DNA from: a virus
Strand: one strand, 5' to 3'
Length of the DNA stretch: 64,000 bases
Virus record (IMG/VR): IMGVR_UViG_3300017917_002441
Coordinates: 1-64,000 of that record
In this document: piece after piece, positions 1 to 64,000 of the stretch
Position numbering within the stretch: position 1 is the stretch's first letter
How the letters are laid out: every line of letters begins with the position of its first letter
Position numbers and translations under genes: made by a program
The notes under the pieces: generated by a model
Told to the model about the DNA's origin: nothing
Databases searched by the model: none
What the model saw: only the letters and a program-made list of their open reading frames with translations

Positions 1-19
1 AATTGAAAAGGAATCAATT

Positions 20-3000
20 ATGGCCCTAACATCACCAGGCGTAGAAGTCACAGTTATTGACGAGAGTCAATATATCCCTTCTGCTGTCAACACAGTACCT
101 TATTTTGTGGTAGCTACCGCGCAGAACAAAGTTTCTGCTGACGGGGTAACTGTAGCCGCTGGTACAACAGCCGCTAACGCTAACAAAACTTATCTTATTA
201 CAAGTCAACGAGACTTGGTTGCCACATTTGGTGTACCGTTCTTCTACAGTACAACAACTGGCACTCCTATCAATGGTTACGAGCTTAACGAATATGGCTT
301 GTTGGCTGCTTACAGCGCACTTGGTGTAACAAACCGTGCTTATGTACAGCGTGTTGATGTTAACTTAACTGACCTAACAGCCAGCTTGAGTCGTCCTACC
401 GGTGACCCAGCCAATGGCACATACTGGTTAGACGTTAGCACCAGCGTGTGGGGTATCCAAGAGTGGAATCAAACAACTGCTACATTCACAGTAAAAACTC
501 CAACAGTTATTACTGACAGCGCCAACGTAACTGATTCATCAGTTGGTGATTACACCCCTCTAGCCAGCATTGGTAGCATTGGCGACTATGCAGTAGTGGC
601 AGTGGATCAAAACATTCGTGGTTACTATAAAAATTCAAGCAACATCTGGGTGTTTATTGGCAGTGACGCTTGGAAATCTAGCTGGCCAACTGTGACAGGT
701 GGCAATGCACCTAGCAGTTTGACCGTGGGATCAAACTTGTACTTTAACGATGTACTAGTGGCAGTTCCAGCAAGCCCAAATAACACTGTGGCAGGCCTAG
801 CAGCCGCTATCAACAGCGCCGCTATTCCTGGCGTCACGGCAGCCGCAGTTGGCGGACGTCTAGCTGTATATGCTAACAGCCAAGCCACCAACGATGCTTC
901 AACAGCTAATGGTGGTATTGTAGCAGTTGACGCTGGTCCTAACCAAGGTAGCTCTTTATTGACTTCTTTGGGCCTAGTAACTGGTGAATATCTTGCACCA
1001 TCGTACTATCCTGGCTTCAGCTATCAAGTTCCACGCTGGAGAGTAACTGATACATCACCAAGACCTACAGGTTCCGTATGGAATAACTTGAGCTCAGTTA
1101 ATAACGGTTTAAATGTTAAAGTCAAGAAGTACAGTTCAGCCCTTGGCGATTGGGTGTCTCAAACTACCAACGCCTATGTAGACGATGCTCAAGCTAATAA
1201 CCAACTTGACCCAGCTGGCGGCGGTAAAAACATTCCAACTGGTACAACATACATTGGGTATGATGCCGCAACATATTTGACTAACACACTTTCAAACTTT
1301 AGTTTTGAAATTTTTGAACGTGTGGCGTTTGGACAAACAGTAATCACTGGTACTACTACACCCTCAGTATTCCAAGTTGGCAGCTCTTTTGGAATTGGTG
1401 GTTCAGAAGCTGGCTCAGCAACATTCAATGAAGGTTTAGTAACCATTGGTGGAACTGGTTCTGTCAGCGACTTTATTGCCGCAGTTAGCGCAGCCAACAT
1501 TCCTTATGTCAGTGCAAGCGTAAACAGTGCTGGCAATATTGTGTTTACACATAGCCAAGGCGGTACAATTCTATTACAAAACAACGTTGGCACTCCAGTA
1601 ACAACAGCTGGTTTTACTTCCGCAACTCCAAATGTCAGAGTTTTAAACACTGATACATCAGTATTGGTATTGAGCAACTGGGTAACAGCACCTGAGTTTG
1701 AATACACATCTAACGACGTGGCACCGGATCAGAACCCAGCTAACGGTCGTACTTGGTACTACAGCAGTGTCAGCGAGGTTGACATTATGATTCAGGACAA
1801 CGGTGTCTGGAAAGGTTATCAAAACGTTACTAACGATGTTCGTGGTTTCGATTTGAGTAACACAAACCCCAATGGTCCTATTGTAAGCGCAAGTGAACCA
1901 ACTACACAAAACGATGCCGCACAGACACCTCTACAATACGGTGACTTGTGGATTGACACTGGTGACTTAGAGAACTATCCTGTGATTTATCGTTGGGAAC
2001 CGGTTGACGGTGTTGACCAGTGGGTACTGATTAATACATCAGATCAGGTAACGGAAAATGGTGTATTGTTTGCAGATGCTCGGTGGAGTTCAAGCGGCGC
2101 CACTGACCCTGTAGCAGATCCGTTCCCAAGTATCATTAGCTTGCTAACAAGCGATCACTTGGACCTTGATGCTCCAAGCCCAGCACTATATCCTGAAGGT
2201 ATGTTGTTGTTTAACACACGCCGCAGTGGTTACAACGTGAAGGAATTTAGAAATAACTACTTTACATCACAAACATACCCCGATGCTGGTGCATACAACC
2301 CTGCACAACCAAGCAACAACAACAACCTACCGTTGTTCAACTATACTTGGGTCAGCGCAAGCGGTAACAAAGACAGCGGTGCGATGTGGAGCGGTCGTCA
2401 AGCACAACGTCAGATGATTGTGGCAGCAATGAAGTCTGGTATTGACACCAGTGCAGCCGCACGTGAAGAGCAAAATGGTTACAACATTATTGCTACACCT
2501 GGCTACCCTGAGTTGATTCCTAACATGATCGCACTCAGCAATGAACGTGCTAACACATTGTTCTGCGTTGGTGATACCCCAATGCGCTTGGCTGCCGACG
2601 GTAACAGCTTGGTTGAGTGGGCTACAAACAACAACGGTTTGGGCTTGCCAACAGAAGACGGTCTAGTTGCAACCAGCAACTACTTGGCTACATTCTATCC
2701 AAGTTGCCAAACTACAGACCTAGGTGGTACAACAGTTGTTGCTCCTCCAAGTCACATGATGGTTCGTACAATCTTGCGTAGTGATGCAGTTAGCTATCCA
2801 TGGTTGGCACCAGCAGGCACACGTCGTGGTGTTGTTGACAACGCCAACGCAATTGGTTATATTGATGCGGCTACTGGCGAATTCCAACAAATCAGCGTTG
2901 GACAAGCCGTGCGTGACATCCTGTATGAGCGCAACATTAACCCAATTACATTCATCCCAGGTGTTGGTATTACTAACTTTGGTAACAAGACCAGTACTAC

Positions 3001-3340
3001 AACAACAACTGCGCTGGACCGAATCAACGTTGCACGTTTGATCTGCTTCTTGCGTGGACGCTTGGAAGAAATTGGTAAGTTGTTCTTGTTTGAACCTAAC
3101 GATGAGATCACTCGTAACGAAATCACCAACACTGTTAACAGTTTGATGATTGACTTAATTGCCAAACGTGCTATCTATGACTACCTAGTTGTTTGCGACT
3201 TGAGCAACAACACACCAGCTAGAATTGATAGAAACGAGTTGTGGGTGGACATTGCCATCGAGCCTGTGAAGGCAGTAGAGTTTATCTACATTCCTTTGCG
3301 TATCAAGAATACTGGCGAAATTTCTGGTGCGGCAGGTTAA
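20..3340 (+). CDS. Contractile tail sheath protein (gp18-like), 1106 aa
   Basis: N-terminal SPGVEVTVIDES; C-terminal sheath motifs WLAPAG.RRG, LYERNINPI, DRINVARL, FEPND and IAIEPVKAVEFIYI. Confidence 0.95.
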   Translation: MALTSPGVEVTVIDESQYIPSAVNTVPYFVVATAQNKVSADGVTVAAGTTAANANKTYLITSQRDLVATFGVPFFYSTTTGTPINGYELNEYGLLAAYSALGVTNRAYVQRVDVNLTDLTASLSRPTGDPANGTYWLDVSTSVWGIQEWNQTTATFTVKTPTVITDSANVTDSSVGDYTPLASIGSIGDYAVVAVDQNIRGYYKNSSNIWVFIGSDAWKSSWPTVTGGNAPSSLTVGSNLYFNDVLVAVPASPNNTVAGLAAAINSAAIPGVTAAAVGGRLAVYANSQATNDASTANGGIVAVDAGPNQGSSLLTSLGLVTGEYLAPSYYPGFSYQVPRWRVTDTSPRPTGSVWNNLSSVNNGLNVKVKKYSSALGDWVSQTTNAYVDDAQANNQLDPAGGGKNIPTGTTYIGYDAATYLTNTLSNFSFEIFERVAFGQTVITGTTTPSVFQVGSSFGIGGSEAGSATFNEGLVTIGGTGSVSDFIAAVSAANIPYVSASVNSAGNIVFTHSQGGTILLQNNVGTPVTTAGFTSATPNVRVLNTDTSVLVLSNWVTAPEFEYTSNDVAPDQNPANGRTWYYSSVSEVDIMIQDNGVWKGYQNVTNDVRGFDLSNTNPNGPIVSASEPTTQNDAAQTPLQYGDLWIDTGDLENYPVIYRWEPVDGVDQWVLINTSDQVTENGVLFADARWSSSGATDPVADPFPSIISLLTSDHLDLDAPSPALYPEGMLLFNTRRSGYNVKEFRNNYFTSQTYPDAGAYNPAQPSNNNNLPLFNYTWVSASGNKDSGAMWSGRQAQRQMIVAAMKSGIDTSAAAREEQNGYNIIATPGYPELIPNMIALSNERANTLFCVGDTPMRLAADGNSLVEWATNNNGLGLPTEDGLVATSNYLATFYPSCQTTDLGGTTVVAPPSHMMVRTILRSDAVSYPWLAPAGTRRGVVDNANAIGYIDAATGEFQQISVGQAVRDILYERNINPITFIPGVGITNFGNKTSTTTTTALDRINVARLICFLRGRLEEIGKLFLFEPNDEITRNEITNTVNSLMIDLIAKRAIYDYLVVCDLSNNTPARIDRNELWVDIAIEPVKAVEFIYIPLRIKNTGEISGAAG

Positions 3341-3350
3341 TATGACAAAT

Positions 3351-3370
3351 GGGCTGGTTTTAACCAGCCC
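3351..3370. terminator. Inverted repeat GGGCTGGTT-TT-AACCAGCCC after the sheath gene
   Basis: Perfect 9-bp stem with no U-tract; possible terminator or RNA-stabilising hairpin. Confidence 0.5.
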
Positions 3371-3380
3371 TGAGTCCAGG

Positions 3381-3386
3381 TAAATA
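3381..3386 (+). promoter_or_regulatory. Late promoter motif TAAATA
   Basis: Core of the T4 late box TATAAATA; upstream of the AGGAG RBS of the tube gene; recurs before many structural genes. Confidence 0.7.
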
Positions 3387-3405
3387 AACATATAGGAGAT
3401 AACAA

Positions 3406-4038
3406 ATGGCAGTTTCATCACTACAGAGAATGACAGTACCGCTAGCTAGCGATCAAAGCGCAAGCACACAAGGTCTGTTGATGCCTAAACTCAAATATCG
3501 CTTTAGAGTGATGTTTGAAAATTTTGGCGTATCAAAGCCAACAACTGAATTGACTAAGCAAGTAATCAGCTTCACACGCCCTAATTTGAGCTTTGAAGAA
3601 ATCACACTACCAATTTACAACTCAACATTGAAGTTGGCAGGTAAGCACACATGGGCTGATGCTACATGTGAAATCCGTGACGATGCAAGTGGCGCAATCA
3701 GTAAACTTATTGGCGAACAACTACAGAAGCAAATGGACTTTTTGGAAATGGCTTCTGCAAGTTCAGGTATCGATTACAAGTTCTTAACAAGAGTCGAAGT
3801 ACTAGACGGTGGTAATGGCGCAAGCGAGCCAATCGTTCTAGAAACTTGGGAACTATACGGTTGCTATCTAAAGTCAGCAGACTATGGCGCATTGAACTAC
3901 GGTGAAAGCGCACCAGTCACAGTTAATTTGACAATTGCTTACGACAACGCTAACCAGACCCCTGAAGGTACTGGTGTTGGCACACCAATTGGACGTACCC
4001 TAGGCGACGTGGTAACCGGTGCTGGCCAAGGCCAGTAA
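3406..4038 (+). CDS. Tail tube protein (gp19-like)
   Basis: Follows sheath; YRFRV, LAGKHTW and WELYGCY..DYG.LNY motifs. Confidence 0.85.
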   Translation: MAVSSLQRMTVPLASDQSASTQGLLMPKLKYRFRVMFENFGVSKPTTELTKQVISFTRPNLSFEEITLPIYNSTLKLAGKHTWADATCEIRDDASGAISKLIGEQLQKQMDFLEMASASSGIDYKFLTRVEVLDGGNGASEPIVLETWELYGCYLKSADYGALNYGESAPVTVNLTIAYDNANQTPEGTGVGTPIGRTLGDVVTGAGQGQ

Positions 4039-4048
4039 GGAGTAATCC

Positions 4049-5200
4049 ATGGCCAATGGCGGCGGTCCATTTGGTATTGGCAATCAAGTCTTCAAAGGCT
4101 TTATTGGAAATGACGTCTTGCGTGATTACACTCACGCAAGTCGTACATTCACGACCAACAGTTACGAACTTAAACCACGCTTTAAGTTTTTATTCCATGT
4201 TAGCTTTACTATCAACGTTCAGCAAATTCCTTATCTCCGTGGCGTTTTTAGTAACGATGATATTCAAGAACTCAGCTTGTTGGTTAAAACAGTTGACTTA
4301 CCCAAGTACAACATTGCAACACAGACGCTGAACCAGTATAATCGTAAACGTGTAGTACAAACCAAAGTTGATTACCAGCCAGTTTCGTTGACATTCCATG
4401 ACGACGGTGGCGATAACAGTCGCAAGCTTTGGTACTATTATTTCAGTTACTACTTTAAAGACCCTGCTCAACGATATTTGTCGCCAAATAACACCAACGG
4501 AAGTTTGGGTGCTAGTTTAAACAGCCCAGCTGGCTTTGGTTACAACAGCAGAGACATTTACAACGATATTCTTCAAGTCAAAGACTGGGGTTACTCAGGG
4601 GAGACTTGGAACGACGGAACCAGTGCCACAGGTGGTAAGCCACCTTTCTTTAGAGACATACGTATATACGGCATGGATCAGCGCAAGTTTGCTGAGTATG
4701 TGCTAGTAAACCCAATTATATCAAACTGGAGTCATGATCAATATGACTACAGCCAAGGATCTGGTGTTATGCAACACAGCATGACCATTAACTATGAAAC
4801 TGTAAAATACTACGAAGGCGCAGTGGGTGGATCTCGTCCAGACACCAACGTACAAGGATTTGCAGACCCCAGCCACTACGACACACGTGTTAGCCCCATT
4901 GGTCGCCCCGGTGGCAATCAAACAGTGTTTGGGCAAGGTGGATTGCTGGACGCTGGTATTGGTATATTGAGCGACTTACAAAGTGGCACAGTGGGTGGCT
5001 TAATTGGTGCCGCACAAACAGCCGCACGTTCGTACAACACATTCAAGGGTGCAGACCTAAAGAGCATTACCAAGAGTGAAGCTATTGCCCTGGGCAAGAA
5101 TACTATCATACAGGCTATTCCTGGCGCAGTGCGACCAGTATTAAACAAGCCAACTGGTATATTCATCCCAACACCCACAAACCCTAACAACAATCCTTGA
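4049..5200 (+). CDS. Tube-fold baseplate protein (gp54/gp48-like)
   Basis: VKTVDLP..YNRKR..YQPVSLTFHDD tube-like fold; position after the tube gene. Confidence 0.6.
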   Translation: MANGGGPFGIGNQVFKGFIGNDVLRDYTHASRTFTTNSYELKPRFKFLFHVSFTINVQQIPYLRGVFSNDDIQELSLLVKTVDLPKYNIATQTLNQYNRKRVVQTKVDYQPVSLTFHDDGGDNSRKLWYYYFSYYFKDPAQRYLSPNNTNGSLGASLNSPAGFGYNSRDIYNDILQVKDWGYSGETWNDGTSATGGKPPFFRDIRIYGMDQRKFAEYVLVNPIISNWSHDQYDYSQGSGVMQHSMTINYETVKYYEGAVGGSRPDTNVQGFADPSHYDTRVSPIGRPGGNQTVFGQGGLLDAGIGILSDLQSGTVGGLIGAAQTAARSYNTFKGADLKSITKSEAIALGKNTIIQAIPGAVRPVLNKPTGIFIPTPTNPNNNP

Positions 5201-5201
5201 T

Positions 5202-5561
5202 ATGTCAACAGTAAATTATGCTAACACCAACATAGATCAAACCGTAAGAATTTTTGATAGTTTTTATCGGTATGATGTACAAGTGCCCGCGGCTGAATAC
5301 GATGTAGTGTTTAGCTACTTCAAGTCGAACATGAAGAACGCACGTGCCGCTGGTAATTTTACAGTGAGTTTGTTTCAAGTAGCACAAGAAACCAATGTAC
5401 CTCCGTTGACATTGCTCAAGCAATTTGAAGGTACTAGTGGGGTAAACCTCAATGCTACATTGGCATACTACCTCAATCAAATACGCAGCCGCGCCACATT
5501 GTTGGGTGTAGGTGCACCAGTGGTGCCCAATGCGTATGCAGCCAGAAACGTATTACAGTAA
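5202..5561 (+). CDS. Hypothetical protein
   Basis: ORF abutting both neighbours in the late operon. Confidence 0.7.
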   Translation: MSTVNYANTNIDQTVRIFDSFYRYDVQVPAAEYDVVFSYFKSNMKNARAAGNFTVSLFQVAQETNVPPLTLLKQFEGTSGVNLNATLAYYLNQIRSRATLLGVGAPVVPNAYAARNVLQ

Positions 5562-5564
5562 ACT

Positions 5565-5996
5565 ATGGCTAAGTGGGCTCAAGGTCAATACATAGTTCAA
5601 AATCGTGAAAAGTATGTTGGCAAAGGTACGCCAAGATATCGTTCAGGTTGGGAACACAGCTTTATGCGTTTTTGCGACAGCAATGACCATATACTACAGT
5701 GGGCATCAGAAAGCATTGCTATTCCCTACCGCAATCCCATAACAGGCAAAATGACTAACTATGTGCCAGACTTCTTGATCACATATCGCACTAGAAACAA
5801 TACAGTCAAAGCCGAACTCATTGAAATCAAGCCTAAAAAACAAAGCGTGGTAGAAGACCGAATGAGCTCTAGAGACCGTGCAGTTGTAGCAGTAAACTAC
5901 GCTAAGTGGGATGCCGCAACCAAGTGGGCACGCCGTAATGGCATGACATTTAGGGTTATAACCGAAACAGACATGTTTCACATGGGTGGCAAGTAG
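5565..5996 (+). CDS. Head completion nuclease (gp4-like, TnsA-type PD-(D/E)XK)
   Basis: YRSGWE..FM..CD, WASE..IPY, YVPDF, IEIKP and KWDAA..W..F.VITE motifs. Confidence 0.9.
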   Translation: MAKWAQGQYIVQNREKYVGKGTPRYRSGWEHSFMRFCDSNDHILQWASESIAIPYRNPITGKMTNYVPDFLITYRTRNNTVKAELIEIKPKKQSVVEDRMSSRDRAVVAVNYAKWDAATKWARRNGMTFRVITETDMFHMGGK

Positions 5997-6011
5997 TACG
6001 GTAAATACCGT

Positions 6012-6509
6012 ATGACTCGCAAACTTGAAGAACTTTTTGATCTACCGCCAACTTCCAAAGAAGTTGAAACCGCGGTTCCTGATTTAGAGGAAAACCGCAA
6101 CACCATAGTGGCTCTTGACGAAGCCATAGACAAAATAGACACAGCTCTCCCAGCAGTCAAAGGCTTAGACGCTACTGACAGTGAAATGGACGAGCTTGCC
6201 GATCTAGCTAAACAAAGCTACAACGAGTTAATGGATCTAGGTATGCAAGTAGATTCACGTTTTGCCTCGGAAATTTTTGGGGTAGCCAGCAACATGCTAG
6301 GGCATGCAATTACTGCCAAAACAGCCAAGCTAGACAAAAAGCTCAAGATGATTGATTTGCAATTGAAAAAGATGCGACTAGATCAGCAACAAGCTGATAA
6401 GGATGCTGATGCAGGCGCAGTGCAACAAGGCACAGGGGTAGTACTCAGCCGCAATGATTTGCTGGAGCAAATTCTCAAGCGCAACGATCAAAACAGTAAA
6501 AAAGAATAA
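6012..6509 (+). CDS. terS: Probable terminase small subunit (gp16-like)
   Basis: Helical 165-aa protein with C-terminal VVLSRNDLL like the gp16 tail; TAAATA upstream. Confidence 0.55.
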   Translation: MTRKLEELFDLPPTSKEVETAVPDLEENRNTIVALDEAIDKIDTALPAVKGLDATDSEMDELADLAKQSYNELMDLGMQVDSRFASEIFGVASNMLGHAITAKTAKLDKKLKMIDLQLKKMRLDQQQADKDADAGAVQQGTGVVLSRNDLLEQILKRNDQNSKKE

Positions 6510-6529
6510 ATATAGGACAGGAACCTGAC

Positions 6530-7138
6530 ATGAAACCATTTGCACAATACCTCGCTGAAAGCGAACGTACCTATGATTATCGGATCAAAATCTGCGGTAA
6601 ACCACCAGCAGACACTGTTCGATTATTGAAACAACGTCTTGATCAATTTGATCCTGTACGCATGGGAGATGAAAAGTCTACCCCGGTACAACCAATCCCC
6701 ACTGACTTCCCTAACTTCAAAAATGAATCAGTTACCATGCTTGATGTAAGCTTTCGCTATCCAGCGATTGAGCCACAAATCAAGCAACTGTTTCAGTTGT
6801 TAGGTGGCGACCCTAATCGTTTAGTAATGACCACTCGTGATTACAATGACAGCATGGCCGCTGAGTACAAGAAGATTGAAGATGAAAACCAGGATCTTGT
6901 TGCTGACACTGACTATCCTGCACCTGATGCAGAACAAAAAGGTCTCAAGAAAGACTACAGTGTAGAGGCTCATGATCACGTTGTGCTAAAAAATCAATAT
7001 CGTTCCGACTTCACAGTGGCAGGTGGCAAGACCCGTCCAGCAGTGACAACAAATGATTTCAAAACTGGTAACACCAGTCCGATGACAAAAATTAACCGTC
7101 CGGCAAAGCCAGCGACTGGTGCCAAACCAAGAGGATAA
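6530..7138 (+). CDS. Putative head/internal protein with capsid-targeting-like N-terminus
   Basis: Starts MKPFAQYLAE-S (T4 CTS is MKTYQEFIAE); TAAATA at 6507. Confidence 0.55.
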   Translation: MKPFAQYLAESERTYDYRIKICGKPPADTVRLLKQRLDQFDPVRMGDEKSTPVQPIPTDFPNFKNESVTMLDVSFRYPAIEPQIKQLFQLLGGDPNRLVMTTRDYNDSMAAEYKKIEDENQDLVADTDYPAPDAEQKGLKKDYSVEAHDHVVLKNQYRSDFTVAGGKTRPAVTTNDFKTGNTSPMTKINRPAKPATGAKPRG

Positions 7139-7142
7139 AGCA

Positions 7143-9155
7143 ATGACATTTTTCTATGACTTAAACAAAAAATTAGCCACACTGGCTGAGAAACAAGAAT
7201 CACAACAGTTATCAGAAAGTGCTGTTGCTGAACGTGCCACTGGCGATTACAGTGCTAAAGATGCACGTGCTGGCAAAGACATTGGCAAGCCAGGCAAAGG
7301 ATTTGCCAAAATTGCTAAGTCAGCTGGCGAGAAGTATGGCAGCAAAGAGCGTGGTGAGAAAGTTGCTGGTGCTGTGTTGGCCAAACTACGTGGCAAAAAC
7401 GAAGGCATTGAACAAGAAGGCAATGCATTCTCTGGCGCAGTGGCCAAGGCCAAAGCTGATGGTGTTCAACCTGGCGAGAAAATCAAAGTTGGTGGTAAGG
7501 AATATCCTGTGAGAGAAGGTGAAGTACCAGCAGAGTTTCGAGGAGCCAAGAAGTCAGATGTGCCAGCGTATCAACGCAAGGCCAAAGGCGGTGATTGGAA
7601 AGTTGGACAAAAAGATTTAGACAAAGAACGTGAACGCAACATCAGTGACCGCAAAGGCCTTGCACGTTTACGTGGTGCCGACCCTGCTGAAGTTGACGAA
7701 GGCTGGGACGACATGTTGAAGATGGTCAAAGACCGCGGCGACATGAAAGTTGGCGATACTAAAAAAGGTGCCAAAGGCACTATCACAAAAACAGCAACTG
7801 GTGTACGTCACACACGTAGCTATGACGAAAAGACCGGTGAAACTGACACAGGTGATGATGCACCAGCAGCCGGAGAAAAGCGCGGTCGTGGACGTCCCAA
7901 GAAATACACAGCAGACAATCCTCGTCAAGAGCGTACCACAGCTAAGTCACGCAAAGCTGACCGCACTGCGTACAGCAAGAAAAAAGTAAATGAATACGGT
8001 GACTTTGGTCCCATGGAAGACCAAGACGAAATGGTTGATCGTGGCGAATATGATCGCGAAGGCGACATGGCCAAAGAACAATTGCACACTATTGAAGCAG
8101 CCGCTGAAGAGCTACATGCAATTCTCAGCGACGAAGAGAATTTGCCTGAGTGGGTGCAAAGCAAAATTACCAAGGCCATGGACTACATTGACACTGCACG
8201 TGACTACATGAAGTCTAGCAAGGCCGATGATGCTGAACCTGTTGCTGAAAAGGCTCCTCCAGGCGCTAAAGCAGAACGCATGGTCAAGCACATCAAGAAG
8301 GGCTATGCCAAAGACGGCAAGCTAACTGACAAAGAAAAATCAATTGCTTATGCCACAGCTTGGAAAAGCAAAAACAAAAGCAAAAAGAAAGAAAAAGAAG
8401 TTGAAGAAAATACAGTGGCCGGCAATGTGGCACCAGCAGACGAAGCACCAAAGAGCAAAGGCAGTGGTGGATTTACATTTGGCAAAGGCATTTACGACTC
8501 TCTAAATCGTGAACTAGAAACTATGATTTCTGAAAGCATGAACATCAGCATGAACATGAGCAACAACCCTGATGGTGGCCCAGCTCATAGCTTGACTGTT
8601 ACTGCCACAGACGAAGACGCACTCAAATTGGCAACCATGTTGAAAATGGCTGGCCTTGGTGGTGGCGAGCAAGAAGGTCCTGCTACATGCGAAACCTGTA
8701 ACGAAGCACCATGTCATTGCGCCGAAATGGTTGACGAAAATCAACCTGAGTGGCCCACTGATCAAGTTGAAGCAGAAGACAATTTTGAATACAGCGGTGG
8801 CCTGAACGGCCCCAAGTCAACAGGTCAGACCACGGGTGCTCCGTTTAACCGTCAGCCACAACGCCAAGGTGCTATGGCTGAACAAGATGAGTTAGCTGGC
8901 ATGCTTGGCTTTGATGGTCAGCCTAGTTTTAACAGTAAAGAAATAAACGAACAAGAGCAGGATGAGTTAAGTCGCATGAAAGAAATGGCTGGCATTCGTG
9001 AATCTGCCAAGCCAGACTATGTTGATCTTGACAAAGATGGCAACAAAAAAGAGTCAATGAAAAAGGCTGCTGACGACAAAGCCAAGGGCGAAAAGAAAGT
9101 TGAAGAAAGTATTCTATCTTTGACAAATCTTTGGAAAGAATACAAAGGTCAGTAA
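7143..9155 (+). CDS. Modular charged virion-core-like polyprotein
   Basis: GAGGA RBS before ATG 7143; many hydrophobic-X-E sites; AT-hook KRGRGRPKK; EF-hand-like DLDKDGNKKE. Confidence 0.6.
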   Translation: MTFFYDLNKKLATLAEKQESQQLSESAVAERATGDYSAKDARAGKDIGKPGKGFAKIAKSAGEKYGSKERGEKVAGAVLAKLRGKNEGIEQEGNAFSGAVAKAKADGVQPGEKIKVGGKEYPVREGEVPAEFRGAKKSDVPAYQRKAKGGDWKVGQKDLDKERERNISDRKGLARLRGADPAEVDEGWDDMLKMVKDRGDMKVGDTKKGAKGTITKTATGVRHTRSYDEKTGETDTGDDAPAAGEKRGRGRPKKYTADNPRQERTTAKSRKADRTAYSKKKVNEYGDFGPMEDQDEMVDRGEYDREGDMAKEQLHTIEAAAEELHAILSDEENLPEWVQSKITKAMDYIDTARDYMKSSKADDAEPVAEKAPPGAKAERMVKHIKKGYAKDGKLTDKEKSIAYATAWKSKNKSKKKEKEVEENTVAGNVAPADEAPKSKGSGGFTFGKGIYDSLNRELETMISESMNISMNMSNNPDGGPAHSLTVTATDEDALKLATMLKMAGLGGGEQEGPATCETCNEAPCHCAEMVDENQPEWPTDQVEAEDNFEYSGGLNGPKSTGQTTGAPFNRQPQRQGAMAEQDELAGMLGFDGQPSFNSKEINEQEQDELSRMKEMAGIRESAKPDYVDLDKDGNKKESMKKAADDKAKGEKKVEESILSLTNLWKEYKGQ

Positions 9156-9156
9156 T

Positions 9157-9774
9157 ATGAAAAGCTTTCTTGATTATCTAGCCGAAGCAAACTATGCCGC
9201 ACAAGTTCCGGTAGTGGGCGACGACTTTGCTATCAACATTCGTGAAGAATGTTTGTTAGAAACGTATGTTTGCGAAGAAGCCATTGACGGTGTTGTGTTG
9301 TTTGCTGACGACCGCATGATGGAGATTCTTGAGAGCTATGCTTTATTAGAAACTGCACCTCACGAAACTGTGATTCTTGAAGGCATGACCAAACAGGCCA
9401 TGCACGACGATGCTGACCGCATGAGTCTTGAGCAGTTTGTTGACAAGTACGGTGACGAGGAATGGGTTCATGAGTTTTGGCACAACATCAATGATGACAT
9501 TGACGAAGCCAAGTATCAAGGACGCGAAGTTCCGCTGGGTAAGCCCATGAAGGGCGATGTTAAAAAATCCAAAGTATATGTACGTGGTCCCAAGGGCAAT
9601 GTAGTTAAGGTAAACTTTGGTCACGGTGGCACCAGTGCTAAACGTGCTGGTCAACAGACCATGAAGATCAAGAAGTCAAACCCAGCAAGACGTAAAAGTT
9701 TTAGAGCAAGACACAACTGTGATAATCCGGGCCCAAGACACAAGGCTCGCTATTGGAGCTGCCGTGCTTGGTAA
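9157..9774 (+). CDS. Putative internal protein with CTS-like leader and basic C-terminal domain
   Basis: Starts MKSFLDYLAE-A; C-terminal RRKSFRARHNC..ARYWSC domain follows IDE-A. Confidence 0.6.
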   Translation: MKSFLDYLAEANYAAQVPVVGDDFAINIREECLLETYVCEEAIDGVVLFADDRMMEILESYALLETAPHETVILEGMTKQAMHDDADRMSLEQFVDKYGDEEWVHEFWHNINDDIDEAKYQGREVPLGKPMKGDVKKSKVYVRGPKGNVVKVNFGHGGTSAKRAGQQTMKIKKSNPARRKSFRARHNCDNPGPRHKARYWSCRAW

Positions 9775-9785
9775 AGGAGATATAA

Positions 9786-9962
9786 ATGACAACACCATAT
9801 AAACCGTTTAACGAAAATTTAACAACACCTACACAGCAAAATCCACATAGTCCTGCGACCAGCGGATACAAGCAACAGCCTGTGGACATTCCTGGTGTTA
9901 TCAGTCAGACCAACAATTTGTACAAGCCATATGTGGCACCAGACAATAAGGATACCAAGTAA
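9786..9962 (+). CDS. Small 58-aa protein (MTTPYKPFNE...), absent from the ORF track
   Basis: AAGGAG RBS; stop overlaps the next start (TAATG). Confidence 0.65.
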   Translation: MTTPYKPFNENLTTPTQQNPHSPATSGYKQQPVDIPGVISQTNNLYKPYVAPDNKDTK

Positions 9963-10264
9963 TGGCCAGTCAAGCAAATGTTTATACCACCGTCAATGCC
10001 CAAGTATGGTACACTGACAAAGCTTTGATTTCTACCGGCACAAACAGTGTAACCTATCAAGTCAATTTGGCGCCTAGTTTTAGTGACACAATTTACAGCA
10101 ATGCTGTGGTAATACCAGCCAACAGTTCTGAATATGTGTACATAGGTGTAGGTAACAAATTAACTATCACAGGCGGCAATTGCACAATTAGCGAAGCCGG
10201 CACGGCAAGTTCCGGTACAGCTGGTGTTTCAGGACAAGGTAGCTATCCCGGCCAAGTGAGCTAA
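9962..10264 (+). CDS. Small beta-rich hypothetical protein, probably structural
   Basis: Coupled ORF rich in S/T/G/N. Confidence 0.6.
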   Translation: MASQANVYTTVNAQVWYTDKALISTGTNSVTYQVNLAPSFSDTIYSNAVVIPANSSEYVYIGVGNKLTITGGNCTISEAGTASSGTAGVSGQGSYPGQVS

Positions 10265-10269
10265 TTGCC

Positions 10270-10641
10270 ATGCGAGCTTGCGAGTTTATCACCGAAGCCC
10301 GTGAAGGTAAATTAAGCAAACGCCTGCAGGCAGCTACTCGCGGCCTTAATACATTCTCTGATGGTGAAAAGTGGAATACTGATTACACTCTTAACCGTGT
10401 GATGATGGCAGTAGCTTGCACAGACGGATCATTTGTTCCTGACATTGACTGGAAAAGCTGGATAGGCAAATCCAAGTCTGCACATCCTTATACCAAAGAA
10501 GAGCAAGAAATGCTAAAAATGGCTTACAAGGCTGCTAATGCCAAGTGGGATGATACAAACCACGGCGACATGGACAGCGAAGAACATCCAGCAGTGAACA
10601 AAGAAAGCCCGGTCAAAGCATTCAAAGGATATCCAAGATGA
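10270..10641 (+). CDS. Putative internal protein, paralog A
   Basis: Starts MRACEFITE-A; ends SPVKAFKGYPR. Confidence 0.65.
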   Translation: MRACEFITEAREGKLSKRLQAATRGLNTFSDGEKWNTDYTLNRVMMAVACTDGSFVPDIDWKSWIGKSKSAHPYTKEEQEMLKMAYKAANAKWDDTNHGDMDSEEHPAVNKESPVKAFKGYPR

Positions 10642-11024
10642 GAGCTCGAGATTTTATCAAAGAAGAGAAAAATCTTCCAGTTGAAATCTCCGCGCCGCTA
10701 AGGCAGACGTATGTTGTGCCAGGACTCAGTGCCGCTGATCCTTACAACAATTATAGATTTGGTGTAGCAATTGCTAGAGCTAGAAGTGATTATCGTAAAA
10801 ACGACGTCAATCCACACATGCCAAACTGGAGCCCAGAAACAGCGTTTGGTGAACACGGTGTAGTTGTAGGTATGAACGCAGGTATTCAGCCTGTGATTGA
10901 TGCGGCATTGAAAATGACTGGCACCAAGGGCGGTAAAAGAATAGTATCAACTCCAGACAGCGATGAGCCTGAATTTGTTGAAAAGAAAAGCCCAGTAAAA
11001 GGCTTCAAAGGATATCCAAGATGA
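10638..11024 (+). CDS. Putative internal protein, paralog B
   Basis: Starts MRARDFIKE-E; ends SPVKGFKGYPR. Confidence 0.65.
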   Translation: MRARDFIKEEKNLPVEISAPLRQTYVVPGLSAADPYNNYRFGVAIARARSDYRKNDVNPHMPNWSPETAFGEHGVVVGMNAGIQPVIDAALKMTGTKGGKRIVSTPDSDEPEFVEKKSPVKGFKGYPR

Positions 11025-11455
11025 AAAAAGTATTAGCAATATTAATGTTGTTGCCAGCATTGGCAATGGCACAAAAAACACCACAAGGTGTCGTGTACGA
11101 TGCACAAATAGTGAGGGTCAACGATGGCGACACTGTTGTCATTGCCGCTCCCTTTCTGCCCGCACCACTCAAGCCCGAACTCGCGGTCCGAGTGTACGGA
11201 GTTGATACCCCAGAAAAAGGATTCCGCGCTCAGTGCCCTAGCGAAGATGCCAGAGGAAAAGCCGCCTCAGAATTCACTAAAAATGCAGTTAACGCCTCAA
11301 CTCAACGTCAAGTCGTTCTCTATTCATGGGATAAGTTCGGCGGTCGTGTACTGGGAGACATCATTCTAAACGGCCAAAGTCTACGTGCTATGTTAATCGC
11401 CAATGGTTTTGCTCGTGAATATTATGGCGACGCAAAACAAAGCTGGTGCCATTGA
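11021..11455 (+). CDS. Thermonuclease (SNase-like) with signal peptide
   Basis: DGDT, VRVYGVDTPE and DKFGGRVL motifs; N-terminal MKKVLAILMLLPALAMA. Confidence 0.9.
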   Translation: MKKVLAILMLLPALAMAQKTPQGVVYDAQIVRVNDGDTVVIAAPFLPAPLKPELAVRVYGVDTPEKGFRAQCPSEDARGKAASEFTKNAVNASTQRQVVLYSWDKFGGRVLGDIILNGQSLRAMLIANGFAREYYGDAKQSWCH

Positions 11456-11494
11456 ACTTAGAAGACTAGTGTAAAGCTGGTTAAATAACCAGCT

Positions 11495-12622
11495 ATGACA
11501 AACTTCTATTGTGCCGCTCCTTGGCGCGGCTTACACATAAATCCCCGTGGTGATGTAAAAACCTGCTGTGCTGGTGATCCCAACATGCTGGGCAATCTCA
11601 ACGAACAAAGTATTGAACAAATTTTACATGGCCCAGTTATGCGCGAAATACGTCAAAGTATTCGCCAAGGTAAGCCACACCAATATTGCTACAACTGTGT
11701 GCAAGCCGAACGTTACGGTCGCAGTGAGCGCGATTGGCACAACAACGTAAGCCCAGAATTTGATCCTGCCACAGCAGCCGACGATGAGCATATTCCTACA
11801 CTGATTGATGTGCGTTGGAATATCACTTGTAATCTTAGCTGTAACTACTGTGGTGACAAATGCTCAAGCAAGTGGGCCGCACTTAAACACATACCTTTTA
11901 AGTCTGGGGCTAGACCATACTATGAACAAGTGTGCGATTACCTAGAGCAACACCAACCCAACATACGTGAAGTAGCACTTGTAGGCGGTGAACCTCTGTT
12001 GTTGCCTGAGAACGAACGACTACTTGATGTACTGCCTGACAATTGTATTGTTACACTAATAACCAACGTGTCAGTTGATTTAACTAACAACAAAATTTTT
12101 GAAAAACTAAAAACACGCAATCAAGTTGGTTGGAGTCTTAGTTTTGACAATATTGATCAACGTTTTGAATATGTTCGTCATGGCGGTCGTTGGAGCCTTG
12201 TGCAACAGAACTTAGATATACTACGACCATATATGGAAAGCCGGCAACACTGGGGTGGAATTCACGCTGTGTATAATTTGTACAATGCCACAAGGTTAGT
12301 TGAGCTTACTGAATTTGCAAGAAGCCGTGGACTAACAATACATTGGCAAAGTTTGTACCAACCTGAGTGTTTAGATCCTACTCGTCTTGGCAACACTGTG
12401 TTGGCCATGGCACAAGATGAGATAACCAAGCTGTTGGATATGAACATTTGTTTAGACAACGAGCGACAGTTTTTTCAAAATGTGCTGGCAGGATTCAACG
12501 CCAAAGATGATCTAGGATCACAGTTCCGTGAACACATTCAAGACATTGAAACAAAGTATCACACAGATCAGCACGGTAAATTTCAAGAGTTGTGGCCCGA
12601 GTTAGGATTCTTATGCCAATGA
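11495..12622 (+). CDS. Radical SAM protein with N-terminal twitch/SPASM-like domain
   Basis: CNLSCNYC and GGEP; N-terminal CAAPW..CC..CYNC. Confidence 0.88.
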   Translation: MTNFYCAAPWRGLHINPRGDVKTCCAGDPNMLGNLNEQSIEQILHGPVMREIRQSIRQGKPHQYCYNCVQAERYGRSERDWHNNVSPEFDPATAADDEHIPTLIDVRWNITCNLSCNYCGDKCSSKWAALKHIPFKSGARPYYEQVCDYLEQHQPNIREVALVGGEPLLLPENERLLDVLPDNCIVTLITNVSVDLTNNKIFEKLKTRNQVGWSLSFDNIDQRFEYVRHGGRWSLVQQNLDILRPYMESRQHWGGIHAVYNLYNATRLVELTEFARSRGLTIHWQSLYQPECLDPTRLGNTVLAMAQDEITKLLDMNICLDNERQFFQNVLAGFNAKDDLGSQFREHIQDIETKYHTDQHGKFQELWPELGFLCQ

Positions 12623-13377
12623 TTTTTGAAAATCCCCCAGTGCATTTTGGCATATATTATGCCAATCAAACACTGCGCTGGTTACCAACTGACACTGAGG
12701 AAAGCTACAACAAATTAATTCAAGACCCCAAACATCTTGAGTACTTTCGCAATCTGGGCTGGGATCATCCAGATGCAATAACTTATAAATTAAACAACTA
12801 CGGTTACCGTGCTGATGAATTTGATGACCAACCTTGTGTTGTTGCATTGGGCTGTAGTTATACAGTGGGGATTGGATTACCAGATCAAACTACTTGGGCA
12901 AGACAAGTAGCAACAAAAATGGGATTAAAATGTGCCAATTTGGCCTGGGGTGGATACAGTACCGATACATGTTATAGAATAGCTGAGTACTGGATTCCTC
13001 GCCTGAATGTCAAATATGTTTGCATGTTGGCGCCTCCAAGATCTAGGGTTGAGTTACTGTTAGACCCTGCAATAAACATGCAACTGCCAGTAGAAATATT
13101 CTTGCCTCAAGGCACAGGCGATATGTTTGATTACAATGATTTATTTTTAAAACACTGGTTTTTAAACGAAGAAAACGCCAAGATAAATCAGCGAAAGAAT
13201 ATCCGAGCTATACAAAATTTGTGTACAGAATTAAACATACCTTGCACTGTTTACACTGCCGACGAGTACATGTCTCAAAGTCGTGAGGAAATAGGTTATG
13301 CTAGAGATTACATGCATGGCGGTCCAAAGATACATAATATATTAACAGAAAAGTTCTTAGATGGTTATAAAGAGTAG
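12613..13377 (+). CDS. SGNH/GDSL-like hydrolase or acyltransferase
   Basis: LGCSYT, NLAWGG and C-terminal D..HGG...H. Confidence 0.55.
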   Translation: MPMIFENPPVHFGIYYANQTLRWLPTDTEESYNKLIQDPKHLEYFRNLGWDHPDAITYKLNNYGYRADEFDDQPCVVALGCSYTVGIGLPDQTTWARQVATKMGLKCANLAWGGYSTDTCYRIAEYWIPRLNVKYVCMLAPPRSRVELLLDPAINMQLPVEIFLPQGTGDMFDYNDLFLKHWFLNEENAKINQRKNIRAIQNLCTELNIPCTVYTADEYMSQSREEIGYARDYMHGGPKIHNILTEKFLDGYKE

Positions 13378-14941
13378 TTTAGAAACAGTACTAGTTAAAT
13401 CTCCTTACCGGAGAGAAACCTACACCGAGCACGAGCTTCAAGAGTTTGCTCTCTGTGCAGACCCTGTCACGGGTCCTATGTACTTTATGGACAACTTTTT
13501 CTACATCCAGCATCCCACACGTGGTAAAATGTTGTATCACCCGTTTGGGTATCAAAAGAAGCTGATTGAAACTTATCACAACTATAGATATTCAATTAGT
13601 TTGATGCCACGACAAACTGGTAAGTCAACCAGTGCCGCAGGTTACTTGTTGTGGTATGCTATGTTTGTGCCCGACTCAACAATTTTAATTGCCGCGCACA
13701 AATATACTGGTGCTCAGGAAATTATGCAACGTATTCGTTTTGCATACGAACTATGCCCTAATCATATTCGTGCTGGTTGCACCAGTTACAACAAAGGCTC
13801 GCTGGAGTTTGAAAACGGCAGTCGTATTGTATCAGCTACCACAACTGAAAACACTGGTCGTGGTATGTCTATCTCTCTTCTATACGCTGACGAATTTGCG
13901 TTTGTGCGACCCACAATTGCCACAGAGTTTTGGACTTCTATTAGTCCTACATTGGCCACAGGTGGTAAGGCAATTATTACTAGTACACCTAACTCAGACG
14001 AGGACAAGTTTGCTGAAATTTGGAAATTAGCAAACAAATGTGAAGATGAATTTGGTAACCCTACTGTGCTGGGTCGTAATGGATTTAAAGCCTATCGTGC
14101 TTACTGGAATGAGCATCCTGACCGAGATGAAAAGTGGGCCGCTGAACAACGAGCACAGCTAGGTGAAGAACGTTTCCGTCGAGAAATGGACTGTGAATTC
14201 GTTATCAACGACGAAACGCTGATCAGTCCAGTCAAGCTATTGGACCTTGAAGGTATTGAGCCAGTTAAAAAGACTGGACAAGTTCGTTGGTATCGTAATC
14301 CCCGCCCTGGCGAAATGTACATTGTGGCCCTGGATCCTAGCTTGGGCACCGGCGGAGACCCTGCTGCCATACAAGTGTTTGAAGCACGTACCACAGAACA
14401 AGTGGCCGAGTGGCGTCACAACAAAACTGACATACCTACGCAGATTCGCATCATGGCGGACATAATCAAAGAACTCAACTCAGTGGTCAACGATTCAAAG
14501 AGCATTTACTACAGTGTAGAAAACAACACCATTGGTGAAGCGGCTTTGATCTCAATTGCTGAATATGGGGAAGAAAACATACCCGGTTACTTTCTCAGTG
14601 ATAACAGTGTGATAAACGGTGTAGGACGCAAATTCCGCAAAGGCTTTAACACCACAAACAAAGCCAAAATCACAGCATGCAACAAGTTTAAAATTTTGGT
14701 GGAAAGCGGGCGTATGCAAATACGCTCAAAACCCTTGGTGTCTGAACTTAAAACATTTGTTGCCAATGGCACTAGCTATGCGGCAAAACCTGGGGAAACT
14801 GATGATTTGGTAATGAGTACGTTGTTGGCTGTGCGTATGCTGATGTTGTTACAAACATACCATGCTGAACTAGATGCACACCTTAAAGATCACTCAGACA
14901 ACATCATTGAGCCCATGCCCTTCATTTCTATAATGCGCTAA
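13361..14941 (+). CDS. terL: Terminase large subunit (gp17-like)
   Basis: PRQTGKS Walker A, YADEFAF Walker B, ITSTPN, LDPS.G.GGD and DDLVMS. Confidence 0.96.
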   Translation: MVIKSSLETVLVKSPYRRETYTEHELQEFALCADPVTGPMYFMDNFFYIQHPTRGKMLYHPFGYQKKLIETYHNYRYSISLMPRQTGKSTSAAGYLLWYAMFVPDSTILIAAHKYTGAQEIMQRIRFAYELCPNHIRAGCTSYNKGSLEFENGSRIVSATTTENTGRGMSISLLYADEFAFVRPTIATEFWTSISPTLATGGKAIITSTPNSDEDKFAEIWKLANKCEDEFGNPTVLGRNGFKAYRAYWNEHPDRDEKWAAEQRAQLGEERFRREMDCEFVINDETLISPVKLLDLEGIEPVKKTGQVRWYRNPRPGEMYIVALDPSLGTGGDPAAIQVFEARTTEQVAEWRHNKTDIPTQIRIMADIIKELNSVVNDSKSIYYSVENNTIGEAALISIAEYGEENIPGYFLSDNSVINGVGRKFRKGFNTTNKAKITACNKFKILVESGRMQIRSKPLVSELKTFVANGTSYAAKPGETDDLVMSTLLAVRMLMLLQTYHAELDAHLKDHSDNIIEPMPFISIMR

Positions 14942-14951
14942 ATACACTACC

Positions 14952-16787
14952 ATGGCAAAAGATAACTCAATTTCACAAGATTTATATGATTTGTTGACTA
15001 CAGCAAATTTTGACCCCGAAGTTGCCGACGAACGAGGCAATGAAGTCCAACCCAACGAAGGCTCTGTGTACAGTTTTGACTGGGTAAGCGACTCAGGTAA
15101 AAACTACGGTACTGCTGTGGCAGTGATCACAGACGACAATGACTTGCAGTTTTTCTTTGGTGACAATCTTGGCAGAGGCATGGAAGAGCCTGACAAGACT
15201 GAATGGTATCAATTCATGGAGCAACTTAGTAATTTTGCTGCCAGGCACAGATACACCTGGAGTCCAAAGAACTTAAACCAACTCAAGCACACCATGGCTG
15301 GCATGGCAGCCATTAAAGAAGGTTTGTTTGAGGGATATTATGGCACACGTCGCAAGAGCTACATGGGCGAAGAGACTACAGCACGTCTGGTGATCAATCA
15401 TAATAGAATCATTGGCGAAAACGACAAACGTTATCGATATGTGGAAAGTTTGTTTATTGAAACAGCAGATGGCGAATGTTTCAAACTGCCATTTAAGAAT
15501 TTAGGTGGCGGCAAAGCCATGCTAGAACATGTGCGTCAAGGCGGACGTCCTTATGATGTACGTGGCTCACACATTGCTGAACTGGTGAGTGAAATGGCAG
15601 TGTTGACTCGTTTTAACCGTGCCCGTCAAGGTCGTGTGTTTGAAGGCGTCACCCAAGAGTTAGTGGAGCAAGCCGAACATTACTATCGCAGCCTTCAAGA
15701 AAATTTAAAACACATGGCCACGGGCCGTGGCTATCAACGATATTTTGAATCATGGAGCCCGGCAGACATCACTGCTGAAGAAGCCCTGGTAGAAGATCTC
15801 AAAACTTTATTCATTGAACAAACACTGGATCAACGAATTGAAGCCGCATTACCTACCTTGGCAAAAATACAAAAAAGAGAGTCCAGTATGAAAGAAGCAG
15901 ATATATTTGAAAGTTGGGTAGAGCGTTTGGCCGAAGGCACTTGGGCGTTACCAGATAACCCTGAAGCACAAACCAAACTCAATGAGTTAATGAGTAAAGA
16001 ACTTATTGTTGGCCCAGATGCCACTAATGCCACAGAACAACTTTATGACGTTGTAGGCGACGATCAACTGTTTGACATCCTACAAGATTTAGCCAAACGT
16101 GACCCACGTGCCAATATCTGGGACGACACTGACGTACAACAGCGTTTGCAAGAATTAGGCATTCAGTTAAACACCACACCCCAAGCTGATGAACAGCCTC
16201 CAGTGGTACCAGCAGCCGGTACTGAAGCACCTGTGCCTCCCGAGCAAGGTGTGGCAGAAGGCATGCTTGACAATCCCGGAGAGCCGGACAGCCCTGTGGC
16301 ACAAGCTATCATTCGTCGTATCCTACTACAGCGAACAGACTTGTTGGCCAAATATGGTCCTGAACTAGTGGGCAGTGCAGTTGACGAAGTAGCTGACTAC
16401 GTAGGTGATGTAGACGAAATTGGCAGCAGTGACGTCAGTGGTTGGGTGCGTCAAGTTGAGCGTATGCTCAGTGAAAACCCACCTGAAGCATTTGGTGAAG
16501 GAGCCAAAGAGTCTCCTGAGTCAGAAATTGAGCGATTAAAGCTACGTCAAAATGCCGAGCATGGCCGAGCACCACTCAAGCGCCAAGCTGAAACTCAAGC
16601 ACGTATCCGTGAATTGGAAAAACAGATCAAAAGCAAGAAGGGTGTAGAAGAAGGACAAGATGCCTTTGTCAACAAGCACAAAGAAGATCCCATCAACTAC
16701 AACGCATCCATAACCGGAAGCTACTACGAGTCAACTGATCCTTTGGCAAGAATAAAATCTTTGGCTTTTGCCAATCGACATAAATAA
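14952..16787 (+). CDS. Large acidic late protein, possibly head/core associated
   Basis: TAAATA upstream; multiple X-X-E-G sites; C-terminal LARIKSLA. Confidence 0.6.
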   Translation: MAKDNSISQDLYDLLTTANFDPEVADERGNEVQPNEGSVYSFDWVSDSGKNYGTAVAVITDDNDLQFFFGDNLGRGMEEPDKTEWYQFMEQLSNFAARHRYTWSPKNLNQLKHTMAGMAAIKEGLFEGYYGTRRKSYMGEETTARLVINHNRIIGENDKRYRYVESLFIETADGECFKLPFKNLGGGKAMLEHVRQGGRPYDVRGSHIAELVSEMAVLTRFNRARQGRVFEGVTQELVEQAEHYYRSLQENLKHMATGRGYQRYFESWSPADITAEEALVEDLKTLFIEQTLDQRIEAALPTLAKIQKRESSMKEADIFESWVERLAEGTWALPDNPEAQTKLNELMSKELIVGPDATNATEQLYDVVGDDQLFDILQDLAKRDPRANIWDDTDVQQRLQELGIQLNTTPQADEQPPVVPAAGTEAPVPPEQGVAEGMLDNPGEPDSPVAQAIIRRILLQRTDLLAKYGPELVGSAVDEVADYVGDVDEIGSSDVSGWVRQVERMLSENPPEAFGEGAKESPESEIERLKLRQNAEHGRAPLKRQAETQARIRELEKQIKSKKGVEEGQDAFVNKHKEDPINYNASITGSYYESTDPLARIKSLAFANRHK

Positions 16788-16789
16788 AC

Positions 16790-16818
16790 TTGACACAGTA
16801 GGAAACAACGCATATACT
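16790..16818 (+). promoter_or_regulatory. Sigma70 promoter of the SSB gene
   Basis: TTGACA-N17-TATACT. Confidence 0.8.
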
Positions 16819-16839
16819 ATGTCTGTGTATGCGTTTTTT
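16807..16839 (+). terminator. Intrinsic terminator overlapping the -10 box
   Basis: AACGCATATAC/GTGTATGCGTT stem followed by a T run. Confidence 0.6.
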
Positions 16840-16916
16840 ACATTGTGTCACAGGCAACGTAATCTAAATTTTTAGATAGGCAACACACATAGGCAACTTT
16901 TTAAGGAGAAACAACT

Positions 16917-17927
16917 ATGGCATCTTTAGCAGAAATTCGAGCACGACTACAGGCAGCAGAAGGCAATAAAAACAAAGAAAGTACAGGCGGTGATAACTCG
17001 ATCTACCCGCACTGGAACATGGAAGAAGGTCAATCTGCAACAATCCGTTTCCTTCCAGACGGTAACTCCAAAAATACTTTTTTCTGGCAAGAACGAGCAA
17101 TGATTCGTTTGCCCTTCAATGGCGTCAAAGGCGAAATGGAGAGCAAGCAAGTTTATGTTCAAGTGCCTTGCGTGGAAATGTGGGGCGAAACTTGCCCTGT
17201 GCTAACCGAAGTGCGTACATGGTTCAAGGACAAGAGCCTTGAAGAAATGGGTCGTAAGTACTGGAAGAAGCGTAGTTACATCTTCCAAGGTTTTGTACGT
17301 GAAAACCCACTAGGCGAAGACAAGACCCCAGAAAACCCAATCCGTCGATTCATCATTGGTCCTCAGATTTTTACAATCATCAAATCAGCTTTGATGGATC
17401 CTGAGCTGGAAGAATTGCCAACTGACTTGATGCGCGGTTTGGACTTCCGTGTCAGCAAGACCAGCAAAGGTGGATTTGCTGACTACAGTAGCTCTAAGTG
17501 GGCACGTAAAGAGTCTGCACTGACAGAAGAAGAACAAGCCGCTATCGAAAAGCATGGTTTGTTTGACTTGAGCACTTTCCTGCCTAAGAAGCCTACTGAC
17601 GTTGAGCTCCGGGTCATCAAGGAAATGTTTGAAGCGTCAGTTGACGGACAAGCATACGATGTCGAGCGTTGGGGACAGTACTATCGTCCAGCTGGCGTGC
17701 AAGCACCAGCTGGTACTGCAAGTGGTGCCGCACACGACGATGAGGATGCCCCGGCAGCCAAACCAGCTGTGGTAGCTAAACCTGCCCCAGCACCGGCAGC
17801 TACCACATCGCCCTTTGAGGATGACGAAGACACACCAACTGCTTCGGCACCAGTGGCCGCGGCCAAGCCAGCGGCACAAAATGCTCAAGACATTTTGGCA
17901 ATGATTCGTAGTCGCCAAAAGCAGTAA
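16917..17927 (+). CDS. ssDNA-binding protein (gp32-like)
   Basis: IRFLP, CPV, YWKKRSY, G.DF...K..KGG.ADY.SS; A/P/acidic tail. Confidence 0.88.
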   Translation: MASLAEIRARLQAAEGNKNKESTGGDNSIYPHWNMEEGQSATIRFLPDGNSKNTFFWQERAMIRLPFNGVKGEMESKQVYVQVPCVEMWGETCPVLTEVRTWFKDKSLEEMGRKYWKKRSYIFQGFVRENPLGEDKTPENPIRRFIIGPQIFTIIKSALMDPELEELPTDLMRGLDFRVSKTSKGGFADYSSSKWARKESALTEEEQAAIEKHGLFDLSTFLPKKPTDVELRVIKEMFEASVDGQAYDVERWGQYYRPAGVQAPAGTASGAAHDDEDAPAAKPAVVAKPAPAPAATTSPFEDDEDTPTASAPVAAAKPAAQNAQDILAMIRSRQKQ

Positions 17928-17937
17928 ACACTGCGGA

Positions 17938-18456
17938 ATGAGCAGTTGCTTTTATAAAGCAGATCAATGGGCTTACACACGTAAGCTCATTGATTCACTT
18001 GTGCCCCTTCAAAAAGAATTTGCTAGATATCCAAGTATTTTTTATCGCGACCACGGTGAACAGAAGATACAAGTTACGGGATCTTGGCAACATATTTCCT
18101 TTTTGAGACGGGGCAATCTTCGTTATGTTAACTGTGCATTGTTTCCTACAGTTAGAAAATTGCTAACGGAAATTCCAATATATGATAACTGTTTGATCAG
18201 CATCATTGGACCCAACGCCTTTATTGGTAAACACCCAGGACACAGCAATCGTCACTTGCGAGTTCATTTGTGTTTGGAAACTGCGGGCGGCGCATACATG
18301 CGCATTGGTGATGAGAGTCAAGAGTGGAAAACTGGCGAAGTTATGATATTTCAAGACAGCAAAGTTCATGAAGTAATTAATACTTCTCGGCATCCACGAA
18401 CAGTACTATTGTTTGATATTAAACGAGAGGATTATTTTGATAATCTCACAAAATAA
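17938..18456 (+). CDS. Aspartyl/asparaginyl beta-hydroxylase family 2OG-Fe(II) oxygenase
   Basis: LRVHLCL, W..GE..IFQDS..HEV.N...PR.VLLFD. Confidence 0.82.
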   Translation: MSSCFYKADQWAYTRKLIDSLVPLQKEFARYPSIFYRDHGEQKIQVTGSWQHISFLRRGNLRYVNCALFPTVRKLLTEIPIYDNCLISIIGPNAFIGKHPGHSNRHLRVHLCLETAGGAYMRIGDESQEWKTGEVMIFQDSKVHEVINTSRHPRTVLLFDIKREDYFDNLTK

Positions 18457-19030
18457 AAATCTAGCTGTGGTATCGTTTGACACTGCCACTTATCAAGACT
18501 TACAATTTTTTATCAGCGAGCATGCAGGCTACGCACTAGAACGAATAGATCCTTACGACTTTTTGAGTGAGACTCCAGCCACAGATAAGTCTTACATCAA
18601 TTTGATAATCAAAGATTTTGAACTTAGAAAAACAGTCACCAATTATTTTGATGAGTTTAGAGTTGATCGATTCTCAATGTTACATGATCAATCCCATCAT
18701 GTACATGCATCAGTTGGCCCTGGATGTGTTGTATATCCCATGGCAACGTTATACCCGCACTCTAAATTACAAAAAGACGTAATAGTTCATGCACAGACAT
18801 TGATTGCTCACAACTGTTACATTGGTACTGGTTGTTTTATCAGTGGCGGATGTACTGTAGCTGGCGGATCAGTGATCGGGGAATTTACTCAACTTGGTAT
18901 TGATGTATCAGTATATGATCAAATTGCAATACCCTCCAACAGCATTATTGGTGCCGCTAGTGTGGTTAGAAAATCCTTGACTGAGTCAGGCACATACAGC
19001 AGTGGACACAAGCTAATTAAAATACAATGA
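18413..19030 (+). CDS. Hexapeptide-repeat sugar acetyltransferase (NeuD/PglD-like); start uncertain
   Basis: IAHNCYIG, VIGEFTQLG and IIGAASVV hexapeptide repeats. Confidence 0.78.
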   Translation: MILNERIILIISQNKNLAVVSFDTATYQDLQFFISEHAGYALERIDPYDFLSETPATDKSYINLIIKDFELRKTVTNYFDEFRVDRFSMLHDQSHHVHASVGPGCVVYPMATLYPHSKLQKDVIVHAQTLIAHNCYIGTGCFISGGCTVAGGSVIGEFTQLGIDVSVYDQIAIPSNSIIGAASVVRKSLTESGTYSSGHKLIKIQ

Positions 19031-19986
19031 TATCACTTGTACCCTATGACAACATCTTCTTTAATCATACAAACTTACCTGACCAGGTAACGTTGGAAGA
19101 TCATCTCTGTGGGTTTGACCAATCACATCACAATACCTTGCTGTCCCATATTGATACTGTGGCCGCAAGACAACACAAACAAATACAGGTTAACTATCAC
19201 CAAATTTTAGAATCCTCGGTTACCAAAAAGTACAGTAACTTGGATATAAAATTTCAATTGCCGCATCATGTTAAACAGATGCTGTGGCAGTCATTTGCTG
19301 ACTACAATATTCATCCCAGTCTTGATTTCAAGAACTTTATTTGTAGCTTCAATGGTACACCTCATGTTGGAAGAAAGTTGTTGGTGTCGGCGCTGAAAAA
19401 ATTCAACTACTTTGACCCAGCGTATTGTAGCAAAAACTTTTCCCTTGCATCAGATATTTTAGATGGCCACATATCTGATTTTGTTGGAAAGCGTTCAAGT
19501 TTTTACAATAAATTTTTTGCCGTTGACGACAGCGATTTTCTCAACTCAGAGGTTGGATTTAAATACACACAGTACGATCATAAAAACAACATCTACAACT
19601 TAGAATCTCGCTTAACCAACAGTTTTTTGCATATTGTAAGTGAAAGCTTGGCCACTAGTTATGTTCCGTTTGTGACAGAAAAGTTTTTATACAGTGTTGT
19701 TACACGTGGATTGTTCTTAGCGTATGCACAGCCAGGTTGGCACCTGCATGTGGAGAAGTATTATGGATTCCGACGTTATACTCAACTGTTTGATTACCAG
19801 TTTGACACTATACAAAATCCAGTACATCGTTTGATAGAGTTATTAACCATGCTGTCAAAATTTGACAAACTAACACCAGCAGAGTGGCACGACTTATACT
19901 TGATGGAATCAGACACAATTGAATTCAACTACGACTGGTATTTTTCAAACAGTCACATCAAACAACTTGAAGCTTTCGCGGTTTGA
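19027..19986 (+). CDS. Putative glycosyltransferase, 'TEK' family paralog 1
   Basis: IVSES..FVTEK..GF..Y..FDY.FD motif shared with 20862 and 42207. Confidence 0.5.
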   Translation: MISLVPYDNIFFNHTNLPDQVTLEDHLCGFDQSHHNTLLSHIDTVAARQHKQIQVNYHQILESSVTKKYSNLDIKFQLPHHVKQMLWQSFADYNIHPSLDFKNFICSFNGTPHVGRKLLVSALKKFNYFDPAYCSKNFSLASDILDGHISDFVGKRSSFYNKFFAVDDSDFLNSEVGFKYTQYDHKNNIYNLESRLTNSFLHIVSESLATSYVPFVTEKFLYSVVTRGLFLAYAQPGWHLHVEKYYGFRRYTQLFDYQFDTIQNPVHRLIELLTMLSKFDKLTPAEWHDLYLMESDTIEFNYDWYFSNSHIKQLEAFAV

Positions 19987-20803
19987 AGGTCACTGTACTG
20001 TAGTGATCAACGGACTGTGATTTTTGGCTTGGGCATTGCCCGCAAATAGTATTAGGGAGCCCAAAGTTATCGCAAAAGGTTTGTATAACATCATCAGTAT
20101 CATTAACACCAATACCTGATGTGATGTACGGAGCCCAGTGTTCAATGTTGGGATTGTCAAATCGTTGCAGTGTGTCCTTTAACAAGCCAGCAGTGCTACA
20201 TTTGTAGATTCTGCCTTGATACAATAATGGGCAAGTTTGCTGACAACATACGCCAAACGCCTGCGCTGGATCACTGTTCCATGGCATCATGTTGTTGTAT
20301 GTGTGTTGATATGTTTTTAGGAATGAGTTTGGACGATTTATTTGCAATCGAATGTTGTTTGGACCAACCCATCGTTGAATGCCGTATTCAGTTACTGGCT
20401 GCCATGCTCGCAAGTGTTGAATTTGTTGAATCTGCTGTTCTAATTTAGGATCGTTGACGTGTACAGTAATTTTAAAAACTATGTTGCCCACAGACTCGCA
20501 CAAGTCGATGATGTTGGGCGCACGATGCAACAACAAACCATTGGTAGTAAAACGTATAGGAGCATGCGGCATAAGGTCACGCACACCCAAAATCCACTGT
20601 TGCCATTCAGGATTGATCAAAGGCTCTCCGCCAATAATACCAAATTCTTCAATATCAATGCGTTCAAGCCAGGATTCAAGTTGTTGTCGGCCATCTGCCC
20701 AAGACACATACCCACTGTGGCGGAGGTCGCTGTAGTTGGTACACCCCAAGCAACTGATATTGCAGGATTGGGTGATCATGGTTTCTAAGAATGGCAACTT
20801 CAT
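19958..20803 (-). CDS. Radical SAM protein
   Basis: CNISCLGC, GGEPLINP, TTNG and C-terminal Cys residues. Confidence 0.88.
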   Translation of the reverse strand: MKLPFLETMITQSCNISCLGCTNYSDLRHSGYVSWADGRQQLESWLERIDIEEFGIIGGEPLINPEWQQWILGVRDLMPHAPIRFTTNGLLLHRAPNIIDLCESVGNIVFKITVHVNDPKLEQQIQQIQHLRAWQPVTEYGIQRWVGPNNIRLQINRPNSFLKTYQHTYNNMMPWNSDPAQAFGVCCQQTCPLLYQGRIYKCSTAGLLKDTLQRFDNPNIEHWAPYITSGIGVNDTDDVIQTFCDNFGLPNTICGQCPSQKSQSVDHYSTVTFKPRKLQVV

Positions 20804-20861
20804 ATTTGTATTTTTGCTTGTAATTTGCTATACTTATAGTGTCGCTGAGTAAACATTTAAA

Positions 20862-22064
20862 ATGTCAAAGTTAAAGAACTTTTATCCCTATGCGTTTAAT
20901 TTAGATTTCTTTGACGGTGATCACGAACAATTTGTCAGCAACAAAGTACAGCAAGTTCAACAAATCAGCAAAGACCATACGGTTGTGTTGTATTGGTACG
21001 AGCCACAGCCAATAGAAAATGTGATGTATGCCATTGAGCAGTTTGGACGCAAATGTGATCAACGCATTGTTTGGATATTAACTGATTCTTTTTACACAAT
21101 TGAACAGCAACAACAAATTCGTGACACGGGCATCGACGCAACGTTTATAGAATTTGACTTGCTTAATTTGTATTTTGAGTTGAACATTTACAAAACGTCA
21201 ACGTTGAACACCAACTGGAACTACTCAGCTGATCGCTTTTTGTTTTTAACTGGAAAGCCCAATAGGCCTAACCGACTACGGCTATTGCACAAATTTTATC
21301 AGCAAGGTTTGTTGAACCAATGTACATGGTCCTTGTTTATGAGCAATGATTTGCAAAAGCAAAGTCGTTATTTGTTGCCTGAGCTTGATGATGTTGAGTA
21401 TGTTAGATTTATCAATGCGTGTATCAGCAATCCTGACAATGCCAAAGTGGCATACGGATCGGGCAACAGTTGTCATTATGACGGCTATCCTTTTGATCGA
21501 GCACTGTATGAACAAACTGCATTCAGGGTAATCTCTGAAACACAGATGTTTAGCCAGGCCATTGTAACTGAAAAAACCTGGACTACTATTGCCAATCAAC
21601 AGCCGTTTATCATTGCTGGCTATCAACATAATCTACAGCCGTTGCAACAACAAGGATATCGTACATTTGAACGTTATTTAAAAATCACAAACTATGACGA
21701 CATAGTCGATGAAGAGCAAAGATTAGATGCAGTGGTCAAAAACACACAGAATTGGTTAAGCAATATACAACGTTATCAAACACAAATCGCCAACGATGTG
21801 CAACATAACTATGGCTTGCTGATCGACCAGATGAATAAAACGTTTGATCAATTTTCTAGCATATATAGAAAACTTGACAACGTTGAAGTTGAAATTTTTA
21901 GAGTTATTCCAACTTCGATACAACGTGCAAATTGGATTAACTTTTATTATGCAGTAAAGAGTCCCAACTGGCCCCACTGCTTTGGCGAGGAGCAGTTTGG
22001 CGCACTGCCGGACATTGTCCAAAAAGAGTGCATTGAGGTGCATGGATATAGTAAACTCAAGTAA
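20862..22064 (+). CDS. Putative glycosyltransferase, 'TEK' family paralog 2
   Basis: VISET..IVTEKT..QPFII.G..GY.TF..YD. Confidence 0.5.
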   Translation: MSKLKNFYPYAFNLDFFDGDHEQFVSNKVQQVQQISKDHTVVLYWYEPQPIENVMYAIEQFGRKCDQRIVWILTDSFYTIEQQQQIRDTGIDATFIEFDLLNLYFELNIYKTSTLNTNWNYSADRFLFLTGKPNRPNRLRLLHKFYQQGLLNQCTWSLFMSNDLQKQSRYLLPELDDVEYVRFINACISNPDNAKVAYGSGNSCHYDGYPFDRALYEQTAFRVISETQMFSQAIVTEKTWTTIANQQPFIIAGYQHNLQPLQQQGYRTFERYLKITNYDDIVDEEQRLDAVVKNTQNWLSNIQRYQTQIANDVQHNYGLLIDQMNKTFDQFSSIYRKLDNVEVEIFRVIPTSIQRANWINFYYAVKSPNWPHCFGEEQFGALPDIVQKECIEVHGYSKLK

Positions 22065-22084
22065 TTAAACAAAGGAAACAACTC

Positions 22085-23143
22085 ATGGGAAAACCATTTG
22101 ACGTATCAAAATTCCGTAAGGAAATCACAAAGAGCATTGACGGATTGTCAATTGGCTTTAACGATCCCACAGACTGGATCAGCACTGGCAACTATGCCTT
22201 GAACTACCTTATCTCAGGTGACTTTCATAAAGGCATTCCGCTAGGCAAAGTAACTGTGTTTGCTGGCGAATCTGGTGCAGGTAAATCATACATTTGTTCT
22301 GGTAACATTATCAAGAACGCACAAGAGCAAGGCATCTTTGTTGTACTGATTGATAGTGAAAACGCTCTTGACGAAGCTTGGCTCAAGGCCCTGGGTGTAG
22401 ACACTAGCGATAGCAAACTGCTCAAGCTATCAATGGCCATGATTGATGACGTTGCCAAAACAATTTCAACATTCATGAGCGACTACAAGGCCCTGCCCGA
22501 TGGCGAGCGTCCTAAGATTTTGTTTGTGATTGACTCCCTGGGCATGTTGTTGACTCCCACCGACGTTAACCAGTTCGAAGCTGGCGAAATGAAGGGTGAT
22601 CTAGGCCGTAAGCCCAAAGCTCTCACTGCTTTGGTGCGTAACTGTGTGAACATGTTTGGTTCGTACAATGTAGGGTTGGTTGCAACTAACCACACATACG
22701 CATCACAAGATATGTTTGACCCCGATGATAAAATCTCAGGCGGTCAAGGTTTCATCTATGCAAGCTCAATTGTTGTGGCCATGAAGAAACTCAAGCTCAA
22801 AGAGGACGAGGACGGCAACAAAGTTTCAGAAGTCAACGGTATTCGTGCCGCGTGCAAGATCATGAAAACACGTTACGCCAAGCCCTTTGAAGGCGTACAA
22901 GTCAAGATTCCTTACGAAACTGGCATGAGTCCACACAGCGGTCTTGTTGACCTAGCTGAGAAAAAAGGTATTCTCAAGAAAGACGGCAACCGATTGATGT
23001 TTGTTACCAGCGATGGTGAAATTATCAAACAGTTCCGCAAAGCCTGGGAATCAAACGAAGATGGTTGCTTAGACAAGTTGATGGCAGACTTTGCAAATCA
23101 GAAAGAAACGGTAAGTACTGAAGAATCAGCACAGGAGGTGTAA
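22085..23143 (+). CDS. uvsX: RecA-like recombinase
   Basis: GESGAGKS, IDSENA, VIDSLG, NHTY and ISGG. Confidence 0.93.
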   Translation: MGKPFDVSKFRKEITKSIDGLSIGFNDPTDWISTGNYALNYLISGDFHKGIPLGKVTVFAGESGAGKSYICSGNIIKNAQEQGIFVVLIDSENALDEAWLKALGVDTSDSKLLKLSMAMIDDVAKTISTFMSDYKALPDGERPKILFVIDSLGMLLTPTDVNQFEAGEMKGDLGRKPKALTALVRNCVNMFGSYNVGLVATNHTYASQDMFDPDDKISGGQGFIYASSIVVAMKKLKLKEDEDGNKVSEVNGIRAACKIMKTRYAKPFEGVQVKIPYETGMSPHSGLVDLAEKKGILKKDGNRLMFVTSDGEIIKQFRKAWESNEDGCLDKLMADFANQKETVSTEESAQEV

Positions 23144-23145
23144 GA

Positions 23146-23406
23146 ATGCCAATTACCGTAGCCAAAGAACTTTGGAGTGAACTAAAACGTTACGTCAACA
23201 CAGTAGATCGTACAGAAGCCGCAGAAACAGTGGTTTCTGTTTTGATTGACAATGATGTTGATCCCGAAGATATCAAAACAGAATTTAAAAGTGATGCAGA
23301 TATTAAACGTGCTCTAGTTCATTACCTCAAGGATCAGCCCGAAGAAGAAGATGAAGAAGATTACGAAGAAGATAATGACGGGTACGACGATGACTGGGAA
23401 GATTAA
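23146..23406 (+). CDS. Hypothetical protein with acidic tail
   Basis: GGAGG RBS; lies between uvsX and uvsY. Confidence 0.7.
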   Translation: MPITVAKELWSELKRYVNTVDRTEAAETVVSVLIDNDVDPEDIKTEFKSDADIKRALVHYLKDQPEEEDEEDYEEDNDGYDDDWED

Positions 23407-23858
23407 TGTGGTATAGTCGTGTAGTAGCTGATCTGGGAGTAATCCCAGATTTCATTGCCCATTACGAAACTGAGCTTGGCAATGCTAAAGCCGAAGTTCG
23501 TGTGGGCGGCTTAATTGAACGCAACATCAAAGAGTTGCCAGGTATTACTGAGCATAGATTTAACCAACTGCAAGAAATTGAAGCTGTGTTGAACTATCTC
23601 AACATTCAACTACGCAAGATTCGACGCCGACACTTTCAAAAGTATCTTGAAGGTTATGCCCGTGCGTTAACGTCTAGAGATGCCGAAAAGTATGTGGATG
23701 GTGAAGACGAAGTCATTGACTTTGAAACCATTATCAACGAAGTGGCACTGTTGCGTAACAAGTGGCTGGGTATCATGAAAGGCCTTGACACCAAACAGTG
23801 GCAAATGGGCCACATTGTTCGCTTGCGTACAGCGGGCATGGAAGATATCACAGTATAA
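23406..23858 (+). CDS. uvsY: Recombination mediator
   Basis: Helical; AEKYVDGEDEV..K.LD.K.W...IV.LR..G; close to uvsX. Confidence 0.75.
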   Translation: MWYSRVVADLGVIPDFIAHYETELGNAKAEVRVGGLIERNIKELPGITEHRFNQLQEIEAVLNYLNIQLRKIRRRHFQKYLEGYARALTSRDAEKYVDGEDEVIDFETIINEVALLRNKWLGIMKGLDTKQWQMGHIVRLRTAGMEDITV

Positions 23859-23891
23859 ATTTTCCTCAAGTCCTCTGTTGTTCATACATAA

Positions 23892-25697
<1,806 letters not shown>

Positions 25698-25739
25698 GTT
25701 CTAAGTGTTAAATATCTCAATATAGTTATAAGGAAAATC

Positions 25740-26567
25740 ATGAGTCGTAAATTCTCTGTGGTAACAACATTTCATCGTGCTGGGTATGACAAGTATGCCA
25801 AGAAGCTAATACAAACATTTTTACAAAACTGGCCCAAAGAAGTTGATCTTATTGTGTACCCTGAAGATCACACAATTGAAGAGTCTGCGCCAAATTTAAT
25901 TGTACGTGACCTACACTCTAGCTCACCAGAACTAGTAGCATTCAAACAGCGTTGGGGCAATGATCCAAGAGCACGTGGCGAAGTTGCACAAGGCCCAGCT
26001 GATCGCAAAGGCAAGCAACCAGGCATTGGATTTCGTTGGGACGCAATACGATTCAGTCACAAAATATATGCAGTATGTCATGCCGCAAAGAACACTGACG
26101 CCGATGTGTTATTTTGGATGGATGCTGATATGGTGTGTCACACTCCTATTTCGTTGGATTTTATTGAGAGTCAAACACCACCACCAGTGGGCCTAGCGTT
26201 TTTGGGCAGAGAGAAAAAATTTACAGAATGCGGACTCTACGCAATAAACTTGCGTGACCCCGTTACTCAAGCATGGTTACGTGAATTTCAGTTGGCATAC
26301 GACTCCGGTAGACTAATGACCATGGCTGAATGGAATGACTGCTGGGTGTTTGATGAAACACGTCGAGAAGTGCAAGCTCTTAATCCCACTTGGCAACAAT
26401 TAAACTGGAGCGCAGGATTGATTCGTGGAGAAGGCCATCCGCTGATCAACACTGCTTGGGGTGCATACTTGGATCATTTAAAAGGCAATAGAAAAGACAC
26501 AGGCCGTAGCTTGGCTAAAGATTTAATTGTGTCTAGAAAAGAAAGTTACTGGGCTTCCACAGCCTGA
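25740..26567 (+). CDS. GT-A glycosyltransferase
   Basis: WMDAD DxD motif; AAGGA RBS before ATG 25740; TAAATA at 25709. Confidence 0.7.
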   Translation: MSRKFSVVTTFHRAGYDKYAKKLIQTFLQNWPKEVDLIVYPEDHTIEESAPNLIVRDLHSSSPELVAFKQRWGNDPRARGEVAQGPADRKGKQPGIGFRWDAIRFSHKIYAVCHAAKNTDADVLFWMDADMVCHTPISLDFIESQTPPPVGLAFLGREKKFTECGLYAINLRDPVTQAWLREFQLAYDSGRLMTMAEWNDCWVFDETRREVQALNPTWQQLNWSAGLIRGEGHPLINTAWGAYLDHLKGNRKDTGRSLAKDLIVSRKESYWASTA

Positions 26568-27271
26568 GCAAAGTCGTCCTTGCTGTGTTTGGCTTTGTAG
26601 TGATGCAAGTAAGGACCAAGCACAGTGTGACGCAACGGAGTCTTGTACTCTTTTTCCAAATCTGCACACAAGTCTTTGTAAGGTGCCTGTATTGATTTTA
26701 CTGCGGCTCCAAATACATCGTTGTCATAAAATCTGCGCAGTGAATTGCTGTCCATTTCAACGTAGCGTCTACGATACTCAGTCCTAAATGCATCAAACCT
26801 TGGGTGCCGGCAATTTACAGCAAACACGCCAGTCTCGGGCACAAGCCAATGTCCTTCGCGACCGTCCTTGGTTTCAGTATAAGTTACACCCATGTACATT
26901 GCCAAGCAGTTGTTGTCTAGCACTGACTTTAAGAGTTTTTTAGTAATTGGTGCAGTGGTAATAACATCTGAATCAATCCAAAAGATCCAATCAGCTTTGC
27001 TGTTGTACATAGCATGTATTACACTCCAGCCTTTTTTGCCAAATGTTTTTACTCGTTCCTTGACATCGGCTTCTTGTAGATCCCAGTATTCTTTTGGTAG
27101 TTGGTCAAATCCAATTTGATTAACTCTGTGCTGTTGGGGTAGCTCCATGCCTTCGACATAGCAAGTGATTGACAAGTCTTGGGGCCAGTACTGAAGCCAA
27201 GTGGCTAGAGATTCGTATCCTATTAGGTCATAGTATTTTTGATTGAAACTGGTGATAACTTCTATCTTCAT
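26546..27271 (-). CDS. GT-A glycosyltransferase, paralog of 25740
   Basis: WIDSD DxD motif; shared VITSF..Y..WP and YL.H.K pattern. Confidence 0.7.
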   Translation of the reverse strand: MKIEVITSFNQKYYDLIGYESLATWLQYWPQDLSITCYVEGMELPQQHRVNQIGFDQLPKEYWDLQEADVKERVKTFGKKGWSVIHAMYNSKADWIFWIDSDVITTAPITKKLLKSVLDNNCLAMYMGVTYTETKDGREGHWLVPETGVFAVNCRHPRFDAFRTEYRRRYVEMDSNSLRRFYDNDVFGAAVKSIQAPYKDLCADLEKEYKTPLRHTVLGPYLHHYKAKHSKDDFAQAVEAQ

Positions 27272-28224
27272 TTTTTAGCCCATTTTTTCATATGGTTCCA
27301 TGCTGTGCCGTTGACAATTTCATCGTGACACCAATGAAATTGTGCTAACCGTTGTACCCACTGTTGGCGGTCTGGTGTATTGGGGTGTTCAATATCTGCC
27401 AAGTTGGTGTTGGCAATGTCTGCGCATTGACTACGAATTGGATCTGTTACAAACACTGGTACACCTTCGATTACCGCACCCACAGCTGGGCTAGAGTTAT
27501 GATTGACTACTGCCCAGCATTTGTGTAAGTCACTTATTAAGTCACTGCCCGGGCGACTCATAGAGATACGGTCCACTTTGGACAGTGTACACATTCTAAT
27601 AATTTGTGCGCAGTCGCTGGCAGCACCTTTGTCACCTGGGTGCGGTCTAATGCGTATGGGTCTTGCAGTGTATTGACGCAGTGTTCTAATGGTATTAACC
27701 GCCCACTCAACAGTTGTAACGGCGCCCATGCTCCATCCGCCATTGCGTTGCAAACACAGCAACACATGATCACCTTGAGTGCGCCAAGGTTGTAGTGATA
27801 AGCCAATGTCTTGGGACAGTTGTTGCCAACGCTGTGGATTGGGATCTTGGTCACAGTATTCACCAGTGTTGGGAAACACCCCGTCATAGCTATAGCGTTG
27901 GTATGTTCGTGGATTAGCAGTGTTTTTATACAAGAACAAGTTGCTGTCGGCAATGATAGTTCGGCCGCCTGTGGCCAGTTGTTGGTCTACTATGTGTTTT
28001 CTAAACGTTAAATGTGGTGCGGTTTTTCCATGCTCATGCACCCAACCCAACATAAACGCAACATCGCTGGGATGGTACATCATTGCAGTTTCTACTATGC
28101 CTTGATCGCCAGTGGCGGCAACACCTTGTGCAAAGCCCACAATGGTTTGATACTTGTGGTCTGTGGCGTGAGGACGACTTAATAGTTTAGACGGCAGGGT
28201 GGCTACGTAGCTGATTAGTTTCAT
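27268..28224 (-). CDS. KpsS/KpsC-like glycosyltransferase, paralog 2
   Basis: IRPHPG; VVNHNSSPAVGAVIEGVP. Confidence 0.55.
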   Translation of the reverse strand: MKLISYVATLPSKLLSRPHATDHKYQTIVGFAQGVAATGDQGIVETAMMYHPSDVAFMLGWVHEHGKTAPHLTFRKHIVDQQLATGGRTIIADSNLFLYKNTANPRTYQRYSYDGVFPNTGEYCDQDPNPQRWQQLSQDIGLSLQPWRTQGDHVLLCLQRNGGWSMGAVTTVEWAVNTIRTLRQYTARPIRIRPHPGDKGAASDCAQIIRMCTLSKVDRISMSRPGSDLISDLHKCWAVVNHNSSPAVGAVIEGVPVFVTDPIRSQCADIANTNLADIEHPNTPDRQQWVQRLAQFHWCHDEIVNGTAWNHMKKWAKK

Positions 28225-29270
28225 TATTTCTTTTTCTTGGGCTCAGGGTCAGGTTGAGCATTCTTGGCAAGAATCTGTTGTATTGGGCCAACTAGTTGCT
28301 GCCATGCAACACCAGATCGCATTTCGTCCACACTGTATTGGCATTGAGCCAAATGCTTTAGCCATGTATTAATTACATTGGCATCAACCAACTGTAGGTT
28401 TTCAATTTCTTCAACATAACGAGTACTAAACGGCCATGCAAAGTTACCGTTGTCGCATGCCACCGTGGGAATGCCAGCTATCACACTGTCAATGGCCAGG
28501 CCACTGGTGTAAGTCACTGTACAATACGCACCGCGTAAATCATCTGCCCAAGGTGTTAACGCACCGTCACTGAACTTTACATTTTGAATACCATCCAACA
28601 GTACCATCCTTGCCAAGGATTCGTGATCACTCATGGCCTTGCCAGACGCCAAGGGATGGTTACGTACTACAATTTGACGCTGGCTAACTTTGCGAATGTT
28701 ACGTATAGCATTGATGGCCCACTCATTTATATCTGTACCACGCAGGCTGGCATCGCCAGGCAGTTGCAATGCCACTACAATGTGCCCATTGGGATCGTTA
28801 CGCCAGCCTTGCCAGTGGCCAATGCCCAGTTGGCTTAGTCTATGTTGTCCAATATGTTCTTGATAATCGGGCCAAGTGGCGCTTTGGCACAAGAATCCGT
28901 TGATACCAGTGCGCCACTGAGTGTTGTATGTTTTGGTACTGCGATTCAGTAGCGGAGTTTCGATACACACAAAGCAACGGCTATTGGCAGCTACACTGGA
29001 TCTAGTGGCATGGTGATTCTTTTCTCGATTTTTCCAGCTACCAAAAAACACAGCAACATCGCACTCGGTATAACCTTCGGTGTAGTCATAATCCACAGTG
29101 TGGAAAAGCCCAATGTCAAGATCGGCCCAACGACCAATACGTACTAAATCTGGGGCAGGCTGTCGACCGTTTTGTTGATTAGCCCACTCTTGTACTCCTT
29201 GGCCAAATTTCAATAGGATATCGTGTTCATTGTATCCATTAGCTGATGACATAAAAATTTTAATTAGCAT
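28224..29270 (-). CDS. KpsS/KpsC-like glycosyltransferase, paralog 3
   Basis: LQLPGDA, VRNHP and VTYTSGLAIDSVIAGIP. Confidence 0.6.
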   Translation of the reverse strand: MLIKIFMSSANGYNEHDILLKFGQGVQEWANQQNGRQPAPDLVRIGRWADLDIGLFHTVDYDYTEGYTECDVAVFFGSWKNREKNHHATRSSVAANSRCFVCIETPLLNRSTKTYNTQWRTGINGFLCQSATWPDYQEHIGQHRLSQLGIGHWQGWRNDPNGHIVVALQLPGDASLRGTDINEWAINAIRNIRKVSQRQIVVRNHPLASGKAMSDHESLARMVLLDGIQNVKFSDGALTPWADDLRGAYCTVTYTSGLAIDSVIAGIPTVACDNGNFAWPFSTRYVEEIENLQLVDANVINTWLKHLAQCQYSVDEMRSGVAWQQLVGPIQQILAKNAQPDPEPKKKK

Positions 29271-30066
29271 TTAGTATCCTATAAGCGGTACCATCTTTTA
29301 GTTCGTTGACATGAAACTGGCCATAGGCAAGATGACAAGCCCATGCATGTATTTTATCTTCTCCGGCCCAGTACGGAGAATCAATTTGACTGAGATCTTG
29401 TGATGCAACTGGACTGGCAGCATTGGCCGGCGCCAAAGTAAATGCCGGAACTCCATGCATGATGCTTTCCACTGCGGCCACACTGTTAAATGTGACCAGC
29501 GCATGAACGTCGTTGGCCAACACTTTTGACAGTGGATCGCTGTGTGTACGATCTATACGTTTTGGTGCCCGCTGTCGCACTACTATGGGACGATCTGTGT
29601 ATTGTTTGATTTTGTTTACAGTTTCTTCAACCCAGGTGCTGTAGTTTACACCATAAAACTTACAGGGTTTTTCGTCCGGCGCGGCAACAATGATTTGACT
29701 ACCGTGTCGTCTTGGGTGCAATTTAATGTTTAGTCGTTGCCAACGATCCGCTGGCTGCTGTACAATCTCGCCGTGCTGTAGATTGTTTTTAACAATTCGA
29801 TGCCATAATTTCCAGCCATTGGGATTGAGCGGCCCGGGTTGGTTACCAAAGTAACCTGAATCAATGTAGTAAAAGTCTCGAGAATCCTGCCAGCACTGTT
29901 TCATTATTTTGTGTTTGAGTATGCCTCGCAACACTATGGGGTCGGCGCTGGTATTATAATCAAAGTCATCTGTATTGGTCACAACAGAACCAACACTGCG
30001 AGCAAACATATTTACGTATTCATCATTGCCCTGTTTGCTGAGAAAGATCCAATTACTTGATGTCAC
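29260..30066 (-). CDS. KpsS/KpsC-like glycosyltransferase, paralog 4 (probable GTG start at 30066)
   Basis: YYIDSGYFG; LVTFNSVAAVESIMHGVP; the longer ORF overlaps the upstream gene. Confidence 0.55.
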   Translation of the reverse strand: MTSSNWIFLSKQGNDEYVNMFARSVGSVVTNTDDFDYNTSADPIVLRGILKHKIMKQCWQDSRDFYYIDSGYFGNQPGPLNPNGWKLWHRIVKNNLQHGEIVQQPADRWQRLNIKLHPRRHGSQIIVAAPDEKPCKFYGVNYSTWVEETVNKIKQYTDRPIVVRQRAPKRIDRTHSDPLSKVLANDVHALVTFNSVAAVESIMHGVPAFTLAPANAASPVASQDLSQIDSPYWAGEDKIHAWACHLAYGQFHVNELKDGTAYRILNAN

Positions 30067-30739
30067 GTTGTTGACAGTACTCGGTGTAGATACGTTCTCT
30101 ATGCCACTCATCCCCCATGGGAGTTGTAGCAAATTCATGAAAACTTGGTGTGCCCAGTGTGTAATGCAACAGTTTGGCATTGGGGTTTGGGCCGTATTCG
30201 TCAGGCAGCCAATTCCATTCTGGCGGCAACTCGCCAATGCGTTCATCACTGGTCCACTCAAATCTGTGCAAATGCGCACCTGTGGATTTTTGTATGTACT
30301 CGGGTGTTAGTTTTTTTGTTGGAAAATTGTTGCAGTTAAAAAGCATTACACTGCTCCAATTTTTTCTTGGATAATCTTCGTTTTTGCTACCAAGATACTT
30401 TTCTGTCATCTTAGTTTTGTAATCATGCTTGACTACCATGACATCTTTGCCAACTTCGGCCAAGTTCCACAACTCGGCTATGTCACCGCGCACAATCATA
30501 TCTCCGTCCATGAAGATAGCATACCCTTGATAGCCCATCAAGTACGGTACTAAAAATCTTGAATAGATAAACTGATTGCTACCGTCAGTGTGTGTTTCTG
30601 TGTAGTCTTTGAAGTTGTTTAATGCCAATGGAACAATTGCTACCGGGACGCTGGAATGCCTAATGATGCTGTTGGCACATACGTGATACGCAATGGCTTC
30701 TCTTGGATCATACCCGATAAAAATTGGAATTGGTTTCAT
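30053..30739 (-). CDS. GT8-like glycosyltransferase
   Basis: IFIGYDPRE, SRFLVP, FMDGDM, KNWSSVM and WN.L..LLHYT.G.P. Confidence 0.8.
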   Translation of the reverse strand: MKPIPIFIGYDPREAIAYHVCANSIIRHSSVPVAIVPLALNNFKDYTETHTDGSNQFIYSRFLVPYLMGYQGYAIFMDGDMIVRGDIAELWNLAEVGKDVMVVKHDYKTKMTEKYLGSKNEDYPRKNWSSVMLFNCNNFPTKKLTPEYIQKSTGAHLHRFEWTSDERIGELPPEWNWLPDEYGPNPNAKLLHYTLGTPSFHEFATTPMGDEWHRERIYTEYCQQRDIK

Positions 30740-31503
30740 TATCGTCTTTCGATGTCATCTTCAACACAGCGGTCACCGTATTGAATTTCTACCACACGCA
30801 GTTCTTCTGTGCCTTCGTTACACAGCTGATGCCACTCATTGTTTTTGATATGAATGTGTTTGAACTTTTCAAACACGCCCAAGAGCTCTGCGTCAGTTTT
30901 TTGATTCACAGTATAAACAGTTGCAGTACCTTGTGCCACAAACCAGTGCTCTGCTCGGTCGTTGTGTCGTTGCATACTGAGATTTTGCCCAGGCGCAACA
31001 GTGAGTTCCTTGACTTTGACTTCGTTTGCTTGCTCATGTAACACACGGTAGTATCCCCAAGGACGTGCAGTTTTGGGAGCCTTCCATTCTTCAAGGATCC
31101 AACTGCTGGAATTTCGTTTGTCGAATCCGCCTACACCAAATACAAACTTGACATTGGTATCGGCAATGTCCATTTCAGGAATGTTTTTATCGGTACGATC
31201 CCCACCGTTGGCAAAGATAATTTCGTCATCTGGATATTTTTCACGAACTTTGGCAATGGCTGATTTAGCACTGCCGTCGCTGTCGTCGAACTCAATGACC
31301 CAATCAACCATGCTCAAGTGTCGTACCACAGATACTCGTTCTGCAAACGGCATAAAGGCACGCCCTTTTTTGCGTGACAGCCAGGCATCGCTGTTTAGGC
31401 CCACTACCAGCACATCGCCTAGGCGTCGTGCGTCTTTAAAATATTCAATGTGACCAGAGTGTATGGGGTCAAACCCACCAGTGACTAAAACAATTTTTTT
31501 CAT
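30739..31503 (-). CDS. Cytidylyltransferase-like domain fused to a mannose-6-phosphate isomerase-type cupin
   Basis: GGFDPIHSGH and GLNSD.WL..KKG; C-terminal RPWG.Y..LSMQRH..RAEHW..EIQYG...EDDIER. Confidence 0.88.
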   Translation of the reverse strand: MKKIVLVTGGFDPIHSGHIEYFKDARRLGDVLVVGLNSDAWLSRKKGRAFMPFAERVSVVRHLSMVDWVIEFDDSDGSAKSAIAKVREKYPDDEIIFANGGDRTDKNIPEMDIADTNVKFVFGVGGFDKRNSSSWILEEWKAPKTARPWGYYRVLHEQANEVKVKELTVAPGQNLSMQRHNDRAEHWFVAQGTATVYTVNQKTDAELLGVFEKFKHIHIKNNEWHQLCNEGTEELRVVEIQYGDRCVEDDIERR

Positions 31504-31508
31504 GCTAA

Positions 31509-31538
31509 TATTTATATGTGTAGATTATGGTGTAAATA
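31509..31538. promoter_or_regulatory. Divergent pair of late promoter motifs
   Basis: TATTTA at 31509-14 (minus) and TAAATA at 31533-38 (plus), each 5 nt from an ATG. Confidence 0.65.
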
Positions 31539-31543
31539 CATTT

Positions 31544-32185
31544 ATGGATCAAAACAACTGGTTAGACTACTTCAATACCAACTACTATCCACGCTTGATG
31601 CCAAAATCCAGTGGCGCCAAACGAGGCTTGATAGAAGGTCATTGCCAACGCGGCGATGGATTTTTGTTAATGTTTCAAAAATTATTGGCCAAGAACAAAG
31701 CACATTATAAAATTATTGAAACCGGAACACTACGGAATCCGGGCAATTGGAAAGATGGCCAAAGTGCTCAACTGTTTACTGAATTTGTTCAGCGGCACGG
31801 TGGCACTGTGCGAAGTGTTGATATTGATCCACATGCTGTGGACACTGCAAACAGTTTTATCACCAGTGACCAATTTTCCAGTCATTGCAGTGACAGCGTG
31901 GAATTTTTGAAACAACAAGCAGACTTGGCAGAAGTTGATTTGTTTTATCTTGACAGTTGGGACGTAAAGTGGGAAAACGATCAAGCCAGCGCAGAACATC
32001 ATCTCAAAGAGTTTTTAGCAATCGAGCCACACTTGCAACCTGGCGCTGTGGTGGCAATTGACGACAACTCTAGATTGCTGTCTAGCAACAACAGAACTGG
32101 CAAGGGCCGACGCATTGTAGATTATCTTGAAGCCAAAGGCGTACAGCCCATTTACGATGCTTATCAAATTATCTATCAATTCTAA
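31544..32185 (+). CDS. SAM-dependent methyltransferase
   Basis: IIETG, SVDID, DSVEFL, LFYLDS and AIDDN. Confidence 0.75.
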   Translation: MDQNNWLDYFNTNYYPRLMPKSSGAKRGLIEGHCQRGDGFLLMFQKLLAKNKAHYKIIETGTLRNPGNWKDGQSAQLFTEFVQRHGGTVRSVDIDPHAVDTANSFITSDQFSSHCSDSVEFLKQQADLAEVDLFYLDSWDVKWENDQASAEHHLKEFLAIEPHLQPGAVVAIDDNSRLLSSNNRTGKGRRIVDYLEAKGVQPIYDAYQIIYQF

Positions 32186-32187
32186 AC

Positions 32188-32991
32188 ATGATCATTGACA
32201 CCACACTGTTTAACGACGAGTTCCACATGTTGGACATACGCATTGCGCTGACCAAGAGCTGGGTAGATCGCTGGGTAATATGTGAAGGCAACCGCACCAT
32301 GAGTGGTAAACCCAAGCCCTATCATCTCAGCAACAACCTTGAACGCTACGCATATCTTGGCAATCGTTTGCGTGTGATCAAGTTGGATATTCCTGAGTCA
32401 TGGAGTAACTGGGACATTGAAAACGGACAACGTGCAGCCTTGCTACCAGGGTATCAAGATGTCGATGACAACGACATTGTGATGCACAGTGATTTGGATG
32501 AAATATTGAACCCCGAGTTAGTGCCAGAAATACTGGCCGAAGTTGAACAGCAAGATCGACCCATAAGTTGCGGCTTGGACATGTACATTTACCGCTTTGA
32601 TCAAAAATTAGATCGTAGCTGGGCTGGCAATGTTGTAGCCAAAAAACGCCACTTTGATGATCCTTGTCATTTGTACAAAGGATTGCAAGCCGGTGTTGGT
32701 CATGCACAAAAACGCAAAGATCGCAGTCATTGCGGTGCGTACAAGAAGTCAGCAGGCTGGCACTGGGGCTGGATGGGCAGTGATGATGTCATCAAAAACA
32801 AAATAGTCAGTTGCATTGAAAGCCAAAACAAAGACACTGAACAGACACTGAGTTACTTCCGTAACATTGACTTTGGTAACGCTATCAACCACAAATGTGT
32901 GACACATTATGTAGCAGACCCTGGCTACCCAGCCGAAGTCAACGCAGTGTTGCGTCAATACCCATTCTGGACCAATGGAAACCAAGGCTGA
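32188..32991 (+). CDS. GT17-like N-acetylglucosaminyltransferase
   Basis: FNDE..ML.IR, ICEGN.T.SG.PKP, E..QR, SDLDEI and GWH. Confidence 0.8.
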   Translation: MIIDTTLFNDEFHMLDIRIALTKSWVDRWVICEGNRTMSGKPKPYHLSNNLERYAYLGNRLRVIKLDIPESWSNWDIENGQRAALLPGYQDVDDNDIVMHSDLDEILNPELVPEILAEVEQQDRPISCGLDMYIYRFDQKLDRSWAGNVVAKKRHFDDPCHLYKGLQAGVGHAQKRKDRSHCGAYKKSAGWHWGWMGSDDVIKNKIVSCIESQNKDTEQTLSYFRNIDFGNAINHKCVTHYVADPGYPAEVNAVLRQYPFWTNGNQG

Positions 32992-33763
32992 AAAACGAGC
33001 ACGTAAAGAGCGTGAACGTCAAGCTCTGCAGCCTGTGTCAGACACGTATCATCCACCAGTAGACGTTGCCTGTGTAATACACAGCAAAGGTTACGACTGG
33101 CGCTATGTAGAGAATCTTTACAACATGTGCCGCAGACACTTGAGTGGCGAGTTACGTTTTCATGTTTACACCGAACACGATCGCAGTGTTCCTCCACACA
33201 TGATCAAACATTGCTTGACAGAGTGGGATGGCATTGCTGGTCCCAAACGCAGTTGGTGGTACAAACTACAGTTATTCAATCCCGAACATCACCGCGGAGA
33301 CTTGCTGTACTTTGACTTGGATGTAATGATCCTACACAACATTGACTGGATAGCACAGTGTCACAGTGATTACTTTTGGACCATACGAGACTTTCGTTAT
33401 TTGCAAAAGCCTTTTCACAATGGCATGAACAGCAGTGTTATGAAATTCAACGTGTCACGATTCAGCTATGTGTGGGACGAATTTTCACGACGTGATGCCA
33501 CGGAAGCAGTGCGTGGTTATCAAGGTGATCAAGACTTTTTGCAAGTCACTGTAAGACCGGAGCAACGAAGATTCCTAGAAGACCAGCGTTTCCAAAGTTG
33601 GCGTTGGCAAGTGGCCGATGGAGGCTACGACTTCTCACGACGTAGAGCACACAATCCAGGATCTGGCGCACAAGTCAGCCCTACTGCTGATGTAGTGATT
33701 TTTCACGGCCACCCAAAACCACACCAAGTAACAGATAAGTTAGTGACTGCCAACTGGTGCTGA
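32975..33763 (+). CDS. GT-A glycosyltransferase
   Basis: WW.KL.LF, YFDLDV, NSSVM, GDQ.F and FHG.PKP. Confidence 0.75.
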   Translation: METKAEKRARKERERQALQPVSDTYHPPVDVACVIHSKGYDWRYVENLYNMCRRHLSGELRFHVYTEHDRSVPPHMIKHCLTEWDGIAGPKRSWWYKLQLFNPEHHRGDLLYFDLDVMILHNIDWIAQCHSDYFWTIRDFRYLQKPFHNGMNSSVMKFNVSRFSYVWDEFSRRDATEAVRGYQGDQDFLQVTVRPEQRRFLEDQRFQSWRWQVADGGYDFSRRRAHNPGSGAQVSPTADVVIFHGHPKPHQVTDKLVTANWC

Positions 33764-33770
33764 GCCACGG

Positions 33771-33799
33771 TTGACAACAAATTCAGCCGACGCTATAAT
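33771..33799 (+). promoter_or_regulatory. Consensus sigma70 early promoter
   Basis: TTGACA-N17-TATAAT. Confidence 0.9.
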
Positions 33800-33805
33800 C
33801 AGGCT

Positions 33806-34072
33806 ATGAAAATTGTTAAGTTAAACCGCAGATTTAAGATGTTCAGAGAGCACGGGCACACGGTGGCTCTGCGGTTCAACGGTTGGAGCAAACAGATATC
33901 ACCTTACGAAAAGGTATGCCGCGAACGGTTGGGCAGTGAATACAAAAACTTCAGCTGGTCTAGCCATTTTGGAACCAGGAACGGTCGCACTGATATTCGC
34001 CCATACTGGATCACATTCCGCAACGAAGCAGATCTTACTTTAGTACTACTTTCTGCTGGCTTGACCAAATAA
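33806..34072 (+). CDS. Early hypothetical protein
   Basis: ATG 6 nt after the -10 box. Confidence 0.7.
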   Translation: MKIVKLNRRFKMFREHGHTVALRFNGWSKQISPYEKVCRERLGSEYKNFSWSSHFGTRNGRTDIRPYWITFRNEADLTLVLLSAGLTK

Positions 34073-34089
34073 CCTAATTCTGGTATAAT
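34061..34089 (+). promoter_or_regulatory. Sigma70 early promoter
   Basis: TTGACC-N17-TATAAT with extended TG. Confidence 0.85.
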
Positions 34090-34121
34090 AACAACATAGC
34101 GTAAACAAACAGGAGCCAACA

Positions 34122-34394
34122 ATGGGTTACATTCTCTACTTTAAGAAGGAACTGGGCACTCCCCACAAACTGAAATGGTACGCAAGTCTCAAGGGCGCGA
34201 AGATTGGTTTGAAAGCGGCGAACAGGAACGCCGGCCGCGAAAGCTACGCGATAATGGAAGAAAACGAGTTCGATACAACCTACAACGGTTGGACGACTAC
34301 GAAGAGTTTGATGACTGGGGAGACGATTGCAATACGGGCGCAAGACGTAGGAACATGCGTAGACCCCGGGACTGAACGTTACTGGAGCATGTAA
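34122..34394 (+). CDS. Early hypothetical protein
   Basis: AGGAG RBS; ends CVDPGTERYWSM. Confidence 0.75.
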   Translation: MGYILYFKKELGTPHKLKWYASLKGAKIGLKAANRNAGRESYAIMEENEFDTTYNGWTTTKSLMTGETIAIRAQDVGTCVDPGTERYWSM

Positions 34395-34424
34395 AGTGTT
34401 GTTTTTTGGCAACATTTTGGGCGG

Positions 34425-34453
34425 TTGACCAAAATATCAGGGTTTGCTATAAT
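34425..34453 (+). promoter_or_regulatory. Sigma70 early promoter
   Basis: TTGACC-N17-TATAAT with extended TG. Confidence 0.85.
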
Positions 34454-34476
34454 AGAGCTATAGTAAAAAGGAGCAT

Positions 34477-34614
34477 ATGAAGTACACCCTGATTACCCGT
34501 AATGGAAAAGTTTACACTTTTTTCATTGAAGCAGTGGCCCAGCAGTTTCAGCAAGCTTATGGCGGTGTTGTTTTTACACAACAGGTGCTGGATGCTGTGG
34601 TGGTTGACCAATAA
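34477..34614 (+). CDS. Small 45-aa early protein (MKYTLITRNG...), absent from the ORF track
   Basis: AAGGAG RBS and its own promoter. Confidence 0.7.
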   Translation: MKYTLITRNGKVYTFFIEAVAQQFQQAYGGVVFTQQVLDAVVVDQ

Positions 34615-34632
34615 TCCCAGATTTGCTATAAT
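34604..34632 (+). promoter_or_regulatory. Sigma70 early promoter
   Basis: TTGACC-N17-TATAAT with extended TG. Confidence 0.85.
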
Positions 34633-34676
34633 AGAACTATAAACAGTAAACAAACAACCTTTTGTAGGAGCCAACA

Positions 34677-35708
34677 ATGAGTACAATTCGTATTTGGAAT
34701 GGTGTGTATCGCAACAAGCCGGTACAAAATGTAGAGTTCAAGTTAGTCAAAGGTTACCAAACTGGTGCCAAGGGCGGCTTTGTAACTGTAGACAGCGAGG
34801 GCTACTTTGGCCCGGAGTTCACTGTTGTACGCATTCGCGTCAACGACATCAAGGATTTTGAATATACCGCAAGGGAGCCCATGCAAGACAACACTGTACA
34901 TTTTGAAAAGCCCGCAGCCAAGCCTGTGGAAACTGACGAAGAAGTCATTACTCGCATTCGCGAGCGTTTTGATATCCTGCACGAAATGACCAAGGCCTGT
35001 GTCAACGGTGACATCCGTGCTATGATTGTGTCTGGCCCTCCCGGGGTAGGCAAGAGTTTTGGTGTTGAGCAAGAGATTGAAAAAGTGCAGATGATGCAGA
35101 TGCTGGGTCAGAAGCGACTCCGCGCTGAGGTTGTCAAGGGCTCAGCTACCCCAATTGGCCTGTACCAAACTCTGTACAAATACTCAGATCCCAACTGTGT
35201 GATTGTGTTTGACGACTGTGACAGCATTCTGGTGGACGACGTTGCACTGAACTTGCTGAAAGGTGCATTGGACTCAGGTAAGAAGCGTAAGATTTCGTGG
35301 TTGTCAGAGTCCAGTACTCTGCGTCGTGAAGGCATTCCTGACAGCTTTGAGTTCAAGGGCTCGGTAATTTTTATTACCAACCTCAAGTTTGATCAAATGA
35401 AGTCGCAAAAGCTTCGCGATCACTTGGATGCACTGCAATCGCGCTGTCACTATCTTGACTTGACATTGGATACCATGCGTGACAAGATTTTGCGTATCAA
35501 GCAAATTGCCAAGGATGGTGTGTTGTTTGCAGACTACGACTTTGAGCCTTGTGTACAAGACGAGCTTATTGACTTCATGGCTGAGAACCAAACTCGCATG
35601 CGTGAGATGAGCTTGCGTATGGCAATCAAGATTGCTGACTTGCGCAAGAGCTTTCCCAACAACTGGAAACGCATGGCAGAAACAACTTGCATGAAGGCTC
35701 CGGCCTAA
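34677..35708 (+). CDS. AAA+ ATPase
   Basis: GPPGVGKS, VFDDCD, FITN sensor and ALQSR arginine finger. Confidence 0.88.
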   Translation: MSTIRIWNGVYRNKPVQNVEFKLVKGYQTGAKGGFVTVDSEGYFGPEFTVVRIRVNDIKDFEYTAREPMQDNTVHFEKPAAKPVETDEEVITRIRERFDILHEMTKACVNGDIRAMIVSGPPGVGKSFGVEQEIEKVQMMQMLGQKRLRAEVVKGSATPIGLYQTLYKYSDPNCVIVFDDCDSILVDDVALNLLKGALDSGKKRKISWLSESSTLRREGIPDSFEFKGSVIFITNLKFDQMKSQKLRDHLDALQSRCHYLDLTLDTMRDKILRIKQIAKDGVLFADYDFEPCVQDELIDFMAENQTRMREMSLRMAIKIADLRKSFPNNWKRMAETTCMKAPA

Positions 35709-35720
35709 CAAGGTTTTAAC

Positions 35721-35933
35721 ATGAACAAACGAATTAAAGAACTTGCTGAACAGGCTGGTTATTCAAAAGATTTTTTAGCAATTGGATTACCAAATAATAT
35801 GGAAAAGTTCGCCGAGTTGATTGTAGAGGAATGCGGAGAAGTAGCATATAAAGCGTATTGGGACAATCCCGAAACAGTTAGAGGTATACACATTAAAGAA
35901 AAGATTAAGAAACATTTTGGGGTTGAAGAATGA
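35721..35933 (+). CDS. Hypothetical protein
   Basis: MNKRIKELAEQAG..EKFAELIV small phage protein. Confidence 0.7.
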   Translation: MNKRIKELAEQAGYSKDFLAIGLPNNMEKFAELIVEECGEVAYKAYWDNPETVRGIHIKEKIKKHFGVEE

Positions 35934-36184
35934 AGCAACGTGGGTTTACACTTATCGAAACGATGATTGCTTTTGTGTTCATCGGTATTATTTTTACTAT
36001 TTTAGTTAATGCCGTGGGCTTTGCTTCTGGTAATAGTTCAGTTAGCTTTGGCATCAACGGAATGACCGAAAGCCGTTGCATTGAAGGTTACAAGTTTGTT
36101 ATCAATCAAGATGGGCACACTCGTCAAATCCTTGATGAGTTTGGCAAAGGTGTTCGTTGTGAAACAGTGGCAGTGCCTCGCTAA
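35930..36184 (+). CDS. Prepilin-type N-terminal methylation domain protein
   Basis: MKQRG-FTLIE followed by a hydrophobic helix; two C-terminal Cys. Confidence 0.85.
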   Translation: MKQRGFTLIETMIAFVFIGIIFTILVNAVGFASGNSSVSFGINGMTESRCIEGYKFVINQDGHTRQILDEFGKGVRCETVAVPR

Positions 36185-36194
36185 GGAGATATAG

Positions 36195-36713
36195 ATGATT
36201 ACCCTTAAAGAATTTCTTGAAGTTGTAGACTACCGAATCACCGAAGGCAGTGACTTTGGCTGGCAATGTTTTGGTCCCAAGGTACATACACTGAGTGCTT
36301 GGAACGGTGGTCATGACGGGTGGAGTTTCAATGTAACTTTCAGCACTGAAGACCAAACTGTGTTTGTAGCCGAATCCTGTGACTACAAAAATGGTCGTGC
36401 ATATAGATTGCTCAATCCTGATCACAAAGACGCATACTTGGCCGAAGCAGAAGAACACAAGCCCTATGGTAATCAAGCATGGGATGGCGTGGACTACATC
36501 GATCTTGAAGTTGACGATGACTGGATTCAAAAAGCGTTGGACATCAAATTGGGTGTGACATATGATACTCGGGTGCAAGTGCCGCTGATTCTGCCAGATG
36601 ATGAAGTGTTTGAGTTGATGAAAATTGCACACCAGCGTGATATTACTTTAAATAGGTTGGTAGAAGAAATGCTTGAGCAGTACATTGCCCAACACACCAG
36701 CAAGTTGGATTAA
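36195..36713 (+). CDS. Hypothetical protein with possible C-terminal ribbon-helix-helix
   Basis: AAGGAG RBS; LMKIAHQRDITLNRLVEEML. Confidence 0.65.
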   Translation: MITLKEFLEVVDYRITEGSDFGWQCFGPKVHTLSAWNGGHDGWSFNVTFSTEDQTVFVAESCDYKNGRAYRLLNPDHKDAYLAEAEEHKPYGNQAWDGVDYIDLEVDDDWIQKALDIKLGVTYDTRVQVPLILPDDEVFELMKIAHQRDITLNRLVEEMLEQYIAQHTSKLD

Positions 36714-36755
36714 GTTTACCCCCTAGGCTTGGTTGGCTCCGGCCCAGGGTTTTAC

Positions 36756-36787
36756 ACAGGTGCTAAGAAATTGGCACCTGTTTTTTT
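36756..36787 (+). terminator. Intrinsic terminator
   Basis: ACAGGTGC..GCACCTGT stem followed by a T run. Confidence 0.8.
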
Positions 36788-36828
36788 GACTTTGCAGAAC
36801 GCAGGTGTTATTATAGAATACATACACT

Positions 36829-38289
36829 ATGAAAACTGCAACCATTATTATTCGTGACGAAGTCAATATCAAGATCGAAGGCCTGGATCTTGATGCACGG
36901 CGAGCCCTTGTCAACAAATTCAAATACGATGTGCCTTATGCACGTTACCTACCAGCAGTGAGACTGGGACGGTGGGACGGCAAGGTCAGCTACTTCCAAT
37001 TGGGCGGAAGCACTTACACAAGTCTACTGCCAGAGATTGTGCCCATACTTGAGGGCTTGAACTATGATCTTGAGCTAGATGACCAACGTGACTACAGCAC
37101 ATACTTTGAGTTCAAACAAGTAAACGAGGACAGCTACAGTCACATCATGTGGCCCAAAGGTCACCCCATGGCTGGTCAGCCCATGAGCTTGCGTGACTAT
37201 CAAGTTGAGATCGTCAACAACTTTCTAGACAACCCACAGTGCATTCAAGAAGTGGCCACAGGTGCAGGTAAGACTGTTATGACTGCGGCTTTAAGTGATG
37301 CTGTTACACCTTATGGTCGTAGCATTGTGATTGTGCCCAACAAGAGTCTTGTTACACAAACAGAAAAAGACTATGTGAACATGCAGTTGGATGTGGGTGT
37401 GTACTTTGGTGATCGCAAAGAGTGGGGTCGCCAACACACAATTTGCACATGGCAAAGCTTGAACGTACTGCTAAAGAATACCAAAGCCGGAGTAGGGGAC
37501 TGCACCATTGGCGAGTTCCTAGAGGGAGTAGTATGTGTCATTGTTGACGAAGTACACATGGCCAAAGCTGATGCATTAAAAACATTGCTCACTGGCGTAA
37601 TGGCTAGAGTGCCTATTCGCTGGGGGTTGACTGGAACCATACCCAAGGAAGCATTTGAAAGTGTAGCACTCAAAGTCAGTCTTGGCCCTGTGGTGTCTAA
37701 GTTAGCAGCCAGTGACTTGCAAGAAAAGGGTGTGTTGGCACAGTGCCATGTGAACATTGTGCAGTTGGTTGACCATGCAGAGTTTACCAACTATCAAAGT
37801 GAATTGAAGTACTTATTAGAAGAACCTGACAGACTGCAAGCCATTGCAGGACTGATACAGCAAGTAAAAGAAACTGGCAACACCTTAGTGTTGGTAGATA
37901 GGATCGCAGCCGGCACAGAGCTAGTTCGTTTGCTAGGTGATCGTGCAGTGTTTGTAAGTGGAGCCACCAAAGCAGGAGACAGACAAGATGAATACGACGA
38001 AGTTGCAAACGTGGATGATAAGATTATTGTGGCGACTTATGGTGTGGCCGCTGTGGGTATTAATATCCCTAGGATTTTTAATTTGGTTCTTGTGGAGCCC
38101 GGAAAAAGCTTTGTCCGCGTTATACAATCAATTGGGCGGGGCATTAGAAAAGCCGAAGACAAAGACCACGTTGAAATCTGGGATATCACATCCACGTGTA
38201 GATTTGCCAAACGCCACCTCACTAAGCGCAAAACGTTTTATAAGGAAGCCAATTATCCGTTTACGCAAGAAAAACTAGAGTGGAAGTAA
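36829..38289 (+). CDS. uvsW: SF2 DNA helicase
   Basis: LRDYQ, ATGAGKT, DEVH, GLTGT and QSIGRGIR. Confidence 0.9.
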   Translation: MKTATIIIRDEVNIKIEGLDLDARRALVNKFKYDVPYARYLPAVRLGRWDGKVSYFQLGGSTYTSLLPEIVPILEGLNYDLELDDQRDYSTYFEFKQVNEDSYSHIMWPKGHPMAGQPMSLRDYQVEIVNNFLDNPQCIQEVATGAGKTVMTAALSDAVTPYGRSIVIVPNKSLVTQTEKDYVNMQLDVGVYFGDRKEWGRQHTICTWQSLNVLLKNTKAGVGDCTIGEFLEGVVCVIVDEVHMAKADALKTLLTGVMARVPIRWGLTGTIPKEAFESVALKVSLGPVVSKLAASDLQEKGVLAQCHVNIVQLVDHAEFTNYQSELKYLLEEPDRLQAIAGLIQQVKETGNTLVLVDRIAAGTELVRLLGDRAVFVSGATKAGDRQDEYDEVANVDDKIIVATYGVAAVGINIPRIFNLVLVEPGKSFVRVIQSIGRGIRKAEDKDHVEIWDITSTCRFAKRHLTKRKTFYKEANYPFTQEKLEWK

Positions 38290-39021
38290 ATGAAGCGGCT
38301 GTATAGTATTGGCGATAGCTTTATGTCCACAGATGATCCTGACGATGGGATCATTGGTTTCTGTGAGTTGTATTGCCGTGAACGTGGGTTTGAGCATATT
38401 AGTCTAGCTCGTCCTGGTGCAACAGTGTTTGCTACTCGCTTGCAGATTGAACGTGCAATTGAGCAACAGGCTGACTTTGTTGTAGTAGGAATAACTTGCT
38501 CAGATCGCTTTGACTTGCCGTTGAATTTAGATGAACGTATTCCGCTGTATTCTCTGGACAATATTTTTTACAAAGGATACAGAGCACAAAGCGAACGTCA
38601 CGTGGATCAAACTGCAATTAAAATCATTAGTGACACGTTTAACAACTTATTAGAACGTAGATACGATCAAGATCGGCGCATCACTGATCAACAGTTACAA
38701 GCAATCAAGGCATACATTGCATACTTACACAATCCCAGCATCACAGTACAGCGGGACTATTATGTGATCAGTGACGGATTAAGAAAACTACAATCAGCTG
38801 GTATTGACTTTGTGTTGATACCTGGGTACATGGGTCAACATGATTGGAGTTGGGTCAAGCGTGTTTGGCCAGAAGATCAGCACGGGCCGTATCACATGAA
38901 GTATGGTCCTGATAATTGGGAAAATCCAATACGCTACACTGGTACACACAATCCTGCTTGGGCACATCAAGAGTTTTGCCAAACTCTATTAGACATAACA
39001 CCGGAGTGGATTAATGGGTAA
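38290..39021 (+). CDS. SGNH/GDSL-like protein
   Basis: IGDSF, SLARPG and C-terminal HN...H. Confidence 0.55.
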   Translation: MKRLYSIGDSFMSTDDPDDGIIGFCELYCRERGFEHISLARPGATVFATRLQIERAIEQQADFVVVGITCSDRFDLPLNLDERIPLYSLDNIFYKGYRAQSERHVDQTAIKIISDTFNNLLERRYDQDRRITDQQLQAIKAYIAYLHNPSITVQRDYYVISDGLRKLQSAGIDFVLIPGYMGQHDWSWVKRVWPEDQHGPYHMKYGPDNWENPIRYTGTHNPAWAHQEFCQTLLDITPEWING

Positions 39022-39586
39022 AATTTATCAACGACTTGAACAATACGTACTGCCGCAAGTGCAAGGCGTGTTTGTGGAAATAGGCAGTGATCGCGGAGAA
39101 GGTAGCACACATGCTCTAGATCAGTTGGCTGGATCTCGTGGCACACGACTGGTCACAGTGGATATATTGACCAACGCACAAAGAAATTTAGCCGCAGAAT
39201 TAAGCAATACAGATTTTGTTATAGCATCTGGCAGTGAGTGGGCTCGGCAGTACAATGGCCCGCCAATCTCTTGCTTGTACTTAGATAACTTTGATTACAT
39301 CTGGGACATCAACGAAAACCACAAGCCCACACAGATTCAAATGGCTGAATATGCTGACCGTGGCGAAACAATGACAAACCAAAACTGTCAAATTGAACAC
39401 ATGGCTCAAATGATAGCACTGTATCCTCACTTGGCAACGGATGCTGTGGTAATGTTTGACGACACTTATCAAATCAACGATTGTTGGATTGGTAAGTGTG
39501 GCCCTGCTGTGGTGTTTTTGCAAGCACAAGGCTGGAGCATAGTTGAGCGCACCTTGGATTGCGGTGTTATCTTGAAAAAGATTTGA
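39014..39586 (+). CDS. Methyltransferase-like protein
   Basis: VEIGS, TVDI, LYLD.FD and FDDT; resembles 31544. Confidence 0.6.
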   Translation: MGKIYQRLEQYVLPQVQGVFVEIGSDRGEGSTHALDQLAGSRGTRLVTVDILTNAQRNLAAELSNTDFVIASGSEWARQYNGPPISCLYLDNFDYIWDINENHKPTQIQMAEYADRGETMTNQNCQIEHMAQMIALYPHLATDAVVMFDDTYQINDCWIGKCGPAVVFLQAQGWSIVERTLDCGVILKKI

Positions 39587-39611
39587 CAGTAGCCAATAAA
39601 TTGTGTATAGT
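39583..39611 (+). promoter_or_regulatory. Sigma70 promoter
   Basis: TTGACA-N17-TATAGT. Confidence 0.75.
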
Positions 39612-39617
39612 ATAGAT

Positions 39618-40118
39618 ATGAGAATATTAACATTAGATAACCGTGCTTTTGATTTAGACCACCTGCCAGAAGAAGTAGATGACATGCGGTTTGCTATATT
39701 GGATAATTCAAATCCAACAGACCCTGACTATCATTTTATCCCACTGATCTTTTTGGAAAGTTTTAACGCACCAGCCTTGGTGTTGCGCATAGGCAAACAC
39801 ACATTGCGCATGCCCATGGACTGGCAAATTTTGATTGGCGAACCTGACATTGGTGACCTAGAAGTGTTGCCCTTGACATCAATCAATGATCGAGGATTCA
39901 ACGTATTCAAGTTCAACCCACTTACAAGTTTTAATCCCAGCTTTGCTGACATTGAAATTCTAGATGTGTATCATGAAGTCACGTGGTATAGTCCAAAGCT
40001 AAAGAATGGGCAAATGCTAGCAGTGCCGCTAAACGATGATCCTGAACCCGAATGTGTTTACTTTGTCAAAGACATTAGCCGCAACTGCGAGGTTGTGGAT
40101 TATAGCAAGGCTTGGTGA
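39618..40118 (+). CDS. Hypothetical protein
   Basis: ATG 6 nt after the -10 box. Confidence 0.7.
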   Translation: MRILTLDNRAFDLDHLPEEVDDMRFAILDNSNPTDPDYHFIPLIFLESFNAPALVLRIGKHTLRMPMDWQILIGEPDIGDLEVLPLTSINDRGFNVFKFNPLTSFNPSFADIEILDVYHEVTWYSPKLKNGQMLAVPLNDDPEPECVYFVKDISRNCEVVDYSKAW

Positions 40119-40119
40119 T

Positions 40120-40464
40120 ATGCAAATCAAATACAACGTACACGACATTGGTGGCGAAGTTGTTAAAGACAACGAAACCTATTTGCTCAAAGACAATACT
40201 ACTCTAAAAAATCTTGTACTGAGTTCAACAAAACTGTACCGTGGGCAACAAACTCGTGGGCACAGGCATGCTGGCCAAGAGGAAGTTTATATATTTGTTC
40301 AGGGCTATGGCAAAATGATTGTAGGCAACGAAACCGATGAGCCATTTGCTGTTAGCCCAGGTGACATTGTGCTAATCCCCGACGGAGCATTTCATCGTGT
40401 AATCAATGATGGCGAAATGAATCTTGTGTTTGACTGTGTGTTTCAAGGAAAAAGGAATCACTAA
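40120..40464 (+). CDS. Cupin domain protein
   Basis: GHRH..QEEVY..G; GD.VLIP.G.FH.V.N. Confidence 0.85.
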   Translation: MQIKYNVHDIGGEVVKDNETYLLKDNTTLKNLVLSSTKLYRGQQTRGHRHAGQEEVYIFVQGYGKMIVGNETDEPFAVSPGDIVLIPDGAFHRVINDGEMNLVFDCVFQGKRNH

Positions 40465-40745
40465 TGGGACAATTAAAGCCTGGCGCAACATATATCTATG
40501 AAAGAAACAACGGTGTTGTGTATGCACGTGAACACGGTGCTCGCCCAGAAGATAGGTTTGTTGTAGGATACGAATACAAAACTGATACTGATCCTATTCA
40601 AAAAGAAAAAAGCATTATGATGCACGAGGCACAATTGTGGAGTGACATTCGCGAAGCAGCCAAGTATAATGCTACACTACAAGATGCACTGGATCAAATG
40701 ATAGAAATTTACGAATTAGCCAAAGACTATGAGCGACAAACTTAA
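40464..40745 (+). CDS. Hypothetical protein
   Basis: Coupled ORF. Confidence 0.7.
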   Translation: MGQLKPGATYIYERNNGVVYAREHGARPEDRFVVGYEYKTDTDPIQKEKSIMMHEAQLWSDIREAAKYNATLQDALDQMIEIYELAKDYERQT

Positions 40746-41175
40746 CATCAAAAATGAAATGCGGCAGCTGGACCGCAAAAACAGAAACTTCTATAACGAG
40801 CTTACAGATGAGGAGCGCAAGAAGTTCAGTTTGTTTTTGATGATTCGTTGGGGGTCGGCTGTGGATAGCTCACGCGAGTTGCAAGAGTATTATGTACAGA
40901 GTTGCAATCACTATCTCAACAAACACTTTTTCAATATTAGTAAACATCCTAAACTGCAATGGCTGTGTGCCACAGCAGTGAGTCCTGGATTGGGCACACC
41001 CAACCATCCTTGGATTGCGCCAAAAAAGAAAGAGGCCGGTGCGTCAGCTCGTCGTAAACAACTACAAACAATATTTCCCACATACAAGGATGACGAAATT
41101 GATGTCATGATGAAAATTGTGTCAGACAAAGAGATCAAAGAATATCAACGTCAAGCAGGCCAAGATGACAAATGA
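40729..41175 (+). CDS. Probable clamp loader small subunit (gp62-like)
   Basis: Size and the FLMIRW.S..N..LQW..PWI..KK pattern resemble gp62. Confidence 0.5.
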   Translation: MSDKLNIKNEMRQLDRKNRNFYNELTDEERKKFSLFLMIRWGSAVDSSRELQEYYVQSCNHYLNKHFFNISKHPKLQWLCATAVSPGLGTPNHPWIAPKKKEAGASARRKQLQTIFPTYKDDEIDVMMKIVSDKEIKEYQRQAGQDDK

Positions 41176-41846
41176 CTTACCAGTGTCAATATTGTAAACG
41201 AGACTTTCAAAAAGAAAGCACACTCAGTGTGCATGTGTGCGAGCAAAAACGTCGCAGACAAGAGAAAGACGACCGCGGAGTACAGTTGGGATTCCAAGCC
41301 TATGTGCGTTTCTTTGAAATGACTCAGGGTTCGGCCAAGTTCAAAACATACGATGACTTTTGCGAAAGTCCTTACTACCGTGCGTTTGTGAAGTTTGGGC
41401 ACTATTGTTACAGCGTCAAAGTAATCAACCCCAAGCAGTTTCTAGAATGGTTGTTGCGGAACAACAAAAAGATTGATCGGTGGGCGTCGGATCAACTGTA
41501 CACAGAATATTTGTTGCACTATCTCAAGTTGGAAAATGTCGCAGATGCTATTGCACGTGCAATTGAGTTTGGTATTGACTGGGCAGAAAAGAACGAAGCC
41601 CAGCCCAATGATTGCTTACGTTACGGCAACGCCAATGCTATGTGTTACGCTATTACCACAGGGCGCATCAGTCCCTGGGTAGTATACAACTGCGAATCAG
41701 GACAGCGTTTTTTAAATGATCTTGACCAAGGTCAAATTGCAATGATATGGCCTTACATTGACAGTGACAGTTGGATGAAAAAGTTTTCAGACTACCCAGC
41801 AGATCAAGAGTGGGCCAAAGAAATGTTAAACAAAGCAGGATGGTAA
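41172..41846 (+). CDS. Protein with N-terminal classical-type zinc finger
   Basis: YQCQYCKRDFQKESTLSVHVC. Confidence 0.65.
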   Translation: MTYQCQYCKRDFQKESTLSVHVCEQKRRRQEKDDRGVQLGFQAYVRFFEMTQGSAKFKTYDDFCESPYYRAFVKFGHYCYSVKVINPKQFLEWLLRNNKKIDRWASDQLYTEYLLHYLKLENVADAIARAIEFGIDWAEKNEAQPNDCLRYGNANAMCYAITTGRISPWVVYNCESGQRFLNDLDQGQIAMIWPYIDSDSWMKKFSDYPADQEWAKEMLNKAGW

Positions 41847-41847
41847 T

Positions 41848-42210
41848 ATGATTAAAGGAATCGGACCCAGTGGCAAGTACATCACTACATCTGGTGGTGG
41901 TGGTGCTACTTCTACATACGTAAACAATTATGGCAGTGCCATGGGCACAGGCAACATGCGCTACAACACTTCTAGTCAAAACATCGAAGTATGGGATGGT
42001 AGTAACTGGATTATGTTAAACATGGGTTATGCCAGTGTGGGACTTACTGATGAAGCAGAGTCTTTGCTAGACTGGGCAAAACAAAAACGGGCCGAAGAAT
42101 TTGAAATCAATGAATTGGCCAAGAGCAATGCCACCTTGGCAGATGCAGTGGCAGTGTTAAAGCAAGCACAAGAACAAGTTAAAATTTTAGCAGCCTTGGT
42201 AAAAGAATGA
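41848..42210 (+). CDS. Hypothetical protein
   Basis: ORF in operon. Confidence 0.7.
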   Translation: MIKGIGPSGKYITTSGGGGATSTYVNNYGSAMGTGNMRYNTSSQNIEVWDGSNWIMLNMGYASVGLTDEAESLLDWAKQKRAEEFEINELAKSNATLADAVAVLKQAQEQVKILAALVKE

Positions 42211-43256
42211 CGCTGAAAATCAATGCATCTGGTTTGCTAGAAAATTTTATCAATAGATATTTGATCTGGCGCGACTTTCAAAATTTCTATAACACTGCCA
42301 GCGAACCAGTTGCGAAGATAGCCAAGGACGGTATTCCTTGTTTTGGGTATTGGGAAATTAACAAGATAAATGCTAGCACTGCTCCGTTGGTTGCAATAGA
42401 CTGCATGACCGAAGGAATACATTCTAGAAAAACATTTGATCACTATCGTGCAGACAAAAAATATATAATTTTTTGCAACGGTGACTGGGACCCAACGTAC
42501 TATGATTTAAAGATTGATTATGTTGTGGTACCTCATTTGTTTTTTCTGTTTGAGATGGCTGACACTTACAACAGTCCAAATCGTTTTTGTTATTTTACAG
42601 ACAAAGTTTATGACTTTGATTGCCACAAAGAGTATGAGTTTGTGACCACAATTGGCAACGTTCGTCCCGAGAGAACTAAGTTAGTAGATAAACTAGTAGA
42701 AATTGCCAAGCACAAAAAATGTATTGTTCGATACAGTGGCCAGGATTATGCAGAGCCCAGCGACCATCTTGATGTAATAAAATTCACCCCTGGAGAGTTT
42801 GACCCTTACATTGATGTTCAGCCAACACACTATCATAATGTAAGTCAAACCTTGCCCATGAAAATGTATAACTTGGCTCGATTTAACCTGGCAGTTGAGA
42901 CTGACATTGATTTCCAGCACTCGTTTTTTCTGACAGAAAAAACAATCAAAGTGTTGTTGACTGGTATGCCGTTTGTATCAATGAATCATCCAAATTTTTT
43001 ACCAAGGCTACACAAACTTGGGTTTACTACATACGGAGAGTTGTGGGACGAAAGTTATGACCAGGAAGTTGATTTTGACAAGCGCCTAGAAAAAGTTGTA
43101 CAATTGTGCAACAAGCTATGTAACTTTGATTGGGAAGGCAATCGTGATAAGTTAGAGTTGATTAAATTAAAGAATCAATCAAATTTTTTAAACTTAAATC
43201 ATGTATGCAATAAAGAATTTTTACGGTTTGAACAAATAATAAAAGATATAACATGA
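42207..43256 (+). CDS. Putative glycosyltransferase, 'TEK' family paralog 3
   Basis: LAVET..FLTEKT..MPF..LGF.TY..WDESYD. Confidence 0.5.
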   Translation: MTLKINASGLLENFINRYLIWRDFQNFYNTASEPVAKIAKDGIPCFGYWEINKINASTAPLVAIDCMTEGIHSRKTFDHYRADKKYIIFCNGDWDPTYYDLKIDYVVVPHLFFLFEMADTYNSPNRFCYFTDKVYDFDCHKEYEFVTTIGNVRPERTKLVDKLVEIAKHKKCIVRYSGQDYAEPSDHLDVIKFTPGEFDPYIDVQPTHYHNVSQTLPMKMYNLARFNLAVETDIDFQHSFFLTEKTIKVLLTGMPFVSMNHPNFLPRLHKLGFTTYGELWDESYDQEVDFDKRLEKVVQLCNKLCNFDWEGNRDKLELIKLKNQSNFLNLNHVCNKEFLRFEQIIKDIT

Positions 43257-43831
43257 GTGCAGACATTGACATTGATGTGCCCAATCGTGATGCTGTATTA
43301 AAACTGATACAGCATGTACCAGCACGTCAAACACATGACGGGAAAGTTCGTCGTCACAACTCAGGAATCTATGTCACAGCTATCCCGCAAGATCCCATGC
43401 ATGAGTGTGCGGCGTTGGATTATCAAGAAGCTGAACAGCGTGGGTATTTCAAAATTGACTTGTTGAACATGAGTGTGTATCAGCTGGTCAAGGATCCTGC
43501 ACACTATGAAAAGATGTTGACTGCAACACCCCCGTGGTCAAGACTATGGACTGACACAGCGTGGACACAGCAATTGGTGCATGTGGGAAACTATACAGAT
43601 TTATTAAAAAAGATGCAGCCAGATTCTATTCCAAGAATGGCAGCATTTATCAGTATTATTAGACCAGGCAAGGCCCACTTGCAAAATCAACCCTGGGATC
43701 AAGTTTTTAAATCAGTGTGGGATGGTGACGACAGTAAGGGTTACACGTTTAAAAAGAGCCATGCTGTGAGTTATGCGGCTCTTGTTGCTTTGCACATGAA
43801 TCTACTCAATCAAAATTCAGCGCCGGAATAA
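43253..43831 (+). CDS. Miniature DNA polymerase III alpha (DnaE)-like catalytic fragment
   Basis: DIDID, HNSGIYV, GYFKIDLL, IRPG and YTFKKSHAVSYA in DnaE order within 192 aa. Confidence 0.85.
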   Translation: MSADIDIDVPNRDAVLKLIQHVPARQTHDGKVRRHNSGIYVTAIPQDPMHECAALDYQEAEQRGYFKIDLLNMSVYQLVKDPAHYEKMLTATPPWSRLWTDTAWTQQLVHVGNYTDLLKKMQPDSIPRMAAFISIIRPGKAHLQNQPWDQVFKSVWDGDDSKGYTFKKSHAVSYAALVALHMNLLNQNSAPE

Positions 43832-44540
43832 CAAACTGCTCTGCAAATAGTTTGTGAGCTTTGCTGGTTGGATGAGAAGTGCAGTCCATTTCGCCAAGTT
43901 GATTAGCAAATTCTCCCAAACAGTTGCGTTGACGGTCAATAAAAACCCACTGGTCAAAGCTATAATTTTTATACGCAGGCACATCTTGTAAAAAGTAGTC
44001 CATACAGTAGTCTCCTGTAATAGGCGAAGATTCTACTGCATGATTCCACTGATTAACATAGCCAGCAAATCTGTACTGATATTGATTTGCTTTTAGATAA
44101 CTTTCCAAGTTAACGATATATGACAGTGAGTCTTTACACAGTGATACTGGGTCTGCTAGTTTGTAAGCCCACTCAAAGATTTGTTTTGTGGAAGAGTTAG
44201 TTATCCAACTGTTTGTTAATCCGCCACTAAAAAGATAATACTCGTCGGGACTGTTGGATATGCAACATCTATATCCTTGTTTGAGGTGATAATACCATTC
44301 CCCAGACAGCCTAATGTCTTTTCTCCCGGTGCCAGACCACATGATAACAACAATGGTTTCTGCTGGGTTTAGTTGAGCTGATGCAAGATAGTCAATGGTG
44401 CTGTTAGCAATGTAAAAATTTCCAGCGCCACCTTGTGCTAGATTTTTATAAGTGCTGGGAGTTAGGGAAGAGTTAACGTAGTGCGCCCAAGATTTGCCCT
44501 GTGTAAATGAACAACCGTTTACAACAAGGTTTTTTATCAT
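43806..44540 (-). CDS. SGNH/GDSL-like protein
   Basis: NGCSFT, NLAQGGAGN and D..HPT..AH. Confidence 0.6.
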   Translation of the reverse strand: MIKNLVVNGCSFTQGKSWAHYVNSSLTPSTYKNLAQGGAGNFYIANSTIDYLASAQLNPAETIVVIMWSGTGRKDIRLSGEWYYHLKQGYRCCISNSPDEYYLFSGGLTNSWITNSSTKQIFEWAYKLADPVSLCKDSLSYIVNLESYLKANQYQYRFAGYVNQWNHAVESSPITGDYCMDYFLQDVPAYKNYSFDQWVFIDRQRNCLGEFANQLGEMDCTSHPTSKAHKLFAEQFVIPALNFD

Positions 44541-44917
44541 TAATCAATTCTCCGTACCAGGGTAATTGATTTACGTTTGGTTTTCTTACGGGAGATATCC
44601 ATTAAGCTACATACTGGACCATGAATGATTTCTAAATCTTTATTGCTGAATGTACGTAGTGTAAAGCGGAATTGGTCCCACTCACTGCGTAAGAAGATGT
44701 TTATGGGTATGCTACGATTGCTCTCCCACCACCAAACACTGGCCAGCTCTAAGAACTGTACTTTGCTGGCTTGATCTACCACAGCACCAAAGTCGTAGAT
44801 GGTGGTAACAGCATCGTCCCTGTTCTGTATTACCCCTACGTATTCTTGATTAGCGTATAAACAAAGCGTTATAAAGGGGTACTTTTCAGCTAGTTTGTCA
44901 AACAGTGTATTGCCCAT
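44540..44917 (-). CDS. Hypothetical protein
   Basis: ORF coupled to 43806; WWWESNRSIPINIFL. Confidence 0.7.
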   Translation of the reverse strand: MGNTLFDKLAEKYPFITLCLYANQEYVGVIQNRDDAVTTIYDFGAVVDQASKVQFLELASVWWWESNRSIPINIFLRSEWDQFRFTLRTFSNKDLEIIHGPVCSLMDISRKKTKRKSITLVRRID

Positions 44918-44938
44918 AAATATTATTCGAGGATTCCT

Positions 44939-46006
44939 ATGTATTCAACCACTGCGTACTTATACCAACAAATAACCCGGGTACTTTTGATAGATACCAG
45001 TGGAGCCTACTTTATTGCGAGGTACGACCCTGTGTATGCTAAAACCCTAACTGTTAACAAAGGCGTGGATAACGTTCTACTCTTTGAATTTATCAATCAA
45101 GACCAAAAGCCTGTTAATATCACAGGTTCAAGTTTTGTGTTCCGCTTGCTGAGCCAAGACGGTACTGAACTGTTGCTGGAAAAAGCCATGGAGACTTTGG
45201 CACCCAGCGTAGGTCGTGTAAAAGTTGTGCTGAACACCACAGACACAATTAACATCACAGCACAACCTGCCAGCTACAGCATACAACGCACATCTGGAAA
45301 CTATGTGCAAGCAGTGTATGTTGATGCCAATGCTGGTGCTAGAGCAGACTGCAATATTGTAGACAGCATCATGCCTGATTTTGTGCCCAGCGCAGAACTA
45401 ACTGTACCTGACATTTATGGCAAAGCACAGCAACTACAGCCTGGACCCACAAACTGGCCGGACTGGGCACTGCAACCACAACCTCAAAATACTACGCAAC
45501 TAACTGAGTTCTACTCTAGCTATATTGATTCAAGTCAACAAAATATCACAACTATCAAAATGGACATGGATCACTACACTGGTACTGTGAAGTTCCAAGC
45601 CGCAGATGACTATCAAAGCGTGTGGTACGATGTCACTGCCAGCTATGAGTTTTTGGATGAAACCAACACACAGTATTTCAATATTGTTGGGTATTATCCG
45701 CTGATGAGAGCCGCGTTTAACAATCAATTTGGTTGGGGTGCGCAAGGCACACTCAACGTCACTGATGGGGTAGTCACAAGTATCACTGTCACCAACGGTG
45801 GCCAAGGTTATTTGGCGCCACCCCGTGTGCAAATTTTGGGCAACGGTGCAGGCTGCGTAGCCGAAGCTGTGATACAAAACGGTGTTGTTGTGGGCATCAC
45901 AGTGCTGGAAGGTGGTTCTGGTTATACGCCAATCCAGTACCAAAGTACCAATTATGGTACTGCACTGATTACACCTGGTACAATTACCAACCTCCAATAT
46001 CGTTGA
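44939..46006 (+). CDS. Structural baseplate/tail-associated protein
   Basis: TAAATA at 44917; repeated ITV..GG.GY motifs typical of T4-like baseplate proteins. Confidence 0.6.
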   Translation: MYSTTAYLYQQITRVLLIDTSGAYFIARYDPVYAKTLTVNKGVDNVLLFEFINQDQKPVNITGSSFVFRLLSQDGTELLLEKAMETLAPSVGRVKVVLNTTDTINITAQPASYSIQRTSGNYVQAVYVDANAGARADCNIVDSIMPDFVPSAELTVPDIYGKAQQLQPGPTNWPDWALQPQPQNTTQLTEFYSSYIDSSQQNITTIKMDMDHYTGTVKFQAADDYQSVWYDVTASYEFLDETNTQYFNIVGYYPLMRAAFNNQFGWGAQGTLNVTDGVVTSITVTNGGQGYLAPPRVQILGNGAGCVAEAVIQNGVVVGITVLEGGSGYTPIQYQSTNYGTALITPGTITNLQYR

Positions 46007-46031
46007 CTGTTGTCAAGCAATCTGTTAACAT
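46003..46031 (+). promoter_or_regulatory. Sigma70 promoter of the primase-helicase genes
   Basis: TTGACT-N17-TAACAT. Confidence 0.6.
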
Positions 46032-46037
46032 AAGCAG

Positions 46038-47024
46038 ATGCTTGACATCTTGACGTATCTTCCTGCGAAACGAAAACAGACCCCCAGCGGCTGGATCAGT
46101 TTCAATGCACCGTGTTGTCAACACAACGGCAACACCCAGGATCGTCGTCAGCGTGGTGGTCTAAAGCCCAATGATCAAGGTTGGAGTTATCACTGTTTCA
46201 ATTGTGGATACACTGCCAGCTTTCAACTTGGGCGCAATGTTTCATTCAAGGCACGTAGACTGCTGGGTTGGATGGGAGTGCCCGACAATGAAATTGAGCA
46301 TTTGAATTTAGAAAGTATGAAGCACAGAAATGTGCATGGCATATTAAACGAACGTCAGCGGCTGAGCAATGCGCTGAGTGCCATTGAATTTGAAGAAAAG
46401 GACTTGCCGCCTTTTGCTGAATTGCTAACACCTGAGCACAAGTATTACTGGGATTATGTTCAAAGTCGATGTGTGCCTGCAGACTTTCCCATGATGGTTC
46501 AAATTGAAAACGACGGCATACATTGGACAAGATCACATGTAGTTGTGCCATTTACATACGACAATAAAGTAGTTGGTTGGACTTGTAGATTTTTAGACAA
46601 CAAACAACCCAAATACATTTCAGACAGTCAACCTGGTTATGTGTTTGGAGTAGATTTGCAACATAGTGACTGGCAACATGTGATTGTGACCGAAGGTATA
46701 TTTGATGCACTCAGCATCAACGGTGTGGCAGTGATGCACAACACCATAAGCGACGCACAGGCCAGACTGATACGCAGCCTGGACCGTGCCATTACAGTGG
46801 TTCCTGACATGGACAGTGCGGGGGTAGAGTTGATTGACCGTGCAGTGGAATTGGGGTGGGCCGTGAGCATACCTGACTGGCCCGAAGGCGTCAAGGATGT
46901 CAACGATGCTGTGATTCGTTTGGGCAAACTGCCTACACTGCTAACTATACTGCAAGCTAGAGAAACCAGTAAAATTAAGATAGAATTAAAGAGGAAGCAA
47001 CTTGTTAAAAGAATACGGAACTGA
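46038..47024 (+). CDS. DNA primase (gp61-like)
   Basis: Zinc ribbon (PCC..HCFNC); TOPRIM EGIFDA, PDMD.AG and KDVND. Confidence 0.9.
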   Translation: MLDILTYLPAKRKQTPSGWISFNAPCCQHNGNTQDRRQRGGLKPNDQGWSYHCFNCGYTASFQLGRNVSFKARRLLGWMGVPDNEIEHLNLESMKHRNVHGILNERQRLSNALSAIEFEEKDLPPFAELLTPEHKYYWDYVQSRCVPADFPMMVQIENDGIHWTRSHVVVPFTYDNKVVGWTCRFLDNKQPKYISDSQPGYVFGVDLQHSDWQHVIVTEGIFDALSINGVAVMHNTISDAQARLIRSLDRAITVVPDMDSAGVELIDRAVELGWAVSIPDWPEGVKDVNDAVIRLGKLPTLLTILQARETSKIKIELKRKQLVKRIRN

Positions 47025-48402
47025 TGTACAGCGATTGTTTCTAGAAATGATGCTGGAGGACGCACAGAGTTTTGTGCGAGTATCCAACATCTACAATGCC
47101 AGCAATTTTGATAAAAATCTGCGCCCGGCCGCAGAGTTTATTCGCGAACACAGCGACAAATTTAAAACCATGCCTGACAGACTGCAGATTGAAGCAGCCA
47201 CAGGTATAAAGTTACAGGCAGTGCCAGACTTGAACGAAGGCCACTATGAGTGGTTCATGCAAGAGTTTGAAGCATTTACCAAGCGCCAAGAACTGGAACG
47301 TGCTATTCTCAAAGCCGCTGACTTGCTGGAAAAGGGCGAGTTTGATCCCGTGGAAAAACTCATAAAGGATGCTGTACAAATTTCATTGACCAAGGACATG
47401 GGCACAGACTTTTGGATGGATCCCGAAGGCATGTTTGCCAAGTACTTTGATGCAGGTGGACAAGTTTCAACTGGTTGGCCACAACTGGACAAACTGTTGT
47501 ATGGTGGGTTCAGTCGCGGCGAACTCAACATCTTTGCAGGTGGATCAGGATCAGGTAAATCCTTGGTGATGATGAACATTGCGCTAAACTGGGTGCAACA
47601 AGGATTGAATGGTGTGTACATCACACTAGAACTTAGTGAAGAGCTCACAGGCTTGCGTACAGCGGCCATGCTGACCAACATGAGCACAAAAGATATCCGC
47701 AAAGACAAAGAAACAGCGGCGTTAAAAGTCAAGTTAGTGGGCAAGAAAGCCGGTAGCTATCAAGTCAAAGCACTGCCAGCACAGAGTAACATCAATGACA
47801 TTCGTGCATACTTGAAAGAATATCAAATCAAGAGTGGCAAGAAGGTAGACTTCATGATGATTGACTACTTAGACTTGTTGATGCCTGTCAGCGCAAAAGT
47901 CAGCCCCAATGACTTATTTGTCAAAGACAAGTATGTGTCAGAAGAACTTCGTAACCTAGCCAAGGAGCTGGGTATATTGATGGTAACTGCATCGCAGTTG
48001 AACCGTAGTGCAGTTGAGGAGATTGAGTTTGATCACTCGCATATTTCAGGTGGTATTTCAAAGATTAATACTGCGGACAACGTATTTGGTATTTTTACTA
48101 GCCGTGCTATGCGTGAGCGTGGCAAGTATCAAATTCAGTGTATGAAAAGTCGTAGTTCCACAGGTGTGGGACAAAAGATTGACTTGGAGTACAACATTGA
48201 AACCATGCGTATCACAGACGAGGGTGGCGATGAGGGAGGCTCGGGTGGATTTACCAAGAAGCCCAGTATTCTTGAGTCAATTAAAACACAGAGTCGTGTC
48301 GTGGAATCGGCGCCCGATGAAGACGCCGATGTTGGTAAAGTCACTGCCGATGTTCAAAGTGCCAAGCTCAAACAGCTACTTGGCAAAATCAAAACCAATT
48401 AA
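47002..48402 (+). CDS. Replicative DnaB-like helicase (gp41-like)
   Basis: GGSGSGKS, TLELSE, IDYLDL and TASQLNR; TTG start with GAGGA RBS. Confidence 0.92.
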   Translation: MLKEYGTDVQRLFLEMMLEDAQSFVRVSNIYNASNFDKNLRPAAEFIREHSDKFKTMPDRLQIEAATGIKLQAVPDLNEGHYEWFMQEFEAFTKRQELERAILKAADLLEKGEFDPVEKLIKDAVQISLTKDMGTDFWMDPEGMFAKYFDAGGQVSTGWPQLDKLLYGGFSRGELNIFAGGSGSGKSLVMMNIALNWVQQGLNGVYITLELSEELTGLRTAAMLTNMSTKDIRKDKETAALKVKLVGKKAGSYQVKALPAQSNINDIRAYLKEYQIKSGKKVDFMMIDYLDLLMPVSAKVSPNDLFVKDKYVSEELRNLAKELGILMVTASQLNRSAVEEIEFDHSHISGGISKINTADNVFGIFTSRAMRERGKYQIQCMKSRSSTGVGQKIDLEYNIETMRITDEGGDEGGSGGFTKKPSILESIKTQSRVVESAPDEDADVGKVTADVQSAKLKQLLGKIKTN

Positions 48403-50021
48403 GTAGTTGAACCCTTGATCACAGCAAAGCGAAGCACAAGAGCTTCGCTGAGTGAACCAGCTGTGGCATTGCGCACATAAATTGTAGCAGATCCAGCACC
48501 ACAGCTGGCAGTAAATGTATAAGCACCAACTGTGCCACCGCTTACATGGTTAATAACCAAGACGTCAGTGGCTGCAATGGTACTGTTGGTCAGTGTAAAA
48601 TTCACAATACCACCGCCGCCCAGGGCAGTGTTTTGCATGGTAATCTGACCCGAAGGCTTGTTAATAACCACTGTGTCAGTTTTGTTACCAGATTGTGATC
48701 CAGTGCCACCTGCACCTGCACCATAACCCATGGTACCGCCATCAGTTAGTATCACACCACTGCCGCCGCTGACCAAGATATTGCCGGCAGCTACATTGCC
48801 TGGGAATGTAGCTACAGTAGATGACACAGTCATGCTCAAGGTCTTGGCATTGGAGCCTGTGGCTGACGTAAACAGTTTGATGTTTGTACCCTGCGCCGAG
48901 TCAGTAAAGTTTTCAGTAGCTACTGCTTCAATTGCACAGCCAGCGCCGCCAGGAGCACCAAAGTCTGTGCCATCCCAGCCCACAAATCCAAATCTTGCCA
49001 GCACATCGCCACTTTGGATTGCTGTGGGCGCGGCCGCTGTTCCACGTGCGGCACGAGCAGTAAAAGTAGGAATAGCACCAGTACCAAATGCATCATTGAC
49101 AATACGGCTTGAAGCACCATCATTGCCGGTGATGTGAATCATGCAACCTGTGTTGGTAAGAGGTTGGTACGTAGTTGACCCTTGGATACTGAATGCACCG
49201 GCTGTATTGGCTGCCACAGTGGGAGTTTTAATTTGTAAAAATCCAGTATCTAACACCTGGAAACTAACGTTACCTGTGCTAGTGTAAGTAGAAAGATTAC
49301 CACCCACGTTGAGGTTACCACTGATACCGGTACCGCCAGCCACTGTCAGCGCACCAGTTGTTTTGCTGGTACTGGCTGTGGTGTTTAAGATGTTTACTGG
49401 GCTGTCAAAAACGTCTCGTGGACGAGTAAGTTCTTGCACTGAAATTTGTGTGCCGCCATCCGCAGTAGTAAATTCATAGATGTAAACGTTGACATAAGGA
49501 GCTGTTTGGCTAAAAGTAATGGTGTTAGATACACCAGCTGTGCCCGGACTTACTCCTTGCAATCCTTCTACGCCCACACGCACACTGGCAGGCAGTGTCA
49601 ATGTATGCGCTGTATTGGTACACACAAACGCAAAACGCAAAACGCCAACTTGCCCATCTGAAGGCCAATTGCTAAAGCTCAAGCTAACTGATCCAGAACT
49701 GGCTGGAATAGCTTGGAACATGCCTGCACTGAAATCAAGGTTGATTGATCCTGAAGTTTGTGCTAAAGTTACTTCTGTAAAGCTGTTGTTCTTGATCTGT
49801 AGATTGCTCAATATGTTGTAGTTCATATTGTTGTCGAGCACAGTACCGTCTAGTGCGGCTTTGAACACACCTTTGCTCTGTAGCTCGTTGATTTCATCAG
49901 CGGCGTACTGGAAATTGGTTTTAGTATTGGTAAAATTGTCGCGGAATCCCTGGGTATTGTTGGGCACTCCGGCAACTGGATAATTACCATCTATGTTGTT
50001 TGGGTTTATCTGACTGGTCAT
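48399..50021 (-). CDS. Tail fibre-like structural protein
   Basis: G/T/S-rich; STSKTTGALTVAGG.GI.GNL.VGG fibre motif; minus-strand TAAATA at 50045. Confidence 0.7.
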   Translation of the reverse strand: MTSQINPNNIDGNYPVAGVPNNTQGFRDNFTNTKTNFQYAADEINELQSKGVFKAALDGTVLDNNMNYNILSNLQIKNNSFTEVTLAQTSGSINLDFSAGMFQAIPASSGSVSLSFSNWPSDGQVGVLRFAFVCTNTAHTLTLPASVRVGVEGLQGVSPGTAGVSNTITFSQTAPYVNVYIYEFTTADGGTQISVQELTRPRDVFDSPVNILNTTASTSKTTGALTVAGGTGISGNLNVGGNLSTYTSTGNVSFQVLDTGFLQIKTPTVAANTAGAFSIQGSTTYQPLTNTGCMIHITGNDGASSRIVNDAFGTGAIPTFTARAARGTAAAPTAIQSGDVLARFGFVGWDGTDFGAPGGAGCAIEAVATENFTDSAQGTNIKLFTSATGSNAKTLSMTVSSTVATFPGNVAAGNILVSGGSGVILTDGGTMGYGAGAGGTGSQSGNKTDTVVINKPSGQITMQNTALGGGGIVNFTLTNSTIAATDVLVINHVSGGTVGAYTFTASCGAGSATIYVRNATAGSLSEALVLRFAVIKGSTT

Positions 50022-50044
50022 TTCACGTCCTTGTGTCGTTTAGA

Positions 50045-50074
50045 TATTTATTGCCAGTCCGAACCTGCTAAATA
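50045..50074. promoter_or_regulatory. Divergent pair of late promoter motifs
   Basis: TATTTA at 50045-50 and TAAATA at 50069-74. Confidence 0.65.
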
Positions 50075-50094
50075 ATACAAAGGCCCCTAAGAGC

Positions 50095-50343
50095 ATGCAA
50101 AAGAAAACTCGTAGCTTACTAGAAGAATTGGACTCGATGTATGTCGAGCGTGATCGCCGTTTGTTGATTGAAAATCGTGCAAATACGCTGATACAAAACG
50201 CTATTCGACTGCTGGAAGAGATTGATCAAGAATACACTCCTGAGCAAGCTGAAAATCTAACTCGCAAATTGTTGAATGCAATACGCAATAGGGAACCTGA
50301 AAAATTCGTTAGATCCGTCAGGAGAACTCATGCAGATTCGTGA
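50095..50343 (+). CDS. Hypothetical late protein
   Basis: Downstream of TAAATA. Confidence 0.7.
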   Translation: MQKKTRSLLEELDSMYVERDRRLLIENRANTLIQNAIRLLEEIDQEYTPEQAENLTRKLLNAIRNREPEKFVRSVRRTHADS

Positions 50344-51016
50344 AATAGTTACTGAAGCCGCTCCAGGCTCGGCTGGTGCTCAAGCTGGTGTTTTTGGCAA
50401 GGCTTTTGCCGGCGCATTGGGACAAAAGATTGCCCCGGGTGCTAACCTTGGTGGACCACAAGCTGGTGCAGTGGCTCCTGGACAACGTGCTCAAGCCGCA
50501 CAGCAAATCAACCAAGCCGCTGTTGCTACACTAGCCAACAAAGGACAGCAAGCTTGGGTGCAGACTCTAAAGAAAATGATAGCTCAGAGTGATAATCCTG
50601 CACTGAGCCCAGACAAATTAGATATCAATGACACCAAAGAAAGTCTTGATGACATGGTACAAACTATGCTGGGCTTTGACCCAGCTGAGATCACCAGAAT
50701 GACTTCACCTGAAGCCAAAGCAGCCGGTGAAAAACTCAACAACGGCATTGCCATGGTGCTCAAAGCTAGTTCTACCCCACAAACCAATGACACAGCAATG
50801 AAGGCAGCCTGGGCTACGTTAGCTCTGGGTATTGCTGAAGCGCAAAATGCCAAATCATTCTTTGGTGGGGGAGCCACCAAAGGACCGGGTAAATTACCCG
50901 AAGTAACAGTGGGAGCGGATGGTAAACTATTGTATGATGGCAAACCTTTCAATGCCAGCGATCCACAACATGTGACTATGTCGCAAATTTTAGCTAAACA
51001 ATCGGCAGCAAAATGA
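50330..51016 (+). CDS. Putative internal protein with CTS-like leader
   Basis: AGGAG RBS; starts MQIREIVTE-A. Confidence 0.6.
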   Translation: MQIREIVTEAAPGSAGAQAGVFGKAFAGALGQKIAPGANLGGPQAGAVAPGQRAQAAQQINQAAVATLANKGQQAWVQTLKKMIAQSDNPALSPDKLDINDTKESLDDMVQTMLGFDPAEITRMTSPEAKAAGEKLNNGIAMVLKASSTPQTNDTAMKAAWATLALGIAEAQNAKSFFGGGATKGPGKLPEVTVGADGKLLYDGKPFNASDPQHVTMSQILAKQSAAK

Positions 51017-52887
51017 TAACAAAACTACTTGAAGGCGGAAACGTTTTTAAAGACGCCAACGGCAACCCGTTGACCGGCCGTATTAACCAAAGCGATGTTG
51101 CACAAACAGTGCAATGGATTGAAACACTCACAGGTTTGCAATTTCCCAAAGAGCGTTGGTTAGGATCAACTGGGCGCAAGCCTACATCAGGCGACTTAGA
51201 TCTAGCAGTGGATCTTAGTGAAATATCAAAAGATCAGTTGGCAGCCAAACTAACTCAGTGGGTTCAAAGTCACGGTGAAGATCCACGTGCTTGGGTTAAA
51301 AAGGGCGGCGAAGTACACTTACGCACTCCCATCAATGGTAAACCAGAAAACGGATTTGTACAAACAGACTTTATGTTTTTTCCTAATTTGGATTGGGGTA
51401 CATTTTTCTATGCTGGTGGTGAAGATTCTGCATACAAGGGCATGGTACGCAACGTATTAATGTCTAGTTTGGCCAAACATCAAGGCCTAAAGATTGGTGC
51501 CAACGGTGTTATCAGCCGAGCCACAAATCAAGTTGTAAGCATGGACCCAGACTGGGCCGCCCAAGCAGTATTGGGCAAAGGCCATGACCGTAACAGTTTA
51601 AAAAATGTTGAAAGCATTTATCAAGCCTTGACCAAGGATCGCGAACGTGATGCCAAATTGGCAGACTTTAGAGACTACCTGCAACGTGAAGGCTTGCAAG
51701 AGCCCGGTGCTGTGACAGAAAGTGATGTGGGATTCTTGGCTCGACTGCGTGACAGAATTGTCAATCAAGGCATGAGCCCGCTGATCGAACACGAAGTTGT
51801 TACCGAAGCTGAAGTAGCTGGTGTAGGCGGCAGAGCCAAGGGCATTGAACACTTGGAAGATCTTGTGTTTAGACACGGTAGCCGCGGTGTTGAACAAGCT
51901 CTGGGCATTGTGGCGCACCTTGCTGAGCAACCCAGCAGTGCTACAGTAAAGTGGGACGGAAAACCTGCTGTGGTGTTTGGTCGCAAGCCTGCCACAGGTG
52001 AGTTTGTGCTCACAGACGGTTCGGGCTTTGAAGCCAAGGGCTACGACGGACTTGCAACGTCACCAGAAATGATGGCGCAGATACAAAACATGCGTGGTGC
52101 CAACAGACAAGAACTCATTAACATTTACGCTACACTGTTCCCGCTGTTGGAAGCGGCTGTACCACAAAACTTCCGTGGATATGTCAAGGGCGATTTGCTG
52201 TATATGAGCAAACCTGAGTTGGTAGCTGGTAACTATGTATTCCAACCCAACACAGTGGAATATCGTATTCCAGCCAAATCTAGCCTAGGCAAACGCATTG
52301 GCAACAGCGACATCGGCCTAGCTATGCACTCAATGTACGGTGATGTTGGCGAACCACGCCAGCCCCTGAGCCGTGTGACATTTAACGAAGTTCCAGGGCT
52401 ATTGTTGCTAGAACCTATTGCTGGAAAAGAAATACAACTCAATCAACAGTTGATTAAAGAAATTCGTAGTTTGATGCGTAGCAAAGGCAAAGCCATTGAT
52501 ATCTTGTTTAACCCAGCAGAGCTACGAGCACAGCAGATCACAGACTTGGCCAAGCTCTGTGTTGATTATATCAATGCTAGAATTCCCACTGGTAACTTTG
52601 ATAACTTGTTGGGCGGGTTTGGTGAGTGGCTACAGCAACGAGTTACTCCAAGAAAGTTTGCTAATATTGTTGAGTACCTAAAGAGTCCCAGTTCAAATAC
52701 CGAAGGCATGGCTGCGGCGTTTACACTGTTCTTGTTGTTGCACGATCTCAAGATGGACTTGCTACAACAGCTGGATCAGCAAAGCCCTGGTAATGAAGGC
52801 TGGGTCATGGCTACTCCTGCAGGTTACGCCAAAGCAGTGAATCGCTTTGATTTCACTGCTAGAAACCGAGCCAGAAACAACTCCTAA
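51013..52887 (+). CDS. PolX/Pol-beta-like nucleotidyltransferase fused to a ligase-type (KxDG) domain
   Basis: LGSTGRKPTSGDLDLAV..VQTDF; then KWDG, VKGDL, EGWV and AKAV motifs. Confidence 0.7.
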   Translation: MITKLLEGGNVFKDANGNPLTGRINQSDVAQTVQWIETLTGLQFPKERWLGSTGRKPTSGDLDLAVDLSEISKDQLAAKLTQWVQSHGEDPRAWVKKGGEVHLRTPINGKPENGFVQTDFMFFPNLDWGTFFYAGGEDSAYKGMVRNVLMSSLAKHQGLKIGANGVISRATNQVVSMDPDWAAQAVLGKGHDRNSLKNVESIYQALTKDRERDAKLADFRDYLQREGLQEPGAVTESDVGFLARLRDRIVNQGMSPLIEHEVVTEAEVAGVGGRAKGIEHLEDLVFRHGSRGVEQALGIVAHLAEQPSSATVKWDGKPAVVFGRKPATGEFVLTDGSGFEAKGYDGLATSPEMMAQIQNMRGANRQELINIYATLFPLLEAAVPQNFRGYVKGDLLYMSKPELVAGNYVFQPNTVEYRIPAKSSLGKRIGNSDIGLAMHSMYGDVGEPRQPLSRVTFNEVPGLLLLEPIAGKEIQLNQQLIKEIRSLMRSKGKAIDILFNPAELRAQQITDLAKLCVDYINARIPTGNFDNLLGGFGEWLQQRVTPRKFANIVEYLKSPSSNTEGMAAAFTLFLLLHDLKMDLLQQLDQQSPGNEGWVMATPAGYAKAVNRFDFTARNRARNNS

Positions 52888-52956
52888 CCGCAGGTTTTTT
52901 ACCAAAAGACTAAATAAGTGTAGGGCTTTGGAGCCCATATATTAAGGAGAAACAAA

Positions 52957-53367
52957 ATGGCCGTATTTACACGTACAAGTGGTGACTTTCAACCAGTAGT
53001 GGTTGTTGACCAAGGCGTTGCCGCATCTTCACCAGGTGCTGGTTACAACACAGGTATTAATACTGTAGTTAGTGGTGCAACTGTTAACGCCGCAGGTCCT
53101 AAGCTAGACTTCGGTACAGTTACTTTCACAGGTACTGCAACTGTTAGTGGCGCTGACCTAGCTAAAGCAATCCAAGTGATTCAGCAAAAAGCTACTATCG
53201 CTATCTATGAGTTCACAACTGTTGGTTCTAACCAAGCTACTTTGGCTTTGGCTACATACCCAACCGCTGCCTGGAACTATGCTAACGGTGAAGATCTAGA
53301 CGTTGCTTTGACAGCCGCCCTAGGTTATGCTGTTACAACAGCCGCTAGCGCAACATTCACAAACTAA
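52957..53367 (+). CDS. Probable virion structural protein
   Basis: TAAATA at 52911, strong AAGGAG RBS, own terminator, A/T-rich protein. Confidence 0.65.
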   Translation: MAVFTRTSGDFQPVVVVDQGVAASSPGAGYNTGINTVVSGATVNAAGPKLDFGTVTFTGTATVSGADLAKAIQVIQQKATIAIYEFTTVGSNQATLALATYPTAAWNYANGEDLDVALTAALGYAVTTAASATFTN

Positions 53368-53386
53368 TTTAAACAGTTTGTAACCC

Positions 53387-53416
53387 AACCCTGGACGTAA
53401 AAAATCCAGGGTTTTT
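53387..53416 (+). terminator. Intrinsic terminator
   Basis: AACCCTGGA..TCCAGGGTT stem followed by T residues. Confidence 0.8.
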
Positions 53417-53437
53417 CTTTGCCGTTAAATATCAACA

Positions 53438-53860
53438 ATGAAGATAGCATGTCGCACCATTTTTGATTGCATGGCAACCGGTGTCACTGGACACTACAGG
53501 CCCAGTCAAGTACCGTTTACAGATCATACCGGTCAGTCAATAAAAAATCAAACAGACTGGAATCAGTCACGGAATCAACAGCGCAACTGGGAAACACTGT
53601 TGCAAGTCATTGGACTGCGCACACAGCCTACCATTACTATAATGCCCTATTTTTCCAACGGCTACTGGCAGTTTGAATTTGAACCAGCCAGTGACGGGGT
53701 GTATAGCATAACTGGTGCCACAGACGATCTAGGAGCATTGTATCAAGACTGTCGCAATGTGCCCATGATTGTACACGTTGACGAACAAACACAGAAAACG
53801 CCAGTGCTGTGTGTGGAAGGTGCTGAACAAAACATTTGGTTTGAGGCGGTAAATAAGTGA
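53438..53860 (+). CDS. Hypothetical late protein
   Basis: TAAATA 6 nt upstream. Confidence 0.7.
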   Translation: MKIACRTIFDCMATGVTGHYRPSQVPFTDHTGQSIKNQTDWNQSRNQQRNWETLLQVIGLRTQPTITIMPYFSNGYWQFEFEPASDGVYSITGATDDLGALYQDCRNVPMIVHVDEQTQKTPVLCVEGAEQNIWFEAVNK

Positions 53861-53872
53861 TGGAGAATAATT

Positions 53873-54136
53873 ATGGCCGAGCCAAGTGAAATTGAAAAGA
53901 AAAGCTTAGAAGCACACGTAGAATTGTGTGCCGAACGTTATCGCAGTTTAGATGAACGTCTTGATGGGTTGGCAAATAATATTGTCAAGGTTGAAGAGTG
54001 TACCGAAGAAATCAAGAACATAATGACTAAACATGTGGAAAAACACAACGATCGACTGATAGGTTGGGGTGTTAGTATTATTGCAGTTTTAGTAGGCACC
54101 ATTGGATGGTTGCTGTCACACTACGTTTTTAAATGA
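53873..54136 (+). CDS. Coiled-coil protein with C-terminal transmembrane helix
   Basis: LIGWGVSIIAVLVGTIGWLL; TAAATA at 53850. Confidence 0.65.
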   Translation: MAEPSEIEKKSLEAHVELCAERYRSLDERLDGLANNIVKVEECTEEIKNIMTKHVEKHNDRLIGWGVSIIAVLVGTIGWLLSHYVFK

Positions 54137-54609
54137 ACAAAGAAGCCAAAATAGAACAGTGGGCCGAACGTGAATTACGCAAGGCCATGGACAAAGTTAT
54201 TTTGTCTGATGAAGAAGGCGGGTATGTGGTATTTGGAAAATACTACATTATGCCCAGCGAGAACGGTACTGTGGTCAGCACCTGGGATCGTGAAATTCAC
54301 TGTTTTATGAACAAACGTCATGCCATGAGTTGGTGCATTTTAGATCACAAAAACAATTATGCCTTGGCTAACCAGTTGATTTCATTAGACAGTAGAAAAC
54401 AAAAACTAGGCAGTGACGTACACATTAGACGCACAATTGGAGAACGTGGGCGTGACCCCAACTTCCGTGAAATTATCAATTTAAAAGTATCAATGAAATT
54501 ACAAGCACTCAGCGTGTTAAACCAAGAGCTTGATAAATGCGTTGGTTATGCTAAATATCTACAGACAAAAGGATTCGCAAATGAAACTGCAAGAACTAGC
54601 CGCGCCTAA
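54133..54609 (+). CDS. Hypothetical protein
   Basis: Coupled ORF. Confidence 0.7.
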   Translation: MNKEAKIEQWAERELRKAMDKVILSDEEGGYVVFGKYYIMPSENGTVVSTWDREIHCFMNKRHAMSWCILDHKNNYALANQLISLDSRKQKLGSDVHIRRTIGERGRDPNFREIINLKVSMKLQALSVLNQELDKCVGYAKYLQTKGFANETARTSRA

Positions 54610-55504
54610 CCCAGCGCAACAAATTGCCCAAGTATTTGAAAGCTACTTTGGGTCACGTATCACTGTTGAGCAACTCAACGAAACTCAAACCGTTGCAATG
54701 TTGCGTCGTGTTCGTGCTACTCTTAAAGAGCATCAGAATTCTCCAGCTCGCCATCACAGCGAGCAGAACCCAGCTTATTTGAAGTTGGTTGTAATGGAAA
54801 AAGCTCTGGTTGCTAAACTTAAAGAGTTTGAGCAGCCACAACCAACTGGTACAGGCCAACAACCGGGCAATACTCAACAACAGACTCAGCAAGCCGTGGC
54901 CACTGTCAAAGATCCCAAGCTAAAGGCAGCTCTAGATAAGAGCGCCAAAGGTCAACAGTTGAATCCAGAAGAACAAAAGCTTGTGGCTGGTGCTGCCTTG
55001 ATGAAAACTGAAAACAAATTGCGCAGTGCTCTGCGTATTGTTAAAGAAAGCGAAGTTCAACAAGCTCAGGTGGTTCTTGCCGCTCAAGACTTGGTAGACA
55101 AGATGCAAGGCATGTTGGAAGATACCACAGAATTACAATTTAAGGAATTGCCTGCTCTAGTTGACTCAATCAAGAATCAAGTAGGTGTTGAGCAAGCACA
55201 ACAGTTTAATACTGATGCATCTGCCGCCCTGGCTGGCTTGGTGCAAAACCTACAAGGTGCTAAACAACAACTAGAAACTGCACTTGGGGTTGTGACTGGA
55301 CAATCTGCTCCTGCTCCTGCACTAGACGCAGCCATGACTGGTGCAGAACCTGGTGCCGAAGCCGGCGCTGAGTTAGGTGCTGAGTTAGGTGCTGAAGCTG
55401 GTGCCGAAGCCGGCGCTGAGTTAGGTGCTGAAGAACTTCCAGCTGAAGAGCCTGAATCTCCTGCAGTGGGTGGCAAAGGCGCACTAGGTCGCGCTCGTAG
55501 ATAA
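54581..55504 (+). CDS. Possible prohead core/scaffold-like protein
   Basis: TAAATA at 54552; helical; several hydrophobic-X-E sites; GAEx repeats. Confidence 0.5.
   Translation: MKLQELAAPNPAQQIAQVFESYFGSRITVEQLNETQTVAMLRRVRATLKEHQNSPARHHSEQNPAYLKLVVMEKALVAKLKEFEQPQPTGTGQQPGNTQQQTQQAVATVKDPKLKAALDKSAKGQQLNPEEQKLVAGAALMKTENKLRSALRIVKESEVQQAQVVLAAQDLVDKMQGMLEDTTELQFKELPALVDSIKNQVGVEQAQQFNTDASAALAGLVQNLQGAKQQLETALGVVTGQSAPAPALDAAMTGAEPGAEAGAELGAELGAEAGAEAGAELGAEELPAEEPESPAVGGKGALGRARR
55340..55435 (+). repeat. Eight 12-bp tandem units encoding GAE(P/A/L/E)
   Basis: GGTGCTGAGTTA and GGTGCCGAAGCC units, with a 48-bp higher-order duplication. Confidence 0.9.
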
Positions 55505-55860
55505 TGCGCATATTTGAAGTAGATTCAGGCGACACAAACACACCAGATCCCAAACAACTTTTGGGTCTGGTGAAGTTTTTAAACGGCCGTGCAGAAGATA
55601 CCAACGCACAAAAGCAAATATCACAAGATGCTTTCATTGGCATCGCACAGGATTTGGGTATCAATGTCAACAAAAACAATTTGGCTGACATGATAGCACA
55701 AGAGCCACTTAGTAACGTACTAGAACCCCTAGATCCAAATTCAGGGCAAGTTACATTCAAAGGTGCCAACATTGGCCCAACTGCTATGCCAGTTAACAAA
55801 GCACAAGACATAGTAGCATCCGCAGCCAAATCGGCAATGAAAAAAGACCGCGGCGTCTAA
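55504..55860 (+). CDS. Hypothetical protein
   Basis: Coupled ORF starting MRIFE. Confidence 0.7.
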   Translation: MRIFEVDSGDTNTPDPKQLLGLVKFLNGRAEDTNAQKQISQDAFIGIAQDLGINVNKNNLADMIAQEPLSNVLEPLDPNSGQVTFKGANIGPTAMPVNKAQDIVASAAKSAMKKDRGV

Positions 55861-55870
55861 ACCAAAATCG

Positions 55871-55899
55871 TTGACAATCTGTTGTAAATACCTTACACT
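55871..55899 (+). promoter_or_regulatory. Nested sigma70 and late promoter motifs
   Basis: TTGACA-N17-TACACT with TAAATA at 55885 inside the spacer. Confidence 0.7.
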
Positions 55900-55917
55900 A
55901 ACATAAGGAGTTTATCT

Positions 55918-56310
55918 ATGGCATATTCTGACAAAGTAGTGGACCACTATGAAAACCCCCGCAATGTGGGTTCGTTTGACAAAGGCGACAACAGTGTGGG
56001 CACTGGTATGGTTGGTGCGCCGGCATGTGGTGATGTTATGAAACTACAAATAAAGGTGGACGATGCTACAGGTATTATTACAGACGCGAAATTTAAAACG
56101 TATGGCTGCGGCTCGGCAATCGCAAGCTCAAGCCTTGTTACGGAATGGGTCAAAGGAAAAACCCTTGACGAAGCCGCAACCATCCGAAACAGTGAAATCG
56201 CAGAAGAGCTTGCCCTTCCACCAGTTAAGATCCACTGTTCAATCTTGGCTGAAGACGCTATAAAAGCCGCAGTAGAGGACTATCGTAAAAAACATGATAT
56301 CAATAACTGA
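55918..56310 (+). CDS. iscU: Fe-S cluster scaffold
   Basis: DHYENPRNVG, GAPACGDVM, KTYGCGSAIASSS and LPPVKIHCS. Confidence 0.97.
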   Translation: MAYSDKVVDHYENPRNVGSFDKGDNSVGTGMVGAPACGDVMKLQIKVDDATGIITDAKFKTYGCGSAIASSSLVTEWVKGKTLDEAATIRNSEIAEELALPPVKIHCSILAEDAIKAAVEDYRKKHDINN

Positions 56311-56623
56311 TGCGGCTGTTTGCAAGATTAAAGAAAACATCAAACGTCGTGGACGCGGCCTAGGTATCAAAGTTGGCATACGCACCACTGGCTGTTCTGG
56401 TCTTGCATATACATTGGAATATGTTGATGTTGAGCAGGGCAAAGAAATTTGCATGATGCACCATGACATCAACGGTGTACGAGTTTACATAGACCCCAAA
56501 CATTCTCCTTACTTAACAGGCATGACCATGGATTGGGTCCGCAATGGACTCAACGAAGGTTTTGATTTTATTAACCCCAATGAACGTGACCGTTGCGGTT
56601 GCGGAGAAAGCTTTAGAGTTTAA
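56294..56623 (+). CDS. iscA: Fe-S A-type carrier
   Basis: TTGCSGLAY and NPN..CGCGESF. Confidence 0.95.
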   Translation: MISITDAAVCKIKENIKRRGRGLGIKVGIRTTGCSGLAYTLEYVDVEQGKEICMMHHDINGVRVYIDPKHSPYLTGMTMDWVRNGLNEGFDFINPNERDRCGCGESFRV

Positions 56624-57342
56624 TGTACAATCCACGTTTTGACTACAAACCAGTGCCACGGGTAACAATTGATGGGCGTAGATACTATGCTACCCCTGAT
56701 GGCAACAAGTTACCCAGTGTAACTACAATTTTAGATCGTACCAAAAGCGAAGAAAGCAAACAGGCATTAGAAAACTGGCGCCGCCGTGTGGGACATGCCC
56801 AGGCGCAGGCCATTACCACAGAAGCTGCCAACCGTGGCACACGCATGCACACGTATCTTGAGCACTATATCAAACACGGTGAACTAAAGGATCGCGGCAC
56901 TAATCCATTTAGCTGGGCTAGCCATGCCATGGCTCAGGTAGTAATTGACCAAGGTATCACTAGCCGTGTAAATGAATTCTGGGGGTACGAAGTTCCTCTT
57001 TATTTCCCCAACATCTATGCTGGCACCACAGATGCATGTGGCTTGCATATCGGTGATGAATCTATTCTAGACTACAAACAAACCAACAAGCCCAAAAAGC
57101 GCGAGTGGATCGAAGACTATTTCCTACAGCTCTGCGCTTATGCAGAAGCACACAATGAACTGCATGGTACAAATATCAAAAAAGGCGTAGTTTTGATGTG
57201 CGTCAAACCCGAAGTTGACGATCAAATGAACATTATTAAACCGCCTGAATATCAGGAATTTGTGCTGGAAGGCGCAGAATTTGAACGTCATCGTCAGTTG
57301 TGGTGGAAACGAGTTGAACAGTATTACATGCTAAATATGTGA
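56623..57342 (+). CDS. PD-(D/E)XK exonuclease
   Basis: PSVTTIL, RGT.MH, YAGTTD, DYK and QL.AYA. Confidence 0.85.
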   Translation: MYNPRFDYKPVPRVTIDGRRYYATPDGNKLPSVTTILDRTKSEESKQALENWRRRVGHAQAQAITTEAANRGTRMHTYLEHYIKHGELKDRGTNPFSWASHAMAQVVIDQGITSRVNEFWGYEVPLYFPNIYAGTTDACGLHIGDESILDYKQTNKPKKREWIEDYFLQLCAYAEAHNELHGTNIKKGVVLMCVKPEVDDQMNIIKPPEYQEFVLEGAEFERHRQLWWKRVEQYYMLNM

Positions 57343-57361
57343 TATCGCAAGGAACATCACT

Positions 57362-59176
57362 GTGGCAATTGTACAAGTATCGAGAATAACACAACGTAAA
57401 GGTCTAGAAGTAGACTTACCACAACCGCTAGCGGGTGCAGAACTGGGCTGGGCAGTTGACCAACGCAGACTGTTTATTGGTAACGGCTCACTAGAAGAAG
57501 GAGCCCCAGCAGTGGGCAACACCGAAATTCTAACAGAATTCAGTGACCTTCTTGCTTACTCCACTGCTTACACTTACAAAGGCGAAGCCGCTGGTTATAC
57601 AGTGCAAACTGGCCCCACAGCCGGTGACCCCATTAGTCAAAGCATTCAAGCACGACTAGACAGCTATGCCATTGTATCAGAGTTTGGAGCACAGGGCGAC
57701 GGTGTGACAGACGACACTGAAGCCATTAACCGTGCATTCAACCAGCTGTATTGTGTACAAACCAACATTCAGGTTCGCCGTAGTTTGTTCTTCCCAGCCG
57801 GGGTGTATGTTATCAGTAACACACTGTTGATCCCATCTTATGCCAAACTGTATGGCGAAGGTGCTGATCACACTATCATACTTTTCCAAGTACAGAATTG
57901 GGCCGCTAATACTGCGTATGCCGAAGGTGTGTTGGTTAAAAACACAGACCCAGCAACATCAATTGTAACATATTATCGTGCAGTGGCACCTGTGCCAGCA
58001 ACTGGCATTGCACTCACTGACGTGGCATATTGGGATCCAACTAGCTTGCCCAACTATGTGTTTCAAACTGCTGACAGTCAACAACAAACCGGCGCCAACA
58101 TTGGCGTCAACGGTGCTATTGCACCACGCAACATTGAAGTGTCTGGAATCACATTCCAGACCATGGAATATGGTGATGGTGCATTGGTGGCACACAACAT
58201 AGCATTGATTGAAAAGTCTCGTCAGTGCTACTTTGACAGTGTAAACTTTATTGGCCCACTAACAACCACAGATCTTGACACCACAGTTGAAGATTTAACT
58301 GGTGTGAATTTCATAAGTTCGCCCGCTAGTATCTGTACACAGATTACATTTGACAAATGCCGCTTTGCTGGCATGACTTATGCGTTTAACACTGACAACT
58401 TAGTCAAAGGCATCACAGTCAGCAATGGTTGGTTTGATACATTGTACCAAGGTGTAGTTCTAGGCGACGCCACACCAGTAGACGGTGGCCCCACAGGCTT
58501 CCGTATTGTTCACAATGTGTTTGATAATATCTATGCCGAAGGTATTGTGTTTGACAATTGCAGACTCAATGCATCTGGTTACAACACATTCTACGACGTG
58601 GGCAATCACTTCAACGGTGTTGCTACTCCGGCAGCCCCAATTATTTCTATCAATGCTGATGAGAACGCCAGCATTGGTGACATGTTTGCTAGAACCACAG
58701 CACAGACTCAGCTGGGCACCGGATGGCCAAGAATTAGAATTTTTAATTCTACTACATCTACTATCCCAACCAGTATAGGAATTGACAGTGCAGATAAGCT
58801 ACAATTAGGTTCATATGTAAGAACCAGTGGCAAGCAACAAGAAATCCTTGATGGCTTTACCCAGGAACCTATTTTTACAGTCAACACTAACCTAAGTTTA
58901 CAAAACGGTGGATTCCAAGCATTTAAAATGGATTATACTATTTCAAGACTCACTGCTGGCAGTCGTGCATATCGAACAGGTACACTGACAGTTGTTGCCG
59001 GGGGCGATGACAGTGCTGGCGACGGCATTGTCTACACCGACGATTATACTGAAAACGAACAAACAGATGTTGTATTGCAAGCAACTGAAAGTGGTAATGT
59101 GGTAACCGTCAGCTACTCAGCGGCTACTACCACCTATGACGGATCAATCTACTACAGCGTAACACACTTGGCTTGA
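57362..59176 (+). CDS. Tail-associated protein with pectate-lyase-like beta-helix
   Basis: LP..L..AELGW..D..RLFIG N-terminal domain; FGA.GDGVTDDT.AI..A..FFPAGVY; TAAATA at 57332. Confidence 0.75.
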   Translation: MAIVQVSRITQRKGLEVDLPQPLAGAELGWAVDQRRLFIGNGSLEEGAPAVGNTEILTEFSDLLAYSTAYTYKGEAAGYTVQTGPTAGDPISQSIQARLDSYAIVSEFGAQGDGVTDDTEAINRAFNQLYCVQTNIQVRRSLFFPAGVYVISNTLLIPSYAKLYGEGADHTIILFQVQNWAANTAYAEGVLVKNTDPATSIVTYYRAVAPVPATGIALTDVAYWDPTSLPNYVFQTADSQQQTGANIGVNGAIAPRNIEVSGITFQTMEYGDGALVAHNIALIEKSRQCYFDSVNFIGPLTTTDLDTTVEDLTGVNFISSPASICTQITFDKCRFAGMTYAFNTDNLVKGITVSNGWFDTLYQGVVLGDATPVDGGPTGFRIVHNVFDNIYAEGIVFDNCRLNASGYNTFYDVGNHFNGVATPAAPIISINADENASIGDMFARTTAQTQLGTGWPRIRIFNSTTSTIPTSIGIDSADKLQLGSYVRTSGKQQEILDGFTQEPIFTVNTNLSLQNGGFQAFKMDYTISRLTAGSRAYRTGTLTVVAGGDDSAGDGIVYTDDYTENEQTDVVLQATESGNVVTVSYSAATTTYDGSIYYSVTHLA

Positions 59177-59598
59177 TGTGGCCCAAATCATTTAATCAAC
59201 GACTAGCGTCTTGGGCCGACCTCAAAGAGTTCGCATCAACTGCGGATCTTGAAACAGCTCTAAACACCATTGATGCATGGTGGAAAAAATCTCCGTGGCA
59301 GCCATATTATCTGCATTGGGATGACCAAAAAGATTGGCCAGACCCTTGGCAGTTATTGAGCGATAATGTGTTCTGCGGTCTTGCTCGCGGACTAGGAATC
59401 CTTTATACTATAGCTATTATAGATCGTCCTGATCTGCAGGATGCCTGCTTGGTTGAGGTCGAAGGAGACAATTTAGTCCTTGTGCATGGGGGGAAATATA
59501 TATTGAATTGGGACGGCCAAGCCGAGTTAAATACCAGCCCAAGCACAAGAACTCAAAGACGACTAGCACAGTCGCAAATAAAACAGCATTACAATTAA
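59173..59598 (+). CDS. Hypothetical protein, possibly transglutaminase-like
   Basis: WPDPWQLL..FC.LA..GI.YT. Confidence 0.55.
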   Translation: MMWPKSFNQRLASWADLKEFASTADLETALNTIDAWWKKSPWQPYYLHWDDQKDWPDPWQLLSDNVFCGLARGLGILYTIAIIDRPDLQDACLVEVEGDNLVLVHGGKYILNWDGQAELNTSPSTRTQRRLAQSQIKQHYN

Positions 59599-59613
59599 GA
59601 AAACGAGTAAAGA

Positions 59614-61941
59614 ATGACGCAAATTACAGTTGTTAAACGGAGCGGTCAAAAAGAGCCGCTGGTGATCGAGAAGTGGCAAGCTCAAGTGGCCAAGGTCTGC
59701 AAAGGTATAGCAGATGTTAGTCAAAGCATGATTGAAATCAAGGCACAGCTACATTTCTATGATGGTATTACTACACAAGAGATTGACGGCATTACATTAC
59801 GTGCCATTGTTGACCTTATTGACGTAGAGCAAAATCCTGATGTTGGCCACACCAACTATCAATACGTGGCTGGTAAGCAACGTCTATCAATGTTGAGGAA
59901 GGATGTTTACGGCGACTATACGCCTCCTCACCTCTATGAGATTGTCAAGAAAAACGTCAGCGTGGGTCTTTATACTCCTGAGCTATTAGAGTGGTACAGC
60001 GAGGAAGACTGGAACCGCATGAATGACATGATTGATCATGAAAAAGATGAGCACTATTCATATGCGGCTATTGAACAGCTGATTGAAAAATATCTTGTGC
60101 GCAATCGTGCCACAAAAGAAATTTATGAAACACCTCAGGTGCGATACATGGTTGCGGCTGCAACAGTGATGCACAAAGAGGAACCCAACAGCGCACGTAT
60201 GCGTTTGATCAAGGAGTATTACAATGCGGCTTCTGATGGCCTATTTACTCTTGCTACTCCTGTCCTCGCTGGTCTTGGTACACCTACCAAACAATTTAGT
60301 TCTTGCGTTCTTATTCGCAGTGATGATGATTTGGATAGCATATTTGCTAGCGGAGAAATGATGGCAAAATATGCCAGCAAACGTGCTGGCATTGGCTTAG
60401 AGATTGGTCGACTACGTCCATTGGGCTCGCCTATTAGAGGCGGCGAAATTATGCACACTGGCATGATTCCTTTCTTGAAGAAGTGGTTTGGTGACTTACG
60501 TAGCTGTTCACAAGGTGGCATTAGAAATGCAAGTGCAACAGTGTTTTATCCCATATGGCATCATCAATTTGATGACCTAATTGTATTAAAGAACAATCAG
60601 GGCACAGAAGAAACTCGTGTGCGCCACATGGACTATGGTGTTGTTCTATCTGCGTTCTTTTGGCGTCGTTTTAAGAATCAAGAAAACATTACTTTCTTTG
60701 ATCCTAATCAAGTACCTGACTTGTACGAAGCATTTTATCAAGACACCAAGAAGTTTGAAGAGCTGTATGTAAAATATGAAAAGCGCAATGACTTACGCAA
60801 AAAGGTCATGAGTGCTGAAGAAGTATTCAAAGGTGGTATTCTCAAGGAGAGGACTGATACCGGTCGCATCTATCTAGTGTTTATTGACAACGTCATGAAT
60901 CAAGGACCGTTTGACCCAGAATACCACACAATCTATCAGTCTAACCTATGCTGTGAGATCTTACTACCTACGAAACCATTCAAGCGACTTAACGATCCGG
61001 AAGGCCGAATTGCTCTTTGCACCCTTGGGTCCATTAACTGGGGTGCCTTCCGCAATCCTGAGGACATGCGTCGTGCTTGCCGCATACTCCAGCGTAGCCT
61101 TTGCAATATTCTGGACTATCAAGACTTCTTGAGCATTCAAAGCGAACTCAGCAACAAGGAAATACAGCCCTTGGGTATTGGTATTACAAACCTTGCTTAC
61201 TGGCACGCCAAGCGTGGATTCAAGTATGGAGAACACGATGCACTGGGCGAAGTTAAATCTTGGATGGAACATCAAGCATACTACTTGACTGAAGCCACTG
61301 TTGAATTGGCCAAGGAACGTGGAGCCTGTTTGCATAGTGATCGTACATGGTACGGTAAAGGCGTGTTTCCCTGGGAGCGTAGAGCGCAGGGTGTCAATGC
61401 ATTGGCCGACTTTACACCCGAACTTGACTGGGAACCTTTGCGTGAGCAAATGAAACAGTACGGTGTTCGCAACGCCACACTGATGGCAGTGGCTCCTGTA
61501 GAATCTAGTTCTGTTGTGATCAACTCAACCAATGGTATTGAAATGCCCATGAGTTTGATTACTGTTAAAGAAAGCAAAGCCGGATCACTTACTCAAGTGG
61601 TTCCCGAATATCATAAGCTAAAGAACAAGTACCAGCTAATGTGGGAACAAAAAGACTGCGACGGGTATTTAAAAACAGCCGCAGTGATTGCGGCCTATGT
61701 TGACCAAAGCATTAGTACCAATACATTCTACAATCCCGCACACTTTGCAGACCGTAAGGTCCCTACTACATTGATTGCCAAGAACTTGATGCAAGCACAT
61801 CAGTGGGGATTAAAGACGTTCTACTATAGCTTGATCAACAAGGCTGGAAGTAAGTCTACAAACACACAGCCCAACAACGTGCAGGCCATGGAGCCTGTAA
61901 ATTACGACGATGTTGAAGATTGCGAATCGTGCAAACTATGA
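59614..61941 (+). CDS. nrdA: Ribonucleotide reductase class Ia alpha subunit
   Basis: ATP cone, QFSSC, SNLCCEI, KT.YY and C-terminal CESC. Confidence 0.97.
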   Translation: MTQITVVKRSGQKEPLVIEKWQAQVAKVCKGIADVSQSMIEIKAQLHFYDGITTQEIDGITLRAIVDLIDVEQNPDVGHTNYQYVAGKQRLSMLRKDVYGDYTPPHLYEIVKKNVSVGLYTPELLEWYSEEDWNRMNDMIDHEKDEHYSYAAIEQLIEKYLVRNRATKEIYETPQVRYMVAAATVMHKEEPNSARMRLIKEYYNAASDGLFTLATPVLAGLGTPTKQFSSCVLIRSDDDLDSIFASGEMMAKYASKRAGIGLEIGRLRPLGSPIRGGEIMHTGMIPFLKKWFGDLRSCSQGGIRNASATVFYPIWHHQFDDLIVLKNNQGTEETRVRHMDYGVVLSAFFWRRFKNQENITFFDPNQVPDLYEAFYQDTKKFEELYVKYEKRNDLRKKVMSAEEVFKGGILKERTDTGRIYLVFIDNVMNQGPFDPEYHTIYQSNLCCEILLPTKPFKRLNDPEGRIALCTLGSINWGAFRNPEDMRRACRILQRSLCNILDYQDFLSIQSELSNKEIQPLGIGITNLAYWHAKRGFKYGEHDALGEVKSWMEHQAYYLTEATVELAKERGACLHSDRTWYGKGVFPWERRAQGVNALADFTPELDWEPLREQMKQYGVRNATLMAVAPVESSSVVINSTNGIEMPMSLITVKESKAGSLTQVVPEYHKLKNKYQLMWEQKDCDGYLKTAAVIAAYVDQSISTNTFYNPAHFADRKVPTTLIAKNLMQAHQWGLKTFYYSLINKAGSKSTNTQPNNVQAMEPVNYDDVEDCESCKL

Positions 61942-62630
61942 GGATAGGATTTTTTGGTGATAGCTTTTGTTCTGCCAAAGATACAAGGCAATCATTCAAC
62001 ACCTATATCTACAACATAGAAAAACACTACGGTGCAGACATAGTTAATCTAGGATACGGTGGTAGTTCTATATACGATTTGATAGCAATACAACTCAAGC
62101 CGTATATCAGTGACTTGTTGGATGTATATGTATTTGTGTGGACAGATTCTATGCGAGTGTTTCATAGAAGCATACGCAATTTAAAAAGTAATTTTGTAGG
62201 CAGTAAATCTGATCCAATTGCCAATGCAGTAAGAGATTACTACAAATACATTCACGACGACGAAGTGGCCCATCTTCAGTACGTGGCAACATTGCAATAT
62301 ATTGACAATCATATATTACCCCAGTTGCACAAGGCAAAAATTATACACATGTGGTCGTTTGGAAGGTTACCGCGGCATGCATGGGATAACAAAGAATTTG
62401 ACACAAACGAAATTGAGTATAACCATACATGGAAGAACGGAATAGAAGTACGTCCTCCGCTGATAACATTGGGCATGGTTGACAACAAGATTTCTAAAAC
62501 GTATAATGATCGTGTGCCAAATCACATACATGGTGATGTGTTAAATCAAACTTTGTCAGACATTATTATTGACATTGTTGATAACTATACAACTGCATCG
62601 TCGCCAGTAACTATTAGGAAAAATGCATGA
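61938..62630 (+). CDS. SGNH/GDSL-like protein inserted between nrdA and nrdB
   Basis: FGDSF, NLGYGGSS and NH; ATGA overlaps on both sides. Confidence 0.55.
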   Translation: MRIGFFGDSFCSAKDTRQSFNTYIYNIEKHYGADIVNLGYGGSSIYDLIAIQLKPYISDLLDVYVFVWTDSMRVFHRSIRNLKSNFVGSKSDPIANAVRDYYKYIHDDEVAHLQYVATLQYIDNHILPQLHKAKIIHMWSFGRLPRHAWDNKEFDTNEIEYNHTWKNGIEVRPPLITLGMVDNKISKTYNDRVPNHIHGDVLNQTLSDIIIDIVDNYTTASSPVTIRKNA

Positions 62631-63727
62631 GCAAACAACAATATAATTTAAAAACCAAAACTGACTATCTACATCGCAAGATGTTCCTGGACCCAGCAGG
62701 CCCTGTGACCATTCAACGATTTGAAGAAGTTAAGTACAACAAGATTGCTAAATTTGAGCAAGAAGCTCGTGGCTTCTTCTGGGTACCAGAAGAAATCTCT
62801 CTAACCAAGGATGCCGCAGACTTTAAAGATGCGTCAGACACAGTGCGGCACATCTTTACGTCAAACCTACTGCGTCAAACCGCGCTGGATAGCTTGCAAG
62901 GTCGCGGCCCAAGTCAAATCTTTACCCCTGTGGTAAGTCTGCCAGAACTAGAAGCACTGGTGTACAACTGGACATTCTTTGAAACTAATATTCACAGTCG
63001 TAGTTACAGTCACATCATTCGTAACATTTACAATGTACCTAAAGAAGTGTTTAACACCATTCACGACACTGAAGAGATCGTTGGCATGGCAAGTAGTATT
63101 GGCCGGTATTACGACAAGTTACATGTGTTAAATTGTAACAAAGAGGCAGGATTTCATGTTGACGAACGTGAACACATTCATGCCATTTGGCTGGCACTCA
63201 ACGCCAGCTACGGCTTAGAGGCATTCCGCTTCATGGTGAGTTTTGCTACAAGTCTAGCCATGGTCGAGAATCGTATCTTTATTGGCAACGGCAATATCAT
63301 TAGTTTGATCTTGCAAGACGAAATCTTGCACAAAGAGTGGACTGCTTTCTTGATCAATCAAGTGGTCAAAGAAGATCCTAGATTCAAGGCCGCGCAAGTT
63401 GAATGCGAAGCTGAAGTGTACCAAATGTACCAGGATGTGATCCGTGAAGAAAAGGACTGGGCAGACTACTTGTTCAAAAAAGGTCCAGTGATTGGTCTTA
63501 ACGCCAATATTCTTAAAGACTTTGTGGACTACACAGCCGCAGGTGCGCTAAAGGAAATTGGTATCAAATATCAACATCCAGCACCCAAGACTACACCAAT
63601 CCCTTGGTTCAACAAACACGTTAATACATCAAACAAACAAACTGCACTTCAAGAAAACGAATCAACTAATTATGTTATTGGGGTGTTAAGTGACAATCTC
63701 AACTACGACGAGTTGCCGCAAATTTAA
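62627..63727 (+). CDS. nrdB: Ribonucleotide reductase beta subunit
   Basis: FFW.PEE, E..HSRSY, LEA.RF..SF and DE.LH. Confidence 0.97.
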   Translation: MSKQQYNLKTKTDYLHRKMFLDPAGPVTIQRFEEVKYNKIAKFEQEARGFFWVPEEISLTKDAADFKDASDTVRHIFTSNLLRQTALDSLQGRGPSQIFTPVVSLPELEALVYNWTFFETNIHSRSYSHIIRNIYNVPKEVFNTIHDTEEIVGMASSIGRYYDKLHVLNCNKEAGFHVDEREHIHAIWLALNASYGLEAFRFMVSFATSLAMVENRIFIGNGNIISLILQDEILHKEWTAFLINQVVKEDPRFKAAQVECEAEVYQMYQDVIREEKDWADYLFKKGPVIGLNANILKDFVDYTAAGALKEIGIKYQHPAPKTTPIPWFNKHVNTSNKQTALQENESTNYVIGVLSDNLNYDELPQI

Positions 63728-63743
63728 TTCAAGGAAGAAAGAA

Positions 63744-63971
63744 ATGACCAAAGCCATAGTATGGAGTAAGTATCACTGCCCTTATTGCGATCAAGCCAAA
63801 GCACTGCTAAAGCAAAAAGGAATCGCATTTGAAGAAAAGAAAATTGGTGACGGCTATACCAAAGAAGAACTGTTAGAAGCAGTGCCCACAGCACGTACAG
63901 TGCCACAGATTTTCCTTGATGGAAAATTAATTGGCGGATTTACCGAACTCAAACAACATTTACAAGGATAA
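63744..63971 (+). CDS. Glutaredoxin
   Basis: CPYC, TVPQIF and IGGF. Confidence 0.93.
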   Translation: MTKAIVWSKYHCPYCDQAKALLKQKGIAFEEKKIGDGYTKEELLEAVPTARTVPQIFLDGKLIGGFTELKQHLQG

Positions 63972-64000
63972 CATGAATATCAACACCGGAGAAGTTTACA

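What the first reader, a model, noticed from the sequence alone, without database searches (positions are those of the whole stretch)
7143..9155. Beads-on-a-string polyprotein punctuated by about 15 putative protease sites
Seen: LSE-S, VAE-R, VRE-G, VDE-G, VNE-Y, VAE-K, VEE-N, ISE-S, VDE-N, MAE-Q, INE-Q, IRE-S, VEE-S and similar sites separate short modules of distinct character. These include basic K/G-rich blocks, an AT-hook (KRGRGRPKK), a helical block (MAKEQL..LPEWVQSKITKAMDY), a Cys cluster (CETCNEAPCHC) and an EF-hand-like loop (DLDKDGNKKE). Inference: one gene yields many small peptides inside the capsid, and homologues may vary by gaining or losing whole modules at these sites. AT-hooks are unusual in phages.
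Basis: partly seen in the sequence, partly recalled or inferred. Interest (0 to 1): 0.7.

Follow-up and report, generated by a model that had tools for sequence, protein, structure and literature searches.

The report
Protease-jointed phage head cargo polyprotein
An uncultured giant T4-like phage encodes a 670-residue chain of small, swappable protein modules whose joints carry the cutting motif of the T4-type head protease, so it is probably loaded into the capsid and cut into many small pieces, although no cut or packaging has been measured.

Summary
The ORF (7143-9155, +, 670 aa) and all listed sites and modules are real. It has 16 [LIVM]-x-E sites. That is only marginally above chance for the whole protein (10.3 expected, p=0.03). 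The signal sits in the linkers. In AlphaFold-disordered segments 8 of 22 L/I/V/M residues are followed by x-E (2.9 expected). Across 70 non-redundant homologues the linker motif is 2.4-fold enriched, and every control motif is flat or depleted.

About ten module types are immediately preceded by [LIVM]-x-E in 61-100% of their distinct upstream contexts. Indels, module replacements and reordering between homologues fall at these joints. The same modules occur in another order in small cyanophage proteins with a T4-like capsid-targeting leader.

Related genomes carrying the gene encode a T4 gp21-type protease and a gp23-type capsid protein. The upstream neighbour's PA5oct homologue and the positional counterpart there are virion proteins by mass spectrometry.

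Best reading (about 0.6): an internal-head polyprotein cut at roughly 6-10 linker sites. Cleavage, packaging and fate are inferred, not shown. This is a new variant of the T4 internal-protein system. This scan has already noted the same design on other DNA. I found no published description.

The parts
7143..9155 (+). 670-aa modular protein. It has a conserved leader, about 10 small modules, disordered linkers and a conserved C-terminal tail (consensus LWKxYKG).
   Evidence: more than 4500 homologues; 30 conserved blocks with hypervariable linkers; AlphaFold2 model.
7143..7217 (+). Leader, residues 1-25 (MTFFYDLNKKLATLAEKQESQQLSE|S). Predicted helix 2-17, followed by the first conserved site LSE25. 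Candidate capsid-targeting propeptide.
   Evidence: MTFFYDLN in 163 of 193 homologues. LSE25 motif in 81% of representatives. Helix pLDDT about 80.
7224..7232 (+). VAE30|R site immediately before the basic DYSAK...LAKLR module.
   Evidence: The DYSAK-type module is preceded by [LIVM]xE in 70 of 75 distinct upstream contexts.
7239..7397 (+). Basic K/G-rich helical module, residues 33-85 (GDYSAKDARAGKDIGKPGKGFAKIAK...LAKLRGK).
   Evidence: Highly conserved blocks 3-6. Helices 52-87. Also found C-terminally in other proteins such as P0193 and P0203.
7410..7418 (+). E92|GN joint. It reads IEQE in this protein and M-x-E|GN in most homologues. It is an indel hot spot, with a linker of 2-200 aa.
   Evidence: E92, G93 and N94 nearly invariant; 53-aa SALQAY module inserted here in P0004, flanked by MDE|.
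7509..7517 (+). VRE125|G conserved joint, followed by a linker of 0-147 aa in homologues.
   Evidence: 76%.
7692..7700 (+). VDE186|G joint before the GWDDM module.
   Evidence: GWDDM is preceded directly by [LIVM]xE in 21 of 24 contexts.
7878..7904 (+). AT-hook-like KRGRGRPKK in a disordered segment.
   Evidence: Pfam AT_hook 14.6 bits, below the cut-off. G250 and R251 invariant, P252 nearly so. pLDDT below 50.
8031..8216 (+). Helical hairpin module, residues 297-358 (GEYDREGDMAKEQL...DYMKS). It contains LPE336 in the inter-helix turn.
   Evidence: the same module in cyanophage S-H9-1 gp148, in the other order. This is the only module type without an upstream site (5% of contexts).
8241..8249 (+). 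VAE369|K, the best conserved linker joint. It is an island in an otherwise variable linker.
   Evidence: Motif in 93% of representatives and E369 invariant. The DUF3008 start KAVS directly follows [LIVM]xE in 103 of 105 contexts.
8250..8378 (+). DUF6321-type basic module, residues 370-412. It replaces the DUF3008 module that close homologues carry in this slot.
   Evidence: About 91% identical to S-H9-1 gp148.
8400..8408 (+). VEE422|N joint that closes the replaceable slot.
   Evidence: 77% of representatives. V-x-E directly precedes TT.AGSVA in 67 of 69 contexts.
8451..8663 (+). Alpha/beta module, residues 437-507 (GGFTFGKGIYDS...ISE464|SMNIS...TVTATDEDA..LKMAGLGG). The invariant ISE lies at a helix-strand junction.
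   Evidence: 100%; pLDDT 68-83.
8688..8720 (+). Cys cluster CETCNEAPCHC (family pattern C..C....C.C).
   Evidence: (block 26).
8730..8738 (+). VDE532|N joint before the NxPDWP...YSGGLNGPKSTGQTT block.
   Evidence: 84% of representatives. Directly precedes the block in 92 of 113 contexts. pLDDT below 50.
8874..8951 (+). Segment MAE580|QDEL...INE603|Q, specific to this protein. It is bracketed by two sites and absent from close homologues.
   Evidence: P0004 lacks it; sites not conserved; linker of 1-330 aa here.
8994..9062 (+). IRE620|S followed by the EF-hand-like module SAKPDYVDLDKDGNKKESMK.
   Evidence: The KPD[YF]xDxD module is preceded by [LIVM]xE in 85 of 88 distinct contexts, after many different upstream modules.
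9099..9152 (+). VEE655|S followed by the conserved C-terminal helix SILSLTNLWKEYKGQ.
   Evidence: blocks 28-29; 49%; helix 657-669.
6530..7138 (+). Upstream 202-aa protein with the T4-CTS-like leader MKPFAQYLAE|S. It is a homologue of PA5oct virion protein gp282.
   Evidence: E=1e-11.
9157..9774 (+). Downstream 205-aa protein with leader MKSFLDYLAE|A. It has the strongest [LIVM]xE excess in the record.
   Evidence: 10 sites against 3.5 expected.
10270..11024 (+). Two paralogous small proteins with leaders MRACEFITE|A and MRARDFIKE|E.
6507..6512 (+). TAAATA late-promoter-like motif 18 nt upstream of the 6530 ORF. The target follows that ORF after a 4-nt gap.
   Evidence: Six of seven occurrences in the first 20 kb lie in intergenic or gene-end sequence; five are 10-30 nt upstream of an ORF start.

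Best explanation
The gene encodes an internal-head (prohead-core) cargo polyprotein of an uncultured T4-superfamily jumbo myovirus of about 350 kb.

Proposed mechanism:
1. It is made late, together with the neighbouring leader-bearing proteins.
2. The conserved N-terminal helix (MTFFYDLNKKL...) takes it into the scaffolding core.
3. When the gp21-type prohead protease is activated, it cuts after Glu in [V/L/M/I]-x-E motifs exposed in the disordered linkers. The most likely cuts are at E25/E30, E92, E125, E186, E369, E422, E532, E620 and E655.
4. This removes the leader and releases small pieces of 3-27 kDa. The N-terminal half gives basic pieces (pI 9-10, including an AT-hook-like peptide). 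The C-terminal half gives acidic ones.
5. The pieces stay with the packaged DNA or are ejected with it.

Each module travels in evolution as a cassette of site plus module. This lets related phages add, drop, replace and reorder cargo without breaking processing.

Shown here: the motif's linker-specific enrichment, its position at module starts, indels at the joints, the protease in relatives, and the virion status of PA5oct counterparts.

Inferred: packaging, cleavage, which sites are used, and the fate and function of the pieces.
For: 1. Motif specificity. In linkers of 70 representatives (<70% identity), [LIVM]xE occurs 534 times against 219.5 in within-linker shuffles (2.43-fold). The controls are [LIVM]xD 0.81, [LIVM]xK 0.95, [LIVM]E 0.99, [LIVM]xxE 0.67 and [SAG]xE 0.63. 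Around linker Glu only P3 is hydrophobic-enriched (2.26-fold, V>M>L>I). There is no such signal around Asp or Lys.

2. Cassette structure. Ten of 11 module anchors have [LIVM]xE ending 0-4 residues upstream, in 61-100% of distinct contexts. P1 is always Glu, P3 varies among V/L/M/I, and P2 is free.

3. Indels and replacements fall at the joints. The same modules occur reordered in other proteins, and in cyanophage proteins with the leader MKTFKQLRE|.

4. Accessibility. 8 of the 22 L/I/V/M residues in pLDDT<50 segments begin a site, against 2.9 expected. Glu residues in the motif are better conserved than other Glu (0.56 versus 0.30, p=0.006).

5. Enzyme and bona fide substrates in the clade. 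PF03420 (E about 1e-24) and PF07068 (E about 1e-98) are found in 4 of 5 related records that carry the gene. The scaffold has 24 sites against 11-12 expected. The capsid protein has 4 of its 5 sites in the first 45 residues.

6. Context. The gene lies in the structural gene block, in synteny conserved as far as PA5oct. There the neighbour's homologue (gp282, E=1e-11) and the positional counterpart (gp281) were detected in virions by ESI-MS/MS. Neighbouring genes carry T4-CTS-like leaders (CTS MKTYQEFIAE as printed in PMC8442874).

7. Precedent. gp21 cuts after L/I-x-E, and gp22, gp67 and gp68 are cut into multiple fragments (PMC9026906).
Against: - There are no proteomic, structural or expression data for this phage or any member of the family.
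- The whole-protein site excess is marginal (p=0.03; 9th of 140 ORFs).
- The window's own record lacks the protease. It is a fragment judged 44% complete.
- The target's leader resembles the T4 CTS only loosely. Its first conserved site is at residue 25, not 10.
- PA5oct gp281 shows no detectable sequence similarity, and the leader of PA5oct gp282 lacks a Glu site.
- Several conserved sites (LPE336, ISE464) lie inside predicted folds, where they may be structural rather than cleaved.
- The helical module has no upstream site.
- Enrichment z-scores are inflated by shared ancestry. In purely lineage-specific inserts the excess is only 1.4-fold.
- V and M at P3 go beyond the L/I reported for T4.
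Confidence: 0.6

Rival explanations
1. The protein is a packaged internal or ejection protein that loses only its N-terminal leader, as T4 IPs and Alt do. It then functions as one long, flexible multidomain protein. The other hydrophobic-x-Glu motifs are not cut.
For: In T4, proteins that remain in the virion lose only N-terminal propeptides (PMC9026906). The N- and C-termini are the most conserved parts, which suggests function as a whole. Some sites lie inside folds.
Against: This does not explain why [LIVM]xE, and no control motif, is 2.4-fold enriched in otherwise unconserved linkers. It does not explain why nearly every module start is preceded by the motif in many different contexts. It does not explain why inserts bring their own site.
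Confidence: 0.15
2. The protein is a sacrificial prohead-core (scaffold-accessory) protein like T4 gp67, gp68 and gp22. It helps build or size the large core, is then cut at many sites, and the fragments leave the head before DNA enters. It would not be cargo.
For: T4 core proteins are the ones cut into multiple fragments (PMC9026906). The gp22-like scaffold of relatives shows a similar 2-fold site excess. A repeat unit (AEKAGKKVAKDIEYDE) is shared between a target homologue and the acidic protein encoded next to the protease.
Against: The modules are strongly conserved small folds and motifs: the GRP core, four Cys, and basic DNA-binding-like blocks. They are exchanged with small leader-bearing cyanophage proteins. 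That fits cargo better than filler. The gene lies about 40 kb from the protease-scaffold-capsid module in a related record. There is no similarity to gp22, gp67 or gp68 families in Pfam or PHROGs.
Confidence: 0.12
3. The protein is not a protease substrate or not in the head. The hydrophobic-x-Glu joints would be a by-product of how modules recombine or of linker physics. The protein could be, for example, a cytoplasmic multivalent DNA-, cation- or protein-binding factor, or a tail or neck component.
For: There is no direct evidence of packaging. Any Glu is also enriched at indel boundaries (271 against 164.5), and [SAG]xE moderately so. The whole-protein excess is marginal.
Against: P2 is free and P3 is degenerate within V/L/M/I, so there is no conserved DNA joint for recombination. 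The signal is register-specific (P3 only), unlike amphipathic or charge patterns. [SAG]xE is depleted in linkers. Late structural gene context and PA5oct virion counterparts also argue against this.
Confidence: 0.1

Closest known systems
Phage T4 internal proteins IPI, IPII, IPIII and Alt (capsid targeting sequence plus gp21 processing)
   Same: The phage belongs to the T4 superfamily, and relatives have a gp21-type S77 protease. The gene sits in a cluster whose members carry MKxFxxYLAE-type leaders like MKTYQEFIAE. The cutting motif is hydrophobic-x-Glu. Cargo content is variable and fast-evolving.
   Different: T4 IPs are single small proteins, each with its own leader and a single cut. Here one leader precedes a chain of about 10 modules with a site at nearly every joint. 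The leader is longer, with its first conserved site at residue 25. P3 is mostly Val. There is no sequence homology to the IPs.
T4 prohead core proteins gp22, gp67 and gp68
   Same: These are cut by gp21 into multiple fragments at L/I-x-E. Some of the resulting peptides stay in the head.
   Different: There is no sequence similarity. The target lies outside the protease-scaffold-capsid module. It is built of conserved, exchangeable mini-domains rather than one helical scaffold.
Processed inner-body and ejection proteins of phiKZ, 201phi2-1 and SPN3US
   Same: Giant phages pack large amounts of internal protein processed after Glu by a gp21-related protease (PMC9026906, PMC10052503).
   Different: Those phages use S/A-x-E, a motif that is depleted in these linkers (0.63-fold). 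Their substrates are not described as chains of shuffled mini-modules. The clade is different.
Polyvalent proteins of phages and conjugative elements (Iyer et al. 2017, PMC5512222)
   Same: Many unrelated modules are carried in one polypeptide, encoded among virion genes, predicted to be delivered with the DNA and to be split into units. Module content is highly variable.
   Different: Polyvalent proteins carry enzymatic conflict domains and usually an embedded MPTase-type peptidase. This protein has no Pfam enzyme or peptidase domain. Its modules are 20-70 residues, and cutting would be done in trans by the prohead protease.
PA5oct gp281 and gp282 (Arenbergviridae virion proteins)
   Same: The gene order is identical: sheath, tube, tube, small protein, head closure, small protein, 200-aa protein, long protein, terminase. 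gp282 is homologous to the upstream neighbour. Both are detected in virions.
   Different: gp281 (498 aa) has no detectable similarity to the target by BLASTP or profile comparison. No processing data were found in PMC7318152.

Membership tests
T4-type capsid-targeted internal proteins processed by gp21 | The phage encodes a gp21-type (Peptidase_S77) prohead protease. | tested here: met
   PF03420 above its cut-off (E about 1e-24) in 4 of 5 related IMG/VR records that carry the target homologue, next to a gp23-type capsid protein. Not found in the window's own 149-kb record, which is a fragment judged 44% complete.
T4-type capsid-targeted internal proteins processed by gp21 | An N-terminal capsid targeting sequence of about 10 residues like MKTYQEFIAE, ending in a cleavage site. 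| tested here: inconclusive
   The neighbours fit well (MKPFAQYLAE|S, MKSFLDYLAE|A, MRACEFITE|A). The target's MTFFYDLNKKLATLAE shares only M..F.D, and its first conserved site is LSE25. There is no functional test.
T4-type capsid-targeted internal proteins processed by gp21 | Cleavage C-terminal to Glu in L/I-x-E. | not testable with these tools
   The motif is present, linker-enriched and located at joints. Actual cleavage needs mass spectrometry or an in vitro assay.
T4-type capsid-targeted internal proteins processed by gp21 | Physically present in the prohead core or mature head. | not testable with these tools
   Only indirect evidence: structural gene context, and PA5oct gp281/gp282 detected in virions by ESI-MS/MS.
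T4 prohead core proteins gp22/gp67/gp68 | Sequence membership, or location within the protease-scaffold-capsid module. | tested here: not met
   No Pfam or PHROG match to these families. A separate gp22-like scaffold and an acidic protein sit next to the protease in relatives. The target lies about 40 kb away.
Polyvalent proteins (Iyer et al. 2017) | Several enzymatic or conflict domains plus, typically, an embedded processing peptidase (MPTase). | tested here: not met
   No Pfam domain at E<=0.01 in the target, and only DUF3008 in homologues. No structural match in the PDB.
Polyvalent proteins (Iyer et al. 2017) | Encoded among virion or late genes, with highly variable module content. | tested here: met
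   Synteny with sheath, tube, head closure and terminase. Homologue lengths range from 464 to 1037 aa with module gain, loss and replacement.
AT-hook (PF02178) | A GRP core flanked by basic residues, scoring above Pfam's gathering cut-off. | tested here: inconclusive
   14.6 bits against a cut-off of 17.4 (16.0 in P0002). The G250-R251-P252 core is invariant or nearly invariant in 94 sequences.
DUF3008 (PF11450) / DUF6321 | A match to the family profile in the slot after VAE369. | tested here: met
   The query gives no DUF3008 hit. Close homologues do (E about 2e-13). The query's slot instead matches cyanophage proteins annotated as DUF6321 and is about 91% identical to S-H9-1 gp148.
EF-hand / dockerin-type calcium loop | A canonical 12-residue loop scoring above the Pfam cut-offs. 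| tested here: not met
   No hit in the query at E<=1. Homologues score below the cut-offs (Dockerin_1 20.7 against 22.9 bits; EF-hand_1 12.2 against 25.4). The query loop DLDKDGNKKE has Glu at loop position 10, not 12.

The most novel reading that the evidence does not exclude
T4-like jumbo phages and cyanophages share a plug-in system for capsid cargo. A pool of mini-modules (DNA-binding, cation-binding, Cys-knuckle, DUF3008/DUF6321 and others) circulates as cassettes, each consisting of a protease site plus a module. Any number of cassettes can be strung behind a single capsid-targeting leader. The head protease then turns one gene into a changeable cocktail of small proteins, packaged in fixed proportions and injected with the DNA.
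Probability: 0.45. Interest if true: 0.75.

Novelty: new variant of a known kind. Interest (0 to 1): 0.62.

Why it matters
If the chain is really cut in the head, it extends the T4 internal-protein paradigm from one leader with one protein to one leader with many exchangeable products. That would explain a very large family of unannotated proteins (more than 4500 clusters, many labelled only DUF3008) in uncultured freshwater and marine jumbo phages.

It would assign a role to DUF3008 and DUF6321 as capsid-internal modules. It would show a protease site acting as an evolutionary joint for module shuffling.

It would also suggest a natural design rule for loading several passengers into T4-type capsids, which are already engineered through the CTS.

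The claim is directly testable by expressing the protein with its cognate protease, or by searching metaproteomes for peptides that begin after [LIVM]xE.

Tried and rejected
- Homology of the target to PA5oct gp281. BLASTP gave E=0.6 and hhalign gave probability 0.3. It is a positional counterpart only.
- Foldseek of the AlphaFold2 model against the PDB. Nothing scored below E=0.27. The model is low confidence overall (mean pLDDT 61), so the modules have no assigned fold.
- Megablast of the 8-kb locus against cultured phages gave no match.
- PF03420 in the window's own record gave no match. This is uninformative because the record is a fragment. It was resolved through related records.
- The T4 late promoter TATAAATA occurs once in 64 kb, which is not enriched. 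Only the shorter TAAATA sits upstream of late-looking genes.
- BLAST HSP end-points on the query were tried as a map of module boundaries. Gapped HSPs ran through the indels, so the map was uninformative except near residues 580-584.
- Single-linkage clustering of inserted segments to obtain independent events. Low-complexity similarity merged 371 of 489 into one cluster. The z-scores should therefore be read as relative to the control motifs, not as probabilities.
- A phiKZ-type S/A/G-x-E motif was considered and rejected. It is depleted in the protein (12 against 18.8) and in linkers (0.63-fold).
- The GTG 7119 start was rejected in favour of ATG 7143.
Apparent split or short forms (P0148, P0173, P0239 and others) could not be told apart from frameshifts or truncated gene calls.
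Full report
**What is there**

The ORF at 7143-9155 (+) encodes 670 aa. ATG 7143 is the true start. It has an AGAGGA ribosome-binding site. It gives MTFFYDLN, the N-terminus of 163 of 193 homologues. The AT-hook-like KRGRGRPKK, the helical block, the CETCNEAPCHC cluster and the DLDKDGNKKE loop are also present.

**Where it comes from**

The window is the first 64 kb of a 149-kb IMG/VR virus record judged 44% complete. This implies a jumbo phage of about 350 kb.

The gene lies in a structural block: tail sheath, tail tube, a second tube-like protein, a 119-aa protein, a gp4-like head-closure protein, a 165-aa protein, a 202-aa protein, the target, several small proteins, then a radical-SAM gene, another ORF and the large terminase. 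The sheath is 40-45% identical to those of PA5oct, Atu_ph07 and the Rak2/GAP32-like jumbo phages.

The gene order is conserved in related metagenomic records and in PA5oct. There, the homologue of the 202-aa neighbour (gp282, E=1e-11) and the long protein in the target's position (gp281) were both found in virions by ESI-MS/MS. gp281 itself shows no sequence similarity to the target.

A TAAATA motif sits just upstream of several ORFs of this block, including the 6530 ORF that directly precedes the target.

**The protease**

The window's own record lacks a head module. Four of five related records that carry a target homologue do have one, including one complete genome of 364 kb with terminal repeats. 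They encode a T4 gp21-type Peptidase_S77 (E about 1e-24) and a gp23-type capsid protein (E about 1e-98). A gp22-like scaffold lies between the two, and an acidic protein lies in front.

T4 gp21 cuts after Glu in L/I-x-E. It cuts gp22, gp67 and gp68 into multiple fragments (PMC9026906). In this clade the scaffold has 24 [LIVM]xE against 11-12 expected. The capsid protein has 4 of its 5 sites in the first 45 residues, as expected for a T4-like propeptide.

**Is the site count more than chance?**

For the whole protein, barely. Shuffles give 10.25 +/- 2.75 against 16 observed (p=0.03). The ORF ranks 9th of 140 in the record.

The signal is in the linkers. An AlphaFold2 model built on 94 sequences shows small folded modules joined by segments with pLDDT below 50.
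- In those segments 8 of 22 L/I/V/M residues are followed by x-E, against 2.9 expected (p=0.006).
- In ordered parts the figure is 8 of 75, against 7 expected.
- Across 70 representatives (<70% identity), linker [LIVM]xE occurs 534 times against 219.5 in within-linker shuffles (2.43-fold).
- The controls [LIVM]xD, [LIVM]xK, [LIVM]E, [LIVM]xxE, Ex[LIVM] and [SAG]xE range from 0.63 to 1.18.
- Around linker Glu only position -2 is enriched in hydrophobic residues (2.26-fold, V>M>L>I). There is nothing similar around Asp or Lys.
- Glu residues in the motif are better conserved than other Glu (0.56 against 0.30, p=0.006). Seven sites are kept in 76-100% of representatives.

These figures count related sequences, so the ratios against controls are more reliable than the z-scores. 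In purely lineage-specific inserts the excess is only 1.4-fold.

**Modules and joints**

The family has more than 4500 clusters of similar length, with members of 464-1037 aa. It aligns as 30 conserved blocks separated by linkers that vary by up to 330 residues.

Close homologues differ by whole modules at the sites:
- a 53-aa SALQAY module flanked by MDE| is inserted after residue 85;
- the slot between VAE369| and VEE422| holds DUF3008 in close relatives but a DUF6321-type module here;
- a segment bracketed by MAE580| and INE603| is unique to this protein.

Among 425 insertions of at least 10 aa, [LIVM]xE lies within 2 residues of the left boundary in 134 (50.6 expected). It lies at the right boundary in 93 (49 expected) and at both in 47 (5.1 expected). 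[LIVM]xD and [LIVM]xK show no consistent excess.

I anchored on 11 module types in 313 sequences. Ten of them are preceded within 0-4 residues by [LIVM]xE, in 61-100% of their distinct upstream contexts. The helical GEYD module is the exception, at 5%. At these joints P1 is always Glu, P3 is V 55%, L 17%, M 15% and I 14%, and P2 is free. This argues for selection on the peptide rather than a conserved recombination joint.

Shorter proteins carry the same modules in other orders, again each behind a site. Cyanophage S-H9-1 gp148 starts with MKTFKQLRE|. It then carries the DUF6321 module, about 91% identical to the one here, starting right after LQE|KAP. The helical module follows, which is the reverse of the order here. 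S-RSM4 060 has the DUF6321 module alone.

**Leaders**

The neighbours start MKPFAQYLAE|S, MKSFLDYLAE|A, MRACEFITE|A and MRARDFIKE|E. These are close to the T4 capsid targeting sequence MKTYQEFIAE (printed in PMC8442874; its role is described in PMC9026906 and PMC3012670).

The target's own leader is a longer conserved helix. Its first conserved site is at residue 25, so its identity as a targeting sequence is plausible but untested.

**Interpretation**

The best reading (about 0.6) is an internal-head cargo polyprotein cut by the gp21-type protease at some 6-10 linker joints. Cutting at the conserved linker sites would give basic pieces from the N-terminal half and acidic pieces from the C-terminal half.

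The rivals are removal of the leader only (0.15), a sacrificial core protein whose fragments leave the head (0.12), and not a head substrate at all (0.10). No tool here can show cleavage or packaging.

**Comparison and novelty**

The nearest known systems are:
- the T4 internal proteins with CTS and gp21 processing;
- the multiply cut T4 core proteins;
- the processed internal proteins of phiKZ-like phages, which use a different motif that is depleted here;
- the polyvalent proteins of Iyer et al. (PMC5512222), which have enzymatic domains and an embedded peptidase that this protein lacks.

Full-text searches found no paper on DUF3008 or DUF6321, and none describing capsid-targeted polyproteins jointed by prohead-protease sites. 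Earlier notes of this scan describe the same design in other genomes, including homologues of this very family. They are unverified AI notes and I did not use them as evidence. I file this as a new variant of a known kind.

Noticed in passing
window 9157-9774 (+): A 205-aa protein with leader MKSFLDYLAE|A has the highest [LIVM]xE excess of all 140 ORFs in the record (10 against 3.5). Its C-terminal half matches phrog_7595. It is absent from the syntenic loci L077, L072 and L058.
   Followed up: partly
window 10270-10641 and 10638-11024 (+): Two adjacent paralogues share a leader MRAxxFIxE| and the C-terminus SPVKxFKGYPR. Both are conserved in related loci. Their function is unknown.
   Followed up: partly
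window 3381, 6002, 6507, 11482, 14939, 16781: TAAATA lies in intergenic or gene-end sequence at six of its seven occurrences in the first 20 kb, five of them 10-30 nt upstream of an ORF start. This looks like a shortened T4-type late promoter. The full TATAAATA occurs only once in 64 kb.
   Followed up: partly
window 8250-8378; L091:2803-3342: The DUF6321-type module is about 91% identical between this jumbo phage and the Synechococcus phage S-H9-1. Yet 70%-identical relatives of the target carry DUF3008 in the same slot. This suggests recent exchange of a single module between distant T4-like lineages.
   Followed up: partly
L082 (acidic 285-aa ORF next to the S77 protease) and homologue P0028: A repeat unit AEKAGKKVAKDIEYDE occurs both in the acidic protein encoded beside the protease and as an insert in a target homologue. 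This links the module pool to prohead-core proteins.
   Followed up: no
window 11021-11455 (+): A staphylococcal-nuclease-like protein (PF00565, E=1e-9) with a signal-peptide-like N-terminus is conserved just downstream of the leader-bearing cluster in related loci.
   Followed up: no
own record beyond the window (G000 73844-77241 and 98123-98713): ORFs with N-terminal signatures like ClpX, DnaK and ClpP. I judged this by eye only and did not scan them against profiles.
   Followed up: no
proteins P0148, P0173, P0198, P0201 and P0239: Short forms on long contigs carry only the N-terminal or only the C-terminal half of the family architecture. They could be natural splits, frameshifts or gene-calling artefacts.
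   Followed up: no

Follow-up and report, generated by a model that had tools for sequence, protein, structure and literature searches.

A split, minimal form of the DNA polymerase III alpha subunit (Pol III alpha) has been described in group 2.2 jumbo phages by Iyer, Anantharaman, Krishnan, Burroughs and Aravind (Iyer et al., 2021, Viruses 13:63; PMC7824862). According to section 3.4.1 of that paper, a C-terminal unit that binds Mg2+ and the template and an N-terminal unit that binds the NTP are encoded by distant genes, the PHP, OB and clamp-binding parts are missing, and the genes occur together with a T4-like replication module and a family B polymerase (PolB). The same section proposes cooperation with PolB in one-strand synthesis or in repair, raises the possibility that this is an ancestral form, and describes the split form only. 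In the earlier paper on CBB (PMC5259590), a Pol III alpha of 172 aa had been noted as 'truncated', along with a DnaQ-like epsilon. No experimental work on this enzyme was found in the literature searched.

Another division of a C-family polymerase over two distant genes occurs in cyanobacteria, where naturally split dnaE genes are joined by trans-splicing inteins. There the break falls within the fingers, at about residue 774, and the halves are full-size. Here we report a phage locus that belongs to the family of Iyer et al. and encodes neither a canonical DnaE nor an intein-split DnaE. The locus lies in a window of 64,000 nt (positions 1 to 64,000 of IMG/VR virus record IMGVR_UViG_3300017917_002441, 149 kb in length and 44% complete). 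Its architecture and setting are those of the published family, with PolB seen here in relatives; the C-unit corresponds to PHROG 11778 and the N-unit to PHROG 11127, and the gene in the window differs in nothing of kind. It does differ in that the phage is uncultured and in the spacing of the two genes, which is about 96 kb as compared with 31-44 kb in the isolates Ettore, 121Q and RaK2. Unlike the cyanobacterial enzyme, the phage version has no intein, and its break falls within the palm, after the GRGS loop and before the DxD.

The C-half is encoded by an ORF of 192 aa with no internal stop and no frameshift (Table 1). Its ATG overlaps the TGA of a 349-aa ORF upstream (ATGA), and its last 26 nt are shared with a convergent ORF on the minus strand. 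The first-pass annotation of this DNA, made from the letters alone, had described the ORF as 192 aa long, with an ATGA-coupled start and no frameshift, and had read it as a miniature DnaE that keeps the catalytic aspartates. Both descriptions held, and for the latter the PHROG assignment, the PDB profile search and the predicted fold, all given below, agree.

Table 1. Features of the split polymerase locus and its surroundings. Coordinates are window positions, except for the N-terminal subunit, which lies further along the same contig.
Feature	Coordinates	Strand	Evidence and remarks
UvsW-like DNA helicase	36829..38289	+	phrog_16, E 6e-72
Conserved upstream neighbour, 224 aa	41172..41846	+	phrog_11058; in 76/80 related loci
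Conserved small upstream neighbour, 120 aa	41848..42210	+	In 63/80 related loci; PHROG matches weak
349-aa ORF, stop overlaps C-half start	42207..43256	+	No Pfam or PHROG match; in only 8/80 related loci
C-terminal subunit of split minimal Pol III alpha, 192 aa	43253..43831	+	Palm strands with D4, D6, D69 (Mg2+-binding, by homology); reduced fingers (R137-P-G, K167-K-S-H170)
244-aa convergent ORF, DUF6071-like	43806..44540	-	Pfam DUF6071, E 5.8e-6, just under cut-off; in 2/80 related loci
Conserved convergent neighbour, 125 aa	44540..44917	-	phrog_11637; in 79/80 loci; 79-96% identity in eight loci listed
DNA primase	46038..47024	+	phrog_47, E 5e-35
DnaB/gp41-like replicative helicase	47002..48402	+	phrog_19, E 5e-67
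N-terminal subunit, 179 aa (or 173 aa from second Met)	contig 138973..139512	+	GVGRGSS; Pfam; PHROG 11127

Searches with the single 192-aa sequence gave insignificant matches: Pfam returned a sub-threshold DNA_pol3_finger match only (E 0.12), with DNA_pol3_alpha below threshold, and in the PDB a DnaE was found at E 0.25, ranked under a spurious match to Vac8. PHROGs and profile searches were therefore needed. PHROG 11778 ('DNA polymerase', 197 positions) matched residues 3-187 on its positions 7-193 with E 8e-53, and PHROG 405 (Pol III alpha, 1190 positions) matched over positions 578-681 with E 8e-8. The alignment for profile searches comprised 83 full-length proteins, each representing a 50%-identity cluster and 26-66% identical to the window protein. 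This profile had nine matches in the PDB, all of them Pol III alpha, with E values from 2.8e-6 (E. coli Pol III alpha) to 8e-5. The family amounts to 7479 clusters at 90% identity within the searched length range of 105-336 aa, or 372 clusters at 50% identity, and the best 120 of the 7479 matches are 186-212 aa long. Megablast against isolate phages, with the 3 kb surrounding the gene as query, revealed no near-identical isolate; the protein is 42% identical to its counterpart in PA5oct and about 35% identical to those in RaK2 and 121Q.

The motifs of the 192-aa protein are D4-I-D6-I-D8, H35-N-S-G38, K67-I-D69, R137-P-G139 and K167-K-S-H170. In the profile alignment to E. coli alpha, which covers the two collinear stretches 538-641 and 739-769, the motifs run in DnaE order: K-x-D pairs with GLVKFDFLG, RP with RPG, and FKKSHA with FNKSHS. 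DxDxD was aligned to PDFDIDF of two truncated bacterial DnaE fragments, without significance. As judged from homology, D4, D6 and D69 are the equivalents of E. coli D401, D403 and D555. The collinearity with DnaE motifs put forward in the first-pass annotation was recovered by profile for K-x-D, RP and FKKSH and, with the profile of fusions and N-halves described below, for DxDxD; HNSG was matched to HAGGVV at the level of the structural superposition only (model residues 1-191 on E. coli 399-781). The PHP, GRGS, thumb, HhH/beta-binding and OB parts, which apart from the thumb had also been reported missing in that annotation, are absent from the ORF by Pfam, and a protein of this length has no room for them.

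An AlphaFold2 model of the 192-aa protein, built from the 83-sequence alignment, was predicted with high confidence (pLDDT 95.7, pTM 0.88), and the best 17 Foldseek matches of this model in the PDB were C-family polymerases without exception. Superposition by VIA-align gave Z scores of 6.4-9.7 for 16 C-family polymerase entries, with 179-190 of the 192 residues aligned, while the next unrelated fold scored Z 3.4. The superposed ranges were 460-838 of Taq alpha, 970-1295 of PolC, 418-808 of M. tuberculosis DnaE1 and 399-781 of E. coli alpha. In E. coli alpha the 192 residues thus span 383 positions, and about 190 residues of this range are absent from the phage protein, the thumb being among the missing blocks. 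By profile alignment, one block corresponds approximately to E. coli 406-512 and includes the thumb, and the other to E. coli ~642-738, about 97 residues of the fingers, a stretch that presumably includes the triphosphate-binding arginines. The counterpart of E. coli alpha beyond residue 781 is wholly absent. Since the thumb, the beta-clamp-binding domain, the OB part and this stretch of the fingers are missing, the grip on the primer-template and the binding of dNTP may differ from those of any studied C-family enzyme.

Bacterial Pol III alpha (E. coli 2HNH, Thermus aquaticus 3E0D, M. tuberculosis DnaE1 5LEW) and PolC (3F2B) share with the phage protein a Pol-beta palm with the aspartates of DxD and KxD. 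Also kept are RPG and F(N/K)KSH in the fingers and, in the partner subunit, the GRGS loop. In contrast to these enzymes, the phage core has no PHP, thumb, beta-binding/HhH region, OB fold or tau-binding tail and lacks about half of the fingers, and it is divided over two polypeptides, whereas canonical DnaE and PolC are single chains of more than 1000 aa.

The ORF had been proposed to be half of a split C-family enzyme whose small, GRGS-bearing partner is encoded elsewhere in the genome, and such a partner was found. A Pfam DNA_pol3_alpha search of the 149-kb record gave one match beyond the window, a 179-aa ORF downstream on the same contig, with the starts of the two genes 95.7 kb apart. This N-half scores 26.7 bits against DNA_pol3_alpha (PF07733; cut-off 23.9) over profile positions 21-94 and matches PHROG 11127 with E 2e-37. 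On PHROG 405 it occupies positions 361-432, upstream of the 578-681 occupied by the C-half. It carries GVGRGSS, and its C-terminus reads ...IWGVGRGSSVASYVLYKLGVHRIDSMFYDLDPQEFLR-stop, with EFLR as the last residues, right before the expected PDxDxD. The C-half in turn begins three residues before DxDxD. No match to the PHP domain was obtained by Pfam on either half.

The two halves also occur together in other phages. Among isolate phage records, tblastn detected the C-half in 96 and the N-half in 93, and the counts match in the most frequent genera; the records are those of RaK2-, 121Q-, GAP32-, CBB-, PA5oct-, XacN1-, SCTP-2- and Atu_ph07-type jumbo phages. IMG/VR relatives have both halves as well, namely G001 (a 364-kb genome with terminal repeats, 100% complete), G003, G006, G007 and G010. 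Contigs with one half only are fragments, or stop just short of the position expected for the other half (e.g., G008).

Three metagenomic proteins join the two halves in a single chain. P0170 (375 aa), P0272 and P0273 (both 376 aa) consist of an N-half, a linker of roughly 10 aa (KDNKEGIYNIA) and a C-half; the 2.4-kb ENA contig that is the source of P0170 translates as called. A profile of the fusions and the N-halves aligned with E. coli alpha 319-421 (GPGRGSGAGS...FERFLNPERVSM-PDFDVD) without a break over the split point, placing the phage stretch GVGRGSS...DxDxD on these residues, with PDFDVD at 400-405. The split point corresponds approximately to E. coli residues ~393-399. When the C-halves were placed in a midpoint-rooted FastTree, the fusions grouped as a clade of three, nested in a larger one of 12 tips (support 0.99) in which all nine remaining tips are split forms. 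Nested as they are among split forms, the fusions are probably secondary, although their nesting is silent on the origin of the minimal core itself.

The AlphaFold2 model of P0170 had a mean pLDDT of 73.6 and a pTM of 0.68, as compared with 56-61 for the other four models. Residues 1-79 and the linker were predicted with low confidence, and from residue 80 on the blocks reached pLDDT 63-97 outside the linker and one loop. Against bacterial Pol III alpha and PolC the fused homologue gave Z scores of 12-20, among them Z 19.9 with Taq Pol III alpha (287 residues, 3.4 A) and Z 19.2 with PolC. MAFFT joint alignments of fusions, N-halves and many C-halves laid the N-halves onto the C-half, and the register was kept only with four C-halves, so that the fused model rests on a shallow alignment; we regard this predicted core as moderately confident.

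The C-half gene is part of the replication module, with the UvsW-like helicase gene on one side and those for primase and DnaB on the other, and the layout is the same in phages Ettore and 121Q. The two ORFs that touch it, the 349-aa ORF upstream and the 244-aa ORF downstream, are variable inserts and not conserved partners. In relatives it is the 125-aa phrog_11637 gene that directly adjoins the C-half, and Ettore and 121Q have a minus-strand gene at the same place. For polB, which the first-pass annotation had suggested looking for, the outcome was divided. No PolB match (PF00136) was obtained in the phage's own 149-kb record, 44% complete, and DnaQ/RNase_T was not found in this record either. 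Ettore and 121Q encode a family B polymerase of about 900 aa, and so do three close relatives with a completeness of at least 91% (G001, G006 and G007).

We conclude that the ORF very probably codes for the C-subunit of the minimal Pol III alpha that group 2.2 jumbo phages (RaK2/PA5oct-like, T4-related) carry in split form, a subunit that would act non-covalently with the N-subunit as a second polymerase. How the two-subunit core assembles, what it catalyses, on which substrate and in what biological role, we infer as follows. The 192-aa C-unit would associate non-covalently, with no intein involved, with the 179-aa N-unit, which would contribute the GRGS-bearing, nucleotide-binding loop. The co-occurrence of the halves and their natural fusions lend this assembly indirect support. 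The two subunits would thereby rebuild a thumbless nucleotidyltransferase core of roughly 370 aa with the Pol-beta fold. Beside the family B replicase, it could work as a second DNA polymerase, probably a distributive one, with candidate jobs in repair, in the filling of gaps or in one of the arms of replication.

The alternative that survives best is that the two-subunit core has catalytic activity without being a templated DNA polymerase, its generic Pol-beta fold serving instead in a terminal transferase, in a synthase of primers or of signal nucleotides, or in an enzyme for modified nucleotides. The modules by which the primer-template is held (thumb, clamp-binding and OB) are absent, which is compatible with such a role, and so is the availability of a family B replicase to the phage, as seen in relatives. 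With the C-family set aside, moreover, the folds closest to the fused model belong to CCA-adding enzymes, MenT toxins and Pol beta. These, however, score only Z about 4 (best 4.1) as compared with Z 19.9 for the C-family, which shows that the specific polymerase architecture has been kept. RPG and FKKSH in the fingers are conserved too; in Pol III alpha they position the template and the incoming dNTP, with the His as the proposed sugar gate. These motifs, together with the location of the gene among replisome genes, disfavour a template-independent role, which on this reading of the sequences we consider unlikely.

Far less probable is that the ORF goes back to a captured bacterial dnaE and is now a decaying remnant or a non-catalytic pseudoenzyme. 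The extreme reduction, to 192 aa from the more than 1100 aa of cellular DnaE, would fit such an origin, but the conservation of the protein does not. D4, D6, K67, D69 and P138 are invariant in the 83-sequence alignment, and D8, H35, G38, R137, K140, K167 and H170 are conserved in at least 90% of the sequences. A second, close set comprised 76 homologues, with intact genes from 75 of 80 IMG/VR loci (76-86% protein identity), and here all the key residues are invariant; the catalytic D4, D6 and D69 are thus without exception in both the diverse and the close homologues. The gene is under purifying selection, with a median dN/dS of 0.08 (Nei-Gojobori, 833 pairs with dS 0.05-1), so the neutral evolution that the first-pass annotation had named as a sign of decay was not seen. 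The model, as noted, is well folded. Taken together, the invariant aspartates, the dN/dS of about 0.08 and the large family of similar length rule out, for practical purposes, both a decaying remnant and an assembly artefact, and leave a pseudoenzyme highly improbable.

Joining of the halves after translation by a split intein has its precedent in cyanobacterial DnaE, and for the phage protein we regard it as extremely improbable. The N-half ends in EFLR-stop and the C-half starts with MSA directly before DIDID, the fusions show at this junction merely their short linker, and there is no intein-sized segment: the two ORFs are made up of polymerase-homologous sequence and an N-half leader of about 78 aa, which is at the wrong end. 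That no intein is visible had been noted from the C-half sequence at the outset, and the partner and the fusions bear it out.

An assembly or gene-calling artefact that truncated a full-length dnaE is excluded, as the same ORF limits are found in 75 of 80 independent IMG/VR contigs and, by tblastn match limits, in 96 isolate phage records, the flanking genes are conserved and unrelated to dnaE, and among longer proteins there was no full-length DnaE relative, apart from one chance-level match, the ~375-aa fusions being the sole longer forms.

As a split minimal Pol III alpha, the locus is not a new finding, since the architecture is already described in section 3.4.1 of Iyer et al. (2021; PMC7824862). 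Relative to that section, what is new is confined to the rare fused single chains and to how large the family is in metagenomes. There are two further-reaching readings: that the two-chain core of ~370 aa and its rare 375-aa form are the smallest natural C-family polymerase, with a job that PolB cannot do (repair or gap synthesis, or the copying of modified DNA), or, as Iyer et al. proposed, that they represent an ancestral, pre-cellular form of Pol III rather than a reduced bacterial capture. That either of them applies we consider rather doubtful.

The family is widespread, occurs in all RaK2/PA5oct-type jumbo phages and is under strong selection. By sequence comparison, it sets the minimum that still resembles the active site of a C-family polymerase. 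If the two chains, or the 375-aa fusion, prove to be a working Pol III core, they would inform the evolution of replicases with the Pol-beta fold, the reasons for which a phage that has a T4-type PolB retains another polymerase, and the question of whether such a core is suited as a compact enzyme scaffold.

The 125-aa ORF that converges on the C-terminal half of the split polymerase was found in 79 of the 80 related IMG/VR loci, with an identity of 79-96% in the eight loci for which values were listed, which equals or exceeds that of the polymerase half itself. In the isolate jumbo phages Ettore and 121Q a minus-strand gene also lies immediately 3′ of the polymerase half, its likeness to the phrog_11637 ORF being one of position and strand. 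We regard this ORF as a candidate functional partner of the polymerase half. At each of its ends the polymerase half overlaps a further ORF; both of these ORFs vary between lineages, the upstream one being present in eight of the 80 loci and the downstream one in two.

Coordinates of the features discussed
Feature	Position	Strand	Remarks
Methyltransf_24 protein	window 31463-32185	+	within 31463-32991
Glycosyltransferase family 17-like protein	window 32188-32991	+	within 31463-32991
AAA+ protein, 343 aa	window 34677-35708	+	phrog_1250, E 2e-83; upstream of UvsW-like helicase
Upstream overlapping ORF	window 42207-43256	+	no family match; lineage-variable insert
Downstream overlapping ORF	window 43806-44540	-	DUF6071-like; lineage-variable insert
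ORF, 125 aa	window 44540-44917	-	phrog_11637, function unknown; convergent to polymerase half
GRGS subunit, first ~78 aa	own contig 138973-139206 = locus L003:1186-1419		
P0170 coding region	locus L090:1066-2193		metagenomic

The AAA+ protein is weakly similar to clamp loaders and to DnaC-like helicase loaders. RaK2-like relatives encode a DnaQ-like epsilon beside uvsW (121Q gene 9, CBB_280), whereas no RNase_T/DnaQ match was found anywhere in the phage's own 149 kb record, from which 56% of the genome is missing; the epsilon is either lacking in this lineage or encoded within the missing part. Elsewhere in the window, the Methyltransf_24 gene adjoins the glycosyltransferase family 17-like gene, and the pair may serve in DNA or surface modification.

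In the GRGS subunit, the N-terminal half of the enzyme, the first third has no counterpart in DnaE and is kept among close relatives, and the corresponding part of the fused model had pLDDT <50. This segment may dock another replisome protein. The mini Pol III, elsewhere split, also occurs naturally as one chain in three metagenomic proteins of 375-376 aa (P0170, P0272 and P0273), in which the N-half is followed by a linker of ~10 aa and then the C-half. As the tree places these three within the split forms, the fusion is probably secondary. For biochemistry, the single-chain proteins are convenient as constructs.

Follow-up and report, generated by a model that had tools for sequence, protein, structure and literature searches.

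We describe a phage gene whose product joins a minimal family-X-like polymerase domain to a ligase-fold nucleotidyltransferase domain of the Pfam family DUF6267 and whose likeliest role, judged from structural models, would be that of a repair enzyme that fills gaps and seals nicks in duplex phage DNA (probability roughly 0.5). The broader statement that the protein is a polymerase plus a ligase acting on polynucleotide ends, whether of DNA or of RNA, is very probable on the same models, DNA being somewhat more likely than RNA as the substrate. The gene lies in a window of 64,000 nt, positions 1 to 64,000 of the IMG/VR virus record IMGVR_UViG_3300017917_002441. The folds, conserved catalytic residues, domain fusions and gene context are shown below; what the enzyme does, whether it uses ATP or NAD+, whether it acts on DNA or RNA, and when its gene is expressed we infer.

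The fusion gene and its relatives

The fusion gene (P0001; 51013..52887, + strand) encodes 624 aa and is open throughout, and the strand opposite is full of stops. Its product begins MITKLLE-GG. All the motifs that an earlier sequence-only reading of this DNA had quoted are present in the ORF where that reading had placed them: GS (51–52), GDLD (60–63), VQTDF (116–120) and FFYAG (131–135) in the N-terminal domain, KWDG (313–316), VKGDL (391–395), EGWV (595–598) and AKAV (606–609) in the C-terminal domain, and VTES (234), LIEH (257) and VTEA (263) in the linker. The protein has >4000 homologues, falling into 1514 representative clusters; motif conservation, counted in 88 N-domains and 112 C-domains that represent clusters at 50% identity, places these motifs far beyond chance. 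Between the domains, aa 201–277 (51613..51843, + strand) form a helical extension and linker, as delimited by model secondary structure and alignment, in which a conserved FLARLRDRIVNQGM helix is followed by LIE-H and VTE-A; the pLDDT of the model drops to ∼60 beyond aa 230.

Sequence comparison gave little to go on. A megablast of the fusion region against cultured phages found no match, the fused form is present in 0 records of the cultured-phage collection at ≥80% coverage, PHROGs offer an unnamed family only, NCBIfam has no match, and a Pfam scan at E up to 1 found no family besides DUF6267. Neither the single protein nor the profiles A2, A3 and A4 retrieved anything useful from solved structures (no PolX chain with A4 and no ligase with A3 among PDB sequences); at the level of sequence profiles, neither domain appears connected to its fold family.

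The N-terminal polymerase-like domain

AlphaFold2 (AF2), Foldseek, VIA-align and conservation together point to a minimal family-X-like polymerase domain, palm plus thumb, at aa 8–200 (51034..51612, + strand). The AF2 model has a pLDDT of 91.4, its best Foldseek matches are all PolX (E 6e-5), and VIA-align superposes ∼162 of its residues on pol beta 139–335 (Z 10.5–10.8, rmsd 3.3–3.4). An unbiased scan of 48,161 PDB representatives returned a top 10 made up entirely of family X polymerases, with both palm and thumb covered (Z 7.8–10.5 over 147–182 residues), whereas TUTases, CD-NTases, PAP and CCA enzymes reached Z ≤6.6 and matched the palm alone (∼85 residues). As modelled, the fold appears to be that of family X polymerases specifically, and not that of other Pol-beta-fold transferases; the sequence-only reading, which had seen a likeness to the minimal PolX palm and C-terminal subdomain, is borne out for this segment, the AF2 and Foldseek comparison having returned a Pol-beta-type fold with PolX enzymes as its best matches.

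The catalytic layout, G51-S52, D61-L-D63 and D119, corresponds to hG[GS]-x9-13-DxD followed by a third carboxylate on a later strand, and the three aspartates are kept in nearly every N-domain counted (D61 in 86/88, D63 in 87/88 and D119 in 87/88). A conserved arginine, R146, sits on the thumb helix and is the putative equivalent of pol beta R283; in PolX enzymes, a thumb with such a conserved Arg is the nascent-base-pair-binding element. Pfam is silent here: the PolX models DNA_pol_B_palm and DNA_pol_B_thumb do not match the protein at E up to 1, and among 20 relatives there is one palm match (E 0.08) and one thumb match (E 0.22). The Pfam model for RlaP likewise has no match in the query (E up to 1), nor does it figure among the weak matches of 20 N-domain relatives.

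The fold begins at about aa 8–13, aligned to pol beta residue ∼139, and the model has no residues left for an 8-kDa dRP-lyase domain or for HhH fingers, both of which are absent. The same is true of ASFV PolX, which had been called the sole PolX without the 8-kDa and fingers subdomains (PMC5537341); the phage domain would constitute a second minimal PolX lineage. ASFV PolX (PDB 5hr9) aligns to model residues 21–199 over 157 of 176 residues (Z 9.0, rmsd 3.6), and the likeness takes in the restriction to palm and thumb, the hG[ST]...DxD...D layout and the alignment of the whole 174-aa enzyme. The two nonetheless share only 13% identity with no sequence-profile link, and the phage domain has two additions over ASFV PolX, a conserved LxEGGNVFK stretch on the N-terminal side and a helical tail of ∼60 aa. 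Moreover, ASFV PolX works with a separate ligase in its virus, whereas the phage domain is fused to its ligase partner.

The C-terminal ligase-fold domain

The second domain, aa 278–624 (51844..52884, + strand), is supported as a ligase-fold nucleotidyltransferase by Pfam, AF2, Foldseek, VIA and conservation. Pfam DUF6267 (PF19782) matches aa 278–618 over model positions 4–371 of 376 (E 2.8e-32, 112.9 bits against a cut-off of 27); a full-text literature search retrieved no paper on this family. The AF2 model (pLDDT 93.7) retrieved only ligases among its top 50 Foldseek matches (E 5e-3 to 0.1), and against the 48,161 PDB representatives its top 29 matches are all covalent nucleotidyltransferases, that is, ligases or capping enzymes (Z 8.2–5.1, 142–198 residues), so that the ligase-type fold proposed from the sequence holds up in the model. 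The best match is residues 145–339 of the Naegleria RNA ligase NgrRnl (Z 8.2–8.6, rmsd 3.8–3.9, ∼180 residues), followed among RNA ligases by Trl1 (7.3), TbREL1 (7.2), and Rnl2 and Rnl1 (both 6.8), with DNA ligases at Z ≤6.8; a Z of ∼8 is middling, and the gap of 1–2 units between RNA and DNA ligases is close to a tie.

The conserved set comprises H280/E282/D283, K313-W-D-G, D335, D394, H439, E595-G, K607 and R611. Motif I lies at a strand end (KWDG, with K313, D315 and G316 each in 104/105 aligned domains, and K313 the probable counterpart of NgrRnl K170), motif IV has E595 and G596 in 110/110, and motif V has K607 in 107/108 with R611 nearby. Motifs I, IV and V thus stand in ligase order, as had been claimed from the sequence; the assignment of VKGDL to motif III is plausible from the alignment but ambiguous, since KGD394LLY and FVLTD335 both bear an invariant Asp and are both candidates. 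Beyond motif V the chain continues for just 17 residues, which form a single helix; this is too short for an OB domain and its motif VI, as the sequence-only reading had noted. Between motifs IIIa and IV, DSSP assigns an all-helical insertion in the model (aa 478–590, residues 216–328 of the C-domain model; 52444..52782, + strand) of ∼115 aa that carries the invariant K580 and is bypassed in structural alignments to ligases; it may do the work of an OB or clamp domain.

DUF6267 shares with NgrRnl (Rnl5), Trl1, TbREL1, T4 Rnl1 and T4 Rnl2 the same order of motif I Lys, motif IV EG and motif V Lys, and the lack of a C-terminal OB. It differs from these RNA ligases in having 9–14% identity to them, in a helical bundle that is inserted and not appended at either end, in a motif V made of one Lys plus an Arg (K607...R611), and in an invariant H-x-E-D helix before motif I. 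Kinship with the family of the phage's own gp30-like DNA ligase was considered and rejected (hhalign probability 0.15%, no relation).

Operon, neighbourhood and domain combinations

The fusion gene is the last of a three-gene operon headed by a promoter-like TAAATA motif (50068..50073, + strand) 22–27 nt upstream of the first gene. Genome-wide, 30 of 60 TAAATA sites lie in the sense direction at most 60 nt upstream of gene starts, as compared to ∼2.2 expected (∼14-fold); TAAATA behaves in this phage genome as a genuine promoter-like signal, and the sequence-only reading was right to place one at the head of the operon. By analogy with T4 only, TAAATA genes may be expressed late. The full T4 late box TATAAATA was rejected as the promoter signal (one found against 1.6 expected, no enrichment), and scans for sigma-70 promoters and terminators gave background levels.

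The first gene (50095..50343, + strand) encodes an 82-aa protein, conserved at the equivalent place in the relatives L003 and L005, that is homologous to Atu_ph07 gp068, an annotated virion structural protein (BLASTP E 5e-7). The second (50330..51016, + strand) encodes a 227-aa Ala/Gly/Gln-rich protein starting MQIREIVTE-A, a start that agrees with the gene calls of the relatives, whose counterparts in L003 and L005 are 227 and 235 aa and show a 14-nt overlap with the 82-aa gene. Pfam and PHROG have no match for this protein, whose stop codon shares nucleotides with the start codon of the fusion gene (ATGA).

The carrier of the fusion is a giant phage. Here and in 346-kb and 697-kb relatives the fusion gene is placed after the genes for primase and DnaB helicase, the Atu_ph07 gene for the PolX-like protein also follows primase/helicase, and in S-PM2, S-CAM3 and Melnitz the DUF6267 gene comes after gp43-UvsX-gp41. 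No polynucleotide kinase domain was found in the scanned genes beside the fusion gene, and no tRNA gene in 149 kb.

Among 150 representatives, the architecture is N-C in 54, C-N in 7, N alone in 32 and C alone in 56, a distribution that shows the two domains to have been fused repeatedly and independently. A third domain, often fused or adjacent to DUF6267, is a transferase of the HIGH superfamily; its best matches, which are weak, are to NMN/NaMN adenylyltransferases. Further fusions add HAD phosphatase-type domains (NT5C, DUF2608). DUF6267 occurs in 227 cultured-phage records, mostly of T4-like cyanophages, and metagenomes add thousands of proteins with it. Atu_ph07 has a stand-alone PolX-like gene, gp065, that overlaps gp066, which encodes a different ligase-fold protein with a weak PF09414 match, named RNA ligase in BFVD. 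In S-CAM3, Melnitz and DLP6, the hypothetical gene preceding DUF6267 was tried as a hidden PolX-like domain and set aside, there being no HMM or Pfam signal.

Proposed function

The polypeptide would carry out two nucleotidyl transfers in series on broken nucleic acid. The N-terminal domain, using D61, D63, D119 and two metals, would extend a 3'-OH by one or a few nucleotides, probably under template direction; DUF6267 would then take AMP onto K313 of KWDG, pass it to a 5'-phosphate and seal the nick, with the helical insertion standing in for the missing OB domain. The likeliest substrate would be gapped or nicked phage duplex DNA left by repair or recombination, or by the late maturation of DNA after its replication, a specialised role alongside the canonical gp30-like DNA ligase of the phage. 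We favor this DNA gap-fill-and-seal reading on the basis of the two folds, the conserved catalytic residues, the linkage of the domains, the DNA-replication neighbourhood, and the precedent of PgVPolX.

PgVPolX, from Phaeocystis globosa virus 16T, combines PolX with an NAD+-dependent DNA ligase, and biochemical work has shown that it fills gaps and then seals the nick (PMC5537341). Like our protein, it is a single polypeptide in which a family-X polymerase precedes a ligase. It differs in that its Pol-beta core is complete, 8-kDa dRP-lyase domain included, and its ligase is of the canonical LigA type, whereas the phage polymerase is minimal and its partner, DUF6267, lacks both an OB and a LigA adenylation domain and has no detectable sequence kinship to known ligases. 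Bacterial LigD of NHEJ is comparable in that an end-filling polymerase, a ligase and, in some of the phage relatives, a phosphatase are united in one protein; its polymerase, however, has the archaeo-eukaryotic primase fold, its ligase bears an OB, and no Ku partner is evident in the phage.

We counted several points against the DNA version: neither domain has a sequence link to its family, the closest ligase folds are those of RNA ligases, the Z of the C-terminal domain is middling, a dRP-lyase domain is lacking, and a 99%-complete relative yielded no AP endonuclease. A complete base excision repair (BER) set was likewise rejected for that relative, which has no Xth and only a sub-threshold Nfo-like match. 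The genome also encodes an OB-containing, gp30-like ATP DNA ligase, so a DNA-sealing role for the fusion is not required; no LigA adenylation domain was found anywhere in this record.

A possible but distinctly less probable alternative is RNA repair, in which the ligase domain would seal tRNAs or other RNAs cleaved by defensive ribonucleases of the host, after the PolX-like domain had restored lost 3' nucleotides. OB-less ligases are typically RNA ligases, and the C-terminal domain has no OB; its best structural matches are RNA ligases, slightly above DNA ligases, yet by only the 1–2 Z units that make a near tie. The RNA-ligase-like partner gp066 in Atu_ph07, the HAD phosphatase fusions, which recall end healing by T4 Pnkp, and the presence of a canonical DNA ligase in the genome point the same way. 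The concept itself exists for jumbo phages, where RlaP Pol-beta transferases have been proposed to work with RNA ligases (PMC7824862), but Pfam detects no RlaP here. The N-terminal domain, moreover, resembles DNA-templated family X polymerases with palm and thumb and not RNA-specific transferases, and the neighbourhood is one of DNA replication, without a polynucleotide kinase domain in the scanned adjoining genes or any tRNA gene in the 149 kb.

Less likely readings: virion packaging and cofactor chemistry

The sequence-only reading further held that a capsid-targeting leader brings the protein into the prohead, where a T4-type protease cleaves it behind [LIV]-x-E, both N-terminally and within the linker, and that the two enzymes are then ejected with the DNA as an 'end-healing kit'. 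We find this idea unsupported and rate it as unlikely. Although [LI]-x-E precedes GGN[VI]F in 76/79 domains, it is equally kept in 29 internal domains and behind 'leaders' of 4–6 residues; with the motif retained at internal positions and many leaders this short, [LI]-x-E reads as part of the domain more than of a leader. The putative leader of the fusion protein is 7 aa, as compared to ∼10 aa in T4-type internal proteins. Several relatives do add leaders of the MRFxEF- or MRDxLDKL-type, resembling the T4-IP-like leaders on other proteins of this phage (MKPFAQYLAE, MKSFLDYLAE), and L/I-x-E is found again after the linker helix; genome-wide, however, N-terminal [LI]xE is only mildly enriched (26 observed against 18 expected).

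Nor did a search with an E limit of 1 recover a T4 gp21-type protease (Peptidase_S77) from this record, which is 44% complete, or from the 99%-complete relative, while its positive controls were recovered (S-PM2 7e-37, Atu_ph07 2e-22); the T4-IP-like leaders elsewhere in this genome would allow for a divergent prohead protease. Atu_ph07 gp065/gp066 and S-PM2 p138/p139 have no virion-protein annotation, whereas their neighbours do, and the virion-associated annotations of Atu_ph07 include a nearby gene and not the PolX-like and ligase-like neighbours (PMC6102473). The TAAATA motif upstream of the operon, the MQIREIVTE-A protein and the homologue of a virion-annotated Atu_ph07 protein fit a late or virion setting, leaving the packaging idea unproven rather than refuted, but TAAATA also stands ahead of the canonical DNA ligase gene.

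Least probable is a non-polynucleotide enzyme of nucleotide or cofactor chemistry (NAD-linked or salvage) or of protein or small-molecule adenylylation, for although DUF6267 is recurrently joined to an NMN/NaMN-adenylyltransferase-like domain, has an NT5C nucleotidase-type fusion and comes without a recognisable nucleic-acid-binding domain (no OB, HhH or 8-kDa), the structural neighbours of both domains all act on polynucleotide ends, the thumb with conserved R146 serves nascent-base-pair binding in PolX, and NAD+ supply to a ligase would explain the NMN adenylyltransferase partner equally well.

DUF6267 in other phages

With a ligase fold and a conserved lysine nucleophile, DUF6267 gains a testable activity, and its position beside replication genes suggests a possible answer to a recognized gap: cyanomyoviruses have no homologue of the gp30 ligase, and reviews have asked whether a distant one exists (PMC2984593, PMC1079782). 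No canonical ligase of gp30 or LigA type was found in S-PM2, S-CAM3 or Melnitz, all of which have DUF6267 beside replication genes. We tentatively propose that DUF6267 proteins may be unrecognised true polynucleotide ligases that supply the 'missing' DNA ligase in T4-like cyanophages and related marine phages, perhaps fed by their fused NMN-adenylyltransferase-like partner (through NAD+ use or regeneration), and joined in jumbo phages to a second minimal PolX lineage so that a single protein would fill gaps and seal them. A compact, OB-less polymerase–ligase fusion could also interest developers of enzymes and tools. A strict either/or between DUF6267 and a canonical ligase was rejected, as both DLP6 and this phage carry an ATP ligase together with DUF6267; Atu_ph07 has an NAD+ ligase in addition to its pair of PolX-like and RNA-ligase-like proteins.

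A probable polymerase–ligase fusion gene and its relatives

We consider it probable (roughly 0.8) that the gene at 51013–52887 (+) encodes a polymerase and a ligase acting together on polynucleotide ends, a reading that draws on predicted structures of both domains. The gene is open over 624 codons, with the reverse strand closed, and all the motifs that a sequence-only reading had named in its product are present where it placed them. Pfam recognizes only DUF6267 (PF19782, aa 278–618, E 2.8e-32), a family for which a full-text literature search returned no paper, and no model from Pfam, NCBIfam, or the PHROGs with a function matches the N-terminal 260 residues.

Close relatives number more than 4000 in the 90% database, the best 120 all two-domain, and the 50%-identity representatives give 1514 matches. 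Using HMMs of both halves, we assigned architectures to the best 150 representatives: C-terminal domain alone (56), N–C (54, plus one N–N–C protein), N-terminal domain alone (32), and C–N (7). That fusions exist in either order strongly suggests a joint role for the two activities. Triple fusions of PolX-like domain, DUF6267, and HIGH-superfamily transferase occur in at least six representative clusters, and further fusions carry HAD domains of NT5C or DUF2608 type.

The ATG of the fusion gene overlaps the stop codon of its upstream neighbor (ATGA). By comparison with relatives, that neighbor most probably begins at 50330 (MQIREIVTE...); it overlaps an 82-aa ORF at 50095. Ahead of these three genes lies TAAATA (50068–50073). 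Half of the copies of this hexamer in the whole record (30 of 60) are sense-oriented and within 60 nt before gene starts, as compared to ∼2 expected; examples in the window are at 3380, 6500, 14940, 53420, and 57340. TAAATA is thus a genuine upstream signal of this genome, in which the full T4 late box shows no enrichment. The canonical DNA ligase gene is also preceded by TAAATA, so the hexamer alone does not mark virion genes.

The N-terminal domain

An AlphaFold2 model of the N-terminal domain (40 input sequences; pLDDT 91.4, pTM 0.82) gave 131 significant Foldseek matches in the PDB, from E 6e-5, the top ones solely family X enzymes (pol lambda, beta, and mu, and Thermus PolX). With VIA-align, residues 13–200 superpose on the palm and thumb of pol beta (139–335; Z 10.8, rmsd 3.3 Å, 162 residues), which bears out, at the level of the model, the earlier suggestion of a minimal PolX palm with its C-terminal subdomain. 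A second scan, independent of Foldseek and covering 48 161 representative chains, placed ten family X enzymes on top (Z 10.5 to 7.8, 147–182 residues), among which African swine fever virus (ASFV) Pol X aligns along almost all of its length (Z 9.0, 157 of 176 residues). Next, at Z 6.6 or lower, come terminal uridylyltransferases, CutA, Trf4, CD-NTases, MenT, OAS, poly(A) polymerase, and CCA enzymes. Since PolX enzymes come first over palm and thumb, whereas these other transferases align with only ∼85 palm residues, the modeled domain resembles PolX in particular, nascent-base-pair subdomain included, beyond the generic Pol-beta fold.

Conservation covers G51-[ST]52, D61, D63, and D119 (84–87 of 88 domains) and a basic residue at 146 in the thumb helix (86 of 88); we infer that R146 is the counterpart of pol beta R283. 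Sequence does not place the domain in the PolX family: among 20 relatives the Pfam palm and thumb models each matched once (E 0.08 and 0.22), and profile searches of PDB sequences found no PolX. Viral clusters in the ESM Atlas have PolX palm or thumb models in 17–19% of their members, to be taken as leads only. The 8-kDa and fingers parts are missing, as they are from ASFV PolX, reported as the sole such exception among PolX enzymes (PMC5537341).

The DUF6267 domain

The C-terminal domain was modeled with similar confidence values (pLDDT 93.7, pTM 0.90). Every one of its best 50 Foldseek matches in the PDB is a DNA or RNA ligase; the scores are weak (E 5e-3 to 0.1, TM ∼0.2), since the alignment is interrupted by a large insertion. 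VIA-align matched it best to the nucleotidyltransferase domain of Naegleria RNA ligase (145–339; Z 8.6, rmsd 3.8, 180 residues), followed by Trl1 (7.5), T4 Rnl1 (7.2), human ligase I (7.1), and T4 Rnl2 (6.8). In an unbiased scan of 48 161 representatives, the first 29 ranks go to covalent nucleotidyltransferases without exception, namely RNA ligases, DNA ligases, capping enzymes, and bacterial Pnkp. In BFVD, family members lead (among them a protein of 591 aa from S-PM2 and one from PA5oct), with viral RNA and DNA ligases next. The PA5oct protein (A0A4Y5JUK8, 446 aa) is a fold-level relative (Foldseek E 2.8e-7, TMq 0.46) and, coming from a cultured jumbo phage, offers a possible experimental handle on DUF6267.

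The proposed ligase-order motifs held in part. Motifs I, IV, and V fit strands of the model, with K313-W-D-G at the end of strand 48–51 of the domain and E595-G-W-V and K607-x-V-x-R611 in its last two strands, and their residues are kept in 104 of 105 to 110 of 110 aligned domains. Motif III, earlier placed at VKGDL, is ambiguous between two invariant Asp-bearing strands, FVLTD335 and KGD394LLY. Three features set the domain apart. An invariant H280-x-E282-D283 opens a long helix ahead of motif I, and a helical bundle of ∼115 residues (aa 478–590), with invariant K580, is inserted ahead of motif IV. Third, the model contains no OB domain, as had been predicted. Profile–profile comparison detected no sequence relation between DUF6267 and the phage's own ligase family.

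Genome setting and partners in other phages

The IMG/VR record (149 kb, CheckV completeness 44%) is from a jumbo myovirus. It encodes a tail sheath (20–3340), tube protein, large terminase (13361–14941), SSB, primase (46038–47024), DnaB-type helicase (47002–48402), and NrdA. The terminase is nearest to those of PA5oct (52%) and Sinorhizobium phage Phosso (49%), the latter similar in size to Atu_ph07, and contigs bearing fusion orthologs reach 343–697 kb. Beyond the window lies a canonical gp30-like ATP DNA ligase with OB domain (P0271, G000:C1:68480–69853; PF14743 and PF01068), so that the phage has two ligase-fold genes.

Primase, DnaB, variable genes, the 82-aa gene, a gene of ∼230 aa, and the fusion gene follow one another in this order also in a 346-kb relative (L003) and in a 697-kb contig (L005) whose fusion ortholog is only 56% identical. 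The variable slot in this otherwise syntenic region holds a 540-aa gene here (48399–50021, –; C-terminal match to phrog_18251), a 363-aa counterpart beside an extra 331-aa gene in L003, and no counterpart in L005. The arrangement returns in Atu_ph07, with primase and helicase ahead of an 83-aa homolog (E 5e-7) of the 82-aa protein, a gene of ∼240 aa, gp066, and gp065. Of the last two, gp065 is the PolX-like domain on its own (32% identity, E 7e-18), and gp066 has a ligase fold but belongs to another type (weak PF09414 match; BFVD name "RNA ligase"); the two genes overlap (L087 4013–5810), in reversed order compared to the fusion. The polymerase–ligase pairing thus outlasts a change of ligase type.

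In S-PM2, S-CAM3, Melnitz, and DLP6, a HIGH-superfamily transferase either forms one protein with stand-alone DUF6267 or comes after it; in the first three, DUF6267 lies directly after gp43/UvsX/gp41-type replication genes. The best matches of the S-PM2 transferase are NMN/NaMN adenylyltransferases, all under the cut-off. In S-PM2 (AJ630128, 5980–7759) DUF6267 is spread over two ORFs, p138 (model positions 1–157) and p139 (194–376, plus CTP_transf_like); given the single 591-aa BFVD protein, this is likely an annotation or sequencing break in an old record. The sole clear CTP_transf_like gene of our record (30739–31503, –; E 3.7e-16) lies among reverse-strand genes away from the fusion gene. 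A ligase survey found an ATP ligase in DLP6, an NAD+ ligase in Atu_ph07, and neither canonical type in S-PM2, S-CAM3, or Melnitz, in agreement with reviews describing cyanomyoviruses without a gp30 homolog (PMC2984593, PMC1079782).

Proposed activity and alternatives

We propose a bifunctional gap-filling and nick-sealing enzyme, in which the minimal PolX domain would add one or a few nucleotides to a 3'-OH and the DUF6267 domain, adenylylated on K313, would then seal the nick, the helical insert perhaps standing in for an OB or clamp function. Polymerase–ligase fusion as a concept is already known from PgVPolX and LigD; new here are the building blocks, a second minimal PolX lineage and an OB-less, insert-bearing ligase-fold family still carried in annotation as a DUF.

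That the substrate is DNA has about even odds, favored by a palm and thumb specific to PolX, by replication genes as neighbors in three phage lineages, and by what biochemistry has shown for PgVPolX (PMC5537341). Action on RNA is rather unlikely; it would accord with the RNA ligases as closest folds to the C-terminal domain, the missing OB domain, the canonical DNA ligase already in the genome, the RNA-ligase-like Atu_ph07 partner, and the analogy with RlaP transferases paired with RNA ligases (PMC7824862).

The sequence-only reading had further cast the protein as a probably packaged polyprotein, cut by a T4-type prohead protease after [LIV]-x-E. This we regard as improbable. Across 79 domains, Glu directly precedes GG in 76, and Leu or Ile stands three residues before in 74; the same pattern occurs in 29 internal domains (C–N fusions or long N-terminal extensions) and in proteins starting MLNE-GG or MITE-GG. 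Kept in internal domains and after very short leaders alike, [LI]xEGGN[VI]FK behaves as a single conserved element of the domain. Peptidase_S77 was found neither in this record nor in the 99%-complete, 343-kb relative, despite working controls (S-PM2, 7e-37; Atu_ph07, 2e-22), and the Atu_ph07 protease as query gave no match. Atu_ph07 virions have been examined by ESI-MS/MS (PMC6102473), and in its record gp068 and gp072 carry a virion-protein label; gp065 and gp066 bear none, nor do S-PM2 p138 and p139. In favor of packaging are the virion-like look of the co-operonic proteins, MRFxEF- or MRDxLDKL-type extensions on some PolX-like relatives, and T4-IP-like leaders on four mutually unrelated proteins of the window: MKPFAQYLAE-S (6530–7138), MKSFLDYLAE-A (9157–9774), MRACEFITE-A (10270–10641), and MRARDFIKE-E (10638–11024). 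These leaders suggest capsid-targeted, protease-trimmed proteins, though no Peptidase_S77 is detectable in the lineage. Evidence counts against a full BER pathway around the fusion enzyme, with no AP endonuclease found in the 99%-complete relative and no dRP-lyase domain in the protein.

Other genes of the record

Downstream of the fusion gene, the phage encodes an Fe–S cluster assembly pair (55918–56310 and 56294–56623). A GAPACGDV motif marks the first product, whose L003 counterpart matches NifU_N; the counterpart of the second matches Fe-S_biosyn (IscA-type). The two are separated in L003 by a gene of the Bax1-I family.
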